Assembly: GCA_951406725.2 (NCBI GenBank)
Contig: OX597822.1
Coordinates: 79,608,001-79,672,000, forward strand
Source: Octopus vulgaris
Taxonomy: Eukaryota
DNA: 64,000 nucleotides
Reading direction: 5' to 3'
Position 1 is the first letter of the stretch; every line of letters starts with the position of its first letter. This document shows positions 1 to 64,000 of the stretch, in pieces. The notes beneath the pieces were generated by a model. It was not told where the DNA came from. It saw only the letters and a list, made by a program, of their open reading frames with translations, and made no database searches. The position numbers and the translations under genes are program-made.

Positions 1-726
1 TTTTTCATCGACCACAAATCTTAACTTCCCAAGCTAACCTGTCATATCTCTCGACTTTTCTTTCTTCATTATCGCATACCTTGTTGTCAGCTGGGTATGC
101 TATGTCTATAATCCAGCATAGTTTGTTTTCTTCCACAATTAAGACTATGTCCGGCTTCTTATTCTCAATCTCATGGTCACACTGAATCATAAAATCTCAG
201 AGGATCTTTGCATTTTTATTTTCGACGATGCCTTCGGGATGTGGTCGTACCAATTTTTTGCTCTGTCAAGTCCATACTTGTTGCAGAGTGTCCAATGGAC
301 AAGCCTGGCTAATGGCGTCTCTTATATTCCTTCTGGGCTAGTGACGTACATTGGCTGGTAATATGCCATACGGTTTCACCGTTTTGTCCACAGATTCTGC
401 ACTTATCACTTTCTGCTGTGTTGTCTATTTTGTATTTTATGTAGTTTGTTCTTAGTACTTGCTCCTGAGCAGCACAGATTAGAGCCTCCGTTTCCGGTTT
501 TAAATCCCTTTTAGTCATCCACAGCTATCTATTTTCTCCGTCTGTCTTATCTTCAAAATCCCTATGAAATTGACCAAGCATTATTTTCTTTACCCACCTA
601 TTTTCAGTTTCATGCATTTTCAATTTCTTGTATAGTGCTTTATCTTTGTAATCTTTCATCCTACACAAGCCTCACCTTCTTACTTCTAATAATAGCGGTT
701 CTGTGGCATTTTTTTACATACCATGC

Positions 727-727
<1 letters not shown>
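1..727 (-). mobile_element. R4/Dong-like RLE non-LTR retrotransposon fragment (subfamily B), degenerate
   Basis: Minus-strand pieces encode ETEALICAAQEQ, the CCHC finger CRICGQNGETVWHITSQC, RRH and the RLE motif KPDIV..IIDIAYPAD. Near-identical to 10183-10870. Abuts (TAT)n. Confidence 0.85.

Positions 728-796
<69 letters not shown>
728..796. repeat. (TAA)n microsatellite between two Dong-like copies
   Basis: Pure TAT repeat seen directly. Confidence 0.95.
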
Positions 797-1607
797 GTCA
801 TTTACTTTTAATCTGCATGTTTGATGCAATCACCTGCCGGGGCACACCCAGCGCCCTAGGGCAAGTGAAGGTTAAGAGTTGTTGAAATATAGCTGAAAGC
901 TTGGGGAGGGGAAGTAGAGATATATCTCCATGTAATGCAAACACAAACATTTACATTGATAGGGTTTTTCTAAGGATGTGGGCAGTACTTGTTAGCACAA
1001 TCTTTTGGATTTCCTTGAGACATGGTTTTCCAGGGATATTGTCTAGGTGTTTCTGACATCCCTTTTTTATCATACCTAGGGCACCTACAATAACAGGAAC
1101 AGTTTTTGTTTTAAGATTCCACATCCTCTGTATTTCGATTTCCAGGTCCTTATATTTACTAAGTTTGTCAAATTCCTTTACAGATACATTTTTATCAGTG
1201 GGGACGCTTACTTCTATTAGTCTGCAGGTATTTTCTTCCCTGTCTTTAACAATTATGTCTGGTCGCTTGGCCTTGATCGTTCTGTCAGTGTTGACTGGAA
1301 AATCCCAGAGGATGGTGACATCTTTACCTTCAACAACTGGCTGAGGATGGTGTTCATACCAGTTAGTAGGAGTGTCGGATTTGTAGTGTTTACATATCTT
1401 CCAATGTATATACTGTCCTACCCTATCGTGGCGATTTTTGTATTCGTTTGGTGTCAGCACAGGACATCCCGAAACGAGATGGTCTATTGTTTCGTCAAAT
1501 GTGTCACAGAATCTGCATTTAGGGTCAGTACCGTTTCGGAGAACGTTAGCCTGGTAATTTCTGGTAAACAAGCTTTGATCTTGTGCTGCCATTATGAAGC
1601 CTTCAGT
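797..1607 (-). mobile_element. 5'-truncated R4/Dong-like retrotransposon (CCHC finger, RLE endonuclease, 3' UTR)
   Basis: ORF 951-1592 has AAQDQ, CRFC..HLVSGC, RHD, RPDIIV..IEVSVP..K..KY and ends HILRKTLSM. (TAA)n on both sides. Confidence 0.9.
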
Positions 1608-1781
<174 letters not shown>

Positions 1782-1877
1782 ATGGGTGTATGACGTAGTG
1801 GTTAACAAACATACATACATACATACATACATGCATACATACATACATGCATACATAATGCTTATATTTATACATAC

Positions 1878-2490
1878 GTAATTTGGGATAGAGAAAAGAA
1901 ACTGCACAGTTGTGAAAATTAGCTGCCCAGCGGATGTTAACATAAAGCTGAAGATCAGTGAAAATGAGAATACCTACGCTGAACTATTGAGAAATCTGCA
2001 ATTACTCTATCCAGATTACTAGTTCAGGTTTATATCTATAATTATTGGAGCCCTGGGATACGTAACACAGTGCCGAAATACCTATCTTGAGAAATTAGAC
2101 TTTTCAATACCAGAAAGGAGGAAGCTAATTCGAAGACTGCAGATCCAATCTGTCACTGGAACTGTAAAAATCTGGTAAACTTTCCAGAAGTTTTTCATTT
2201 ATATATATATGCAACTATATGCATGAGAATACATACATAAAACATACAAATCTGCACATCCATCCATCCATCCATCCATCCGTGCATCCATCCATTCATA
2301 CATACATACATACATACATACATACATACATACATACATACATACATACATACATACCTTATTGTTGATGTTGAAATTTCAATGAAGGAGCCTTGGATCT
2401 AGGTTAGAAACCAATTCTTTGTCTATTGGCAAGAAATATTGAAATATACTGAATAATAACATATATTCATACATACATACATACATACAT
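1878..2490 (+). mobile_element. 3' fragment of a (TACA)n-associated RLE retrotransposon
   Basis: Frameshifted translation IWDREKK/VVKISCPADVNIKLKISENENTYAELLRNLQLLYPDY. 3' UTR matches 40200-40890. (CATA)n upstream, inside and downstream. Confidence 0.75.
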
Positions 2491-4472
2491 GTATGTATGT
2501 ATGTATGTATCCCACAGGCGCACAAAAAAATACCTGCACGTGTGCGCCAATATGTTCTTATATAGCTTTAAAATTAAGCGGTCTACAACTTGCCGAGAAC
2601 TACTATGTTTCCCAACCGACCAGAAACATTACCTCCCTCTCCTTCCCCCACTCCTAACAAATTCTTAATTGACACAACACCTACATCTTCTTTGTCTTTG
2701 ACTCTGTTTAAAAGTATTTACTGGTTGCCACAATATATTTACTTATATATTCTACAGTAGATCCCAGCATATATTTACAAATATATTCCCCTAGATAGCT
2801 TCAAAAATACCAAAGTTTCCCCCTACTCGTCCCCTCACATTTTCATATTCTTATTCTTTTCCTTAACAAAGTTAAATATTTACCCCCTCCCATATATTAC
2901 TTCTTCACAGATATGCCTTCCCTTTTCTTCCCAATTTCTATGCTTTCCACGCATTTTCGATCGAATCTGTTGCAAGTCAACATGAGATCCCTTGACGAAA
3001 ATGTTAACTTCTTTTGATTAATGTATCTTTGGCCCGACAGCTACCTAGCACACTACCCCTCGTTTAGAAAATTACTACTTCCGAAGTTCTGATAGCTATG
3101 AAACATATATAGCTTGGATTTTATCAGCTTTGTTCCCTAGGATAAAAACAAAAGACGAAGACAGGTGAAGGAACAAGCACCTGTATTAGTTTAACGCTCG
3201 GGAAGAATGGAAAAGTGTTTGATTTTCAGAGCCTATACTCTTCGACAGGATGGATTAAGAGAGAAAAAAAAAAGACAGTGAGATAATGAAAAGATAGAGA
3301 GAGAAAAAATATGTAGGAAGTAACGCAGTGATTGTCAACTTTGTTTTTCCCAGTGGCACACCATGGAACACACGAAAAAATAGCGGTACACCTGGCTAAA
3401 CATATATGAAAAATATTTGAAGTTTGCAAAATAAAAACATGATAAGTTATAGACGGCATACAACAGTAGACATAGACTAGCCATAGACACATAGAATGAT
3501 TCAAACTAAATAGAGAAAAATACAAACATGAACTTACTTTATTGCAGTGTTTCGAATTTCATTTGTCAAATAGCTGGCTTCTTTAGTGAGTAATTTGTAC
3601 CTGGCTTTTATTCGTAATTTCCTCAATGTCTGGTCGAATATGATACAGACACACCCTCATTTCTTGTTCTGTTGTATGTAATCTCTCATGCTTATTGCTT
3701 TTGATGTTGTTTAATGCTGAGAAGACTAATTCACATACATAAGAAGTTGAAAATTGTAATAAAATTGCTAAAGCTCTTTTACATACTCCCCTTGAATTGA
3801 AATCCAAAACGAATCAATGGGCAGAGTCGAATATTTTAATTCTAACCCGTGGTCACAAGAAAAGATGGCCAATTCTTCTTCTTCCTGTGACTCAAGCTCA
3901 ATGCTGGAAGAATTCTTTATGAAAAGATCCAATCGTACTTTTCTGTCTTTAATGACGGAAAGTAATTGTTGATGCTTTCGTCCAGGGCTCTCAGATGAGT
4001 AACCACAATAGGGATAATTTCATAGGGATCAATGCAGTTAGAACGCAATAAAGGAAACATATCAAGACTACCAGTGATTGCTCTTTTTTTCCAAATCACA
4101 ATTTTCTTTTTGAGAATAACTAGCTTGTCTGTTGAAGTGAGAATATTTTCGTTTTTACCTTGCATACTGCTATGTTTGTTTTACTTAGTTCACTAAATAT
4201 CTATGTTAGGTATTCCATTTTAGACATCCTAAATTCGCAACTAAGATATTCACAAACTTTCTCCTGCTTTTCCTGGAGAAAAAATTGGTAGTAATTCCTT
4301 GTGCAGTTCGTGAACACGATTTAGTACTTTGCTTTTCGCCAGCCAGCGAATCTCAATGTGCATTAATAACATAACATACTGAGGATCCTTCACTTTGCAC
4401 AGTTGTTCAAATAATCGTGACTTCAATGGCCTACATTTTATACAATTGACCATTCCAACAACTTGATGTAAC

Positions 4473-4723
4473 CAGTGGCGGACTGAATCTAAAAATATTG
4501 GTTGCCAGGGGACTAAGGGGGCTCAGCCGCAACTACAGTGCTATCGCTTAATTTATTTTGTTAAAAGTATTCTTTTCAACTGTCTATAAACACAGCCAGG
4601 TTCAAATAATTGATTCATTCTTCCAGGAATGAATTAAAAATTCACTTAGATACTATATGAATTCTAATGGCGCAGGGTTCCGCTTATATTGGGCAAGCTG
4701 GTAACGTGGCCAGTCCGCCACTG
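4473..4723. mobile_element. hAT-type MITE nested in the transposase
   Basis: 13-bp TIR CAGTGGCGGACTG/CAGTCCGCCACTG with perfect 8-bp TSD GATGTAAC (4465-4472, 4724-4731). Confidence 0.92.
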
Positions 4724-5544
4724 GATGTAACACAACCTTTAAATCTTCCTTCAATATTTTTGAAACAAGAACTTCTCTATGTAGAAAGCAATTAGTACGA
4801 ATGAGATCTGGATCTTCTTTTTCCACGAAAGATACAAATCCTTTAATACAGCCTGTCATACATGGGGCTCCAACGGTACAAATGCCAACACAGGATCTCC
4901 AAGACAACTTCATTTCTTTGAGGTAGCCTGTTATCAAATCAAAAATATCTTGACCTCTTGCAGTTGTAGACATTTCTTTACATCACAAAAAATGATTATT
5001 TCATTCTCGTCAATAAAACGTACAAATGCAAGCAATTGACTGTTATTACTGATGCCAGTGGTTTCATCCACGGTTAAAACAAAATTAGAATCCTTAAGCT
5101 TTTTCTGAACATTGTCTTCAATAATTTTCGATATATCTAAGATTCTTTTACGTATTGTATCATTTGAAAGCTGGATATTGTTCAATTCCTTCTCAGCCTT
5201 TTCACCAAACATGGATTTTACCATCTTTTTACAAGCTAGGAGGATGACTGACTTAGCAAGCGTGTGGGATTTAGATGTTAATGCCACCTGAATTGACGCT
5301 AGCTGGGCTCGTTCATACACGGTCATTATTTTTTCAAAATAACTTCGCCGGTTTGTTTTCTGCTCTAACAGTTTTTGAAAAATAATCAAGTTTTTCATCT
5401 TTCAGCAATGAATGTTTTGAATTAAAATGTCTTTCTAACTTACTTGGTACTATGGATTCATTTGACATTGTTTCACCGCATATTACACATGATGGACTTG
5501 GTTTGTCAATGACACCAGACCAATAAAATTCAAATTTCAAATAA

Positions 5545-5681
5545 TTTTCGCCGAGGTCGACTTTGCCTTTCATCCTTTCGGGGTCGATAAATTAAGTACC
5601 AGTTGCGTACTAGGTTCGATCTAATCGTCTGGCCCCCTCCCCCCAAATTTCGGGGCTTGTACATAGAGTAGAAAAGAATAT
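5545..5681 (+). mobile_element. SINE family 1 (Nin/Deu-like central domain), partial
   Basis: GGTCGACTTTGCCTTTCATCCTTTCGGGGTCGATAAATTAAGTACCAG recurs at about 21670-21860(-), 37360-37570(-), 51600-51785, 53925-54100, 61180-61325 and 63870-63932(-). Domain name is from recollection. Confidence 0.8.
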
Positions 5682-6773
5682 TGTCGATTAAGGTTCATCT
5701 TTTCTATACAATAGAGGTTGTTGGTTGTTCACCTCTGTACTTAGACTCATCACTGATATCTTTCCTTTTCAAATATTTATCCATTGTGAAGGCTCATGAA
5801 ATATCAATATGACAGTTTTGGGTAGGATTGTCTATATTGGGATAACAGAGTCTTTCGGTTCCACAAAACCTTCTCTTTCGAGTACAAACACAACAAAACA
5901 ATAAAAATATGTCTTCCTACCTAAAATTGATGTTTTATGAGACCATGTTTAGCTGGAAATCAATTTTCGATGTAGTCCGCTATTGATCATTGAGCGCGTT
6001 GTGCACCTATTCCACGACGTCAAACTTAGGGTCGATCATTTCTACAAATAATAGACTTAAACTCAGGACATAATAATGAAATGAATGGTTCCGTGAAAAA
6101 AGTCGTAACTGTTGTTCCCTGAACGCCTGCCCTTTAGATAGTCAGTGCTCACGCAATAATGTAGTGTATAAATGTGAGGTAAGCACTCTAAAAGAGCCTA
6201 AAAAAGAGTATATTAGGAGTTCCACGATTTTCAAGTATAGGTATAGAGCGCATATAAATTCATTTATAAATACTGGGTCAAAAATCTCAGCTGCCTCGGC
6301 CCATTTATATTAACAAATAAAAGAATAGCAATAAAACATACACCTTAAAATGGTCAATTATAGGTGAGTATATTCTATATAATACTCACACAAAAGCAGT
6401 AAATTATGCTTAAAGGAAGCTGTTAATATATTAAGAACTGACAAGAAATTATTGCTTAATATGATCTCTGAGGTTTTGATCTCCTGCCGACACAATCTTC
6501 TTTCAATTTTTAAATTGTTTTCAGTTTAATAAAAAAATATATATGCTGATTAGGTTTCCCTGTCTAGTTTTTGACTTACACTGAATGTTATTCTTGCATA
6601 TGACTTAGAATAGCTATATAAGATTTCTTCCGTCTTTAGTAGTCATACGATATGAAAGTTTATTTTATGCTTAGGCACTCCGGATTTTTGAGATTTTTAT
6701 ACTTATTTACAATTTTTACATCACTGTTTGAAACTCGAAACTTTAAACATTTGAAACTCTTTTATAATTACGA

Positions 6774-6855
6774 ATCTCTGATGAAGGAAATGTGATTACC
6801 GAAGCTGAAAAGATGAATCTACCTTTTTGCACGTTCCTTGAAACGGCCGTAAGAT
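6774..6855 (+). ncRNA. Type I hammerhead ribozyme in a PLE pLTR
   Basis: ATCT-CTGATGA-AGGAA...TTCCT-T-GAAA-CGGCCG-TA-AGAT, with palindromic stem III typical of PLE hammerheads. Confidence 0.8.
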
Positions 6856-7085
6856 GTTTTTCTTATTATTTGATTCATTCGAGGACTTCCTTTTAAATCA
6901 CTGTTATCTTATCCGGTATATGTATATGGACGCTGTCATCCAACCTTGATTTTGATTGGGATTTTATGGAGAAATATATACGGAATAATAAATATATATA
7001 TATTGTTATAGTACCGGCTTGAATATGTTTTGGTTTTGACCAGGAATAACTTGATACGTGAATCTGCCTTCTCTTTATTGAATTT

Positions 7086-7122
<37 letters not shown>

Positions 7123-7199
7123 AGAGATACAACGTTTTTGCAGCTCCATAGTCCTTGTCATAGTCTTTGTTCAAGATCATTCCCTGTAGTTTAACCACT

Positions 7200-8715
7200 A
7201 CCCCACTCTTTCATCCTGTATTCACACCCGTCGTATCAGCAATAATCATTGGGTTTGCGCCTCATGAGTACAGCTTTTTGTTCTCAGCATTGTACCATTG
7301 ACCGTGAACTTTGGTTATGGTTCATCGATGACGTCATTTTTGTCTGGGAAGGATCGCAGGATACTTTAATTGACTTCTTGCATTTCTGTGACTGTTATGC
7401 TAAAAACTATATTTACGTCCAGTTTTTCAAAAACTAACGTTGAATTTTTGGACACAAAAGTTAAGTTTTCTGGAAGCACAATAATGACATAGTTATTTTG
7501 TTAGGCCACGTCATCCGACATTTATCTCTGCCGCCGCTCCGATCATCCACATCAAATTATTCAGTCATATCCGAAATCCCAATTTTTTAGGATAAAACGG
7601 AGGGGATTACTGGAAACATGCTTTTGTACTTCATGTCAAACGAGGTTACAGTAAATCATGATTAAAGGAAATAGCAAATGAAATAGCTAAGATTACAAAA
7701 GATAGGCAAACCTTCAGGTATAATTTTAGCAAGCGCAATACAATAGATGACAGAATTCCTTTAGTGATTAACTGTCACGAAAATTTCGCTGGCATTTCAA
7801 AAGTGTTGCATGAAAGTTACCAGCATGTGGCGAAAAATTATCCTCGTTTCAAACAGATATTTTCTCACCCGCCTATTGTCGCCTTTAGACGGAATAAGAA
7901 TATAAGAGAATTATTGAACTCTATTTCTGACTCCAAAGTGTATCTGTACGCAGTACCTTGAAAAACAGCCGCAAGAGAGGTAAGCCCTCTTTATTGTGCG
8001 ACATGAGTCAAGTGGATATTATTTATACAGAAGGTGGGACAAGTAGAGATTCCCATTTGGTGTACGTGGCAGAATGCACGAAACACAACTTGATTTATGT
8101 TTGTTGTACAAATGAACAATTGAACAAAAGATTTAATAGGCACAAATATGACGCCAGGCACAATAACAGTAGTTCAACAGAACTTGCCGAACATTTTGCT
8201 TTAAACGTCTGCAATTTTGAAAAAAAACTTGAAAGTGCATATTCTCAGAAAATATTCTGAATCTGCTTCACTTTCACTTTTCAAAATGCATGAGGAGAAA
8301 TATGTTTGCGGGTTATTAACACCACGTCCTGGAGGAATGAATAAAATGATAGGAGAATATCATCAAATTTATACAAAACTGATTCATAAAATATCCTTCT
8401 TTCTTTTCCTTTATTTTTTTTTCTTTCTTCTTTCTCTCTTTTTCTGTCTTTTTCTGTCTTTTTCTTTTTGCCTGTTATGAAATTGAAACTTAAAGACTGA
8501 TGATGCCATTCCATCAAGGTGTGGACGCTGGTTGCTCCCGTTCATACTTTAAATTAAATTTCTGTAATTCTGAATTTTTATCACCTCTTATTTCGAACTC
8601 GACAAAGACAGACTTACTGTCGAAATATCGTTGAACCAATAAAATATCAATTACAACTGAATCATGCTGTTCGTCTTGACTGTTTACCTTTGTGACGAGT
8701 TACGGCATTCCTTTT
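7200..8715 (+). mobile_element. Degenerate Penelope-like element (RT C-terminus, GIY-YIG, pLTR)
   Basis: LWLWFIDDVIFVW, EFLDT, PPIVAFRRNKNI, HLVYVAEC..IYV, LNKRFNRH, LAEHF, P.GMN. Variant hammerhead at 8592-8635. Confidence 0.8.
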
Positions 8716-8721
8716 AAAATA

Positions 8722-8745
8722 TTATTACTATTGTTATTATTATTA

Positions 8746-8816
<71 letters not shown>

Positions 8817-8832
8817 GTTGTTGTTGTTGTTG

Positions 8833-8870
<38 letters not shown>
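8722..8870. repeat. (TAA)n/(CAA)n microsatellite
   Basis: Seen directly. Confidence 0.95.
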
Positions 8871-8873
<3 letters not shown>

Positions 8874-9922
8874 TAGTTTTATTTTTATTTTTATAGCGTG
8901 CTTTCACTTCACTACCGAGCACAGCTCTGTGTGCCTTGGGTATGTGCTGTGATTTGTTGTGATGCTCTGATGGTTATTGTATGGAAAGTGTTCTGCGTAG
9001 GATGTGTGCAGTGCCCAGTAGTGCAATTTTCTGTATGTTATATGTGTTTGTAAGTCCTGGTGTTTTTGTTATGTATTTGTCTGAATATTTTTTTATCATG
9101 CCTAATGCACCTACTATGATAGGAATTGTTTCTGTTTTCAGATTCCACATTCTAGTTACCTCTATTTCCAGGTCTTTGTATTTTGAGAGTTTCTCCATTT
9201 CTTTTAGAGACACGTTGTCATCTGCCGGTACTGATACATCAATTAGAAAGCATTTTTTTTCTTCATGGTCTCTGACAACTATATCTGGTCTGTTGGCCTT
9301 AATTTCTCTATCTGTGTGTATCGGCATATCCCAGAGTATGGTTGCTTTCTCGTTTTCTGTGACCTTTTCTGGTGTGTGCCTATACCATCTTTTTTCTGTT
9401 GTTATTCCATAATGTTGGCATAGCTTCCAATGTATGTAAGTTCCAACTCTGTCATGTCTGTGAATATATTCCTTCTTAGCCAGGACTGGGCAGCCAGAGA
9501 TAATATGATTTATTGTTTCTTGTCCATCTCCACATATTCTGCAGTTACTTGTAATATTTCTTTTCATTACATGTTTTTGGTAATTTCTGGTGGGGAAGCT
9601 TTGGTCTTGTGCTGCGATTAAAAATCCCTCTGTTTCTGCTTTGAGTCCTGAGCTTCTCAACCATTGCTGGGATTTTTCTTTGTCTATTTCTTTTGCGTTT
9701 CGTCCTGAGCTTCTCAACCATTGCTGGGATTTTTCTTTGTCTATTTCTTTTGCGTTTAGTCCTGAGCTTCTCAACCATTGCTGGGATTTTTCTTTGTCTA
9801 TTTCTTTTGCGTTTTGTCCTGAGCTTCTCAACCATTGCTGGGATTTTTCTTTGTCTATTTCTTTTGCGTTTTCTATTTCTTTTGCGTTTTCTATTTCTTT
9901 TGCGTTTTCTATTTCTTTTGCG

Positions 9923-9925
<3 letters not shown>
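8871..9925 (-). mobile_element. 5'-truncated R4/Dong-like retrotransposon (subfamily A)
   Basis: ORF 8974-9831 has ETEGFLIAAQDQ, CRIC..HIISGC, RHD and RPDIVV..IDVSVP..K..KY. (TAA)n on both sides. Matches 11227-12034. Confidence 0.92.
9645..9925. repeat. 4 x 57-bp plus 3 x 18-bp tandem copies at the 5' truncation junction
   Basis: 57-bp units start at 9645, 9702, 9759, 9816 and 18-bp units at 9872, 9890, 9908. All end in GCGTTT. Confidence 0.9.
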
Positions 9926-9976
<51 letters not shown>

Positions 9977-11110
9977 GCCTTTGCGCAGCTTCTAACGTTG
10001 GAGATGTACTACAATGTCAGCTGTTCACTATCAGTGAACACAGGTAACACCTCTTATCTTTCCAGCACCTTCCCGAGTATTCGAATGGTTGCAAGCAGTG
10101 CTGTTATCTGCAAGCAATACTGTTATCTGCAAGTGCTCCACCCTTACTGCAGCCCCTATTTGTTCCACTGCTACCTTTTTCCTCGACCACAACTGCTTAA
10201 CTTCCCAAGCTAACCTGTCATATCTCTCGACTTTTCTTTCTTCATTATCGCATAACTTATTGTCAGACGAGCATGCTATATCTATGATCCAGCATAGTTT
10301 GTTTTCTTTCTCAATTACGACTATGTCCGGTTTCCTATTCTCTATCTCATGGTCACACTGAATCCTAAAATCCCATAGAATCATTGCATTTCTATTTTCG
10401 ACGATGCCTTCGGGTTCCTGGTCGTACCAATTTTTTGCTTTGTCAAGTCTATACTTGTTGCAGAGTGTCCAATGGACAAGCCTGGCTAGTGGCGTCTCTT
10501 ATATTCATTCTATGCTAGTGGCGTACATATGCCATACGGTTTCACCGTTTTGTCCACAGATTCTGCACTTATCACTTTCTGCTGTGTTATCTATTCTGTA
10601 TTTTATGTTATTTGTTCTTAGTGTTTGCTCTTGGGCAGCACAGATTAGAGCCCCCGTTTCCGGTTTTAAATTACTTTTAGTCATCCACAGCCATTTTTCT
10701 CTGTCTGTCTTATCTTCAAAATCCCTATGAAATTGACCATGCATTTTTTTCTTTACCCACCTATTTTCAGTTTCATGCGTTTTCAATTTCTTGTATAGTG
10801 CTTTCATCCTACACAAGCCTAACCTTCTTTTATAATAGCTGTTCTGTGGCATTTTTTACATACCATGCTATGTTGTTTTCTTCTGCTCAATCCTGTGTTC
10901 GTATCCAGTAAGTACTCTTCCCACTCTTTTCTTGGTACATACAGTCTGTCTGTGTCACTTTATGGTTGGAGTGACCCATATTTAGTTAGCAACTTCCTTG
11001 TCTTTATGTCAAAGCCGTATAGTTCGTCTATTGTCCATGCGATTACCCCTGCTCCATATCTAAGGAGTGAAACCGCCCAGTTGTTGATAGATTCGATCTT
11101 ATTCCGTCCA
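9977..11110 (-). mobile_element. 5'-truncated R4/Dong-like retrotransposon (subfamily B), degenerate
   Basis: MHGQF, ETGALICAAQEQ, CRICG, ILWDFRIQCDHEIENRKPDIVV. (TAA)n on both sides. Confidence 0.88.
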
Positions 11111-11133
11111 TATTATTATTATTATTATTATTA

Positions 11134-11226
<93 letters not shown>
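11111..11226. repeat. (TAA)n microsatellite
   Basis: Seen directly. Confidence 0.95.
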
Positions 11227-11229
<3 letters not shown>

Positions 11230-14200
11230 TAGTTTTATTTTTATAGCGTGCTTTCACTTCACTACCGAGCGCAGCTCTGTGTGCCTTGGGTATGTGCTGT
11301 GATTTGTTGTGATGCTCTGATGGTTATAGTATGGAAAGTGTTCTGCGTAGGATGTGTGCAGTGCCTAGTAGTGCAATTTTCTGTATGTTATATGTGTTTG
11401 TAAGTCCTGGTGTTCTGTTATTTATTTGTCTGAATATTTTTTATCATGCCTAATGTACCTACTATGATAGGAATTGTTTCTGTCTTTAGATTCCACATTC
11501 TGGTTACCTCTATTTCCAGGTATTTGTATTTTGAAAGTTTCTCCATTTCTTTTAGAGACACGTTGTCATCTGCTGGTATTGATACATCAATTAGAAAATA
11601 TTTTTTCTTCATGATCTCTGACAACTATATCTGGTCTGTTGGCCTTAATTTCTCTATCTGTGTGTATCGGCATATCCCAGAGTATGGTTGCTTTCTCGTT
11701 TTCTGTGACCTTTTCTGGTGTGTGCCTATACCATCTTTTTTCTGTTGTTATTCCATAATGTCGGCATAGCTTCCCGTGTATGTAGGTTCCAACTCTGTCA
11801 TGTCTGTGAATATATTCCTTCTTAGCCAGGACTGGGCAGCCAGAGATAATATGATTTATTGTTTCTTGTCCATCTCCACATATTCTGCAGTTACTTGTTA
11901 TATTTCTTTTCATTGCATGTTTTTGGTAATTTCTGGTGGTCTTGTGCTGCAATTAAAAACCCCTCTGTCTCTACTTTGAGTCCTGAGCTTCTCAACCATT
12001 GCTGGGATTTTTCTTTGTCTATTTCTTTTGCATTTAGTTTAGTCCAGTATTTACCATGAAGGGGTTTTTCTTGCCATCGTTTTATCATGGTTCTTTGCTG
12101 TTCTAGTTTTAGTTAGGATTTCATTTGTTTTATAGCTTTTGTTGTTTCTTCTTCTTCTTCTTCTTCTTCTTCTTCTTCTTCTTCTTCTTCTTCTTCTTCT
12201 TCTTCTTCTTCTTCTTCTTCTTCTTCTTCTTCTTCTTCTTCTTCTTCATATTTGTTGGGTGGTATGATTTCTTGTTTGTATTTGTTAGCTTCCTTAAATA
12301 CTGAGAACAGTTTTTTGTTTTGCTCGTGTTTTGCCGCTATTTGTATCAGTTTTCCTTCCTTCTGAAGCAGGTATTTTTGCAGTCCTATGGTGGTTATTTT
12401 ATATTAGTTTTCCAGCTGTATACGACCTCTACCATATATACATTGTATATATAGTCTTTCTATGTCAGATTTTGGGTGATGCATCCTAGATCCTGTCATT
12501 ATTTTTCTTGTTTTCTTATCTATTTTGGTCAGTTCATTTAGTGTCCAGTTAAGGATATTGTAGCTTTAACTTATAACTGGGACAGCTAAAGTGTTAATAC
12601 CTATTATCTTGTTTTTAGCATTGAGCTCTGTTTTTAGTATTGATCTAACTCGTCTATAATATTCTTTTTTTATTTTCTCTTTCATTTGTGTGTGTTGTGT
12701 CTTATCTAGTTCATGGATTCCTAAGTATTTGTAAGTTTGGCTTTGGTCTAATTCTTTTATTTCATTGGTTTTATCTAGTGTGATGTTGCTACTCTTGACT
12801 AGTTTTCCTCTTTTCAGGGTTACTTTGGCGCATTTTTCTAATCCAAATTTCATATCTATTTCTTTGGTAAATCCATGAACTGTCTTTAATAGTGTTTCTA
12901 GCTGTTTGTCATTTGCAGCGTATAGTTTTAGGTCATCCATATATAAAAGGTGGCTGATCGTTTTGCCGTAACATTTATATCCGCATCCAGTTATATTTAG
13001 CATATCAGATAGAAGTGAGTGCCAAGCAGAAAAGGAGTGGAGGGAGCGTGTCTCCTTAGAATATTCCTCTTCTAATGGGGATGGCTTTGGTTTTCATGAG
13101 TCCCTCTTTTGTTTGGAGGTGTAGGACTGTTTGCCATTTATTCATAGAGTGTCCTATGAATTTTATAATTGTTGTTGCTACTTTGTTAATGGCTAGTGTT
13201 TCGAGGATCCATGTGTGGGGGATGCTATCAAACGCCTTTTTGTAGTCGATCCAGGCCATACTGAGGCCTTTCTTCTTTCTGTGGCTGTCTTCAGTTATGG
13301 CTTTATTGATCATTAGTTGATTTTTACAGCCATATGAGCCTTTGCGGCATCCTTTCTGCTCTTCTGGAAACAGGTTGTTTTCGTCCAGGTGCTTGTTCAA
13401 CCTTTGCGATAACACTGCAGTAAATGCCTTGTACATTGTATGGAGACCGGTTATAGGTCTGTAGTTTTCTGGTTTTGCTGTCTCATTTGATTTGGGAATT
13501 AAGATGGTTTTCCCCTTCGTGAGCCATTCAGGCATTGTCTCTGGCTCTGCTAGTATGCTTTGAGCTTTGAGCTTTGGCAAGGATATCTTGCTTTAGCTTT
13601 TCTTTTATCTCAGGTAAATCTTTTTCTGTGATGTTGTATTTGCGGAGTATTTTTGTTCTCTTTTTGTTGCTCAGTAGCGTTGATTGTCTACTGGTTTCAT
13701 TAAGAATCGACAGATCTTTTCTCATTTTTTGTATTTTGTTTTGGATGTTATTTATCCACAGGGTTTGTTTGGGTGGTGGTACTCCTGTTTGGATGGGTTT
13801 GAGTGAGTATCAAGCTTCTTTTGTGGCTGCAGTGGCTGCTGCGTATACTAAGTCATTTAGCTCAGTGATATCGCTTTTTGTTTCAGTGGCTATTAGTTCC
13901 GTGACGGCTAGGTTTATGCTGTTTATAATTGGTGTTGTTGTGTTGTCTATTTTGATTTTTGGGAGGTATGGTCGGTGGTCCATTTTGAGCTCTGTGGTTT
14001 TCAGTTCTTTGATTATTCTACTTTTTATATTATCATAATCATTAGGCTCCCCTTCGTTGTTTCCAGGTTTTAGATTTGTGTCGCTTTCTTTCCCATTTGT
14101 ATGTCTGTTTGTCGTGTTTTGGCTTGCTGTTTGTCGTGTATTATTATGTATCCTTACGGTCTGGGTTTGTTGTTTTTTGTTTACATCGTGTTTGTTGGAA

Positions 14201-14450
14201 ATATTACGTTTGTCTTCGTGTTTTACTGTTTCAGTGTTTATATTATTGGGCATTGTTGTGTGGCTTCTATCTACATTTTCCTGGTGTATTTTTTCTTTTA
14301 AATGTTCTATTTCTATTTCTGATATTTTTTGCGTTGAGAATGTATCTTCGTACGTTAGCTAGTTTATTAGGGTTCATTGCTGTATCCAAGTCTATATTTA
14401 TGTTATTTTCCTTCCAACTTTTATATGTATGTGTTGTTGTGTTTTCATAC
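11227..14450 (-). mobile_element. Longest R4/Dong-like copy (subfamily A): RT, CCHC finger and RLE, frameshifted
   Basis: RT motifs NYRPIT, EQKGCR, WIDYKKAFDS, RGIF and HLLYMDDLKL, then AAQD, CRIC and RPD. Internal (CTT)n at about 12147-12246. Confidence 0.92.
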
Positions 14451-14451
14451 A

Positions 14452-14485
14452 TACACGGGCAACGCCGGGCTATGCTGCTAGTATA
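14452..14485 (-). mobile_element. Helitron-like (HINE/DINE-type) 5' terminus
   Basis: Reverse complement TACTAGCAGCATAGCCCGGCGTTGCCCGTG matches the start of the element at 56980. Confidence 0.55.
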
Positions 14486-14914
14486 TATATATATACTTTG
14501 TCGATAAGCAATGCCCTTTACCTTTTTACCCTTTTATGTACTCATTGAAACGTTATTTTGTAAAATGAAGCCTAAAAGGCATTAAAGCATTCAAGGCACC
14601 GTTCCCTTGCATGCATGAAGAAAATCTATGACAGTCAAAGTGTATTTTCTGGTTTTGTTTAGCACACCCAACCCAGTTCTGCGGGATCAGTGTCGCGACG
14701 GAAACGCATGGGTTGAGAGTTTGACAGGCAGAGGTGATAAGGTTGCACATGCTGGCCCTTTTGACACAACCCCCCCGAACCCAAGTTGATTTCGGACCAC
14801 AGCTAAGCCCTACCTAGAATAAGTTAATGTAATTAAAATGGCTAGGAAATCGTTTATTAAATATAAAAATAAATTATGGGCTAGGAAAGATACTAGGGAT
14901 TTTTTTATATACCT

Positions 14915-16384
14915 ATGGGAGCACCTGATTCTGCACAAGCTACGGATTTAGTAGGTATTTATCTTTTATCTGAACTCCAATTAGAAAATTTAAAAATAGA
15001 GGGTGGTTTATATAGGGATGACCTTCTACTAATTACTAAGAATTGCACTAATAGGAACCTAGAAGTATATAAGAAAAAACTTTATAGTTTCTTTAAAAGA
15101 TATGGTTTAAGTATCACTATATATAATGAGAATTTTATTGTTAATTATTTAGATGTTAATTTTAATCTAATTACAGGTAAAACACAACCATATCATAAAT
15201 TTAATGAGAACCTTAGATATATAAATGTTAATAGTAATCACCCACCATCAATTAAAAAATCGTTGATTAATAATATAAGTAAACGTATATCATTACTTTC
15301 TTATGATTTAGAGATTTTTAATAAACATGCTCCTTATTACAATGAGGTCCTTAGAGAGGCAGGTTATAATAGTAATATTAAATTTTTTATTAAAAATAAA
15401 GATATAAATAATAATATTAGAGATAAAAATATTAATAATAATTATAATAATGTTGTTAGTAATAGTGGTAATAATATTAGAAATTATAAAATTAAAAATA
15501 ATATAAATAAAAATAAGAATAAAAATAATAATAAAATTAATAACTCTAATAACTCTTTAAATGTTAATTATAAATATAAATCTAATAATAATAATAATAA
15601 TGATATGATAAAGAAATATAATGATAACAATAATAATGACAGTTTTAATAATAATAAGAAGGAAAATAAGAATAACATTTGGTTAATAGTTCCTTATGGT
15701 GCTCAAGTTAAAACGAACATTATTAAAGAGATTTTCGATATTATTGAACTATTTATTCGCGATAATCGTAAATATAAAAACATTTTCTCTAGTAATAATT
15801 TTGGAGTAGGTTATTCCACCACTAATAGTGTAGGTAACATTATTTCTTCTTTTAACAAATTTAAACTGAATAATTTTTATAAAAATAAATTATATAATAA
15901 TATCAATAATAAAGACAAGACACTAATTAACTGTACATGTAGAGATAAAACTAAATGTAAATTAAATAATAAATGTGATATTAACGATGTAGTGTATAAA
16001 TGTATAGTTACATTGCATGATAATAATAATAATAATAATAATAACTCAAACGCGATATATAAAGGGTCCACTTCCTCTAAAATAAAATTAAGAATCGCAC
16101 AACATATGAATTCATTTAAAAATAAAAACTTAATTAACTCCACTGGACTTAGCAAGTACATTTGGAGATTTAAATCCCAAAATATTAATTATAATTTATC
16201 TTGGGAAATAATTAGTATAACTAAATCATATAGTATAGGAGCGAATTTTTATTATTTATGATCTAATGAGTTTAAGGAAATTTTATTTTACAAGCATGAT
16301 AATTTACTGAATACCTGTGATGAGCGCAAAATAAAATGCAGACACAAGTTACTTTACTTATATAATAAATTTCTTGATAGATAA
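14915..16384 (+). pseudogene. PLE RT-GIY-YIG ORF, 5'-truncated, with internal TGA at 16259-16261
   Basis: 448-aa ORF continues in frame for 40 codons after the TGA to TAA at 16382-16384. Confidence 0.8.
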
Positions 16385-18613
16385 TGATTATTTCTTAGCC
16401 TTAATTAGCTCCCTATTCGTTGTTTTATGTAATAGTATTATAAATATACCAGGTGATTTGTAGTACTTATTATATTAGTTTATTTTAGTTATTTAGGTTC
16501 TGTTTTTAATTATAGTTAGATTATATATAGTTGTTCATTTTATTACTAAATATTTTATTACTAAATATATTTTTAATAAATATTTAATGGTTTATTCAAT
16601 ATAGTGTCTGGTAAGTTACAATTTTATTTATTTTATATATTTTGTTATATTTCTATTATAACTTCGTTAAATTATAATTTTGTTATCTTAATCTATTTGT
16701 ACATAATCTCTTTATATTTGAAATAGTTTCATTTAGTTGTTTATTTAATCTATTTTATTTAATATAGAAATATAGATTAGTAGATTAATTATTTAGATTT
16801 AACTTAATATTTACCTCTATTTTGTATTGTAGTATGATTATAGACATTTATATATCTATTTATTATATAATATATGTGGTTGTGTGTGCATGTATATATG
16901 TGTATATGATGATGTGTGTGTATATATATGTATATGTATATACATTTATTTATGTGTATGTGTGTGGGTGTGTATATATAGGTGTAAGTGTATATATTGA
17001 GTATTGTATGTATGTACATATATGTATCAGTGTGCATATGTGTATGTGTGTATGTGTGTGTATATATGTGTGTATATATGTATATGTATGTATGTGTATA
17101 TGTGTATGTATATGTATATGTATATATATATATATGTATATATATATATGTATATATATATGTATATGTATGTATATTTTCTTATATATTTATGTATACG
17201 CATGTATAGTTATACTACAAATTTTGATAAGTATTTATAGATTTTGTTATGATCACTAATTTTAGCTTATAATTATAAGGGCATGGGAAAGAATTTATAG
17301 TATGTTGAGGGGTTACTATATAAATAAATTTTTATATATTTATTAATCTTATAAGATTTTTAGAATATATTTAATAATTAGTGGTTTTTAATCATTTAAA
17401 TCATTTAATTTATTTTGTATTAAGTTTCATTTATCATAGTTATTTTATTAATAAATATTATAGTATAGAGAGATTTTATTCTTTATTTGTGACTTCATTC
17501 TATTTACAATGATAAACAAATAATTTTCCCATTCACAATCTTTAATAAAACGTAGGTTCCTCACGCGTAATGAATTCTTCAACAATTTATTCTCTTTTTT
17601 TTTGCTAATAACGTAATTCCACGAGTATTCTTATAAACGCTGTAAAAGACGTTTTCTGATTCAAAATTTTAGTTCATTGCTAAACCTCGCTAAGATAAGT
17701 ATGTATTTATTTAAGATCTTCAAATTGTAAATTTTAATATTGTATAAGCCTTTGGAGTAATAATATTCTCCTTATATAAATATCGTTGTTTATGTAAGAT
17801 CTAATTATCGTAATTTTCTATATTATTAGATATTAAATTTAAGTTTATTCGTAAGATACTTCTTAGCGATAGATTTGTTATTTGATAGCAAGCATACGAG
17901 GTGTATTAAGTTAGGCTTTGTATATACATGTTTTAATAGTATTAATTGTAGTTTTAAATTTATAATTAAATTAGATAAACTTTGATAAACTTAAATATGT
18001 TTCGACTAAAGATTGGTCCAGGCCATGTCTAATTTAATAGCATAACTTAGTTATTTCTTTAAATTTATATTCGATAATTATTCCCATTCATAATTATATT
18101 TACAGTATTTATAGTATTTATTCGATACTATATTACTACGAATTGACTATTTCTAAAAGTATTTTACATAAGATTTCCGAAAGTTCGTTTAAGTTAGTTT
18201 ATTTGTATTTTGAAATTAGCTATTTCATCTTTAAATATGAAAAATTAAATTTATTAGGTTTTTATTATATGTGAATATACAATTATTTATAGAGATTATT
18301 TTAGATCTTAATTATAATATTTATATACATTTATATATTTTCATTGATAATTTATATATATTAGTCATTTTAAATATTTATGTAATTAGATATAGGCTAA
18401 TATTGATATTAGATTATGGGTGGGTTTCTTACCTTATAAATTAAAATTAATATTTAACATTATAGTCGATTTGGATATAATCATAATTGTTAAGTTCTAT
18501 GTCTCTAGTTTGATAATAGAGTTTATTATAAGTAAAATTATTATATTATATATATTATTTATATCTTAAAAATATTGTTTAAATATTTCTGATTATATTT
18601 TAGATATTTCAAT

Positions 18614-18676
18614 CACCTGAAGATTGACTGTAACTCGAAGTTTTACGAATTGGAGAGCCATGAAACGATCGTAGTG
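18614..18676 (+). ncRNA. PLE hammerhead ribozyme (type I)
   Basis: CAC-CTGAAGA...GAAA-CGATCG-TA-GTG. Stem II is imperfect. Confidence 0.65.
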
Positions 18677-18808
18677 TTATACTCATTATATTTTTTAAAT
18701 AATTTTGATATATATTGAAAATAATATAAATGAATTAATCTTATGTATTGGCTTAAGTTTTTCATTGTATGATTTGCCTAATAGTGGTTTTATATCTAAT
18801 ATAATATA

Positions 18809-18868
<60 letters not shown>

Positions 18869-18890
18869 AGGTAGAAAATGCTAAAATGAT

Positions 18891-19178
<288 letters not shown>

Positions 19179-19186
19179 TTGACTTT

Positions 19187-19250
<64 letters not shown>

Positions 19251-20879
19251 TTTTTATATATAAAAAATAGAAAATGGGACAAGAACACAAAACATCCAGT
19301 TCTTTCTCTATTGGCAGAAATCTAGAAATAAACTGAATAATGACATACATACATACAAAAATATCCCGTTGATGTTGAAATTCCAATGAAGGAGCCTTGG
19401 ATCTGGGTTAGAAATCGGGTCAGCAGCAGTGGCGGTGCCAACGATGGCAATAACAACAACAACAACAACTGCCACAATGGTATCACCGTAGCTGACAGCA
19501 TGTGGATAAAACCCCATAATTAGGGAATGGAAAAGGTAAGATCCAGGCTACATATGTTTCATAGCTAGCAGAATCTCGGAAGTAGTAATTACTCAAAGCA
19601 AGGGTAATCCGCTAGCTACTCGTCGGGCCCAAGATACCTTAGTCAAATGAAGGTTACTTTGTCGTCAGGGGGTCCCATATTAACTCGTAGATTTGATGGT
19701 AAATGTGTGGAAAGTACAAAGTCGGAGAAGGAAAGGGAAAACGTATTTGAAGAAATGATATGTGGGAGTAGTAAAAGTGGGAGTGTGTAAAAATCTGATT
19801 TGTTAAAGGAAATAATATATATATATGTGTGTGTCTGTGTGTATACAATGTTTCTACGCAAACAAACAAACAATGCACACATGCACACAGGACACACATG
19901 CGCGCATAAATATATTGTCACTCCTCAACTTCATTATTCAGTTCGACATCGTAACTTCTGAATAGACTGGTCACACGAGAGAAAGGTAAGACTGTAATAC
20001 TTCTCAAATTTTTATACTTTTTATAATTCGCTGTTATAAGAAATCATTGAAGACTAGCGGGACCCGTGAATATTTCACAGTAATAATGGTAAACCCATTG
20101 CGTTATTTCTGAAAAGTTTATCCAAAGAACCTGAAAGCATAGCCTGTGTTGTGTCTGTATGGAAAGATAGTTGCTCATCTGCCACTCTTTGAAATGTGTA
20201 AGAAATTGGAATACGATGATTACTTAATGCACTCAAAGTACTTTATGCACAATTTTATAGACTTGATACACAGAACTCATAGAATAAATATTCATTCTTA
20301 TATTTCCATTTTCTCCATAAGCAAAAAAAAAAAAGAAAAAAAACCCCCAAAAAACACAAAAAACATGTATCTCTCACATGTGATAAAGCTTTTAGTTAAA
20401 TTGCATATTTAGGCCACGTGATTAAAAATACACGCTTCATTATCCACGCTTTCTCTCGCCCTCTATGCTTTCTCCGCCTTTTTCCTTAATTGCCTGAAAG
20501 CTCTACCGACAGGCTAAGTAACGTATTGACAAGCAGAATTGCTATAAGATTTTTCGGATGCCAAATGTAGACAGAATTACTTTTTTAGTTATCGTCGTAG
20601 TATACAGTGATAAGAAGGTTAAACTTGCTTTACTTAGCTTAGATGACAATCATTTGCTTTAAGAGACGTATCCAAACTTTCCATCAGCTAACTTTACAAT
20701 TTCAGTAACATACAAGAGACGGATTTGACGATTTGTCTTCCATTTTAACTTCTTTGTTTAACTGATCTACGGAACTTGAAGGGCCGCAGATATCTTAATT
20801 TCCATACTGTATTATTATGTTGTCAAGTTGTGGTGGGGAGACAAACACGGCGCAAGCGCAAAGACACAAAGAAGTACAC

Positions 20880-21050
20880 ATACATAAATATGTATATACA
20901 ACGGGTTTCTTTCAGTTTCTGTCTACTGAATGCACTCACGGGGCTTTGATCGGCCCATAGCTAATGCAGAAGACATTTGCCCAAGGTGCCAAACTGTGGG
21001 AATGAACTCAAAACTATATTGCCAATAAGAAAGCTTCTTAACCACACACC
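20880..21050 (-). mobile_element. SINE family 2, degenerate 5' half
   Basis: Similar to 46604-46770 in reverse orientation. Confidence 0.7.
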
Positions 21051-21669
21051 CACACAATACTTTTGATACTATTAGGAAGTTTAAATCTATTATGTGGTTT
21101 ATATGAACTTGTTACTAGACACACATACACACACTTATACACACACAAACACACACACACACACACACAGGTATATTGCTAATATCGTGGGGGGTTAATG
21201 TGATTATAAGTAATAAAGATAAAAACGAAATCAATGTTGAAGTTTGAATGCACATTTCTGACATGTCACTCGCCGAACAAGTATAACTGTTTGTGTGTAC
21301 GGGGGTGAGAGAGAGAAGGAGTTTGTGTGTATTTGAGTGTATTATAATGCATTACGTTTGAACTTGTTTCGTACGTTTGTTACATGTTCCACTTTATATG
21401 AGTGTTTAAAACGTAGACAGCATAGTAGAATTCATAGTAAATTAAATGGAATGAATAAGCAAAATATTGGATCTTGAGAATATAAAAGATAAAAAAGTTT
21501 TACATTGAAATGAAATGAATGGTGTGGGGGTAGGGGGACGAAATAAGTTTCAGGTGAGAAATATGATTTATCACACACCTCAGATGAATAAAATTTATGA
21601 ATAATAAAAATACATATGCATGTATTTATATACAAACAGAAGCATATATTTATATGTTAATAATAATAA

Positions 21670-21860
21670 CAATCGTTTCTACTACAGGCATAAAGCCTGA
21701 AATTTAGTGGGAGTGAGGCCAGTACACAACTGGTACTTAATTTATCGTCCACAATTAGATGAAAGGCAAAGTCGACCCCGGTGGAATTCGAACTCAGAAC
21801 GTAACAACGAGCGAAATACCGCTAAGCATTTCGCCAAGCGTTCTAACGATTCTGCAGTCT
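21670..21860 (-). mobile_element. SINE family 1
   Basis: GATGAAAGGCAAAGTCGAC..GGAATTCGAACTCAGAACG, containing a B-box on the minus strand. Confidence 0.75.
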
Positions 21861-21877
21861 GAAAGAATAATAATAAC

Positions 21878-21922
<45 letters not shown>

Positions 21923-22099
21923 TATATATATATATGGGTGTGTGTGATTGTGTATAGAAGAATATATTAATAAAAAGAATTCCAACCTTGTCTGATTTTC
22001 ACGTTTTATTTACAATCTTATAATGATATATTATAGGATAATATATTATAATTGAATAAAATAAAATGAAATAGTAGAATGTTAAATATTCATTCTGAT

Positions 22100-22144
22100 T
22101 GAACTAGTACTTTCATGCATTGAATTCTGCAATCTTCGGGTTCA
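22100..22144 (-). ncRNA. Variant minimal hammerhead in a PLE pLTR remnant
   Basis: Reverse complement TGAAC-CCGAAGA-TTGCA..TGCAT-GAAA-GTAC-TA-GTTCA. Core carries U4C. Confidence 0.55.
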
Positions 22145-22293
22145 TGTAGTAGTGTTGACAGTCATGCTTCACAATTTTTGACTGTGACTATATTTTTGAC
22201 TATATATATATATATAATATATTATAAATATATAATAATAATATGTATATATAGTAGTAATAACAATAATATATATATGTATGTTCGACGGGT

Positions 22294-22355
22294 CGTGTTC
22301 TGTCCTTACCTTAGAAACACGCATTGAGTTGAACCAGGGACAGCTGATGAAAGGG
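22294..22355 (+). ncRNA. Non-circularly permuted (pseudoknotted) hammerhead ribozyme, copy 1
   Basis: Order is CGTG-TT-CTGTCCTT, CCTT-A-GAAA-CACG, AGGGACAG-CTGATGA-AAGG. All three stems can pair. Confidence 0.75.
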
Positions 22356-22477
22356 AATACTCCTTGTATTGTTTGTCTTGTACTCTGTTTTTTCGTTGTT
22401 AAAAAAAGTCCGTTTCCTAGTTTGTTTTTATGTTTTCGTTTCTCGTTGAGTTCTACGTTTATTTGTGGTGTCCTGTA

Positions 22478-22515
<38 letters not shown>

Positions 22516-22524
22516 CATATATAT

Positions 22525-22783
22525 ATAACATAAGGGACTAAAGCCATCTGAATATGGCTAGGGACAGGCAGGGTGGTGGGGGTGTTACTGTTGCATTTAG
22601 CCCAGGCGAACATCGACGTCACCAGAAAGGCTCGATAAACCTGCCCTTTGCAGGTTTAGGGCACCGTGACGGTGTCGAGCCTTTCTGGTGACGTCGATGT
22701 TCGCCTGGGGCTAAATGCAACAGTAACACCCCACCACCCGCCTGTCCCTAGCCATATTCAGATGGCTTAGTCCCTTATGTTAT
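22525..22783. repeat. GC-rich inverted repeat with a T-shaped double-hairpin centre
   Basis: About 110-bp near-perfect arms. Centre 22636-22674 is TAAACCTGC-CCTTT-GCAGGTTTA, GGG, CACCG-TGA-CGGTG. Confidence 0.9.
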
Positions 22784-22826
22784 CGAGCAGTTACTGTCTA
22801 TATCCCTTTTAGAGAATTATTATTGC

Positions 22827-22859
<33 letters not shown>

Positions 22860-22971
22860 CATATATATATATATATATGCATGTATATATACATGTAGAT
22901 GTAGGTACGTACATATATGTATGTATGCATATATTTTATTTATTAAATTATATATATATATATATATATAT

Positions 22972-23008
<37 letters not shown>

Positions 23009-24392
23009 ACACACATATATACACATCGACAAGTAACAAAGATGTACAGGTGTCAATTTATTACGACTGTTTCAAGCAGTTCCTTTAATTGATTAATGAA
23101 AACACTACATCAATCGGAAAGAAGCCGTTCTCGTTAGGTGAGCGTATAAACTTCAAACTTAAGGATGTAACCATTTAAAAAACATATTTACATTAATAAT
23201 GGAACTCAAAATATTTACATTGTTTCTTTTGTCATATCTGTGGCAGAATGAATTTAGAAAACAATGCATATCACGCCAAGCTTACTATAATTTAGAGAGT
23301 AGCAGAGGAAATAGTAGGGCTCAGGATAAAATGAGTGGTGATCTAGTTACTTATATTTCGAAGACATTATATAAAATTTAGTCTTCAAACATTTAGAATA
23401 AATTCCATTGAGTGCTGACGACTGTATTCTTATTGATGGCGATAAATCAATTACTGTCAGACGATGTACTAGACTCTCAATGTACTGGAACCATATATCT
23501 AGCTTTATCTACACAGAAGTGTAGGTTGTAGGTTAGTAGAAATGGGAAGGGGTGATAGATGGAAGAAAGAATGATAGGGGCGGCCAGTACTTATTTGTAG
23601 GATTAAATTAAATGAGTATATAATGAAAAACTAAAAGAGATAAGTAATATAAACTTTAGGGGTGGAAATTAGAATTGAAGGATACGGGAGGTAGTAATTT
23701 ATATCATAGCAAATTTATATTAAATTAATATAAATTAATTTAAATCAATATATAAAATAAGGATAGAAATTAAATTTAAAACTTAATAATAGGATACTTT
23801 AATATATAAGAAAAGACTACTAAGACTTTTTCTAAGCATAGTGTTTAGAAGATCATAGTAAAACCTTAACCAGTTTTGGTATATAGACAATGAATATTTT
23901 ATATGATTAAAAAATTTACTAAAATAAGGATTTCCGTATCTAGTAAATTATATAAAAAAGATCTTATAAATTGTCAAAAATAATTTATAAAATATAAACA
24001 CTAAGAAAGTATATGAAAGGATATACAAAGGTATAAAAACGTCAAATACAAATATAAAAATTTATAAAACATGTGTGATTACTATATTAAAAAAATATAT
24101 ATAGCATTAAGTGTAATTACAATATAAAAAATATATTGTATACAGTGAGTTTTATGAGTTTGATGAAAAGGAATTATAAACTGCAAAACCCTTTATAAGA
24201 TATAGAAGCTATACAAATGTATAAAAGGGCATATAAATACATAAAAATTTAATAATATAAAATATAAAAAATATAGAAATTTTATAAACATTTTACAAAA
24301 ATTTAATAAAAATTTTATGAAATATTTCGTTACAGAATGATAGATAAGGATAAATTAAAATGAAATAAGGATTATTTTATAAATTATAATAT

Positions 24393-24905
24393 GGATCTTT
24401 TCCTTTTGAATGGCTGACAATTTTCGAATTTCAACCAATCCTATGCTCCCTTTTGAGCTAAAATCATTTGCTGCGTCTAAAACTGAGACAACATCCTGTA
24501 ACTAACCCTAAACCTCCCCCCTAACCCTAAATTTCTTTTTCTTAATTCTTAAATTAATTTAATTGTTACGCGTGTAAAAAAAAAACTAAAGCAATGGAAT
24601 TAAATTAATTTAACAATTAAGAAAAAACAATTTAAGGTTAGGAGGGAGGTTTAGGGTTAGTTACAGGATGTTGTCTCAGTTTTAGACGCAGCAAATGATT
24701 TTAGTTGAATGGAGGTAATCGATTGGTTAAAATTGCCGAAATGCTCGGATTTTCAGACGAAATATCTTGCAAACTATAGAATTTTCTCAATAAAACCAAG
24801 AGAAAATAATGTTTTATAAACACATTCTACCAGTATACGAAGTTTAAAAGTGTTTAGTTAACTTAAAAATTGTGTTGACATCTGCCGTTCAAAAGGAAAA
24901 GATCC
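24393..24905. mobile_element. MITE with terminal and internal inverted repeats
   Basis: 22-bp TIR GGATCTTTTCCTTTTGAAYGGC. Internal IR at about 24460-24570 and 24600-24705 carries TAACCC motifs. Confidence 0.85.
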
Positions 24906-25049
24906 TATAATATAAATTATATTGGAATATCGAAAAGAATTCTTAGACATGTTATTATTATTAATTCAGTATAAAATAAAATTGTATGTGTAAAATATTA
25001 ACGGAAATGAAAAATAAAGCTACCTTAGAGTATCATGTGTTTATGAGAT

Positions 25050-27526
25050 TAACCCGTAGTTTGAAGTACATTAGAAACAGGTAATAATAAGGATTTGGTA
25101 GCATTTTGGTAGCATGAGTTATCCGGGATATCATATCAATCATAGCGTACACTCTGTTATCTCAAAATCTATTCAACATTGTTTTTCTAATAACCTTTAT
25201 CCCCTTTGATATATAAACCTGCAATAATTAAATCGTATATTTACCACTTCAGTATAAATTTTAATCAGTATAAATTTTACAATATGTTACTAACTATCGC
25301 ACATCCCCTGAGTATAAGGTACACGCCCTAAGAACAGGGTTTTCGTTATGGTCTAAAGTTTTGGGTTCGATGCTGCAGCTATGTATGTGTTGGGCGCTCG
25401 TGTATTCAGAATTGTTTCGGTGTATATTTTGATAATAGAGAGAAAATTTTCGTCTATCAGAGGCTGTTACGATAGACTCAAAGTTGGGCGGGGAAGAGTA
25501 GAATAGCTTTAGGGTAGATCTATTAAAAATAGAGTAATATTTATGCTGACGAGGGAAGTTGGAGTTTAAAATATTAAAACAGGATTTGGCTAAGTTCTTA
25601 ACATTTAGTGAGAAGGGGGGTGTATACCATAGAATAGAGTGTCTACCGCTTCGTTTTGGTTGCTTAGGGATAGTATGATCTGTATTTTTAGAAATTAGAG
25701 TGAGTTATATGGCCCGTTATTGTTAGCTTTTGACCTAATGTTATATGTGTACGTATGGGGTCTAAGCTGTCTTAATCTGTGTACTTCTGGGATTCTAGTA
25801 TAGTACACGAATGGTCTGCTATGGTTATGGTGGTTAGCATGTGTTGATATGACTTGGGATATATGTTGCTTGAGCTTAGTATTAGACGTTAATTTTACTT
25901 GTTGGGAGAAGCCGCTGGCTGCGAGTGCTTGGTTGCAATAAGGCACGTGGTTATTGAATATTTCTTCAGTGTCTGAGAGGCTAGATATACGAATTGAGAT
26001 ATCCTTAACTATATTATCAAAGGTGGATTTGTGGTGACTGGAATTAATGTTTAAGTACCCATGGTACTGGTTGGGTTTATGATATGGGGAGTATTGGGAG
26101 GTTTCTAAGTTTAAAGTTACGTCTAAAAAATTAGCGGTTTTATGGGAATTCTCAAAAGTAAAGTATAGGTTGAGATTGGAGAAAAATTTGTACAGATCTT
26201 TCCTACTTCGTTCTTAGGAGGATTTATTACCACCCTTGGTGATTAGCAAAGCGTCATCTCTGTATAGGCTTCCCTTGATATTAGGGAAATGTGTTCGGAG
26301 CTGATGGAGTGAGTATAGTCCAATGAGGTCCGTGACCTGGGAAGAGTCGGATGATACCATAGTAATGTCAAAGCATTTGCTATAGTTATTGTTAGTGTTA
26401 TAGTGGTTGGCCCGGCACCAGAATTAGTCCTCGAAATGAATAAGAGATTTTCAGGTATTAAGAATTATGTTAATTTCTAGTGGGGTTAGGTTAGTTAGAT
26501 GCCTGGCTAGAAGGAGGGCTTGATTTAGAAGTTTTGGAGAAATAAATGAATAGTAATTATTCATATTGAATTGTGTGAATGAAGACAAATTAAGAAATGG
26601 AACCATATTATGACTTTACCTGTACTGGACCATAGGTTGACGTTTAATTACTCCTTGTTAATTGGTATTATTTTATCCAGAATGTTCTTGCTTATTCTTC
26701 CCAGGTAAGATTTGGTAGGGCATATGAGGCGTATAGATGGTTTGGTTATGAAGTCTTTCTTTTGATCCTTAAGGTTGAAGTGTAGAGATGTAGCGCAGTA
26801 GGGTTCTGTGCGATCGTCCACGTGTAGTTTGTTCATTATCTTGCATTGGCTGGTATTGATAATGTCATGGGCAGACGTCGGGACCAATTTATATGATTTG
26901 TATAGTTTTTTTTTGAAGAACGTGATGTATTCCTCGATAGTAATAGAATACATGTTTCCCGTTTTATCTGAGAAGACGCGCAATTTAGGTGATGAAGTGA
27001 TCCGTTTTATAGCTTGGGTTAGTTTTTTTTGAAAGGGGATTTATAGTTAGGGAATTTAATGTTCCTTATCATATGAAGTTTATCTGCTTCGAATTTGTCG
27101 AGTTGGGGATTTTGTGGAATATTTTTATAGGATCGAACATTGTTTGTATTGGTGCTATTATCACTCCGGTTGTTACCGTTGTTGTGGAAGGTTTTCCACC
27201 ACATTCTTCGGATGAAGTCTTTAGTGTTGATGAGTAAGAGTAAGCCAAAAGGTTTTGCGTGAAGGAATAGGTATGTCCTTAAGGGAAATGTCAAGGAATT
27301 ATTCTTTTACTTTTTTCAGTCATGTGACTGTGGCCATGCTGGAGCACCGCCTTAAGTCGAGCAAATCGACCCCAGGACTTATTCTTTGTAAGCCTAGTAC
27401 TTATTCTATCGGTCTCCTTTGCAGAACCGCTAAATTACTGGGACGTAAACACACCAGCACCGGTTGTCAAGCGATATTGGGGGGAGAAACACAGACACAC
27501 AAACATACATATACACACACACACAT

Positions 27527-27593
<67 letters not shown>

Positions 27594-27790
27594 CGTATAT
27601 ACGACGGGATTCTTTCAGTTTCCGTCTACCAAATCCACTCACAAGGTTTTGGTCGGCCCGAGGCTATAGTAAAAGACAGTTGCCCAAGGTGCCACGCAGT
27701 GGGACTGAACCCGGAACCATGTGGTTCGTAAGCAAGCTACTTACCACAAGCGTTACTTGTAATAAGTGCTTGTATAACCAAAGAAGCAAT
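25050..27790 (-). mobile_element. Degenerate Penelope-like element, interrupted by a SINE
   Basis: DFIRRMWWK, SDKTGNMY, PSIRLICPTKS.LGRISK, YRDDA near 26255, FLDV, PY.NQALAASGF. Confidence 0.8.
27310..27750 (-). mobile_element. SINE family 2, near full length
   Basis: Reverse complement of 46604-47005, with a central (CA)n/(TA)n. Confidence 0.88.
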
Positions 27791-27791
27791 A

Positions 27792-28644
27792 ATATGAGAG
27801 GTTTTGGTATCCAGAAGATCTAAAAGGTAGGTATGGTTATGTAAGTGCTACAGAAGGACCGCTGTTAGACTCCAAGTTCGGTAATGGTATTAGTGAGGAG
27901 TCTAAAGCAGGTCGTGTGTGAGTGTATATATGTTAAATAAGATGAGACAGCAAAGCCAAGGTAGTGTGAAATTTCTAGGACATTTTATAAAGATAAAGGC
28001 AGTCTTACAGCTGTTTCAAGGATATAAAAGATATTCCATCATCAGAGACGATATGAGAGAGTTAAATAGAAGGAAATAGTAGAGTTAAATATAAGAAGTT
28101 ATTTTGGAAAGGGGGAGATATCAGAATTATAAAGGGAAATATAAGAATAAAAATAAAATATATATAAAAAATATAAGAATAAAAATAAAAAGATATGAAT
28201 AAAAATAAAAATAGAAATATAAAACTATAAAAATATATGTTGGATGTTAAACTGTACGGTTAACATCCAACATATATATTCATTTTTATTCTCATATCTC
28301 CCTTCATACTTCCTATATCTTTCTCTTTCCAAAATAACTTCTTATATTGAACTCTACTATTTCCTTCTATTTAACTCTCTCATATCGTCTCTGCTGATGG
28401 GATATCGTTTATATCTCTGAAACAGCTGTAAGACTACCTTTCTTTTTATAAAATGTCATAGAAATTTCGTACTGCCTTGGATTTGTTGTCTCATTTTATC
28501 TAACATACACACGCTCATACACGACTCGCATTAGACTCCTCACTCATACTATTATCGAACCAGGAGTTTGATAGCGGTCCTTCCGTAGCGCTTACATAGC
28601 TTTACCTGCCTTTTGGATCTTCTGGGTACCAAAACCTCTCATAT
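27792..28644. repeat. Inverted pair of PLE pLTRs, each with a hammerhead
   Basis: Diverged arms fold about 28255 (TGTTGGATGTTAA..TTAACATCCAACA). Hammerhead at 28002-28049(-) has CTGATGA and at 28387-28434(+) has CTGCTGA; both have GAAACAGCTGTA. Confidence 0.85.
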
Positions 28645-28675
28645 ATATATATATATATATTTATGTGTGTGTGTG

Positions 28676-28723
<48 letters not shown>

Positions 28724-28764
28724 CGTGTGTGTGTGCGTGTGTGTGTGTGCTTGTGTGTGTAACC

Positions 28765-30278
28765 TTGATAACTTTGATTGGTTTTGATCAGTTTTGGCTC
28801 AAGTCATGTCTAACTTAATAGCACCACCTGGTGAAGTCTTTTAGTTACACATGGGGCACCATGGCCTACTATAGCAAAGAGTTATTATTTGTTGGAGACA
28901 TATCCGGGTGTAGAAGGTTGGTCCGGGATTTTTTGAAGAAATTTGTCCAGTGAACATTTGGATTTTATGGGATCAGTTTCCGTTGTGACGTATTTTGATT
29001 TGGTGTTAAAGAAAGCTGGACCAGTTGAGGTAAAGTAGTTGTGACGTAATGTTGTTATGTATCCCGAGTTCGATTTTTGAATTGGTCGGTTAGCACGGGG
29101 GCCAAGTCTCGGGCGAATTTTGAAATTGATGCTAACATAATTTGTGCCAAATCAATGGAATATTTTCCACATCACGCAAATGATGTAGCGCTCCCGGCGG
29201 CCTTGGAAGGAGTAGCGATTGAGTTTTTTAGTCGACCTCAATAGTCAATCCCTGTGGTACTGTCTATATTTCTTGTTATTGACTTCTGGAGTGCTTTCAC
29301 TTTCATAGTGAGTTGTTTCGTGTGGGGAGACCACTGTAGGCAACAATATTAAAGGTGGGGTCGGGCAAAAGTAGAGTAGAGAAGGATGAAGGTGTGGGCA
29401 TGTCTAGATCGGAAAATTCTCGGGATGCAGGAGCACATCTTGTGGGCAAAGTGAACCTTGCTGTTTACGTGGGAAGTCCAGCTTAGATTGTTATCCACAA
29501 TTTCTCCAAGGTCTCTGGTGTTGACACTAGGAAGTCGACCAAGGAACGGTATATAGTAATTTCAGAGTATCCTCTTTTCCAAAGTGGACCAAATTATATT
29601 TATATTCATTTAGAAGCATATTGTTCTTTTCCACCCATTGGACAACAACAGACAAATCCGACTGAAGGTATGTTCGGTCTCCCATACCGTTTATGGCCTT
29701 CTGGAGTTTCCAATCAACTGCAATGATTTTCAGTGTTGAATGTTTGATGATGCCTGCTGTCATTGATGTAGATAGTGAAGAGGAGTGTGCTCAGCACAGT
29801 ACCTTGTGGGGCACCACTACTGACTTTGGCTGAGCTTGATCGGATTCCTTCAAACACAAAATGTCAGGTTTTGTTTGTCAGGAAACACTTTATCCACTGC
29901 GGCAGCTTACCACAGTCTCCAATAGTGGACAATTTCTTCAGCAGGATTTTGTGGTCCACTCTGTCAAATGCCTTGCTGAAATCAAGGTATATGATATCAG
30001 TGTTGGAGCCTTCACCCAAAGCTTTTAAAATGTCATCAAAATAGTGCAGAAGCTGCCATCACGGAAGCCATGCTGGTTGGGTTCAGCAGATTGTTGTCTT
30101 CGTGGAAGTGAGTTATTCGCAATCTCACCACCCTCTCAAATACTTTAATGGTATGAGAAGTGAGTGAAATCGGACGGTAGTTCGCTACAAGAGATTTATT
30201 TTCCTTTGTGAAAACTGGAACGACAGACTGGGAAAGAAAATGATCAGGAGTGTAGCTTACGTCAAGTGAGTTGCTCCA
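28765..30278 (-). mobile_element. Degenerate CR1/L2-type LINE RT fragment
   Basis: NYRPISLTSH, IYLDFSKAFDRVDH, GAPQGTVL, RDLGEIVDNNLSW and WSPH on the minus strand. Confidence 0.8.
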
Positions 30279-30424
30279 TATATATGTATAATATATACAT
30301 ATATATATATATAGTCTGAAATTTATAGTGTTAATTGTCTATTATGGATGGTACATTACTCAAAGAAATACCAACTTTGTCTGATTTTCACGCTCTATTT
30401 ACAATCTTAAAAAGATATAATATA

Positions 30425-30495
<71 letters not shown>

Positions 30496-33145
30496 CATTG
30501 TGTACAGTGCTCAGGTGCACTACAACTCATCTAAAGTGTATGTATAATCAGGTGTAGTTTCGGCGGATTTCGGAAAGCATGAGGGCCTTAAAGGATGCAG
30601 TGTCATGGCAGTCAACAACTGACGCAGGCAGTTTGTTCCATGCTTCAGCAACTCCGAGCGTGAAAAAATGTTTCTGAAAGTCATGGGAGCTGTGTTGTTT
30701 TCTGACTTTGTAGGCATGTCCACGTGTGTTGGACACATGGAGATCAAAAAGGTGTTCAGTGTTGTTGTTGGTGAGGTGGTTGATAACTTTGTGGGTGTTT
30801 ACCAAGTCCATCGCCAGACGCCGGAGCTTCAGTGAATCCATGGCCAGGGAAACAAGGTGCTCAGAGTATGGTAGGTGTCTGATGGAGGGTATGCATTTGG
30901 TTGCACGTCTCTGAACAGATTCCAGGAGGTCAATGTTCTGAGCAAGATAGGGGTTCCAAACTGATGATGCGAATTCCAAGTGTGGTCGTACCATAGCTGT
31001 ATACAGTTTTAAATAGATGACTGGAGAGCGGCTAACAAAAGTCTTGCTGAGTGATGCTAAGACACCCTCGGCCTTCTTGACAATTTTAGAGATATGCTTT
31101 GTCCAACGCAAATCACTGCTGACAGTGATGCCTAGGTCACGCTCGCAAGAGGATTTCTTGATATCAGTGTTGTGGAGGGAGTATGTAGACGCAGGGTTTT
31201 TTCTCCCAAAATGCATGGTGGTACACTTGTCCACAGCCAGTTTCAGTTGCCAGTCTGTGATCCATTGCTGCATTGTGTCCAGGTCTGATTGCAGGAAAGA
31301 GCTGTAGACAACAGGATCTGTCCTCTTGATTTCAAGGTACAGCTTGATGTCGTCTGCATATTTCAATAGTGTGGCATTCTTTAAATTGGTATCTATGTCA
31401 TTAATGTATGCCACAAACAAGAAGAGACCAAGAACAGATCCCTGTGGTACACCCGATGACATCTCATATGGTGTAGAATGCTGTCCTAGAACTGTGACTA
31501 CCTCCTTTCGGCTGAGAATGAAGGATTTCAACTAGTTAAAAAGATCATACATCACACCTATTGCAGAGAGTTTCACCATAAGCCTTTTGTGTGGCGCAGA
31601 GTTGAAAGCCTTAGCAAAGTCAAAGTAGACAACATTCACCCATGAGCCACTGTCAGTGATCTGAGTAATGTCCTCAAGGAACTCGACAAGCTGATCACTG
31701 CAGCTGGAGTTAGGGACAAATCCATATTGTGAGGGTCGGATGAGACTGTGAGAGCTCCGGAAGTTCTAAAGTGTTTCTCTGACACACGATTCCATCAGTT
31801 TTGCAATACAGCTAGTGAGACTGACTGGGCGATGGTTGACAGGTGATGTGCGGTCGCCCTTTTTGAACAGAGGAATGACACTGGCAGTTTTCCACTGCTC
31901 CAGAGTAGCACTATTGTTGAGACAGTACTGGAAAAAAATAGAAAGCTGGTGTAAAAGGAAGTACCTGCCACGTTTGAGAAGCAGGTATGTAACTCCATCA
32001 AAACCAGGGGAGGCATAGTTGCGCTTATTTTGAAGGTGACGTCGCAGCAAGCATTACAGGTGTAAATTCCATAGTTGTTATGGAATTTGCTGTTAGAGAT
32101 GGTGAAGATGGTACATTTTGATTTTCAACAGTGAATATGTTTGCATAGCACTCGGCAAGAGTTCTGCGTATTCCTTGGGATCGTCAGTGATCTGGTTTGT
32201 GTGAGGGTTGCGAAGAGGGCCCACTGGAGAGTGAGGTCTCTGCTTCGAATGCACATATTTCCAGAAAACCTTGCTGTCAGGATTGGCTGCTATGCACTGT
32301 TCAAATTCAAGCATTGCTTTTTTTGTCACTTGCTTGAGATGGTTGGAAGATTTATTCCGCTTTTTCCTGTTGGTGTCTGATTTATGCAACTTGTATTCCC
32401 GTTCAGCAGTCCGACGTTCCTTCCTGGCAAGTCGGACCGCTGAAGTTTCCCAAATTGCACATTTGGGGCGGTTCTTCTTTTTCTGTTTACGTGGCACTGA
32501 TGCGGCACATGCTGCCCATATTGAGTCCAGGATACTCTGGAGTATGGTATTCACATCTCCTGAGTGGTAGAATTCACGCCAGTTTGGGTACTGTAATTCA
32601 GTGTGGTACAGGTTCCAATCTGCTCTCTTCCAATCGAAGGAAGCAGATTGGAGATGGTTCAGGTTTTTGTTGTTGCCCGCAAGAGCCAGATTGGCGATGA
32701 TCATAGCATAATCAGAGTCGCCTAGAGGTTCCTCCGTAGTACAATTGATAACCGCTTCAGGAGTTGTGGTGAAGAGCAGGTCCAAGGTGTTTCGCCTCTT
32801 GTTGGAGAGGTGACTACTTGTGACCAGTTTGAGTCCAGTACAAGCTCAACGAAATCGTTTGCATTCTGTGGCCAATGGAAGGTTTCCCAATTGATCTCAG
32901 GATGATTGAAATCGCCTGCAATAAAAACATAAGTGGTTTTCCTGGCAGCAGCTCGGAGGATATCGCAAAGCTGTGTGTCTTGATGGTAATTTGGGGGACG
33001 ATAAACAACGCCAAGCAGGAGTGTTGACATGGTCATACGTATGTCACAGAAAAAAACTTCTTGTGATTCGTTCAAATCAGCACAAGGAATTACCGAAAAA
33101 TGTGAACGAACGTAGACCATCACACCACCACCATGGACAAACTCT
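30425..33145 (-). mobile_element. CR1-type LINE ORF2 (APE and RT), frameshifted, ending in a TAA/TTA tail
   Basis: VYRPP, AGDFNHP, PTRG, LGDSD, SPGFDG, RPVSLTS, GVPQGSVLG, YADD, VRPHLE, TRGH, WNKLP. Confidence 0.92.
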
Positions 33146-33423
33146 AATCAAAGTAAGATTTCACGCACCATAAGTAATAACCTGAGTACCCTTGTCACCT
33201 ACTATGTAGATAGCGAACGATTCGACCTCAGGCTGAATGCGAACTCAACAAACGATCGTTATGTGTATTTTCAAAATCATGCTGTAGTGCAGTCAAATTC
33301 GAGTTTTTCGCTTTTTCTTCCTCGTTTTTTGTCCGACTATGACATGTGCACACTCTCGCTAACTGAAAGCTTCATATCATGTGCCTGCTGTTCGTTTCTG
33401 ATGTTTCAATAAAAAGTTCTTAC

Positions 33424-33818
33424 TTAGTTAGTTAGTTAATTTTTTGGCTCAAAAAGCAAAAAGCAAGGCCATGTAGGGGGACATGGAGTTATGTGCAGGG
33501 TGGTGTTCATGTAAAGAGTTCAGGCCACTTGTGGTCAAGGGAGACTTTGAACCGAGCGGTCGTCGGCATCTTCACCATCTCGTCCGGCAGCTTATTCCAC
33601 GGATCCGCAACCCGGACGGAGAAAGCCCCTCTCCTTCGATTGAGATGAAATCGTCGCAGATAGAGCTTTTCGGAGTGACCCCACAGCCGACGCTCTGGAT
33701 CAGGAGAGAAGAACAGCTCTTTCGAGAGGTTACACTTTCCGCTTATGATGTTGTGAGCAAGAATGAGATCACCACGGCGTCGTCGTTTTTCTAGAGAATA
33801 AAGGTCGAGCGTCTTTAA
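33424..33818 (-). mobile_element. CR1 3' end fragment with (CTAA)n tail
   Basis: Minus strand reads YSLEKRRRRGDLI..RLRGHSEKL..FSVRVADPWNKLP. Confidence 0.85.
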
Positions 33819-33819
33819 G

Positions 33820-35275
33820 GTAGTGCAGAAACACTGTATTACTCGTGAGTTCTAGCCTTGAATTATCTTAGGTACCGGTGTGCTTCTATTTGTTTAGCTA
33901 TAAAATGGGGTAAGAACAAAACTCAGGCTTTTTACAGATAAAGATTGCTTCATTTTGTGCTAAATTCCTTTCTTTGTTCTCGGAAATTATGTTCGCCTTT
34001 CCATCGCATTTTTTAACGCGTTTAACTGAGCCTCTGCAGATTCTGAGCTCACCCAGAGGTGCAGCTGCACTGGGTAATTAATCATCGCAAATTTGGCGGC
34101 TTTGTTGAAGATGAAGGGGGAGAATGTTAGAAAATCGATAAAGACCACCATGAAAGCAAACCTTCACAAACAAAATGAAATGAATAATCAGGGCTGACAA
34201 AGTTTTCAAATTTCCTGGTAAGCGGAAAAATGTGACTGAGAATTAATTAGCATCTCAGTTTTCACTCGTATCTCAAAACACAAAAGCATGAAATTTCGCT
34301 TAAGAAAATCTTTGTATCTTAGTTCATTCATACCTCAAGTTAGGGCTAAAAGAAAAGGTTGCAGTCAATTTAAATGCGGAAACCTGCAAGGAATAGTTTT
34401 ATTGAGTTTCCACTGATTGATTGGCAATTTTGTTAAACTCGAATCAAATTAAGATTTCTTACACCAAAAGGATCACTCTGATAACCCTATGCCCCTGCTG
34501 TGTAGGTAGCAAATGATTCGATCTAACGCTGAATGCAAACAAATAAACGTTTTTTTAATGAAAATCCCTTGGGTGGGGATCAACTTACCCATTTTAATTT
34601 TTAATCCTACTTGAATAAAACATCCTGGGCTCTGGCTGGATAACTTAAATCAACCGAATGCATAAAAGTAAAGCCCTTCCTAAATAGATTCATTGAATAG
34701 GCTCCAACTCTTTTATGGCATACTTAAGGAATGATAGCATATCAAGTATATTTGGTCTTTCATGAAAATCCCGCTCTCTTGTCATTCACTTGGTCTAACT
34801 CGTTAATTATTCCCTGCATTTCTCAAATCAAAAAAGCGTGCACCTTTGGAAGCCAAAACACATGATAACGCGTCTTCGCAAAACACAAAAATGCGCTGAT
34901 TCAGACAGACTGTCTGCAAATGCGCACGCGCATTCAACTGTCAAGGGTAAAATTATCTCCGTTCAAAAAACAGCTGGCAGTCTATTGGCATATCTAGCTG
35001 TACGCACGCACCGCGTACAAATTTCTATGTTTTAGCGATTTTGAATGGACATGTCCATAACTGATGGGCATAAGGGGTCGCTTTATAAATTTTTTAATGG
35101 CTTTCTGGGGTTACTGGGGAAATGAAAAGATCTTCACGACCACCCTCAGACAGTTTTAAAAGCCCATAGAAAATACGAGCCGTTTACGTGGAAAACTGTG
35201 GATTTGTATAAAGGACATACAGACACACAGACACATAGATACACAGACATTTTGCCGTTTATAGATATAGAGATA
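33820..35275 (+). mobile_element. Probable non-autonomous Helitron-like (HINE/DINE-type) element
   Basis: 3' end has GACA-rich repeats followed by TTTATAGATATAGAGAT, like the end of 56980-57495. 5' boundary is a guess. Confidence 0.4.
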
Positions 35276-35467
35276 TAACATAATATAATATAATATAATA
35301 TAATATAATATAATATAATATAATATGAGATAATATAATATATTATCTTATATTATTATAAGATTGTGAATAAAACGTGAAAACCAGACACTTGGAATTT
35401 CTTTGAATAATACATTCTTCTATACACAATCATGCATACCCGTGTATATATATATATATATACACAA

Positions 35468-35640
<173 letters not shown>

Positions 35641-35699
35641 TTAGTCCATGTATGTATGCATGTATAGAGTGCCTGAAGTGGTGTACAGATGTTGTATAC

Positions 35700-36397
35700 T
35701 GAGAAAAAGGAGGCAGTCAGAATCTTTTAATAACCCTTTATTAGAGCTTTCGCTCATTTACGAACTCGTCAAGACGAAATCAAAATCAAAAGGCTAAATA
35801 GAAAGATAGAGGGAGAGAGGGAGAGAGAGAGAGAGAGAGCGAGAGGGAGAGAGAGAGAGAGAAAGAGAGAGGGAAGTTTATTTCCAATTTGATGTTGTCC
35901 TTTCTTTGAAATTTCATTTCGTTTTTTCTTTCTCTTTTCTTTTTTTCTTTCTACATTGTATACCCATCAACGTATTTGTAAATAAGTACATTTTCTCACA
36001 AGTACTGGTGACCTTTCAAAGGTGTCAATTTTAGGAAGTAAGATGGAAGAAATAAGAAAAGGGGGAAAATATTAGTGTATGTCCGTTTTTTTGTAAAACA
36101 TGTCTATTGTGACTGTAAAGTGGTGTATTTTTATGTGGATATCCAGGAATGGTAATTCATTGCAACTGGATTCTGTCATGAATTTGGTAGATGGATGAAG
36201 TGTGTTGAGTATATTATTAAATGCTTGTAGGTCCTCATTTGATTTATCCCAAAAGATGAAGCAATCATAGCAGAAGCGTTTCCACTTTTTAAACGTTCTG
36301 TTTTCACCATTTTGATTTTGATTTTGTCTTGAGTTCGTAAACGAACGAAAGCGCTAATAAAGGATTATCCAAAATTCTGACTGCTTCCTTTTTCTCA
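35700..36397. mobile_element. PLE remnant: inverted pLTR pieces enclosing an RT fragment
   Basis: 35700-35790 is the reverse complement of about 36310-36397. Minus strand 36110-36290 reads WKRFCYDCFIFW..LHPSTKF..ELPFLDI. Confidence 0.75.
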
Positions 36398-36606
36398 ATG
36401 TAAATATATATCGTAAAAATTTTAATCTCGTTCGGCTTAACAGCCCTTCTTGTTTGTGTTACTGTTAGTCTCCTTGTTCTGTCTTTTACTGTTTATATTT
36501 TGTACTGTCGTTACTGTCCTGTTTTTGTTACCATTTTTACCCCTCCGCAAAAAAATCTCAAATTTTATTTAATTTGATTTTCGCGGGAAGGATTGTTTTA
36601 TTAAAG

Positions 36607-36667
36607 TCATGTATCGCCTTGACCTTCGAAACGTGGAGTAGATGAAACAAAGGCGACTGAAGAAGGG
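36607..36667 (+). ncRNA. Non-circularly permuted (pseudoknotted) hammerhead ribozyme, copy 2
   Basis: Order is TCATG-TA-TCGCCTT, CCTT-C-GAAA-CGTGG, AAGGCGA-CTGAAGA-AGGG. Downstream tail is homologous to 22360-22480. Confidence 0.75.
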
Positions 36668-36932
36668 GAATTTTCCTTGTTTTGTATGTCCTGTACTCTA
36701 TTTTTTCGTTGTTTAAGAAAAATGTCCATTTCCTTAGTTTTGTGTTTATGTTTTCGTTTCTCATTGTGTTCGACGATTTTTGGTGTCCTGTACCCATATA
36801 TGCATGTATATATACATGTAGAGGTAGGTACGTACATATATGTATGTATATATACATATGTTTTATTTATTTATTAATTTATTATATATATATATATTTA
36901 TATATATATATATGTATATATATATATGTATG

Positions 36933-36966
<34 letters not shown>

Positions 36967-38873
36967 TGTATGTATGTATGTATGTATGCATGTATGTATA
37001 CACTTCAATTAAAGGTTGTGTTATCCTCATGAATGGATGGTTCGATCCAAAGAAATACTGGTTCAATACCTGGTAATTTGGGGGGAATTAATTTCCTTAA
37101 TATAATACATATAATACATATATACATATAACAGCATATAGTTTATAATCATATAAAAGAGGGCAAAGAAAATAGAGATTAGGAAGTTAATAATTGTTTA
37201 CTAATCATCTTTACTTACAGCTGTTTCAATTAATACCCAAGAAATATTAAGTAAATATTAGATTTATATTTATATGACCTGAGCATAATATCTTCAAAGG
37301 GGTAAAATATAGCCTTGGATGTTTTATATGAGTTTGTGGATTCATTATAACAGACTGAATAACTCTTAATTTATCAATCCCAAAAGGATGAAAGGCAAAG
37401 TCGACTTCGGCGGAATTTGAATGATGGGCGAAATACCGCTAAACATTTTCTCGGCGTGCTAACTATTCGTTCAGCTCGTTGCCATAATAATTATAATAAT
37501 AATACTTTCTACTATAGGCACAAGGCCTGGAATTTGTGGAGAGGGGACAGTCGATTACATCGACCCCAGTACTACACTCTTCTATATATTATTATTTGAG
37601 CTCGACCCAATCTTTTGTTGTATAATTGCTTGACCAATTATACAACGCGGCTCTGTTGCCTCTATTTCTTTCTCTTGCAGTGATTATATTATATTAGCGT
37701 GTATTATGAATTCTTGTATTCCTTGTGCAAAATAAAAGAACATTTAAAAGAAAATTTGTATTTTTTAAAAAAGTACTAATTATAATTATGCTGACAAGTG
37801 GAATACTATTAGTGATACTACAATCACTTCTTATAAAACCAATTTTTCTTCCAAAATGATAAACATTGTTACTTCGGTTTTTTTGAAAACATTTAATTGA
37901 AATGAAATATCAGGCCTAAATGATAATTATAAAATAAAAATTAAAAACCAGTGGTGGCCTTTCCGCTATAAAAACTAACAATTACGTCAACGTTGTATAT
38001 GGGTGAACCAGAAATTGAGCTATCGATGCTAGAATGATAATCTCAATAATAAATGATATAATATAATCTTAAAGAACAAGAAAAATAAACGGAAAAAATT
38101 TCTTGTTTTTCAGAAAAAGTTTTCAACAAAAACGTTCAAACTTATTTTTCTTTAAAAATTTGTTGATTTACAGAAAAAAGGTTTAATAATATGTTGAGCC
38201 TTCAAAATAAAAAAAATAATAATAGGCATTTTGTTGCACTTTTGAAATGCTCATCTCATTAGCAAATGCATTTTATTTTAAAGGTGGGTAGGACACCACC
38301 ACTTCATTCCAATTTTATTAAAGTAAGATTAGCTATATCATTACTTTTAGAAGCATTTAATGGGGATTAATGACGGAAGGAGACGTATAATGGAATGAAG
38401 GAGAGGAGAGAAAAAGGAGGGGAGGAGGAGAGGAGAAACATGAAATAAAGCTAAGTCCAAGAACATGGATAATGAGCTATTCGAAGAGAAAAGATGGAAG
38501 GAGGTGAAGGATGGAATGAAGAAGAGAAAAGGGAAAGAAGAAAGAAGAGAGGAAATAAAAAGAGGAAGAGAGAGAGAGAGAGAGGGAGAGAGAGATAGAG
38601 AAGAAGCACGGAAAAAAGACAGGTCTGGGAAGAAGGATGATGTAACAAATGAAGATGAAGAGAAAGGATTGAAAATGGAACGAAGGAGAGAAAAGGAAAA
38701 GAAAGAGGAGGAAGAAAAGAGTTTATTACTAAAACTATTATTTTTTTCAAGATAAATATGAACAAGCACTCAGTTAGTTTCGACGACGAGGGTTCGATCA
38801 ACGGAACAACCATCTCGTGATATTAATATGCAAAGAAATACATTGATTTACAATATATTTATGTGCATGCATG

Positions 38874-38905
<32 letters not shown>

Positions 38906-38919
38906 CATACATGCACACA

Positions 38920-40890
38920 AATTTGGACCTCAGAACTCTCTGCATTCAATAAAACAGTGGCCCGCAATGTGTTTGCAGTGCCAGTACTCATACCAACATT
39001 TGGGCTGCTTGATTGGACGCTTGATGAGAACCAAGCGATTGATGTGAAAACCCGGAAAATGCTAACCAGCACACATATTTTTCACATAAACAGTGACGTA
39101 GACCGCCTCTACCTAAAACGAAAACACGACGGCAGAGGCTTAATATCGATCCAAAATGCCTTTGAATGTCGTATACAGCCCTTCGAAACCTCTTTAACTA
39201 CCGAGTGTTAAAGTGCATCCCTTGACCAAGTCTGCATACACGGGGCTGATAACATCATAAAACTTGGAAGATAGGTCCTTGAGCAGCGTTCCATGCCTGA
39301 TAACCTTAAATACATGCCCAAAGAAGTCACATGACTCTACTGCATTGTATCATTAGATGAAAAGATGAGTCTGTATGGGCAGAAGATTATGCAGGGATAT
39401 GTTAGAAGAACGCTCCGTGATGGTTAGCATTGATCATCAAAGCAATATATCACGGACCAATAGCCGGATTACGACCTCCCACTTTGAAGGGTATGCGTCT
39501 GCAGGAAATATCAACCAAATACCTGATGCACAATGGGGGTATAGATGCAGGAAAAGCAGTAAAATGTGACTTTGTGGAATTAACACCGAAGATATCACCC
39601 ACATGATAAGCAGTTGTCCGAAAATGTCATCAGGGTATTATCTACTGAAGAGACATGATGCAGTAGTTAGGACACTCTATAATGAAATCCGTCGGAAGGA
39701 TAACCCCGAGAACAAAGAAATAAGAATCCACTGTATGGTAGCAGCCATAGCCACGCATAATAAAAAAGAAGACTGGTGGAATGTACCTGTGAAAACCTCA
39801 ATAAAATGTAAGCACAACAAACTTGATATGATGATTTCGGATAGAGAAGAGAAACTGTGTACAGAAGTTTATCATTTAAATATATATGAGAATATTTAGA
39901 TCTACTCACATAAAACATACAAATCTGCACATACATACATACAGACAAACATACATACATACATACATACATACATACATACATACATACATACATACAT
40001 ACAAAAATATCCTGTTGTTGATGTTCAAATTCCAATGAAGGAGCCTTGAATCTAGGTTAGAAACCGGCTCTTTCTCTATTGGCAAGAAATCTTGAAAAAA
40101 AAAACTGAATAAGGACATACATACATACATGCATACATACATACATACATACATACATACATACATACATACATACATACATACATACATACATACATAC
40201 AGACCTGATATAATGATTTGGGATGCAGAAGAAAAATTGTGTAGTGTTGCGAAAATTAGCTGCTCAGCGGATGTTAACATAAAGCTGAAGATCAGTTAAA
40301 AAAAGAATACCTATGTTGAACTATTGAGAAATCTGCAGTTACTCTATCCAGATTACAAGTTCAGGATTATGCCCTGGGATTTGGGCCCTGGGATATGTAA
40401 CACACTACCGAAATACCAATCTTGAGAAATTAGGCTTCTCAAAACAAGAAAGGAGAACGCTGATTCAAAGACTACCGATCCAATCCATCACCAGAACTGT
40501 AAAATCTGTAACCTTCCCAGAAGTTTGCCATTTAAATATATAAGACCATATCTAGACATAGAACTGTATGTACGAGAATATATGCATAAAACAAAACATA
40601 CAAATCTGCACATATACATACATACATACATACATACATACATACATACATACATACATACATACATACATACATACACACACACACATACATACATACA
40701 TACATACATACATACATACATACATACATACATACATACATACATACATACATACATACATACATACATACAAAAATACCCTGTTGATAATGTTGAAATT
40801 CCAATGAAAGCGTCTTGGATCTAGGTTAGAAATCGACTCTTTCTCTATTGGTAAGAAATCTTAAATAAGCTGAATAATGCCATACATATT
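38920..40890 (+). mobile_element. Two tandem truncated copies of the (TACA)n-associated RLE retrotransposon
   Basis: IWTSELSAFNK..FAVPVL..DWT, RLYLKRK.GRGL, EDITHMISSC, KRHD, WWNVP..KHNK.D. Second piece starts RPDIMIWD at about 40200. (CATA)n at every junction. Confidence 0.85.
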
Positions 40891-40984
40891 TACAAACATG
40901 CATACATACATATATGACTTTCAGGTAATTAACACCAGAGGCTTTGTGAGAGCATTCCCCACCTCCCCATACCGTAGCCTACCG

Positions 40985-41111
40985 AGAAATACCTGAAGCG
41001 TATACGTTAAGTATAACTGGTTGATAATGTCTATTAGTCTAGTGCTACTAGAAATACCTGAAGCGTATACGTTAAGTATAACTGGTTGATAATGTCTATT
41101 AGTCTAGTGCT
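40985..41111. repeat. Direct tandem duplication, about 65-bp unit
   Basis: AGAAATACCTGAAGCGTATACG...AGTCTAGTGCT occurs twice. Confidence 0.9.
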
Positions 41112-41449
41112 GCTTCTATTTCATATATATATATATTTTTGCATTGAGAATCCCTCCTCGCTGATGACGAGTCAATACCCCAAAACTCGGATCCGTGTGT
41201 ATCACGTCAGGCTGGAGATGGGAAAGATGACTTCCCTTTGCGAATACTGATGGGGCACAGATAGTATGTCAATAGCCACCTGGCGGAGATGTCTTTCTGG
41301 GGCTACAACCTATAGTAGCATCGATCCTTAAGGGTTAGCCACATTTAGGTGGGAAATATAACTCACGATGTCGTGCTTCTACTTTTTATATCTCGCTCAG
41401 AGATTTATTATTGTATATATATGTGTGTGTGTGTGTGTATGTATATCAC

Positions 41450-41741
41450 ATGATCACATGTTGCTACACATCGCTACACATCGCTGGTCACAATGCTCTT
41501 CGCATTGGTTTAGCCTTCACATGACGCCACCCCACTGGCTAAGCGAGCAGGCCAACAGAAGAAAGAGTGAGAGAAAGTTGCGGCGAAAGAGTACAGCAGG
41601 GATCGCCCCCCCCCTGCCAGAGCCTCGTGCAGCTTTAGGTGTTTCGCTCAATAAACACTCACAACGCCCGGTCTGGGAATCGAAACCGTGATCCTACGAC
41701 CGCGAGTCCGCTGCCCTAACCACTGGGCCATTGCGCCTCCA
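41450..41741 (-). mobile_element. tRNA-derived SINE (family 3)
   Basis: Reverse complement has A-box TGGCCCAGTGG and B-box GGTTTCGATTCC followed by a unique body. Confidence 0.8.
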
Positions 41742-41781
41742 CGCGTATGTATATATGTATGTATATATGTATGTATATATG

Positions 41782-41852
<71 letters not shown>

Positions 41853-42099
41853 ATGTATGTATGTATATATAAACCATGTTGTTTGAAAAGATATGTAAGT
41901 TATTTCTTTATTATCATGCGGGTTCACACAGATGGGGACAATACAATGATTTGGGGTCAAATGGAAATATATACAGTGAAATCGAATGGATTAATTACAA
42001 TGAAAATGAAAATGAAATTGAACAAGAACAAACAAATAAAAAGGGACAAATGAAATCAAAAGAACTAGGTTGCCGACCCCACGAGCCCCGTCATTTTAA

Positions 42100-43058
42100 C
42101 TGAAACCTTTTGGTAAGTGATCATGGCGTGTTCATGCAAGGCCTTTCACCCCTAGCATTCGTGCAACACGCATCCATCTTTTTTTGATTACAGACTCTGA
42201 CAGACACCTTTTCTCTAGCCCACCTTCCTTTTCAGATGGAACCTGAAAAAGTTCGTTAGGGCGGTGCCAGAGATCATGGTGTCTGACATTATACCTTTCA
42301 CTCTAGTCTTCCATATAACCTCTTTCGCAACTGCTACTGTCGCGAGAAAGCAATGCTTACCTTCGTTCGTCATGAAACCAGGCGGGTCAATTTTTAAGAT
42401 TGACTCAGACGACAGCTGTACTCTTCCTCCGTCCGACAACAGGTGTTCGGCATAAACCCACACTTCCGAAATTTCCGGACACTGAACAATGGCGTGCAGG
42501 ACTGTTTCCACATCCTGCCCGCATCTTGGACAGGCCGAAGGTCCACTGTGACCATGCCTTGTGAGTTTATCTCGAACGGGTAAGGCCCCACTGTAACACT
42601 GCCAGGCCAATGACTTCTGAAAGTTATCCTGTGTCCCTGGTCCGAATGTCCTTTGGAATAGGCTGTCTAACTGATTACCATCGAGACCTAGGGTCTTTCC
42701 CAGGGTATCGTCATTTCCGGCCTCTACCAACCTACTATAGAACGCTGCAGTGGAACCAAAGCCACCGGCATTGCCCGAGCTGCGGAAGCGTAAGAGAGCC
42801 TTCCGGCACTCCGAATACCACATACTCGATCTTAGTCTGCGACGAAACCAGGTTTCTCTACCACCAAAACAGGCAAAGCTGGGGACCACTTTGCGAGCGG
42901 GGACCACACCCGTTCACCTTCCAGGTAGAGCCAAAGATGCCCCAACCTCAGCGCATGTCTGCGCATCAACAGCCAAGGCATCCCTAACCCACCCTTTAAT
43001 GGCTTTTGACAACAGATAGAACCTCTCACAAGAGGAGTGGAACCCTTCCACAAAAAGC
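42100..43058 (-). mobile_element. Tx1/L1-clade LINE 3' fragment (zf-RVT region)
   Basis: KGGLGMP, WQCYSGALPVRDKL and CPRCGQDVETVLHAIVQC, then IWKTR. Confidence 0.8.
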
Positions 43059-43060
43059 GA

Positions 43061-44943
43061 AAATGATTATTTCCATGTATCCCATTGTTAAATTCGCAAT
43101 GACTGGTGCTGCCCTTGTACCCATAGCAATTCCGGATTTTTGACGGTAAAATGTATTGTCAAACATGAAGTGGTTATTGTGTAGGATGAATTCAATTGAT
43201 TTAGTAATGAATTCTTTACTGATCCTTTTTGGTATTTCTTCCGGAAATTGGTCTAACCAGAACTGTATTGCCTCCAGTCCATAATTATGAGGTATACTGG
43301 TATACAAGTTGACTACATCAAATGAAACCAGGATTGTTTCTTCCTTGGCTTTTTTTGGAAGGTGGTTTAACATATCTAAGTCATCTCTGATATGGCTATC
43401 GATATGTTTAAGAAAGGGTTTCAGGAGGATGTCCATAAGTAGACTTAGTCTGTGTGTTTCACAAGTTGGGCCAGCTGGAAATAATCATTTACCAGGAATC
43501 TTTATCAATCTTTGGAAACCCCCTCTCTCAATACATAAAAGATAACTGGAAACGATTCTTGGACGATTGTTTTATTCTCTGGAATGAAAACACAGATAAA
43601 CTCCTAAAATTTAAAAACCTATTGAACAGCATAAACCCAAATATACAGTTCACAATGGAATACAACCAAAAGGAGCTCCCGTTCTTGGATATACTAATTA
43701 AAAAAATTAACCTTAAAATAGAAACAGACATTTTCTACAAAGCCACAGACGCCAAACAATACCTTCTCTTTAATTCATGCCACCCAAGACACACTAAAAC
43801 AAACATCCCCTTCAACCTTGCAAGAAGGATATGCACAATAGTGTCAGAACAAAATACCAGGAACTTTAGACTGCAAGAACTCAAAAACACCCTAATTGAC
43901 AGACATTACCCAGCTCAACTCATAGAGGATGGGATCAGACGTGCAACAGAAATCAACATAGAAACTTTAAGAAAAGTTCAACACAACAACACACCTTCCC
44001 CGAAAATACTACCTTACATATCTACATACAACCCCAGAAACAAAGAAGCCTTCACCATCATCACCCAGAATTTACCAATACTTCATAAAAAACCCAAATT
44101 AAAGGAAATTCTAAACATACACCAAATCATTAAAAGCTACAAACAGCCTAAATCACTTAAAAAGATTCTCACAAAGGCAAAATTGTCTTCTGAAATTACG
44201 GATGCAAAAGTAAAAAAATGTGGTAGATCGAACTGTGCAACATGTCCTAACCTGCTAGAAGGATCAGAATTCCTCTTTAAAGAGGGACAGAAATTCAAGA
44301 TCAAATCTAACTTTACTTGTGCCTCTGAAAACATAATTTATGTCATAAAATGCTCGGGCTGCCACCAAGACTACGTGGGTTCCACGGGACTATCACTCAG
44401 ATGTAGATGCACACTGCATCGACAACAGATTGCATTCCCAGAATATAGAATGATACCTTTTAGTAAGCACATTGAGAAATGCGCAAAGCAACTACTACCA
44501 CAATTTTTAATCTTTCCATTTTACCAATGTGCTTTCGGATCATCAACACAAATTAGACTAAACAAGGAAACATTCTTCATTGAAAAGTACAAGCCCAGAC
44601 TCAACCATCCGAACATACTGATACAGAGAAATTCACATTAAGGGAAAAGGAAAAAAATTTTTTAAGCGATTATCTCTCTTACACAGGAAGAAATCACCCA
44701 CTACCTTCCCTTATTTAGAACTCTCCGGAGCATAAACACAAGGATAACTCTATTCAACATAAACATAACGTCACAAGAAATTTGAAAAGCTAAATGCGAA
44801 ACCGGTCTTTCTTTAAAAATTATGTCATTATAAGGGAGGAAAAAAATTTTTTTTAACAAATTTTCTAATATTCTTCAGACATATTGACGCAAATATATAT
44901 ATTTTTTAACATTTAAGCCTTCTGTCGTTTTTTCACTCTTTAC

Positions 44944-44945
<2 letters not shown>
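43061..44945 (+). mobile_element. Penelope-like element (Neptune-like Cys linker) with inverted 5' segment
   Basis: Minus part encodes SFDVVNLYT and GIAMGT. Plus ORF 43454-44641 continues RFLDD, LPFLD, SCHP, CGRSNCATC and IIYVIKC..YVGST. Variant hammerhead at 44775-44813. Confidence 0.9.
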
Positions 44946-45008
<63 letters not shown>

Positions 45009-45169
45009 AGTATGTATATATATAGATGTGTGTGTGTGTGTGTCACACCTCGAATACTGCTGCCCACTGGGGTCTCCCCATACAAGACAAAACATCTCGA
45101 GGATTGAATCACCCCAGAGGGCACTCACTAAACGAATTGAAGGCATGACTGCTCTCGATTATTGCTTGA

Positions 45170-45352
45170 CAGCTGAGGCTGGTGTGTTTACGTCCCCGTC
45201 ACTTAGCGGTTCGGCAAAAGAGACCGATAGAATAAGTACTGGGCTTACAAAGAATAGGTCCCGGGGTCGATTTGCTCGACTAAAGGCGGTGCTCCAGCAT
45301 GGCCGCAGTCAAATGACTGAAACAAGTAAAAGAGTAAAAGAGTAAAAGAGTA
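45170..45352 (+). mobile_element. SINE family 2, 3' half (preceded by a small CR1 RT piece at 45043-45165)
   Basis: Matches 46830-47005. The preceding piece reads HLEYCCPLGSPH..IESPQR. Confidence 0.75.
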
Positions 45353-45353
45353 A

Positions 45354-45393
<40 letters not shown>

Positions 45394-45455
45394 TAATAAT
45401 AATAAAAATATTACCGATTATAGTAGTATTAGTAGTATTAGTAGTAGTAGTAGTA

Positions 45456-45492
<37 letters not shown>

Positions 45493-45514
45493 CAACAACA
45501 ACAACAACAACAAC

Positions 45515-45547
<33 letters not shown>

Positions 45548-48090
45548 GATAGCAATATCAATAATATTAATAGTAATAATGCTCCTAGTTGCAATTGTCG
45601 AGTTAAATCCCACTGTCCGTTATTAGGTAGATGTTTAATCCAAAATGTAGTTTATAAATGTACAATTGTGACTGAGGCTTGTAACTTTATATAATTATAG
45701 GATGTACAATAAATTTGAAAGAAACGTATCAATAACCATCCTTCATCTTTTAGACTCAAACATAAAGCAAATAGTACGTCTTTATCTAGTAAGATTTGGG
45801 AACTGAAAGAAAGCGGGATCGGATTTAGCCTTAAATGGGATATAATACGGAGAGCGCAGCGTTATAGAGATAGTCGATATGAGTGTGATCTGTGCTCAAT
45901 GGTAACTTATGAGATTTTTAAGTATAGGGACAAGAACAACCTGATTAATGATAGATTAGACCTAAGGTATCATGCATGCGTAGCGTCACCCGAATATTTA
46001 AGTATTTTCGAAACTAACAATTATAGGTGCCATACTTGAACTTCGATGGTGGAAATGAATTTTGGTGTCGTATCCGTTGTAAACTTACCCTCCAGTATTA
46101 AATATAAAAGATCATGGGATATTATGTTTTATGCTGAATTATATTGCATTACATATGTTATGTGCTACGTGTTGTGGTATGTGGAGTGCTATATGTAATA
46201 TTATCTCATGATAATCCCTGCCTAGTTCGTCTAACTTCACCCTATTTTGGTGATTACACTATTTTCCTTTCTAGGATGTTCTGCCCTACTCATCATATCA
46301 TGTATAGTTGTTATGACTTTATGGAAGTAAGTCTCCTTTCGACTAAATCATATACCACCTACAAACTTTAAAATCATACATACAATAACACCTGTAATAT
46401 TATAACTTATGAAATCCTTTCGGTTTGAATGCCTTTAACCGCTCTCAATACTTCCATATCTATTACCCTCACTTTTCGGGTTACGTTTAACTTTTCTCTG
46501 CCTCTAATTTTAATCCCCTGCCTCTTTATATGTAGGTTGTATGTATTTCTTATTATTTTCTCTAAATTCTTATTTTGTTTTCTTATTTTGATATCCTTAC
46601 TTAGGCGCAGGAGAGGCTGTGTGGTAAGGAGCTAGTTTACCAACCACATGGTTCCTGGTTCAGTCCCACTGCGTGTCACCTTGGGCAAGTGTCTTTTACT
46701 ATAGCCTCGGGCCGACCAAAGCTTTGTGAGTGGACTTGGTTGACGGAAACTGAAAGAAGCCCGTCGTATATATGTATATATATATATATGCGTGTGTGTG
46801 TTTGTCCCCCTAGCATTGCTTGACAACCGATGCTGGTGTGTTTATGTCCCCGTCACTTAGCGGTTCGGCAAAAGAGACCGATAGAATAAGTACTGGGCTT
46901 ACAAAAGAATAAGTCCCGGGGTCGAATTGCTCGATTAAAAGTGGTGCTCCAGCTTGGCCGCAGTCAAATGACTGAAACAAGTAAAAGAGTAAAGAGTAAA
47001 GAGTATTAACCTTTTTTCCTTCTTAACTTGATATTTTTCCGTTACTTAAGTCTATGCGAGAAATTAATACTATATCCGTATAAGCGCATAAATATTTGTG
47101 TATGTGTACATATGCATATGTATATGTGTGTGTATGTGTGTGTATGCCCACCCACAAACATATGTAAAAAAAACCCTCTTTGTAGATGTATCTGCATGCA
47201 TTTTTACACTTTTCTGATTCATGGCTTAAAATTAATAGACGGTATGCATATCTTTCTAGTTATTCCTTGAGCAGTCTTTATAGAAACCACCTAATAATTA
47301 ATTAATTAAGTAATCTTCCTGTTTAATGTTTATAATTGACATATACACACCTTTTACCTATTTTGGTTTTATCATGTTTGGAATTCTTAAATCTTATTTT
47401 TATACAACATAACAATATTGTTTATAAACATTCCCTCATATTGCCCCTAATAGAATTTCCTCTGTAATAACATCCTAGGTTTCTTACTGTTTTGCCCCTG
47501 TAAATGGTAATTAACATCGTGATTTAAAGTCTACGCCTACCCTAACTCTTTTTATAGACAGTTACTTATATCAAACTGACTACTCCTAATGTCATATTTC
47601 CTCCATGGAGAAAAGGGATACATATGATAATATTTATGACCATCCCTAGCCATGAGCTGTCAACTCACTCCTGTCCTTTATTCAAAATAGACACAGTCTT
47701 CTAGTCTCAGAATTAGTAGTTGATAAAGAGATAAATGAATTAGAAACGAATTACAACCCTATGACCCCACTATGCTCCATGTGATTCTTAGGAGTTGTAG
47801 TCTATTCTTAGTTGCAACAGCGACAACATGAATTTCTTCCATCTTCTTACTCTGTTAAAATATATAAGAAAAATTATATTAATTTATCCTACTTGTTAAA
47901 ATTCCATTTACTTATTTGTGCACCTGAAGATAGCACTACATTTAAATTGATGGAGCCCCTTGAAACGGTCGTACTGCATTACTACTTGATATCCTGTTGC
48001 TTATTTTGATTTTATTCACCTTCGAGCTGTGCGGATACCGGACTGACTTGGTGCTTCAACTTAAGTACCTAATTGAATCTTAATTATTTC
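45353..48090 (+). mobile_element. Degenerate PLE: Asn-rich linker, GIY-YIG, 3' region and pLTR hammerhead
   Basis: NCRVKSHCPLLGRC..VVYKC, STSLSSKIWELK and ECDLC at 45590-45900. Hammerhead-like CTGAAGA..GAAACGGTCGTA at 47919-47978. Continuity across the span is inferred. Confidence 0.6.
46604..47005 (+). mobile_element. SINE family 2, full length
   Basis: tRNA-like head GGCGCAGGAGAGGCTGTGTGGTAAG..GGTTCAGTCCC, central dinucleotide repeat and (AAAGAGT)n tail. Other copies at 48135-48280(-) and 59745-59900(-). Confidence 0.88.
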
Positions 48091-48092
48091 TA

Positions 48093-48134
<42 letters not shown>

Positions 48135-49244
48135 CAGATTTCTTTCAGTTTCTGTCTGCCAAATCCATTCGCAAAGCTTTGGTCGGTCCGACGCTATAGC
48201 AGAAGACACTTGCGCAAGGTGTCACACATTGGGACTGAACACAGAACTATGTGGTTGGGAAGCAAGCTTCTTACCATACTGCCATTAATAATTATTTTCT
48301 CTTAGTAAAAGTGCGAAAGAAATCAATATTACTGTTTATATAATTGTAGCTTAGTGGCAGTCTTTGTTACAATACTAACTCGAATTAAAAATACCCGGCA
48401 GTATTCAACTTCTGCGTTCGTGGTTCAAACAATGCCATTAGCAGAATTGACTATTGTTTCTAGAATATGAAGCAATCATTTTGGTTGACTCCGTTTATAA
48501 TGGTGATGTCTGATGCTGAAACATTCAGATCATCAGAGATCAAATAGACTCCCGAGACGAGCAAGTGCATAACTTTCAAAGCATTGTAGGTCTACATCAT
48601 TTAATAACTCATATTGAAACTTATTAGTCTTGATAAACCAGAAATTCTAACATTAAACAAGAATCTGTATACGATTCAGTGTAACAGGGACTTCCAGTTC
48701 TACAAGCTAATTAAATATTTAATATATAAAGAACGCCAAATTATATAATTTGCAATATGTATTTACCCCTCTTAACGTTCTGTGAAAAAGTGTAGATTAT
48801 TAAATTGTTGGGCTTATGACCGTAATGTTGTGGGTTCCGTTTCGGTGTATCCTCAGCTGAGACAATTCTTTTCACGTTGACAGGGCCTATTCAGATGTAA
48901 AGGTGTTTGTCACAGATTGCCGTCTTGCAAAACTTTTGACCTAAAATCTTGCAAATACAAGATGTCGACGGCCCTTGATGACTGCGACATACTGTGCAAG
49001 AGTTGAATTTTTTCTGTTACCGCGATCAAAAGAATTGAGGACAGCGATATACTTTGAGTAAATTCAGTCATTTTTTTCTGTCGTCTTACATGTAACCATG
49101 TACCAGTAGTAGCCATGATTGAGCAAACCTTTAACCAACGACATCCTGACCCTGATCATCCCGTTGTTTTTATTCCAGACACTACAATTAGGACGCAATA
49201 TTCTTAAACAGTAGGGATTTTGCAGTTGAAACGTAAGAAATAAG

Positions 49245-49256
49245 ATGAACTTTGAG
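49245..49256 (+). CDS. Candidate start-codon exon A (MNFE) of the chitin-synthase-like gene
   Basis: TTTTGCAG acceptor at 49225, upstream in-frame TGA, ATGAACTTTGAG|GTATGT. Phase 0 fits the exon at 51804. Confidence 0.45.
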
Positions 49257-49583
49257 GTATGTAATGTTTAATTTTTTTTTCTGCCATTTGAATTTTCCTT
49301 TGGGTAACTACCTTAGTCTCAACTGGTACCAGCTACGCATTGGGAGAGATAACTTTTTAGAAGTTCCTTCGAAGGAACCCACATTTCGTCCTCTCGTATT
49401 CACGATCGTACTCTTTCGGTCGTAGCCCAGCATTTTCACTTAAATGTTTCTTAGTGCCGATATCAGAAGTCCTACGATATTTGTATCATCGTGTTATTCT
49501 TTCTGCTTATTGTAAGTTCACACATTGCAACAGTTTTATTTGATATTCTTTGAAGGTTCTGAAATCAAAACGTAAGAACTAAG

Positions 49584-49595
49584 ATGAATTTTGAG
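49584..49595 (+). CDS. Candidate start-codon exon B (MNFE), duplicate of exon A
   Basis: ATGAATTTTGAG|GTAAAT, synonymous with copy A. Upstream in-frame TGA and an AG acceptor at 49554-49555. Confidence 0.4.
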
Positions 49596-50689
49596 GTAAA
49601 TTTTGAATTTTAAATTTCCAGTAGTTTTCTACCTTAGTTGGTCTCGACATCTAACTGAAGTTGATCGACAGCTGGAAAAAGTAAATAGCAAAAAGACCAT
49701 ACGCTTATAATAAAGAAAAAAACTCTCTTTCTCCCCTCTTCACCTTTTTCACTCTGACCTTTTTCTTTGTCTCTCTATCTGTACTTCTCCGTGAATAAAT
49801 ATATATTCACACGAAGGAACAAACGAAAGAAATTAGCACTCAACAAATTTAATTAGTTATATGTCGAACCTCCAACCATGTAATAAGACGGACGTGTCGT
49901 TTTCGCCCACGAAACTTTAAGTCAAATATCAGGCCTTGTGCTCAAAGCAGAAAGGAATATATTGCAATGATTTTTCTCTCTTTGCCAATCAAATGCATTT
50001 TGCTGAAAGAAACCATGTCGAAGACAAGTTAAGTCGAAATCATTTTATCGATGCTTCACTTTTGTTTTTATTTATGTTTTTGTGGTTTATTTCGACTGAA
50101 TGAATCGATTATTTACCAAGGTGTTGTTTGTTTGTAATCTTACCAGAAAACTTTCTTCATTATTTAGGTCCCTAACTTTTAACAGCCAAGTCCCCCTACG
50201 TATGGAAAGATGCACAACTTCACCGATTTAAATAGCGGCAGCAATATTAGATAGATGAGTATTTCGTCTATTTATAGGGCTGAGTTATATTCTGCCTATA
50301 TATGAAATGCTAACATCCAGGGTCAGTTAAGGATATCGCTTTTCGAGCAACCACTTGTGTCCTTCGGTAGTGGAGAGAACGTCATGTGTTTTGGACCGTC
50401 CAAATACGAGAGAATGGACTATAAGTAAAATGAAAAGAAAGCGTGTAAATTTCTCGAGCGGAGGAATGGAGTTAAGCTTATTCAAAACTTGTTGCGGAGG
50501 CCGGTGTGCGTTGGAGTGGAAACTGTATGTCGCCCGGTTCGAACGATAAAAAAAAACAACTCATCTGGCTTCCAGAAAGAACGTGTAAATTGAGATAGTG
50601 TCAATGAGACGTTATTTTGAAGGATCTCCGCCTCTTGTAAATAAGTTGGACACGTGGTTTGAGAGAAAAGAGGTTAATAAACAGCAAAA

Positions 50690-51342
50690 TTATTATAAAG
50701 TCAGTAAAATAACTAAAATAAGAACGTGAATCATGAAGTGAAAAATAATGAAATCACGAGAATCTTTTGAAAGAGATATTTCATGAACGCCTGCACTTTC
50801 ACGAAGCACATTTTGGCGAACATTTCGTCTGCGTTTGGGAGCTTCAGTTAGCCATACAGTACATTTATCTTTACGAACCACAGTATTGTCATCTTCATGA
50901 TTAGTTTCGCTGTTATCAGTACTATAACCATCACAAAGATTATCATTGGATTCTTCAACATCCTCATTTATGATATTATATCAGATATATCATTATCGGA
51001 ATTACAATCTGGTACTGAAACTTCGTATGGTTCCTCTACAATGGCTCTTTTGCTATAGAACATTGATTTAGGGATAGGCATTTGAAATATATGAATTTGT
51101 ATTCAAAATATCTGAAAAAGAACAGGAAAAAAAATAACTTCACAGAATGCCAATGGGGTTCAGTTGGACCTCAATGTCCACATTTTACGCTATAACATCC
51201 ATATAATTGGAAATTTTTAGCTCAAACTATTGACAATAAAAATCCTAAGATATAAAATCATTTAAATAAAAAATGTATAAGATGCATAAGTTTTAAAATT
51301 TGCTGGGGTCTCAAGGGACCCCGCCAGCCCACGAAAGATTAT
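50690..51342 (-). mobile_element. piggyBac-like 5' end remnant
   Basis: Acidic N-terminus then KDKCTVW..PKRRRNVRQNVLRESAG. Subterminal GGGGTC..GACCCC palindromes at about 51155 and 51305. Confidence 0.5.
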
Positions 51343-51803
51343 ATTTTCATCATCATCATCATCATCATCACCACCACCACCACCACCACCACCACCACCA
51401 CCACCACCACCACCATCCCGTACACTTTACTATCTCGGGTCCTGGGTTTCATAGGACCGCTTGCCCAGTTTCCATGTCGTACAAGTGATCGAGATCCTAA
51501 CATAATCCCTAAAAAGGAGCAATGTGGAATGAAATGCTTTGCTAAAAAAACACAAGGCACTGTCCATTCCAGGAATCGAAACCAAATTCTTATGATAAAG
51601 AGTGATATACTCTTACCAGTGGGCTTCGCGCCGAGTTCAAATGCCGCCCAGGTCGACTTTGCCTTCTTTCCTTTTAGAGTCGATAAAATAAGTACCAGTT
51701 GAGCAATAGGGTCGCGCTAACCGACTAGTTTCCTCCTGCCAAATTCCAGGCCTTGTGCCAATAATAGAAAATATTATTATTATTTTTATTTATTGTTTTT
51801 CAG

Positions 51804-51913
51804 ATCCTGTTCAAAATTCTTGGCTTCATTTTAAACACATTCCTCTTTACATTAAGCAAACTCACTTTTCTCTACTTACTGTACCTTCACGAGCACGAAT
51901 CTAATGAAACATG
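51804..51913 (+). CDS. CHS: Chitin-synthase-like gene, internal exon (phase 0 to 2)
   Basis: TTGTTTTTCAG|ATC...ACATG|GTATGT. Encodes ILFKILGFILNTFLFTLSKLTFLYLLYLHEHESNET plus a split TG/G codon (W). Confidence 0.7.
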
Positions 51914-52599
51914 GTATGTACACCTATTTATCTTATGGAATTTCTTTGAAAATCTTCATGAAATCAGTTCATGTTATGTTGTTTGTACAAAAGCTTTATC
52001 AACTAATCTGATTGGGGATGCGTTTACGTGCACATACACACACATGCCTAAATTCACACATGCATACGTACATTTAATGGTTTGAAATAATTTACTATAA
52101 ATAATGATCCAACCAAAACTTGAAATGGAGATTGTTCGTGTCTAACTTAACGGACAACCCTACATCATACAACGCAGAGTATGTAAACGAAAAACTCTAA
52201 ACAGTTAAATCGAAGGATATTAAGTTAAGACCCTGAAGAAACTGCATTGTTGTAGGGTTGCTACTGCAACTAATCAATGCAGTTGAAACATGTGTTGGTC
52301 TATGTAAAGCTGTAGATATATTAAAGGTAATATGCAACTTCGTAATAATCCTTATTATTAATATTGTTGATATTATATACTCCAGGAACCTAATATGGCT
52401 GAGGTAATATATTCAGGATAATCTAACGGGATATATCTCTAAATTCTTGTCTTATAGCTACGTTACTGGATTTATATATTATCTGTTGAATAGCCGATTT
52501 TGAATACCTGGGAGTGAATCGTTTTGTGCTAATCCCTAACTATTTACAAATATCTCTTTGGCATCCGTAAGTCTCGAAAGACAATGGATTTGCACCTTG

Positions 52600-52970
52600 G
52601 ATTGGATTGGTGTTGCAGCATCACTTGTGACTGACAAGGCCAATGCGTGAGTGACAGTCACAGCTGCAATCGTCGCAAATGCGGTTGGTCGGTTGGTCAT
52701 TTGTTGGTGGTTCGGTCTTCTTGCGTCTCCGTCTGTCCTCTGCTGTCTGACATATGTGATCTTCTTCCCCCAGGGCGGTACTAAGCACCTGTTTTCAGCA
52801 GGAACGATCTTTTGCCATGTTCTCCCAAGTTTTGGTATTCATACTTATGGCCTTCATGTCACGTTTGCACACGTCCTTGAAACGGAGATGTGGTCGCTCG
52901 CGAGCATGTCTGCTGGAGGCTAGCTCTCCATACAGTATATCTTTCGGTAACCTCCCATCAGGCATCCTGA
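52600..52970 (-). mobile_element. RTE LINE 3' fragment (intronic)
   Basis: RMPDGRLPKDILYGEL..RFKDVCKRDMK..W and a terminal CDDC...SRIGLVSH finger. Confidence 0.8.
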
Positions 52971-53135
52971 AAGAAACAATAAATTAACTAAATATTTTCG
53001 TTAAGGAATGTGCTTATCAAGAGTATTTTTGCAAAGTATATGGAAATCCGGTCTAGAAGGACAGATACGACAATTTATCTTAAAGGATCACAAAATCCAG
53101 CTCCCCGTCTTATCTTAATTTAAGAACTATATTAG

Positions 53136-53565
53136 TTCGTCTTTGTTTTATGTAAACAACCTTTTCTATATGTGCTTTCGGTGCGAATGGTTTTGTTATA
53201 ACGGCGCCATATTTTACAATCCTGTAAATAATAATAATAATGGTGTTTTTATATAAGCTTAAAGCTTACAGCTATCACCGTGCGAATAGTCTAATAAAGG
53301 AGAATATAAGCCCTCGACAGAAAAAGAGAAGTCTTTCCTTTCCGTGATAGACTCGAACCTTATCCCTTTGTTAACGCGAGTAGGTGTGTTACATTTAGAC
53401 TATTTTTCTTAGTCATTGCACTGTGTTCGCCATAAGCTTTAAGCTTATATAAAAATACCATTATTATTATTATTTACAGGATGGTAAAATACGGCAACGT
53501 ATAACACAACCATTCGCACTGAAATCATATATAGAAAAGTTTGTATACATAAAACAAACACGAAC
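53136..53565. repeat. Diverged inverted repeat (about 135-bp arms), MITE or inverted pLTR
   Basis: 53136-53269 is approximately the reverse complement of 53432-53565. Confidence 0.8.
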
Positions 53566-54424
53566 ACTGAGAAAGAAGAGAGTCGTTATTTTACGTTTTG
53601 AACATAGCTCTTCTTCGAAAACAGGAAAATCCGGCAAGTCCAAAGGGAAAGTAGGAAGGAGGAAAAATCGTCAACAGTCCGCGTGCGGTTACATTTCAAA
53701 AGTGACCGGAAGTAGAAGAAATGAAGAGAAAGTGCTTTCTGGGACAGGAGATTGTGAAGATGGTTGGTATGTGCGTGTGTGTGTGAGGTAGTGTCTGTGT
53801 GGCAGTAACTGCGTGTTTGAGTGTGTGGCAGCGTGTATGCGATTGGTGGTAAGTATGTGTGTACGTATGTGTGTGTGGTAGCGTATGTGTGTGTGTGTGT
53901 GTATAGTAGCGTATGTGTGTGTGTGGTATTACGTTGTGAGTTCAAATTCCGCCGAGGTCGACTTTACCTTTCATCCTTTCGGGGTCGATAAATTAAGTAC
54001 CAGTTACGCACTGAGGTCGATGTAATCGACTTAATACCTATGTCTGTTTTTGTTTGTCCCCTCTATGTTTAGCCCCTTGTGGGTAATAAAGAAATAGGTA
54101 TTAACTGTATGCGTGTGTTTGTGTGAGTAGTGTATGTATGTGTGTTTGTGTGTGGTGTGGTAGGATCTGTGTGCGTGTGGAACGATTTGTGTGATTCTGT
54201 GTGTTAATGTCAGCAGCTATAATTACAGGTGTTTTGAATGGGTAGGTGTGGGTGTGGGTGTGGGTTTGTGTTTGTATGTATGGGTGTGGCTGTGTGTGTG
54301 TGTGTGTGCGTGTGTGTGTTTGCATATGTGCGTAGATCAATAGTGTGTCAGAGGCAGTTTGAAGGGTATGTGAATGGGTGTGTGTGTGTGTATTTGTTGG
54401 CATATATGCATAGACGGAGTAGGA

Positions 54425-54459
<35 letters not shown>

Positions 54460-54675
54460 AGTGTGTGCACATGTGTATGGTTGCGTGTCTGTCACTGCCT
54501 CACTCTCGCTGTATATATGTGTGTGTGTGTGTGTGTGCGTGCACGCGCGCGTATGTGGTGTGGTATAGGAATATAAAAATTAAAACAATACAAATAAATA
54601 ATAAAAAATACCAATTCGTAATACGAAAAACATTAATGAAAAGGATTATGTGAATAAATCAGTAACACACACGCA

Positions 54676-54730
<55 letters not shown>

Positions 54731-54738
<8 letters not shown>

Positions 54739-56755
54739 GAATGGAGCTGAACGACAAATTAACAAAATTCCTTTATTTTCGACATATGTTTCGAAGGCTG
54801 CATATTCCTAATTGCGAAGGAATAAGGAGTACATTATGCCGCTTTCTCATCAGGAAAAGCAAGGAACTTATGTCAGCATCAAAATGCACAAAAAACTTTT
54901 AGATGATTGCTCACACGGAGCCCATGGCGGTAATGAGTGTCTCTTTAATCGAAAACCAACACCAATTCTACAACACAGAAATACTCCCTTTAATGTAAAT
55001 GTTAACACTCTGAGCCATTCTAAGTCAAAAAAAAACTATATCTGGTTTGTCATTCCTTTCGGGAAACAAATCAGGTCTAATCTCCCTTTACAGTTCCGTG
55101 AAGCCGTAGCTAGAAACTTTCCCAGGAATTCTAGATATTACTCTACTATCAATTCGCATAAGGTGAGGATTGCATTCGCCAACACTAGAAATTTATCGCA
55201 GATAATTGCCTCCCATAATAATAAGCTGCTAAATAAGGACTCATCACCCAGGGGTAGCGACACTGCCCTTACCAATTCCAACCTAACATACAATAATAAT
55301 AATAATAATATAAATAGTATTGATATTAGCAACATTCATAGCAGCATTGGCGTTAACAATAGTAATAATGATAATAACATTAGCCGGATTATTAACAGTG
55401 GTGGTGTTAGTGGTAATAGTAACAGCATTTCTAATAACAGTTGTATTATTGATGATAACAATCACAGCATTCCTATAGTCAGAGAAATTGCCGACGATAT
55501 TACAAGTAATAGTAATGATAATAAGATGAATAGTATCGTGGCCAATACTAGCAGAAATATTTACACCTATCATAACAATAAAAACGCTGTCTTAGTATCG
55601 GAAGTTAACCCCAACAGATTAAAGTTCTTATCCAAAAATTCCAAAATTAGAAACACCATTTACCAGTGCAAAATTTCTTCTGGAACCGATGTCTTCTTCT
55701 ACGTTGGAGCAACCTCTTCTAAATTAACCCAAAGGATCTCCAATCATTATTCAACTTTCCGAGATAAGAGAAAACAACACAGCACGGGACTAAGTAAATT
55801 AGTTTGGCGTCTGAAGGACAGCAATACAACTTTCAAGCTGGAATGGTCCATATTGTCGGTGTCCTTTCCGTTTGATAAGGGCAGAAAACTTTGTGGCATC
55901 TGTAATTCCGAACTTTTTCATATTTTGTTCGCCAAAGTCCCTTTAATAAATGCAATCGTTGAGAGGTCATACAGGTGCATGCACTGGCAAAAACACACCT
56001 TTCACTCATATGAATAATGATTAATATAGATAACCCCTTGAATTTTAATTTATATAACTTTTTTTCTTATACATGTCACCCCCATAGTCATAAATTTTTT
56101 TTTATACTTTCAAAGAACTACTACCCAATCCAGTGAGGTTGTTGCCTTAGTCCCTCTACTTCGCCCTCCTCTCTCTCTCTCTCTCTCTCTCTATTTCTCT
56201 CTCTATTTCCCTCCTTCTATAGTATGCACAATCAAACACACAGACACAAATCTCTCACCTCACCACTGTCTGTTTTCTGACATCTACCCATCCACATACA
56301 CAATCACGCATACACATACATACACACACACATTAATGCAGTTATATACAGTCACACACACAGGCACTCATTCACAAAAGATATTAACAAAATCCACCAT
56401 TCATATGACCTGCACCCTTTCACCTTCCTATTCTTTTGCCTCTCTCCGCCTACTTCGTTTGAGCCCTTGAACCTTTAGAACCTTCTAGATTCTTCTACTT
56501 TCATCCACTTTGACGTCACTCCTTATAAAGGAATATTTTAAAGAGACACTCATTACCGCCATGGGCTCTGTGTGAGCAATCATCTAAAGGTTTTTTGTGC
56601 ATTTTGATGCTGACATAAGTTCCTTGCTTTTCCTGATGAGAAAGCGGCATAATGTACTCCTTATTCCTTCGCAATTAGGAATATGCAGCCTTCGAAACAT
56701 ATGTCGAAAATAAAGGAATTTTGTTAATTTGTCGTTCAGCTCCATTCTTTCATAT
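54731..56755 (+). mobile_element. Young 5'-truncated PLE: inverted partial pLTR, GIY-YIG ORF and pLTR
   Basis: 54731-54944 is a nearly exact reverse complement of 56543-56755. ORF has IWFVIPF, TIYQC..FYVGAT, STGLSKLVW, CGIC and CMH. Confidence 0.9.
56628..56710 (+). ncRNA. Type I hammerhead ribozyme (inverted copy at 54776-54858)
   Basis: TTTTC-CTGATGA-GAAAGCGGCATA...TATGCAGCCTTC-GAAA-CATATG-TC-GAAAA. Intact core, GUC site. Confidence 0.88.
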
Positions 56756-56895
56756 ATTTATATTTTTAAAATAAACATACAAATTTCCACACGAAAGCAC
56801 GTAATCTATGCCCTAGACACGTAACTTCAACCGTGTTTTTCTGATGTGAATTTGCTACCCAGGTATCGGTTAATTCGAATTATCCTTCAACTACT

Positions 56896-56954
<59 letters not shown>

Positions 56955-56979
56955 GAAAATAAATAAATAAATATATATA

Positions 56980-57495
56980 TACTAGCAGTATCGCCCGGCG
57001 TTGCTCGGTTTGTAAGGGAAATAACTATATAAGCATTTTTAGAGAGTTACCTCCCTTATAGATGCCAATTCGGGCTTTCTTAGCCATTTCTGTTTTGGTG
57101 TCTTCAAGCCATGAAGTCGTTGTTCTAAAAGAACGCTGGTCTCCTTGACAACGCTTTACGACGTTGATTTCCTTACACTCCCTTCCCCACAGCTTTACGA
57201 GGGAGGGAAGAAGGGGGAGAAGCAAACAGGTGCAGGTGTGACCATGGACACCAACTCCGCCGCCATCGACACACGAAAAATTATGCATTAAAATGGAATA
57301 AAAAAATGATGTTAAATTATTTTAAAAATCGTAGACTCATCGTAGACGCGCGCTAATATTCAGACGAGCTCGATATGAATCACGACTATAAGATACCCGA
57401 ATTTGGTTAAACTGCACCGCAAAATGTGGGAGTAGTTAGGAATCTAAATCGAAGGGGACAGACACTCACACAACTACAGTTTTATATATATAGAT
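56980..57495 (+). mobile_element. Non-autonomous Helitron-like (HINE/DINE-type) element
   Basis: 5' TACTAGCAGTATCGCCCGGCGTTGCTCGG and 3' GACAGACA...TTTTATATATATAGAT, set in (TA)n. Confidence 0.65.
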
Positions 57496-57498
57496 ATA

Positions 57499-57958
57499 TA
57501 TCCGTAAATATAAGAGAGCCAACTTTGAATATGTTAACTCTAGTGCTAGAAATAGCTCCACCGGTATAGTCGCCAACGATAATTCCACATAGAAATAGCA
57601 CTACCCTCAACGTAATGAAATCGAAATACAACTAAAAAATGGATTAATGTTGTACAATTGTTTCTTCATCAACAAAATATGCAAATTATACTTACATAAT
57701 TGTCTATGAATCATCAGCAACATTTGTCGACAAATGTTGCTGATGATTCATAGACAATTATGTGAGTATAATTTGCATATTTTGTTGATGAAGAAACAAT
57801 TGTACAACATTAATCCATTTTTTAGTTGTATTTCGATTTCATTACGTTGAGGGTAGTGCTATTTCTATGTGGAATTATCGTTGGCGACTATACCGGTGGA
57901 GCTATTTCTAGCACTAGAGTTAACATATTCAAAGTTGGCTCTCTTATATTTACGGATA
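57499..57958. repeat. 460-bp spacerless palindrome of a PLE pLTR
   Basis: Centre TGTC|GACA at 57728/57729. 230-bp arms with one mismatch seen. Confidence 0.92.
57733..57811 (+). ncRNA. Type I hammerhead ribozyme (mirror copy at 57646-57724 on minus)
   Basis: AATGTTG-CTGATGA-TTCAT...ATGAA-GAAA-CAATTG-TA-CAACATT. All stems are perfect. Confidence 0.9.
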
Positions 57959-58060
57959 AATATGTATTTGTCTCCCTGGTTTATTGTGCTAGGTCGCTTG
58001 GTGTTAAAATAAGGGTATTATTGAATTAATATCTAAAATTTTTTTCACCCTCATTATTGA

Positions 58061-58109
<49 letters not shown>

Positions 58110-58110
<1 letters not shown>

Positions 58111-59050
58111 GAAGGAAAATACAGTTTACATTGTTTTAATATATTTTATTAGTGAAAGAGTATTGTGTTTGTTAACCGGTTTCACTCTCGTAATTGTAAT
58201 TTCGTACTTTCTTAAGAAGATTTTATTCTATGTTGTGGGTGGAGAAGCTTGTGAGTGAATGAAAAAACAAGTAAAAAAATCTATGGGAAGGTAATTTGTG
58301 AGGTTATTGGAAACAGGGGAGGCAATTGCTCATCTTTCGGGGAGGGGATGGATAAATATATAAACAAAAACTCAAAAGCTAAAGTAGTGAGATGAAATAT
58401 GTACAGTGATGGGTATGTGTTTAAGAAATAAAATATATACTGAGACTAAGGTTGGTTACGCGTTCATATTTAGGCTTGTTCTGTATTTGTCAATAAATAT
58501 ATTTTCTTTATTTAAACGTTCATGTAAATAAATTGTTTCTTTGCTCTGGTAGATGGGGAAACTGTGAAGTTTGGTTGGATAATACCTGCACATCTCTCTG
58601 TGTTCACTCAAAGGAATCTATCTACACGGCGGGGACCGAGTCTGTTCCTTATGTAGTGTGGTTCTCTGTCTCAGTGTCATACTTAACTGTCCCATATAGT
58701 TATGTCCACAACCTGAACAGGCTATAACATAAATTAGATTCTCGGAAACACTAGTGAAGTTAGTTTTTTATAGTAAACTTCTCTCCTTGTTTGAAAAATA
58801 ATTCTGAGCTTTCCAGTAGGTTTAGGCATGTTCTACAGTTTAGTAGTTCACATTTTTAACTGTTGGTTTCATGGTTGTTGTGTAAAGCTTCGCACTTGTT
58901 AGAAGTCTTTTCAGCGATTTGTGTCGCTATTTTGTATTTGATGAATTTATGTGTTTTCAGAATGTTGTTCATTTTTGGATCCCCAGTGAGCGTTGGTACA
59001 TTTTGTATAATAGTTTCCTTGGTTATGAGTTGATATACACGGCACTGTGA
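58110..59050 (-). mobile_element. Degenerate PLE GIY-YIG region and pLTR (related to the 43454-44641 family)
   Basis: IIQNVPTLTGDPKMNNILKTHKFIK and CRTCLNLLESSE resemble the 43454 ORF. Confidence 0.65.
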
Positions 59051-59437
59051 CAATCAATGAGAATTAAAGCCACTTGCCGATAAATTCCAATTATAGTATA
59101 CAACTTGTGGAGGTCAGTAACTTTCCGTACTTGGACCCTAAATTGCTGAGAATAATGAATACGTCCTGATATGCAAAGGAGACAATCTTGGAGACCATGT
59201 AACGACGTTTTTCAAACTCTTGTTACACTAGAAATTACATTTTTGAAATTTGAATAAAGTTTACTTCTTTTCAGACATTTAATGACTGAGTGCAAAGAAG
59301 AGAAAAAAAAAACGAATTTATCTGAAAACAGTTTTAGAGTAATCAATATCGTGGAATCACGATCGTATTTGTCTTATCTTAAAAGAATGCTTCCTCGATG
59401 GAAGGTTTTTTAACAATTTTTCTTTTTCCCTTCACAG

Positions 59438-59564
59438 GATAGCTTCAATGACATTAGTGCTTGCTGTACCCGAAATTATTACTATAGTCAAACTTTTGTG
59501 GTGCTCGTCTTTTCTCCTCATTGGCAAATTACGCGAATGGCCATCGCTGCCATCTTTTCTATTG
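59438..59564 (+). CDS. CHS: Chitin-synthase-like gene, internal exon (phase 2 to 0)
   Basis: Strong polypyrimidine tract TTTTTCCCTTCACAG and TTG|GTATGT. Encodes (W)IASMTLVLAVPEIITIVKLLWCSSFLLIGKLREWPSLPSFLL. Confidence 0.75.
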
Positions 59565-60004
59565 GTATGTCACAAATTTAATATTTTTTTTTCATTCAAA
59601 ATTTCCTAACAATGTTTTCCTCATTGTGTGTGTGTGTGTGTGTTTGTACGTGTGTGTGCACGGATTGGCTGATATTCGAGTGTCACGCTGTATGTCATTT
59701 TACCGGTAACCATCATCTTTTACCCTTCACTTTTTATAGTTATGGGACAGGGGCCATGCTGGGGCATCGCCTTGAAGGGTGTTAGTCGAAAAAATCGAAC
59801 CCAGTATTTAGGACTTAATTTCTTGAGGTTTGATACTTACTCTATTAATCTCCTTTGCCGAACCGTGAAGTTACGGGTGGTAAACAAACCAACACTAGTT
59901 GTCAAGCGGTGATGACTAACAACAACGTAAAGGTGCATACACGTAGGTATTATGCTGCACAAAAACTACCTCACACACGTATGTATATATACATACATAC
60001 ATAT

Positions 60005-60059
<55 letters not shown>

Positions 60060-60623
60060 CAACTGTCTGACGAACGGTTACGTGAAACTGAGTTTGTGAA
60101 GATTTTTCTGGCTCTAATACATACACACATACGTACACACATACGCACACACATTTATATATGTATGTATATGTATCTATACACGCACAGAACAGCTATA
60201 TGACATGTGTTAGTGACATGTGATGGCGATTCACTCCCGAACTTAAATAGGCTCTCAGCCACTGTATCATGAATGGTTGTGGACCACTCCTAATAAAAGA
60301 CAGAGCGTCCTTCGACCACTACATAAAAAGTATTAAGAAAAAAAAATGTTGTTTAGATATACTTTTATTTTAGTTGTTTACAATATTTTACGCTTGTTTA
60401 TACTCTTATACATTCCAAGTTCACAAATTTCCTTATTTAAATTATGAATCATATTCCTTTCGATAATATCAATATGATTACAAAACTTCTTTGAAGACGA
60501 TATTTACTGTTTGGTCGACACTAATTTTCAAGTTACTGGAGTCCGTTTCTCTACTCATAACGTCGTATAACTGACCCTGCGTAAACATCGAAGTGGTTAA
60601 AAATGCACATACACGATCTAAAG

Positions 60624-60959
60624 CAGAGGTTCTCAAACTTTTTGGGCCACCGCCCCTTTCATGGCCACATAATACCCTCAGCGTCTCTACCCATATTTTT
60701 ATGTATAAATAAATATTTTATATTTAACTAATTTATATACACTATGAATCATTTGATATTTAATATATTATATAATTTGTATACAATACTATAATATTAT
60801 CATAATAAACTCATAGCGTCACCCAGTCCACAGCTTTTCTCCCAACGCCTCCTTTTTCTCTAGCGTCCCCACCCACGCCACCCTCTTAGGCATCAGTGCC
60901 CACAGGGACCGTCTCCACGCCCACCGGGGGACGGTAGAGCCCACTTTGGAGAACCTATG
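60624..60959. mobile_element. hAT-type MITE (intronic)
   Basis: Imperfect TIR CAGAGGTTCTC/GAGAACCTATG with perfect 8-bp TSD ATCTAAAG (60616-60623, 60960-60967). Confidence 0.9.
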
Positions 60960-61415
60960 ATCTAAAGTCTGACACTGTGCCTTGTTTGATGTGGATGCGC
61001 AAGTGGAACCTTCAGGAATCTGGCCAACTACGATGTGAAATAAAGGGATAGAATCGCAAGTCTAACCCTCTAAATTCACGAACTATACGGGGGGAAATCC
61101 AGAGTTAATCTTCGTCGCCGGAATGTTAACAAAAAAAAAAAAATCAAAGGTGATTTATCAATACAAAACTCGTCCGTGTTTACGTTCTGAGTTCAAATTC
61201 TGTCGTGGTCGACTTTGCATTTTATCTGTTCGGGCTGGAACGGTCAATGTAATCCACTTACCCACACTCACGAAATTGCTGGCCTTGTGCCAACATTTGA
61301 AATCAATATTATTATTATTATTATTGCAAAGACATTATTGAAAACGTTAACGTAACAGATTAATCAGTTGAAAACCTATAAAACTAGAAATCTCTCTCTC
61401 TCTTTTTCTAGCTCT

Positions 61416-61450
<35 letters not shown>

Positions 61451-61614
61451 TGTCTCTCTCTCTTCCTATCTCTCTCTCTCACTTTCTCTCTCTCTTCCTA
61501 TCTCTCTCTCTCTCTCTGTCCCGCTTTCTCCCAGTCTGTCTGTTTGTCTCTCTGATTTTTTACCTCTTCTTCCACCGGTTTGATCCATGCTATTTCCATT
61601 TTATCTATTTTCAG

Positions 61615-61761
61615 GGTATCGTCTGCTCTATAATGGAAAGCACCGCATTAATATTTTTTCTTATGATAGTCGGTCCCAACCTTCATCCGATTATCCTAAT
61701 CCCTTTACTAAGCAGTGTACTCTGCTTGAAAATAGCTTCACTGTCTTTTAAACAGGGATTG
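61615..61761 (+). CDS. CHS: Chitin-synthase-like gene, internal exon (phase 0 to 0)
   Basis: TATTTTCAG|GGT...TTG|GTAAGT. Encodes GIVCSIMESTALIFFLMIVGPNLHPIILIPLLSSVLCLKIASLSFKQGL. Confidence 0.75.
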
Positions 61762-62259
61762 GTAAGTATTTAGCTATTCGAAGATATATCAGTTGTTTAA
61801 TGCGTACCTTAGCATTTATTAATATGCATGTATATAAAAAGCTCAGTCTGGATAACGCTTGGAAAATTAACCAACGTACACACCGCATACATTAACATAC
61901 ATTAACATATCTATTCTATATATCCTTTCCATGGATGTGTATCCATGTTTCTTGTGGAAATATGTGAAGAATGATATTGTACCGTCCATGGATGCACGAT
62001 TATATAACGGTGTCATGAAGTTCAATGACACCGTTTTATAAATTATATACACAGACTGTCAAAATATGAACTTTATTCTACATCTGTATTGAGTATTCTT
62101 TATCCGATTCGTGGATTTTTTTATATTGCATACATACATAATACATACATACTGACAGACAGACAGACAGACAAAGGAAACAATTCAACAATAATTGCTC
62201 GCTCACACGTATATGTTAGCATTCAGATGTATGAATGTATTGTGTAAATGTTTGTGAGC

Positions 62260-63445
62260 CGCACCTATAAAAATGCGCATATCTCTAGTGTAGATAGAAC
62301 GAGGTTATATACACTAGAAGTATGGTATTTGAATTTGAGCAGTTTATTGAGAGGCCAACTTCAATGGCTGCATAATTATGAGGCGAGTTTGAACATTTGC
62401 GATTGAATGTGAGTCGAGGGCGATGACATCCGCGAAGTCGAGACCAGTGAGGTGTAATACTGAACAGTATGAGCCTTGCCGGGAATGTTAATTTATGCCT
62501 CGTTCAAATACTGTAGCGAGCTATAATACATGACCCAAGATTATAGCGAAAAGGAAAGGCGCTAAGGTTTCCTCTTGTAGTACTCCTGCGAATGTGACGG
62601 TGTCTCCGTCAGGGGTGCTTACGAGACGTTTACGGTTCACATAGTTAGATAGGATAGCATTTACAACTTCATTTGTCTTGCTATTAGCAGAGGGAATCTG
62701 AAACATTCGCTTACGGTGGGCAAAGAAAAAAGCTTTGGGGAAATTTACAAAGTAGACGCACACAGACTTACGTTTCTTTGATGAGATCGTTTCAATGAAA
62801 CGGCGAAGAGTTAAAATAGGTTCGAGAGTGGAGAGGCCTTTGCGAAAGTTGTATTGGTTTTGATCTGAGTAGTGTTTCGATAGGGTTTCGGATGTAATGA
62901 ACATGATACAGTTGAAGAGTTTTGCTGAGCATGACATCAAGGTGATGCCATGATACGAGCCATATTCTGATAGATCTCTTCTCCGGAACAGGAATGATGC
63001 GGTTCAGCTTGAATTTCGATGGAGCTTGAGTGGGGATGTAAGTAGAATTTAGAATAGGAAGAAGTAAAAAGAAGTCAACATGGAAGCACACCGTCAACAC
63101 CACACGATCTGCCAGTCTTAAGCTGTTTAGCAGCAGTTAATGCTTCTCTGAGGGTAATCTTACCATTTGGAATATTGGTGAGCAGCGGTGGGATTGGTAT
63201 CACAACAAAATTCTCTGTGAGAGATGTATTGCTGTTGAGCAGCTTTTCAAAGTGGAATTTCCAGCCTACTTGTAGAACTTTTGGCTGTATTTTTTTATGG
63301 TGACTTAGATTTGCGACCAGACAAGTTGTTTATGGCTTTCCAGTCTGTGGTGATTTGTCTGCAGTCAACTGCTTCTTTTATACGGTTGATTTGCTCTTCG
63401 ATGTACGCCTTTTGGTTTGCATTGTACTTCTGAGCTAAGGTTAGA
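62260..63445 (-). mobile_element. Degenerate RTE-type LINE RT fragment (intronic)
   Basis: IIPVPEK, QYNFRKGLST, VNFPKAF, GVLQEETLAPFLF and LDFADVI. Confidence 0.8.
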
Positions 63446-64000
63446 GACGAAGCTCTACAGCATTAAATGGGAAATTATCAGTTGTTAAATCCTATAATAT
63501 TGGTAAAATATGATGAAATTTACATGTAGACGAAATCTATCAAATCTTGACTTCGAAATTTGAACTTCTTAATAACCATCAAGATTCTGTTTTATCTTGT
63601 AAACATTCCTCTAAATAAAATAAAATAAATTATAATTAAATATTATTCGATAAAATTTGATAAATAAATATATTATATTATTTTGGATGTTATGACAACA
63701 TATGTCTTTTAATCAGTAAACAAGATAGAGGTCTAATAACAGCACTATCTTTGATGACGTAAAAAAACGAATTCCTTATATTAAATACCCAACCAAATCA
63801 TGTGATACACATTATACTAAACCCTGGATTAATATAAATTAAACAGAAAAATATTTACTTCTTTATTGCCCACAGTGGGCTAAACATAGAGGAGAAAAAC
63901 AAGGGGATTAAGTCGATTACATCGACCCCAGTATAATGGCTATATTTTTAAAATTTATTTTAATTTTTATTTTTATTCGTATTTTCTTTTCTTTTCTTAT

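Follow-up and report, generated by a model that had tools for sequence, protein, structure and literature searches.

Copy 2, the subject of this work, is a 5′-truncated member (477 nt) of an 811-nt repeat without ORFs (family A). It occupies positions 36411-36887 of the forward strand of the window, i.e., the whole 64,000-nt stretch of Octopus vulgaris DNA that was analyzed. Its limits were set by BLAST against other copies of the family, and a (TA)n/(TATG)n run (36888-37000), the likely target site, follows at the 3′ end of the element. A related sequence, copy 1, lies on the same strand at 22283-22526 and belongs to family B, which has an 824-nt unit. An earlier note had described the two as copies with different stems and 130 bp of downstream homology; the alignment is in fact longer, covering 233 nt at 77.7% identity. 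Copy 1 has a stem I of 8 bp and a stem III of 5 bp, and it lacks strand a of stem II, hairpin P0 and the 5′ strand of P5. Since it is truncated inside helix P4 and has an A in place of C11.1, it is likely dead, and it was used as a covariation witness rather than as an intact ribozyme. An inverted pair (35700-35791/36310-36397, 87% alike over 92 nt) lies close upstream of copy 2 and is not part of the family A unit, and long palindromic stretches, 76-99% alike, are present at 18799-19259, 22525-22783, 24422-24741, 27792-28644, 53135-53565 and 57490-57967, one of them abutting the 3′ end of copy 1. The window also contains what we take to be remnants of Penelope-like elements (PLEs) with a C-terminal endonuclease (RT end and/or GIY-YIG), at 7931-8260 (+), 14897-16261 (+), 25294-27040 (-), 43026-44641, 45338-46039 (+) and 54812-56017 (+); these show no link to copy 2.

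The hammerhead-like motif of copy 2 spans 36540-36668 of the forward strand, about twice the length drawn earlier. Its blocks follow the order site, GAAA, CUGAAGA, which is that of the type-SGC hammerheads of Eckert 2023 (PMC10085705; this and the other published sources are cited from their accessible parts). Every base of the hammerhead core is kept, with a wiring unlike the usual one. C3-U4-G5-A6-N7-G8-A9 is found at 36657-36663 (G5, 36659; G8, 36662; A9, 36663) and G12-A13-A14-A15.1 at 36628-36631; both are kept in the alignment of related copies, where GAAA is invariant, although the search patterns demanded GAAA. The A15.1-U16.1 pair and the U16.1-H17 site (GUA, 36611-36613) are flanked by covarying stems I and III. 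Stem I (positions 1.1-1.7, 36614-36620, with 36650-36656, which runs directly into C3) has 7 bp, all of them Watson-Crick, and stem III (strand b, 36607-36612, which runs into the GUA triplet, with strand a, 36631-36636) has 6 bp, two of them G-U. The positions proposed earlier for the site, GAAA, CUGAAGA and both of these stems were all correct. From the hammerhead numbering, the cut is expected after A36613.

The R10.1-Y11.1 pair that adjoins G12 is G36587-C36627, and it belongs to a 5-bp stem II, one strand of which comes from upstream of the cleavage site: strand a (36587-36591) forms five of five Watson-Crick pairs with strand b (36623-36627), which starts 2 nt after stem I. Three further helices complete the motif. 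P5 pairs 36540-36544 with the five bases directly after A9 (36664-36668), and was identified from the minimum-energy fold and a cross-family test. The P0 hairpin (36545-36586) has a 5′ strand that continues P5 and a 3′ strand that ends directly before G10.1, and P4 (36594-36602/36641-36649) connects stems I and II at their far ends; both are supported by the fold and by covariation. The helix order, from 5′ to 3′, is P5-P0-IIa-P4-IIIb-site-I-IIb-GAAA-IIIa-P4′-I′-CUGANGA-P5′. The opening of the core thus falls between A9 and G10.1, where P5 and P0 would act as a clamp. The confinement of the motif to 36607-36667 did not hold, as this span omits the stem II partner and three helices. Because half of stem II is missing from it, the 61-nt RNA would be expected to cut poorly or not at all.

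The helices were then examined in 14 aligned copies of the A/B superfamily. Two-sided changes were observed at 16 of the 35 pairs, compared with 9.2 in shuffles (none of 500 shuffles reached 16). In addition, 89% of the cells were paired, vs 40-47% when the partners were slid, a control that is lenient because the tested structure was derived from the same sequences. The two-sided changes fell in stem I (5/7 pairs), stem III (4/6), P4 (5/8 counted pairs) and P0 (2/4 closing pairs). No two-sided change was found at the five pairs of P5, and covariation was absent from stem II, four of whose five pairs are invariant; within A/B both helices are uninformative because they are nearly invariant, and their support comes from other families. 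The 69 nt at 36600-36668 have 42 exact copies in the 2.8-Gb genome that was searched (control, 0), which is a firm lower bound. The previous claim of a covarying, selected structure in a mobile family was thus borne out, and 36540-36668 is a real RNA structure under selection.

ViennaRNA, which cannot draw pseudoknots, independently gave P5, P0, P4 and III for copy 2 and for two further loci, L002 and L032, with z values vs shuffles of -2.0 (36536-36672), -2.2 and -3.6, respectively. The 61-nt span 36607-36667 alone folded no better than shuffles (z = -0.27). With 36 nt more on the 5′ side and 48 nt more on the 3′ side (36500-36720), P5 was lost to a local hairpin (36663-36678), which would sequester A9 and the 3′ strand of P5, and z was 0.02. 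Two divergent loci, L121 and L135, gave no scaffold fold (z = 0.98 and -0.16), P5/P0 being partly or wholly missing from their spans. Stem IIb of families A and B can alternatively pair with G8-A9 and the next three bases, a possible dead fold. All helices passed in 19 of 28 parsed A copies, 18 of 26 B copies and 7 of 29 copies of the Naiad type (see below), and most genomic copies are damaged. The cleavage triplet of family B is GUU, a slower hammerhead triplet. Contigs from 4 of 24 listed runs carried no information on expression, and a dip in depth near the site is also present in the largest run, one of unrecorded kind; assembled contigs placed on the stretch cannot show RNA ends.

The upstream strand 36587-36591 gives the canonical G10.1-C11.1 pair. 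With the bases after CUGAAGA as partner of stem IIb, a 10.1-11.1 pair is lacking in all 26 B copies and in 27 of the 28 A copies that were parsed. In a swap test, the stem IIb strand of each family searched its own upstream window and that of every other family identically. With seven families of distinct stem II, chosen by eye, upstream pairing scored 4.93 for own and 2.65 for cross combinations (exact p = 1/5040), downstream pairing 1.86 and 1.69 (1770/5040), and P5 5.14 and 3.83 (62/5040). The same was done, unselected, with all 30 loci obtained with a pattern that excluded the stem II ends of A, B and Naiad copies (1621 matches vs 398 in the control). This set includes chance hits and truncated copies, and two of its loci are one place taken twice; it gave p = 1.2e-4 upstream, 0.7 downstream and 0.006 for P5. 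These loci and 11 further stretches include families that differ in their stem II and P5 sequences. Sixteen hand-picked copies agreed with the swap test, the downstream p ranging from 0.35 to 0.7 across tests; these p-values are indicative, because related families are not independent. G10.1:C11.1 was present in 11 of 11 representatives, C11.1 being partly fixed by the search patterns. Stem II therefore uses the upstream strand, since only the upstream pairing covaries across the unrelated families analyzed here. Without an intact block C (CUGANGA followed by a stem II strand), the motif lies outside type SGC as defined.

The repeat that carries the motif is numerous. Family A gave 2707 first-look candidates, of which 40 were scored (96-98% identical, the copy in the window excepted), and family B gave 2000, with 40 scored; candidate counts are not copy numbers. 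The unit period is 811 nt in family A (seen at locus L015) and 824 nt in family B. Copies of family A have ragged, variable 5′ ends, and among 30 loci the 3′ end recurs 794-812 nt upstream, as a partial tandem, in four, an inverted neighbor copy occurs in three, and a short tail of 30-40 bp in six. Inverted neighbors were also found at 4 of 30 family B loci (L041, L049, L054 and L059). The family thus shows the 5′ truncation, partial tandems, inverted adjacent copies and 30-40 bp tail that are hallmarks of non-autonomous elements of the PLE type, and a TA run closes the 3′ end at 26 of the 30 family A loci, vs 74 of 420 background windows. The A/B unit has no ORF on either strand and no RT or endonuclease; a Naiad-type ORF (N-terminal GIY-YIG and C-terminal RT) is absent, the 811-nt unit running into its own next copy. 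A tblastn search of the upstream flanks with six PLE proteins from the window gave no match, no autonomous element sharing family A sequence was found among 60 A/B loci, and no Rfam hammerhead family was detected in 30000-43000 or 36500-36720 at E ≤ 5 and E ≤ 10. Retrozyme units are shorter, about 170-400 nt, with type-I hammerheads; the A/B units, with 811-824 nt and mostly dispersed, truncated copies, are unlike them.

The earlier suggestion that a full-length element upstream would reveal the RT family was not followed by such a find in the ORF-less A/B unit, and the link to an RT came instead from the layout of Naiad elements. A Naiad-type version of the motif has 697 matches in the genome vs 11 in the control, and the 3′ end of Naiad_Ovul, a published consensus, is matched almost identically by its copies. 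In these, stem IIb finds no partner in the bases after CUGAUGA (strict pairing of at least 3 in 0 of 29 parsed). At four loci (L169, L178, L181 and L185), all of which keep the motif words, RT-like remnants that are not followed by an endonuclease were found upstream, at a distance of about 0.8-2 kb from the motif. These remnants were matched to Naiad RT motifs by eye; Pfam, a homologue search and phmmer gave no support at threshold, and Atlas gave a lead only (PF26215 on 15% of the members of the fourth hit).

In their accessible description (PMC8557442), Naiads are reported to be without a canonical hammerhead, and eight consensi, including Naiad_Ovul, are marked 'HHR_half_core'. Naiad_Ovul carries the same RNA layout as copy 2. 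In the supplement of the same paper, at least 10 of the 54 consensi, read by eye, have the six-helix split layout: that of Beroe (loose, with a long insert), one of Clytia, three near-identical ones of Acropora, Naiad-2_Movir, Naiad_Plae, Naiad_Obim, Naiad_Ovul and one more without a name match. The hosts are a ctenophore, a hydrozoan, corals, a box jellyfish, an acanthocephalan and two octopuses, and the stem sequences are unrelated. At least eight other consensi, mostly from nematodes, carry by the same inspection unsplit hammerheads of type CSG, which is a rotation of the same S-G-C cycle; in those from nematodes, and in one that is probably from a spider, the CSG hammerhead is intact and has a long I-II helix. 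Eckert reported two CSG sequences only, from metagenomes (PMC10085705, accessible text). For the 3′ ends of Naiad_Esco and Naiad-Ppla no clean parse was obtained by eye. The split layout likely explains part of the reported absence of hammerheads from Naiads.

Family A and Naiads (PMC8557442, as far as accessible) have in common 5′ truncation, partial tandems, inverted copies, the 30-40 bp tail and the (TA)n preference; they differ in that the A/B unit has no ORF and no detected 3′-end similarity outside the ribozyme layout. Mobilization of family A by the Naiad RT would fit the shared layout and (TA)n ends, but the layout alone is no proof of it, because an unrelated LINE has this layout too. 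On the structural hallmarks, Naiad is the likeliest mobilizing partner, and family A is likely a Naiad-dependent repeat of the Penelope type. With best copies 96-98% alike, vs 75-87% for the Naiad 3′ regions here, family A may be of more recent origin than the known Naiad; both figures are from top matches and not from random samples.

The LINE in question bears a compact version of the motif, of about 85 nt (L139), in its 3′ tail. This version gave 2084 first-look candidates, and 18 of the 20 loci fetched for it contain a core (L192-L211, e.g., G000:C2:180349430-180349746 on the reverse strand; also L212-L214). The ORF of this host element finishes with a CCHC-like knuckle and a PD-(D/E)xK-like motif, and by these motifs we take the element to be a Hero-clade-like LINE with a restriction-like endonuclease; Pfam and PDB searches with the LINE ORF upstream of the compact family gave nothing useful. 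The element ends sharply about 70 nt after the ribozyme, and this end looks like a further hammerhead's second half (a hairpin, then GAAA, a short stem III and GUA, with no CUGANGA). Nine other loci (L121, L124, L127, L133, L135, L137, L143, L156 and L158) represent several more old split-core families with their own stem sequences. A supposed third SGC family (pattern with 361 matches, control 1) was rejected, since 26 of the 30 loci fetched belong to a canonical type-I family that had matched because of an unrelated upstream GAAA, and it was excluded from all counts. Most of the loci L061-L090 (e.g., G000:C1:45065344) are copies of a short, multi-copy repeat inserted beside (AAT)n runs, whose canonical type-I hammerhead has an extra A between A9 and G10.1.

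The reading that we consider probable is that 36540-36668 is a self-cutting, split-core hammerhead in an ORF-less Penelope-type repeat that is likely Naiad-dependent, and self-cleavage is predicted from the sequence with considerable confidence. P5, P0, P4 and III would fold first as a nested scaffold, on which stems I and II would then form as two pseudoknots. P5 stacked on P0 would hold A9 beside G10.1, and so replace the missing backbone link. In the published PLE hammerheads an extra base between 9 and 10.1 is conserved (PMC4209133, accessible part), which argues that the A9-G10.1 link tolerates change. The usual contact between loop I and loop II would be substituted by a short I-II link of 1-5 nt together with P4; in copy 2 this link is 2 nt long and P4 covaries, the three-dimensional role of both being a proposal. 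According to the accessible text of PMC10085705, cleavage in vitro is shown by type-SGC ribozymes whose architecture includes a short I-II link and a helix like P4. If two copies in a partial-tandem (pseudo-LTR) transcript were cut, a unit-length RNA would be set free with its ends still clasped by four helices (P5, II, P4 and III). This would favor ligation of the ends back into a circle, or else an end-to-end template transfer carried out by the RT of the element. In the co-fold, which cannot include stem II, three of these helices hold the products together with a net -8.2 kcal/mol. The predicted products would stay joined, unlike those of a type-I hammerhead.

Action within one copy, which the earlier note had thought possible, appears to us the fairly likely mode, action between two copies having a smaller yet substantial chance. 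The strict form of the latter is that the same wiring is active only between two copies, either in a dimer or with both pseudo-LTRs of a tandem transcript, with the P5-P0-IIa...I′-CUGANGA end of a first copy docked on the site-I-IIb-GAAA loop of a second, as in minimal PLE hammerheads; we regard this as rather unlikely. Since the nested fold is rod-shaped and has one half of the core at either end, one-copy action needs a U-turn between P4 and III, and the same geometric puzzle was remarked by Eckert (PMC10085705, accessible text). In a compact copy (L206) stem IIIa runs into P4′ without a linker, and the crude reach of 29 Å is below the 36 Å needed. PLE hammerheads commonly need dimers, as stated in the available part of PMC4209133. 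In copy 2, however, the crude reach of 61 and 73 Å exceeds the need of 39 Å, and it is also sufficient in nine other non-compact representatives, three of them poorly parsed. In well-parsed copies the distance from G10.1 to U16.1 clusters at 19-26 nt, which suits a constraint within one molecule. A canonical fold formed between tandem copies was rejected by block-scheme reasoning, since S-G-C tandems reach only GCS and CSG, and never types I-III.

It is improbable, in our judgment, that the motif is a hammerhead-derived structure that serves RT binding or the shaping of the template 3′ end, with little or no cleavage. The competing folds of family A favor such a non-cleaving role, the broken A9-G10.1 link might cripple the core, other PLE hammerheads have low activity in vitro (PMC4209133), and Naiads spread well without canonical hammerheads (PMC8557442), both sources as far as accessible. 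Against it, families and phyla that have no stem sequence in common all retain the catalytic bases, the A15.1-U16.1 pair and an NUH triplet, and in the nematode Naiads (accessible consensi) the corresponding place is taken by an unsplit type-CSG hammerhead. We give very little credit to the possibility of an ordinary type-SGC ribozyme, with stem II formed by the bases after CUGAAGA with a bulge or an extra base and an incidental upstream match. A downstream stem of 4 bp is feasible in families A and B if one bulge or one extra A is allowed, but this stem is weaker (-6.0 or -4.1 vs -8.7 kcal/mol upstream), it is absent from the other families and it gave no cross-family signal in the swap test (p = 0.35-0.7). 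Chance resemblance in a repeat can be dismissed for practical purposes: GAAA...CUGANGA alone is expected 3.7 times per window and one pattern search accidentally caught mostly a canonical hammerhead family, but the six-helix covariation within and across families refutes it, and the layout recurs in published Naiads of several phyla, as far as their consensi are accessible.

The split-core hammerhead of copy 2 shares with type SGC (HRIMA-1, PMC10085705) the order site-GAAA-CUGANGA, the mutual crossing of stems I, II and III, as well as a short I-II link and an extra helix that joins the far ends. They differ in that stem II of type SGC comes directly after CUGANGA, whereas in copy 2 strand IIa is upstream and P5/P0 lies between A9 and G10.1. 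The scheme of Eckert 2023 has six layouts built on the assumption of three unbreakable blocks, CUGANGA being taken as inseparable from its neighboring paired bases, and none of the RNAs in its accessible account occurs in the genome of a known organism except one bacterial GCS candidate (PMC10085705). Split-core copies, in contrast, are multi-copy in an animal genome. The motif is a new variant of the hammerhead class, and not a type-SGC member as defined. The minimal type-I hammerheads of PLEs (PMC4209133, accessible part) are likewise near the 3′ end or in the pseudo-LTR, have G10.1-C11.1, tolerate an insertion at 9/10.1 and share the proposed role of cutting tandem precursors, but they have the canonical order, a short palindromic stem III and dimer dependence. 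The permuted hammerhead with a non-palindromic stem III in a mobile family, as described in the earlier note, is supported for copy 2, the permutation being non-circular and the family of the Penelope type; the stems are full ones of 4-7 bp. The non-LTR retrozymes (bioRxiv 10.64898/2026.07.22.740005) are also non-autonomous, hammerhead-bearing tandem units linked to PLEs, and the accessible text mentions no permuted or Naiad-linked ribozyme. In the literature searched, mostly open-access text without figures, no hammerhead opened between A9 and G10.1 was found, and no permuted hammerhead in Naiads, including in PMC3088659, PMC11300833 and the same preprint.

If this reading is correct, hammerhead layouts extend beyond the six of Eckert, and these would be, as far as the literature searches showed, the first multi-copy animal hammerheads with a non-circular permutation. 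Descriptor-based ribozyme surveys miss the split-core class, so that their genome counts would be underestimates, and the compact version of about 85 nt would be a small target for structure work. We tentatively propose, at somewhat less than even confidence, that the new topology is the standard ribozyme of many Naiads, from ctenophores to octopuses, that it has moved to an unrelated LINE, and that, by clasping both ends of the cut RNA, the ribozyme itself circularizes the template for retrotransposition. The absence of hammerheads from Naiads has been used to question the importance of PLE hammerheads for transposition (PMC8557442, accessible part). The Naiad puzzle, i.e., no canonical hammerhead and eight unexplained half-cores, now becomes directly testable, and if Naiads carry rearranged hammerheads, self-cleavage would be a general need of Penelope-like elements.
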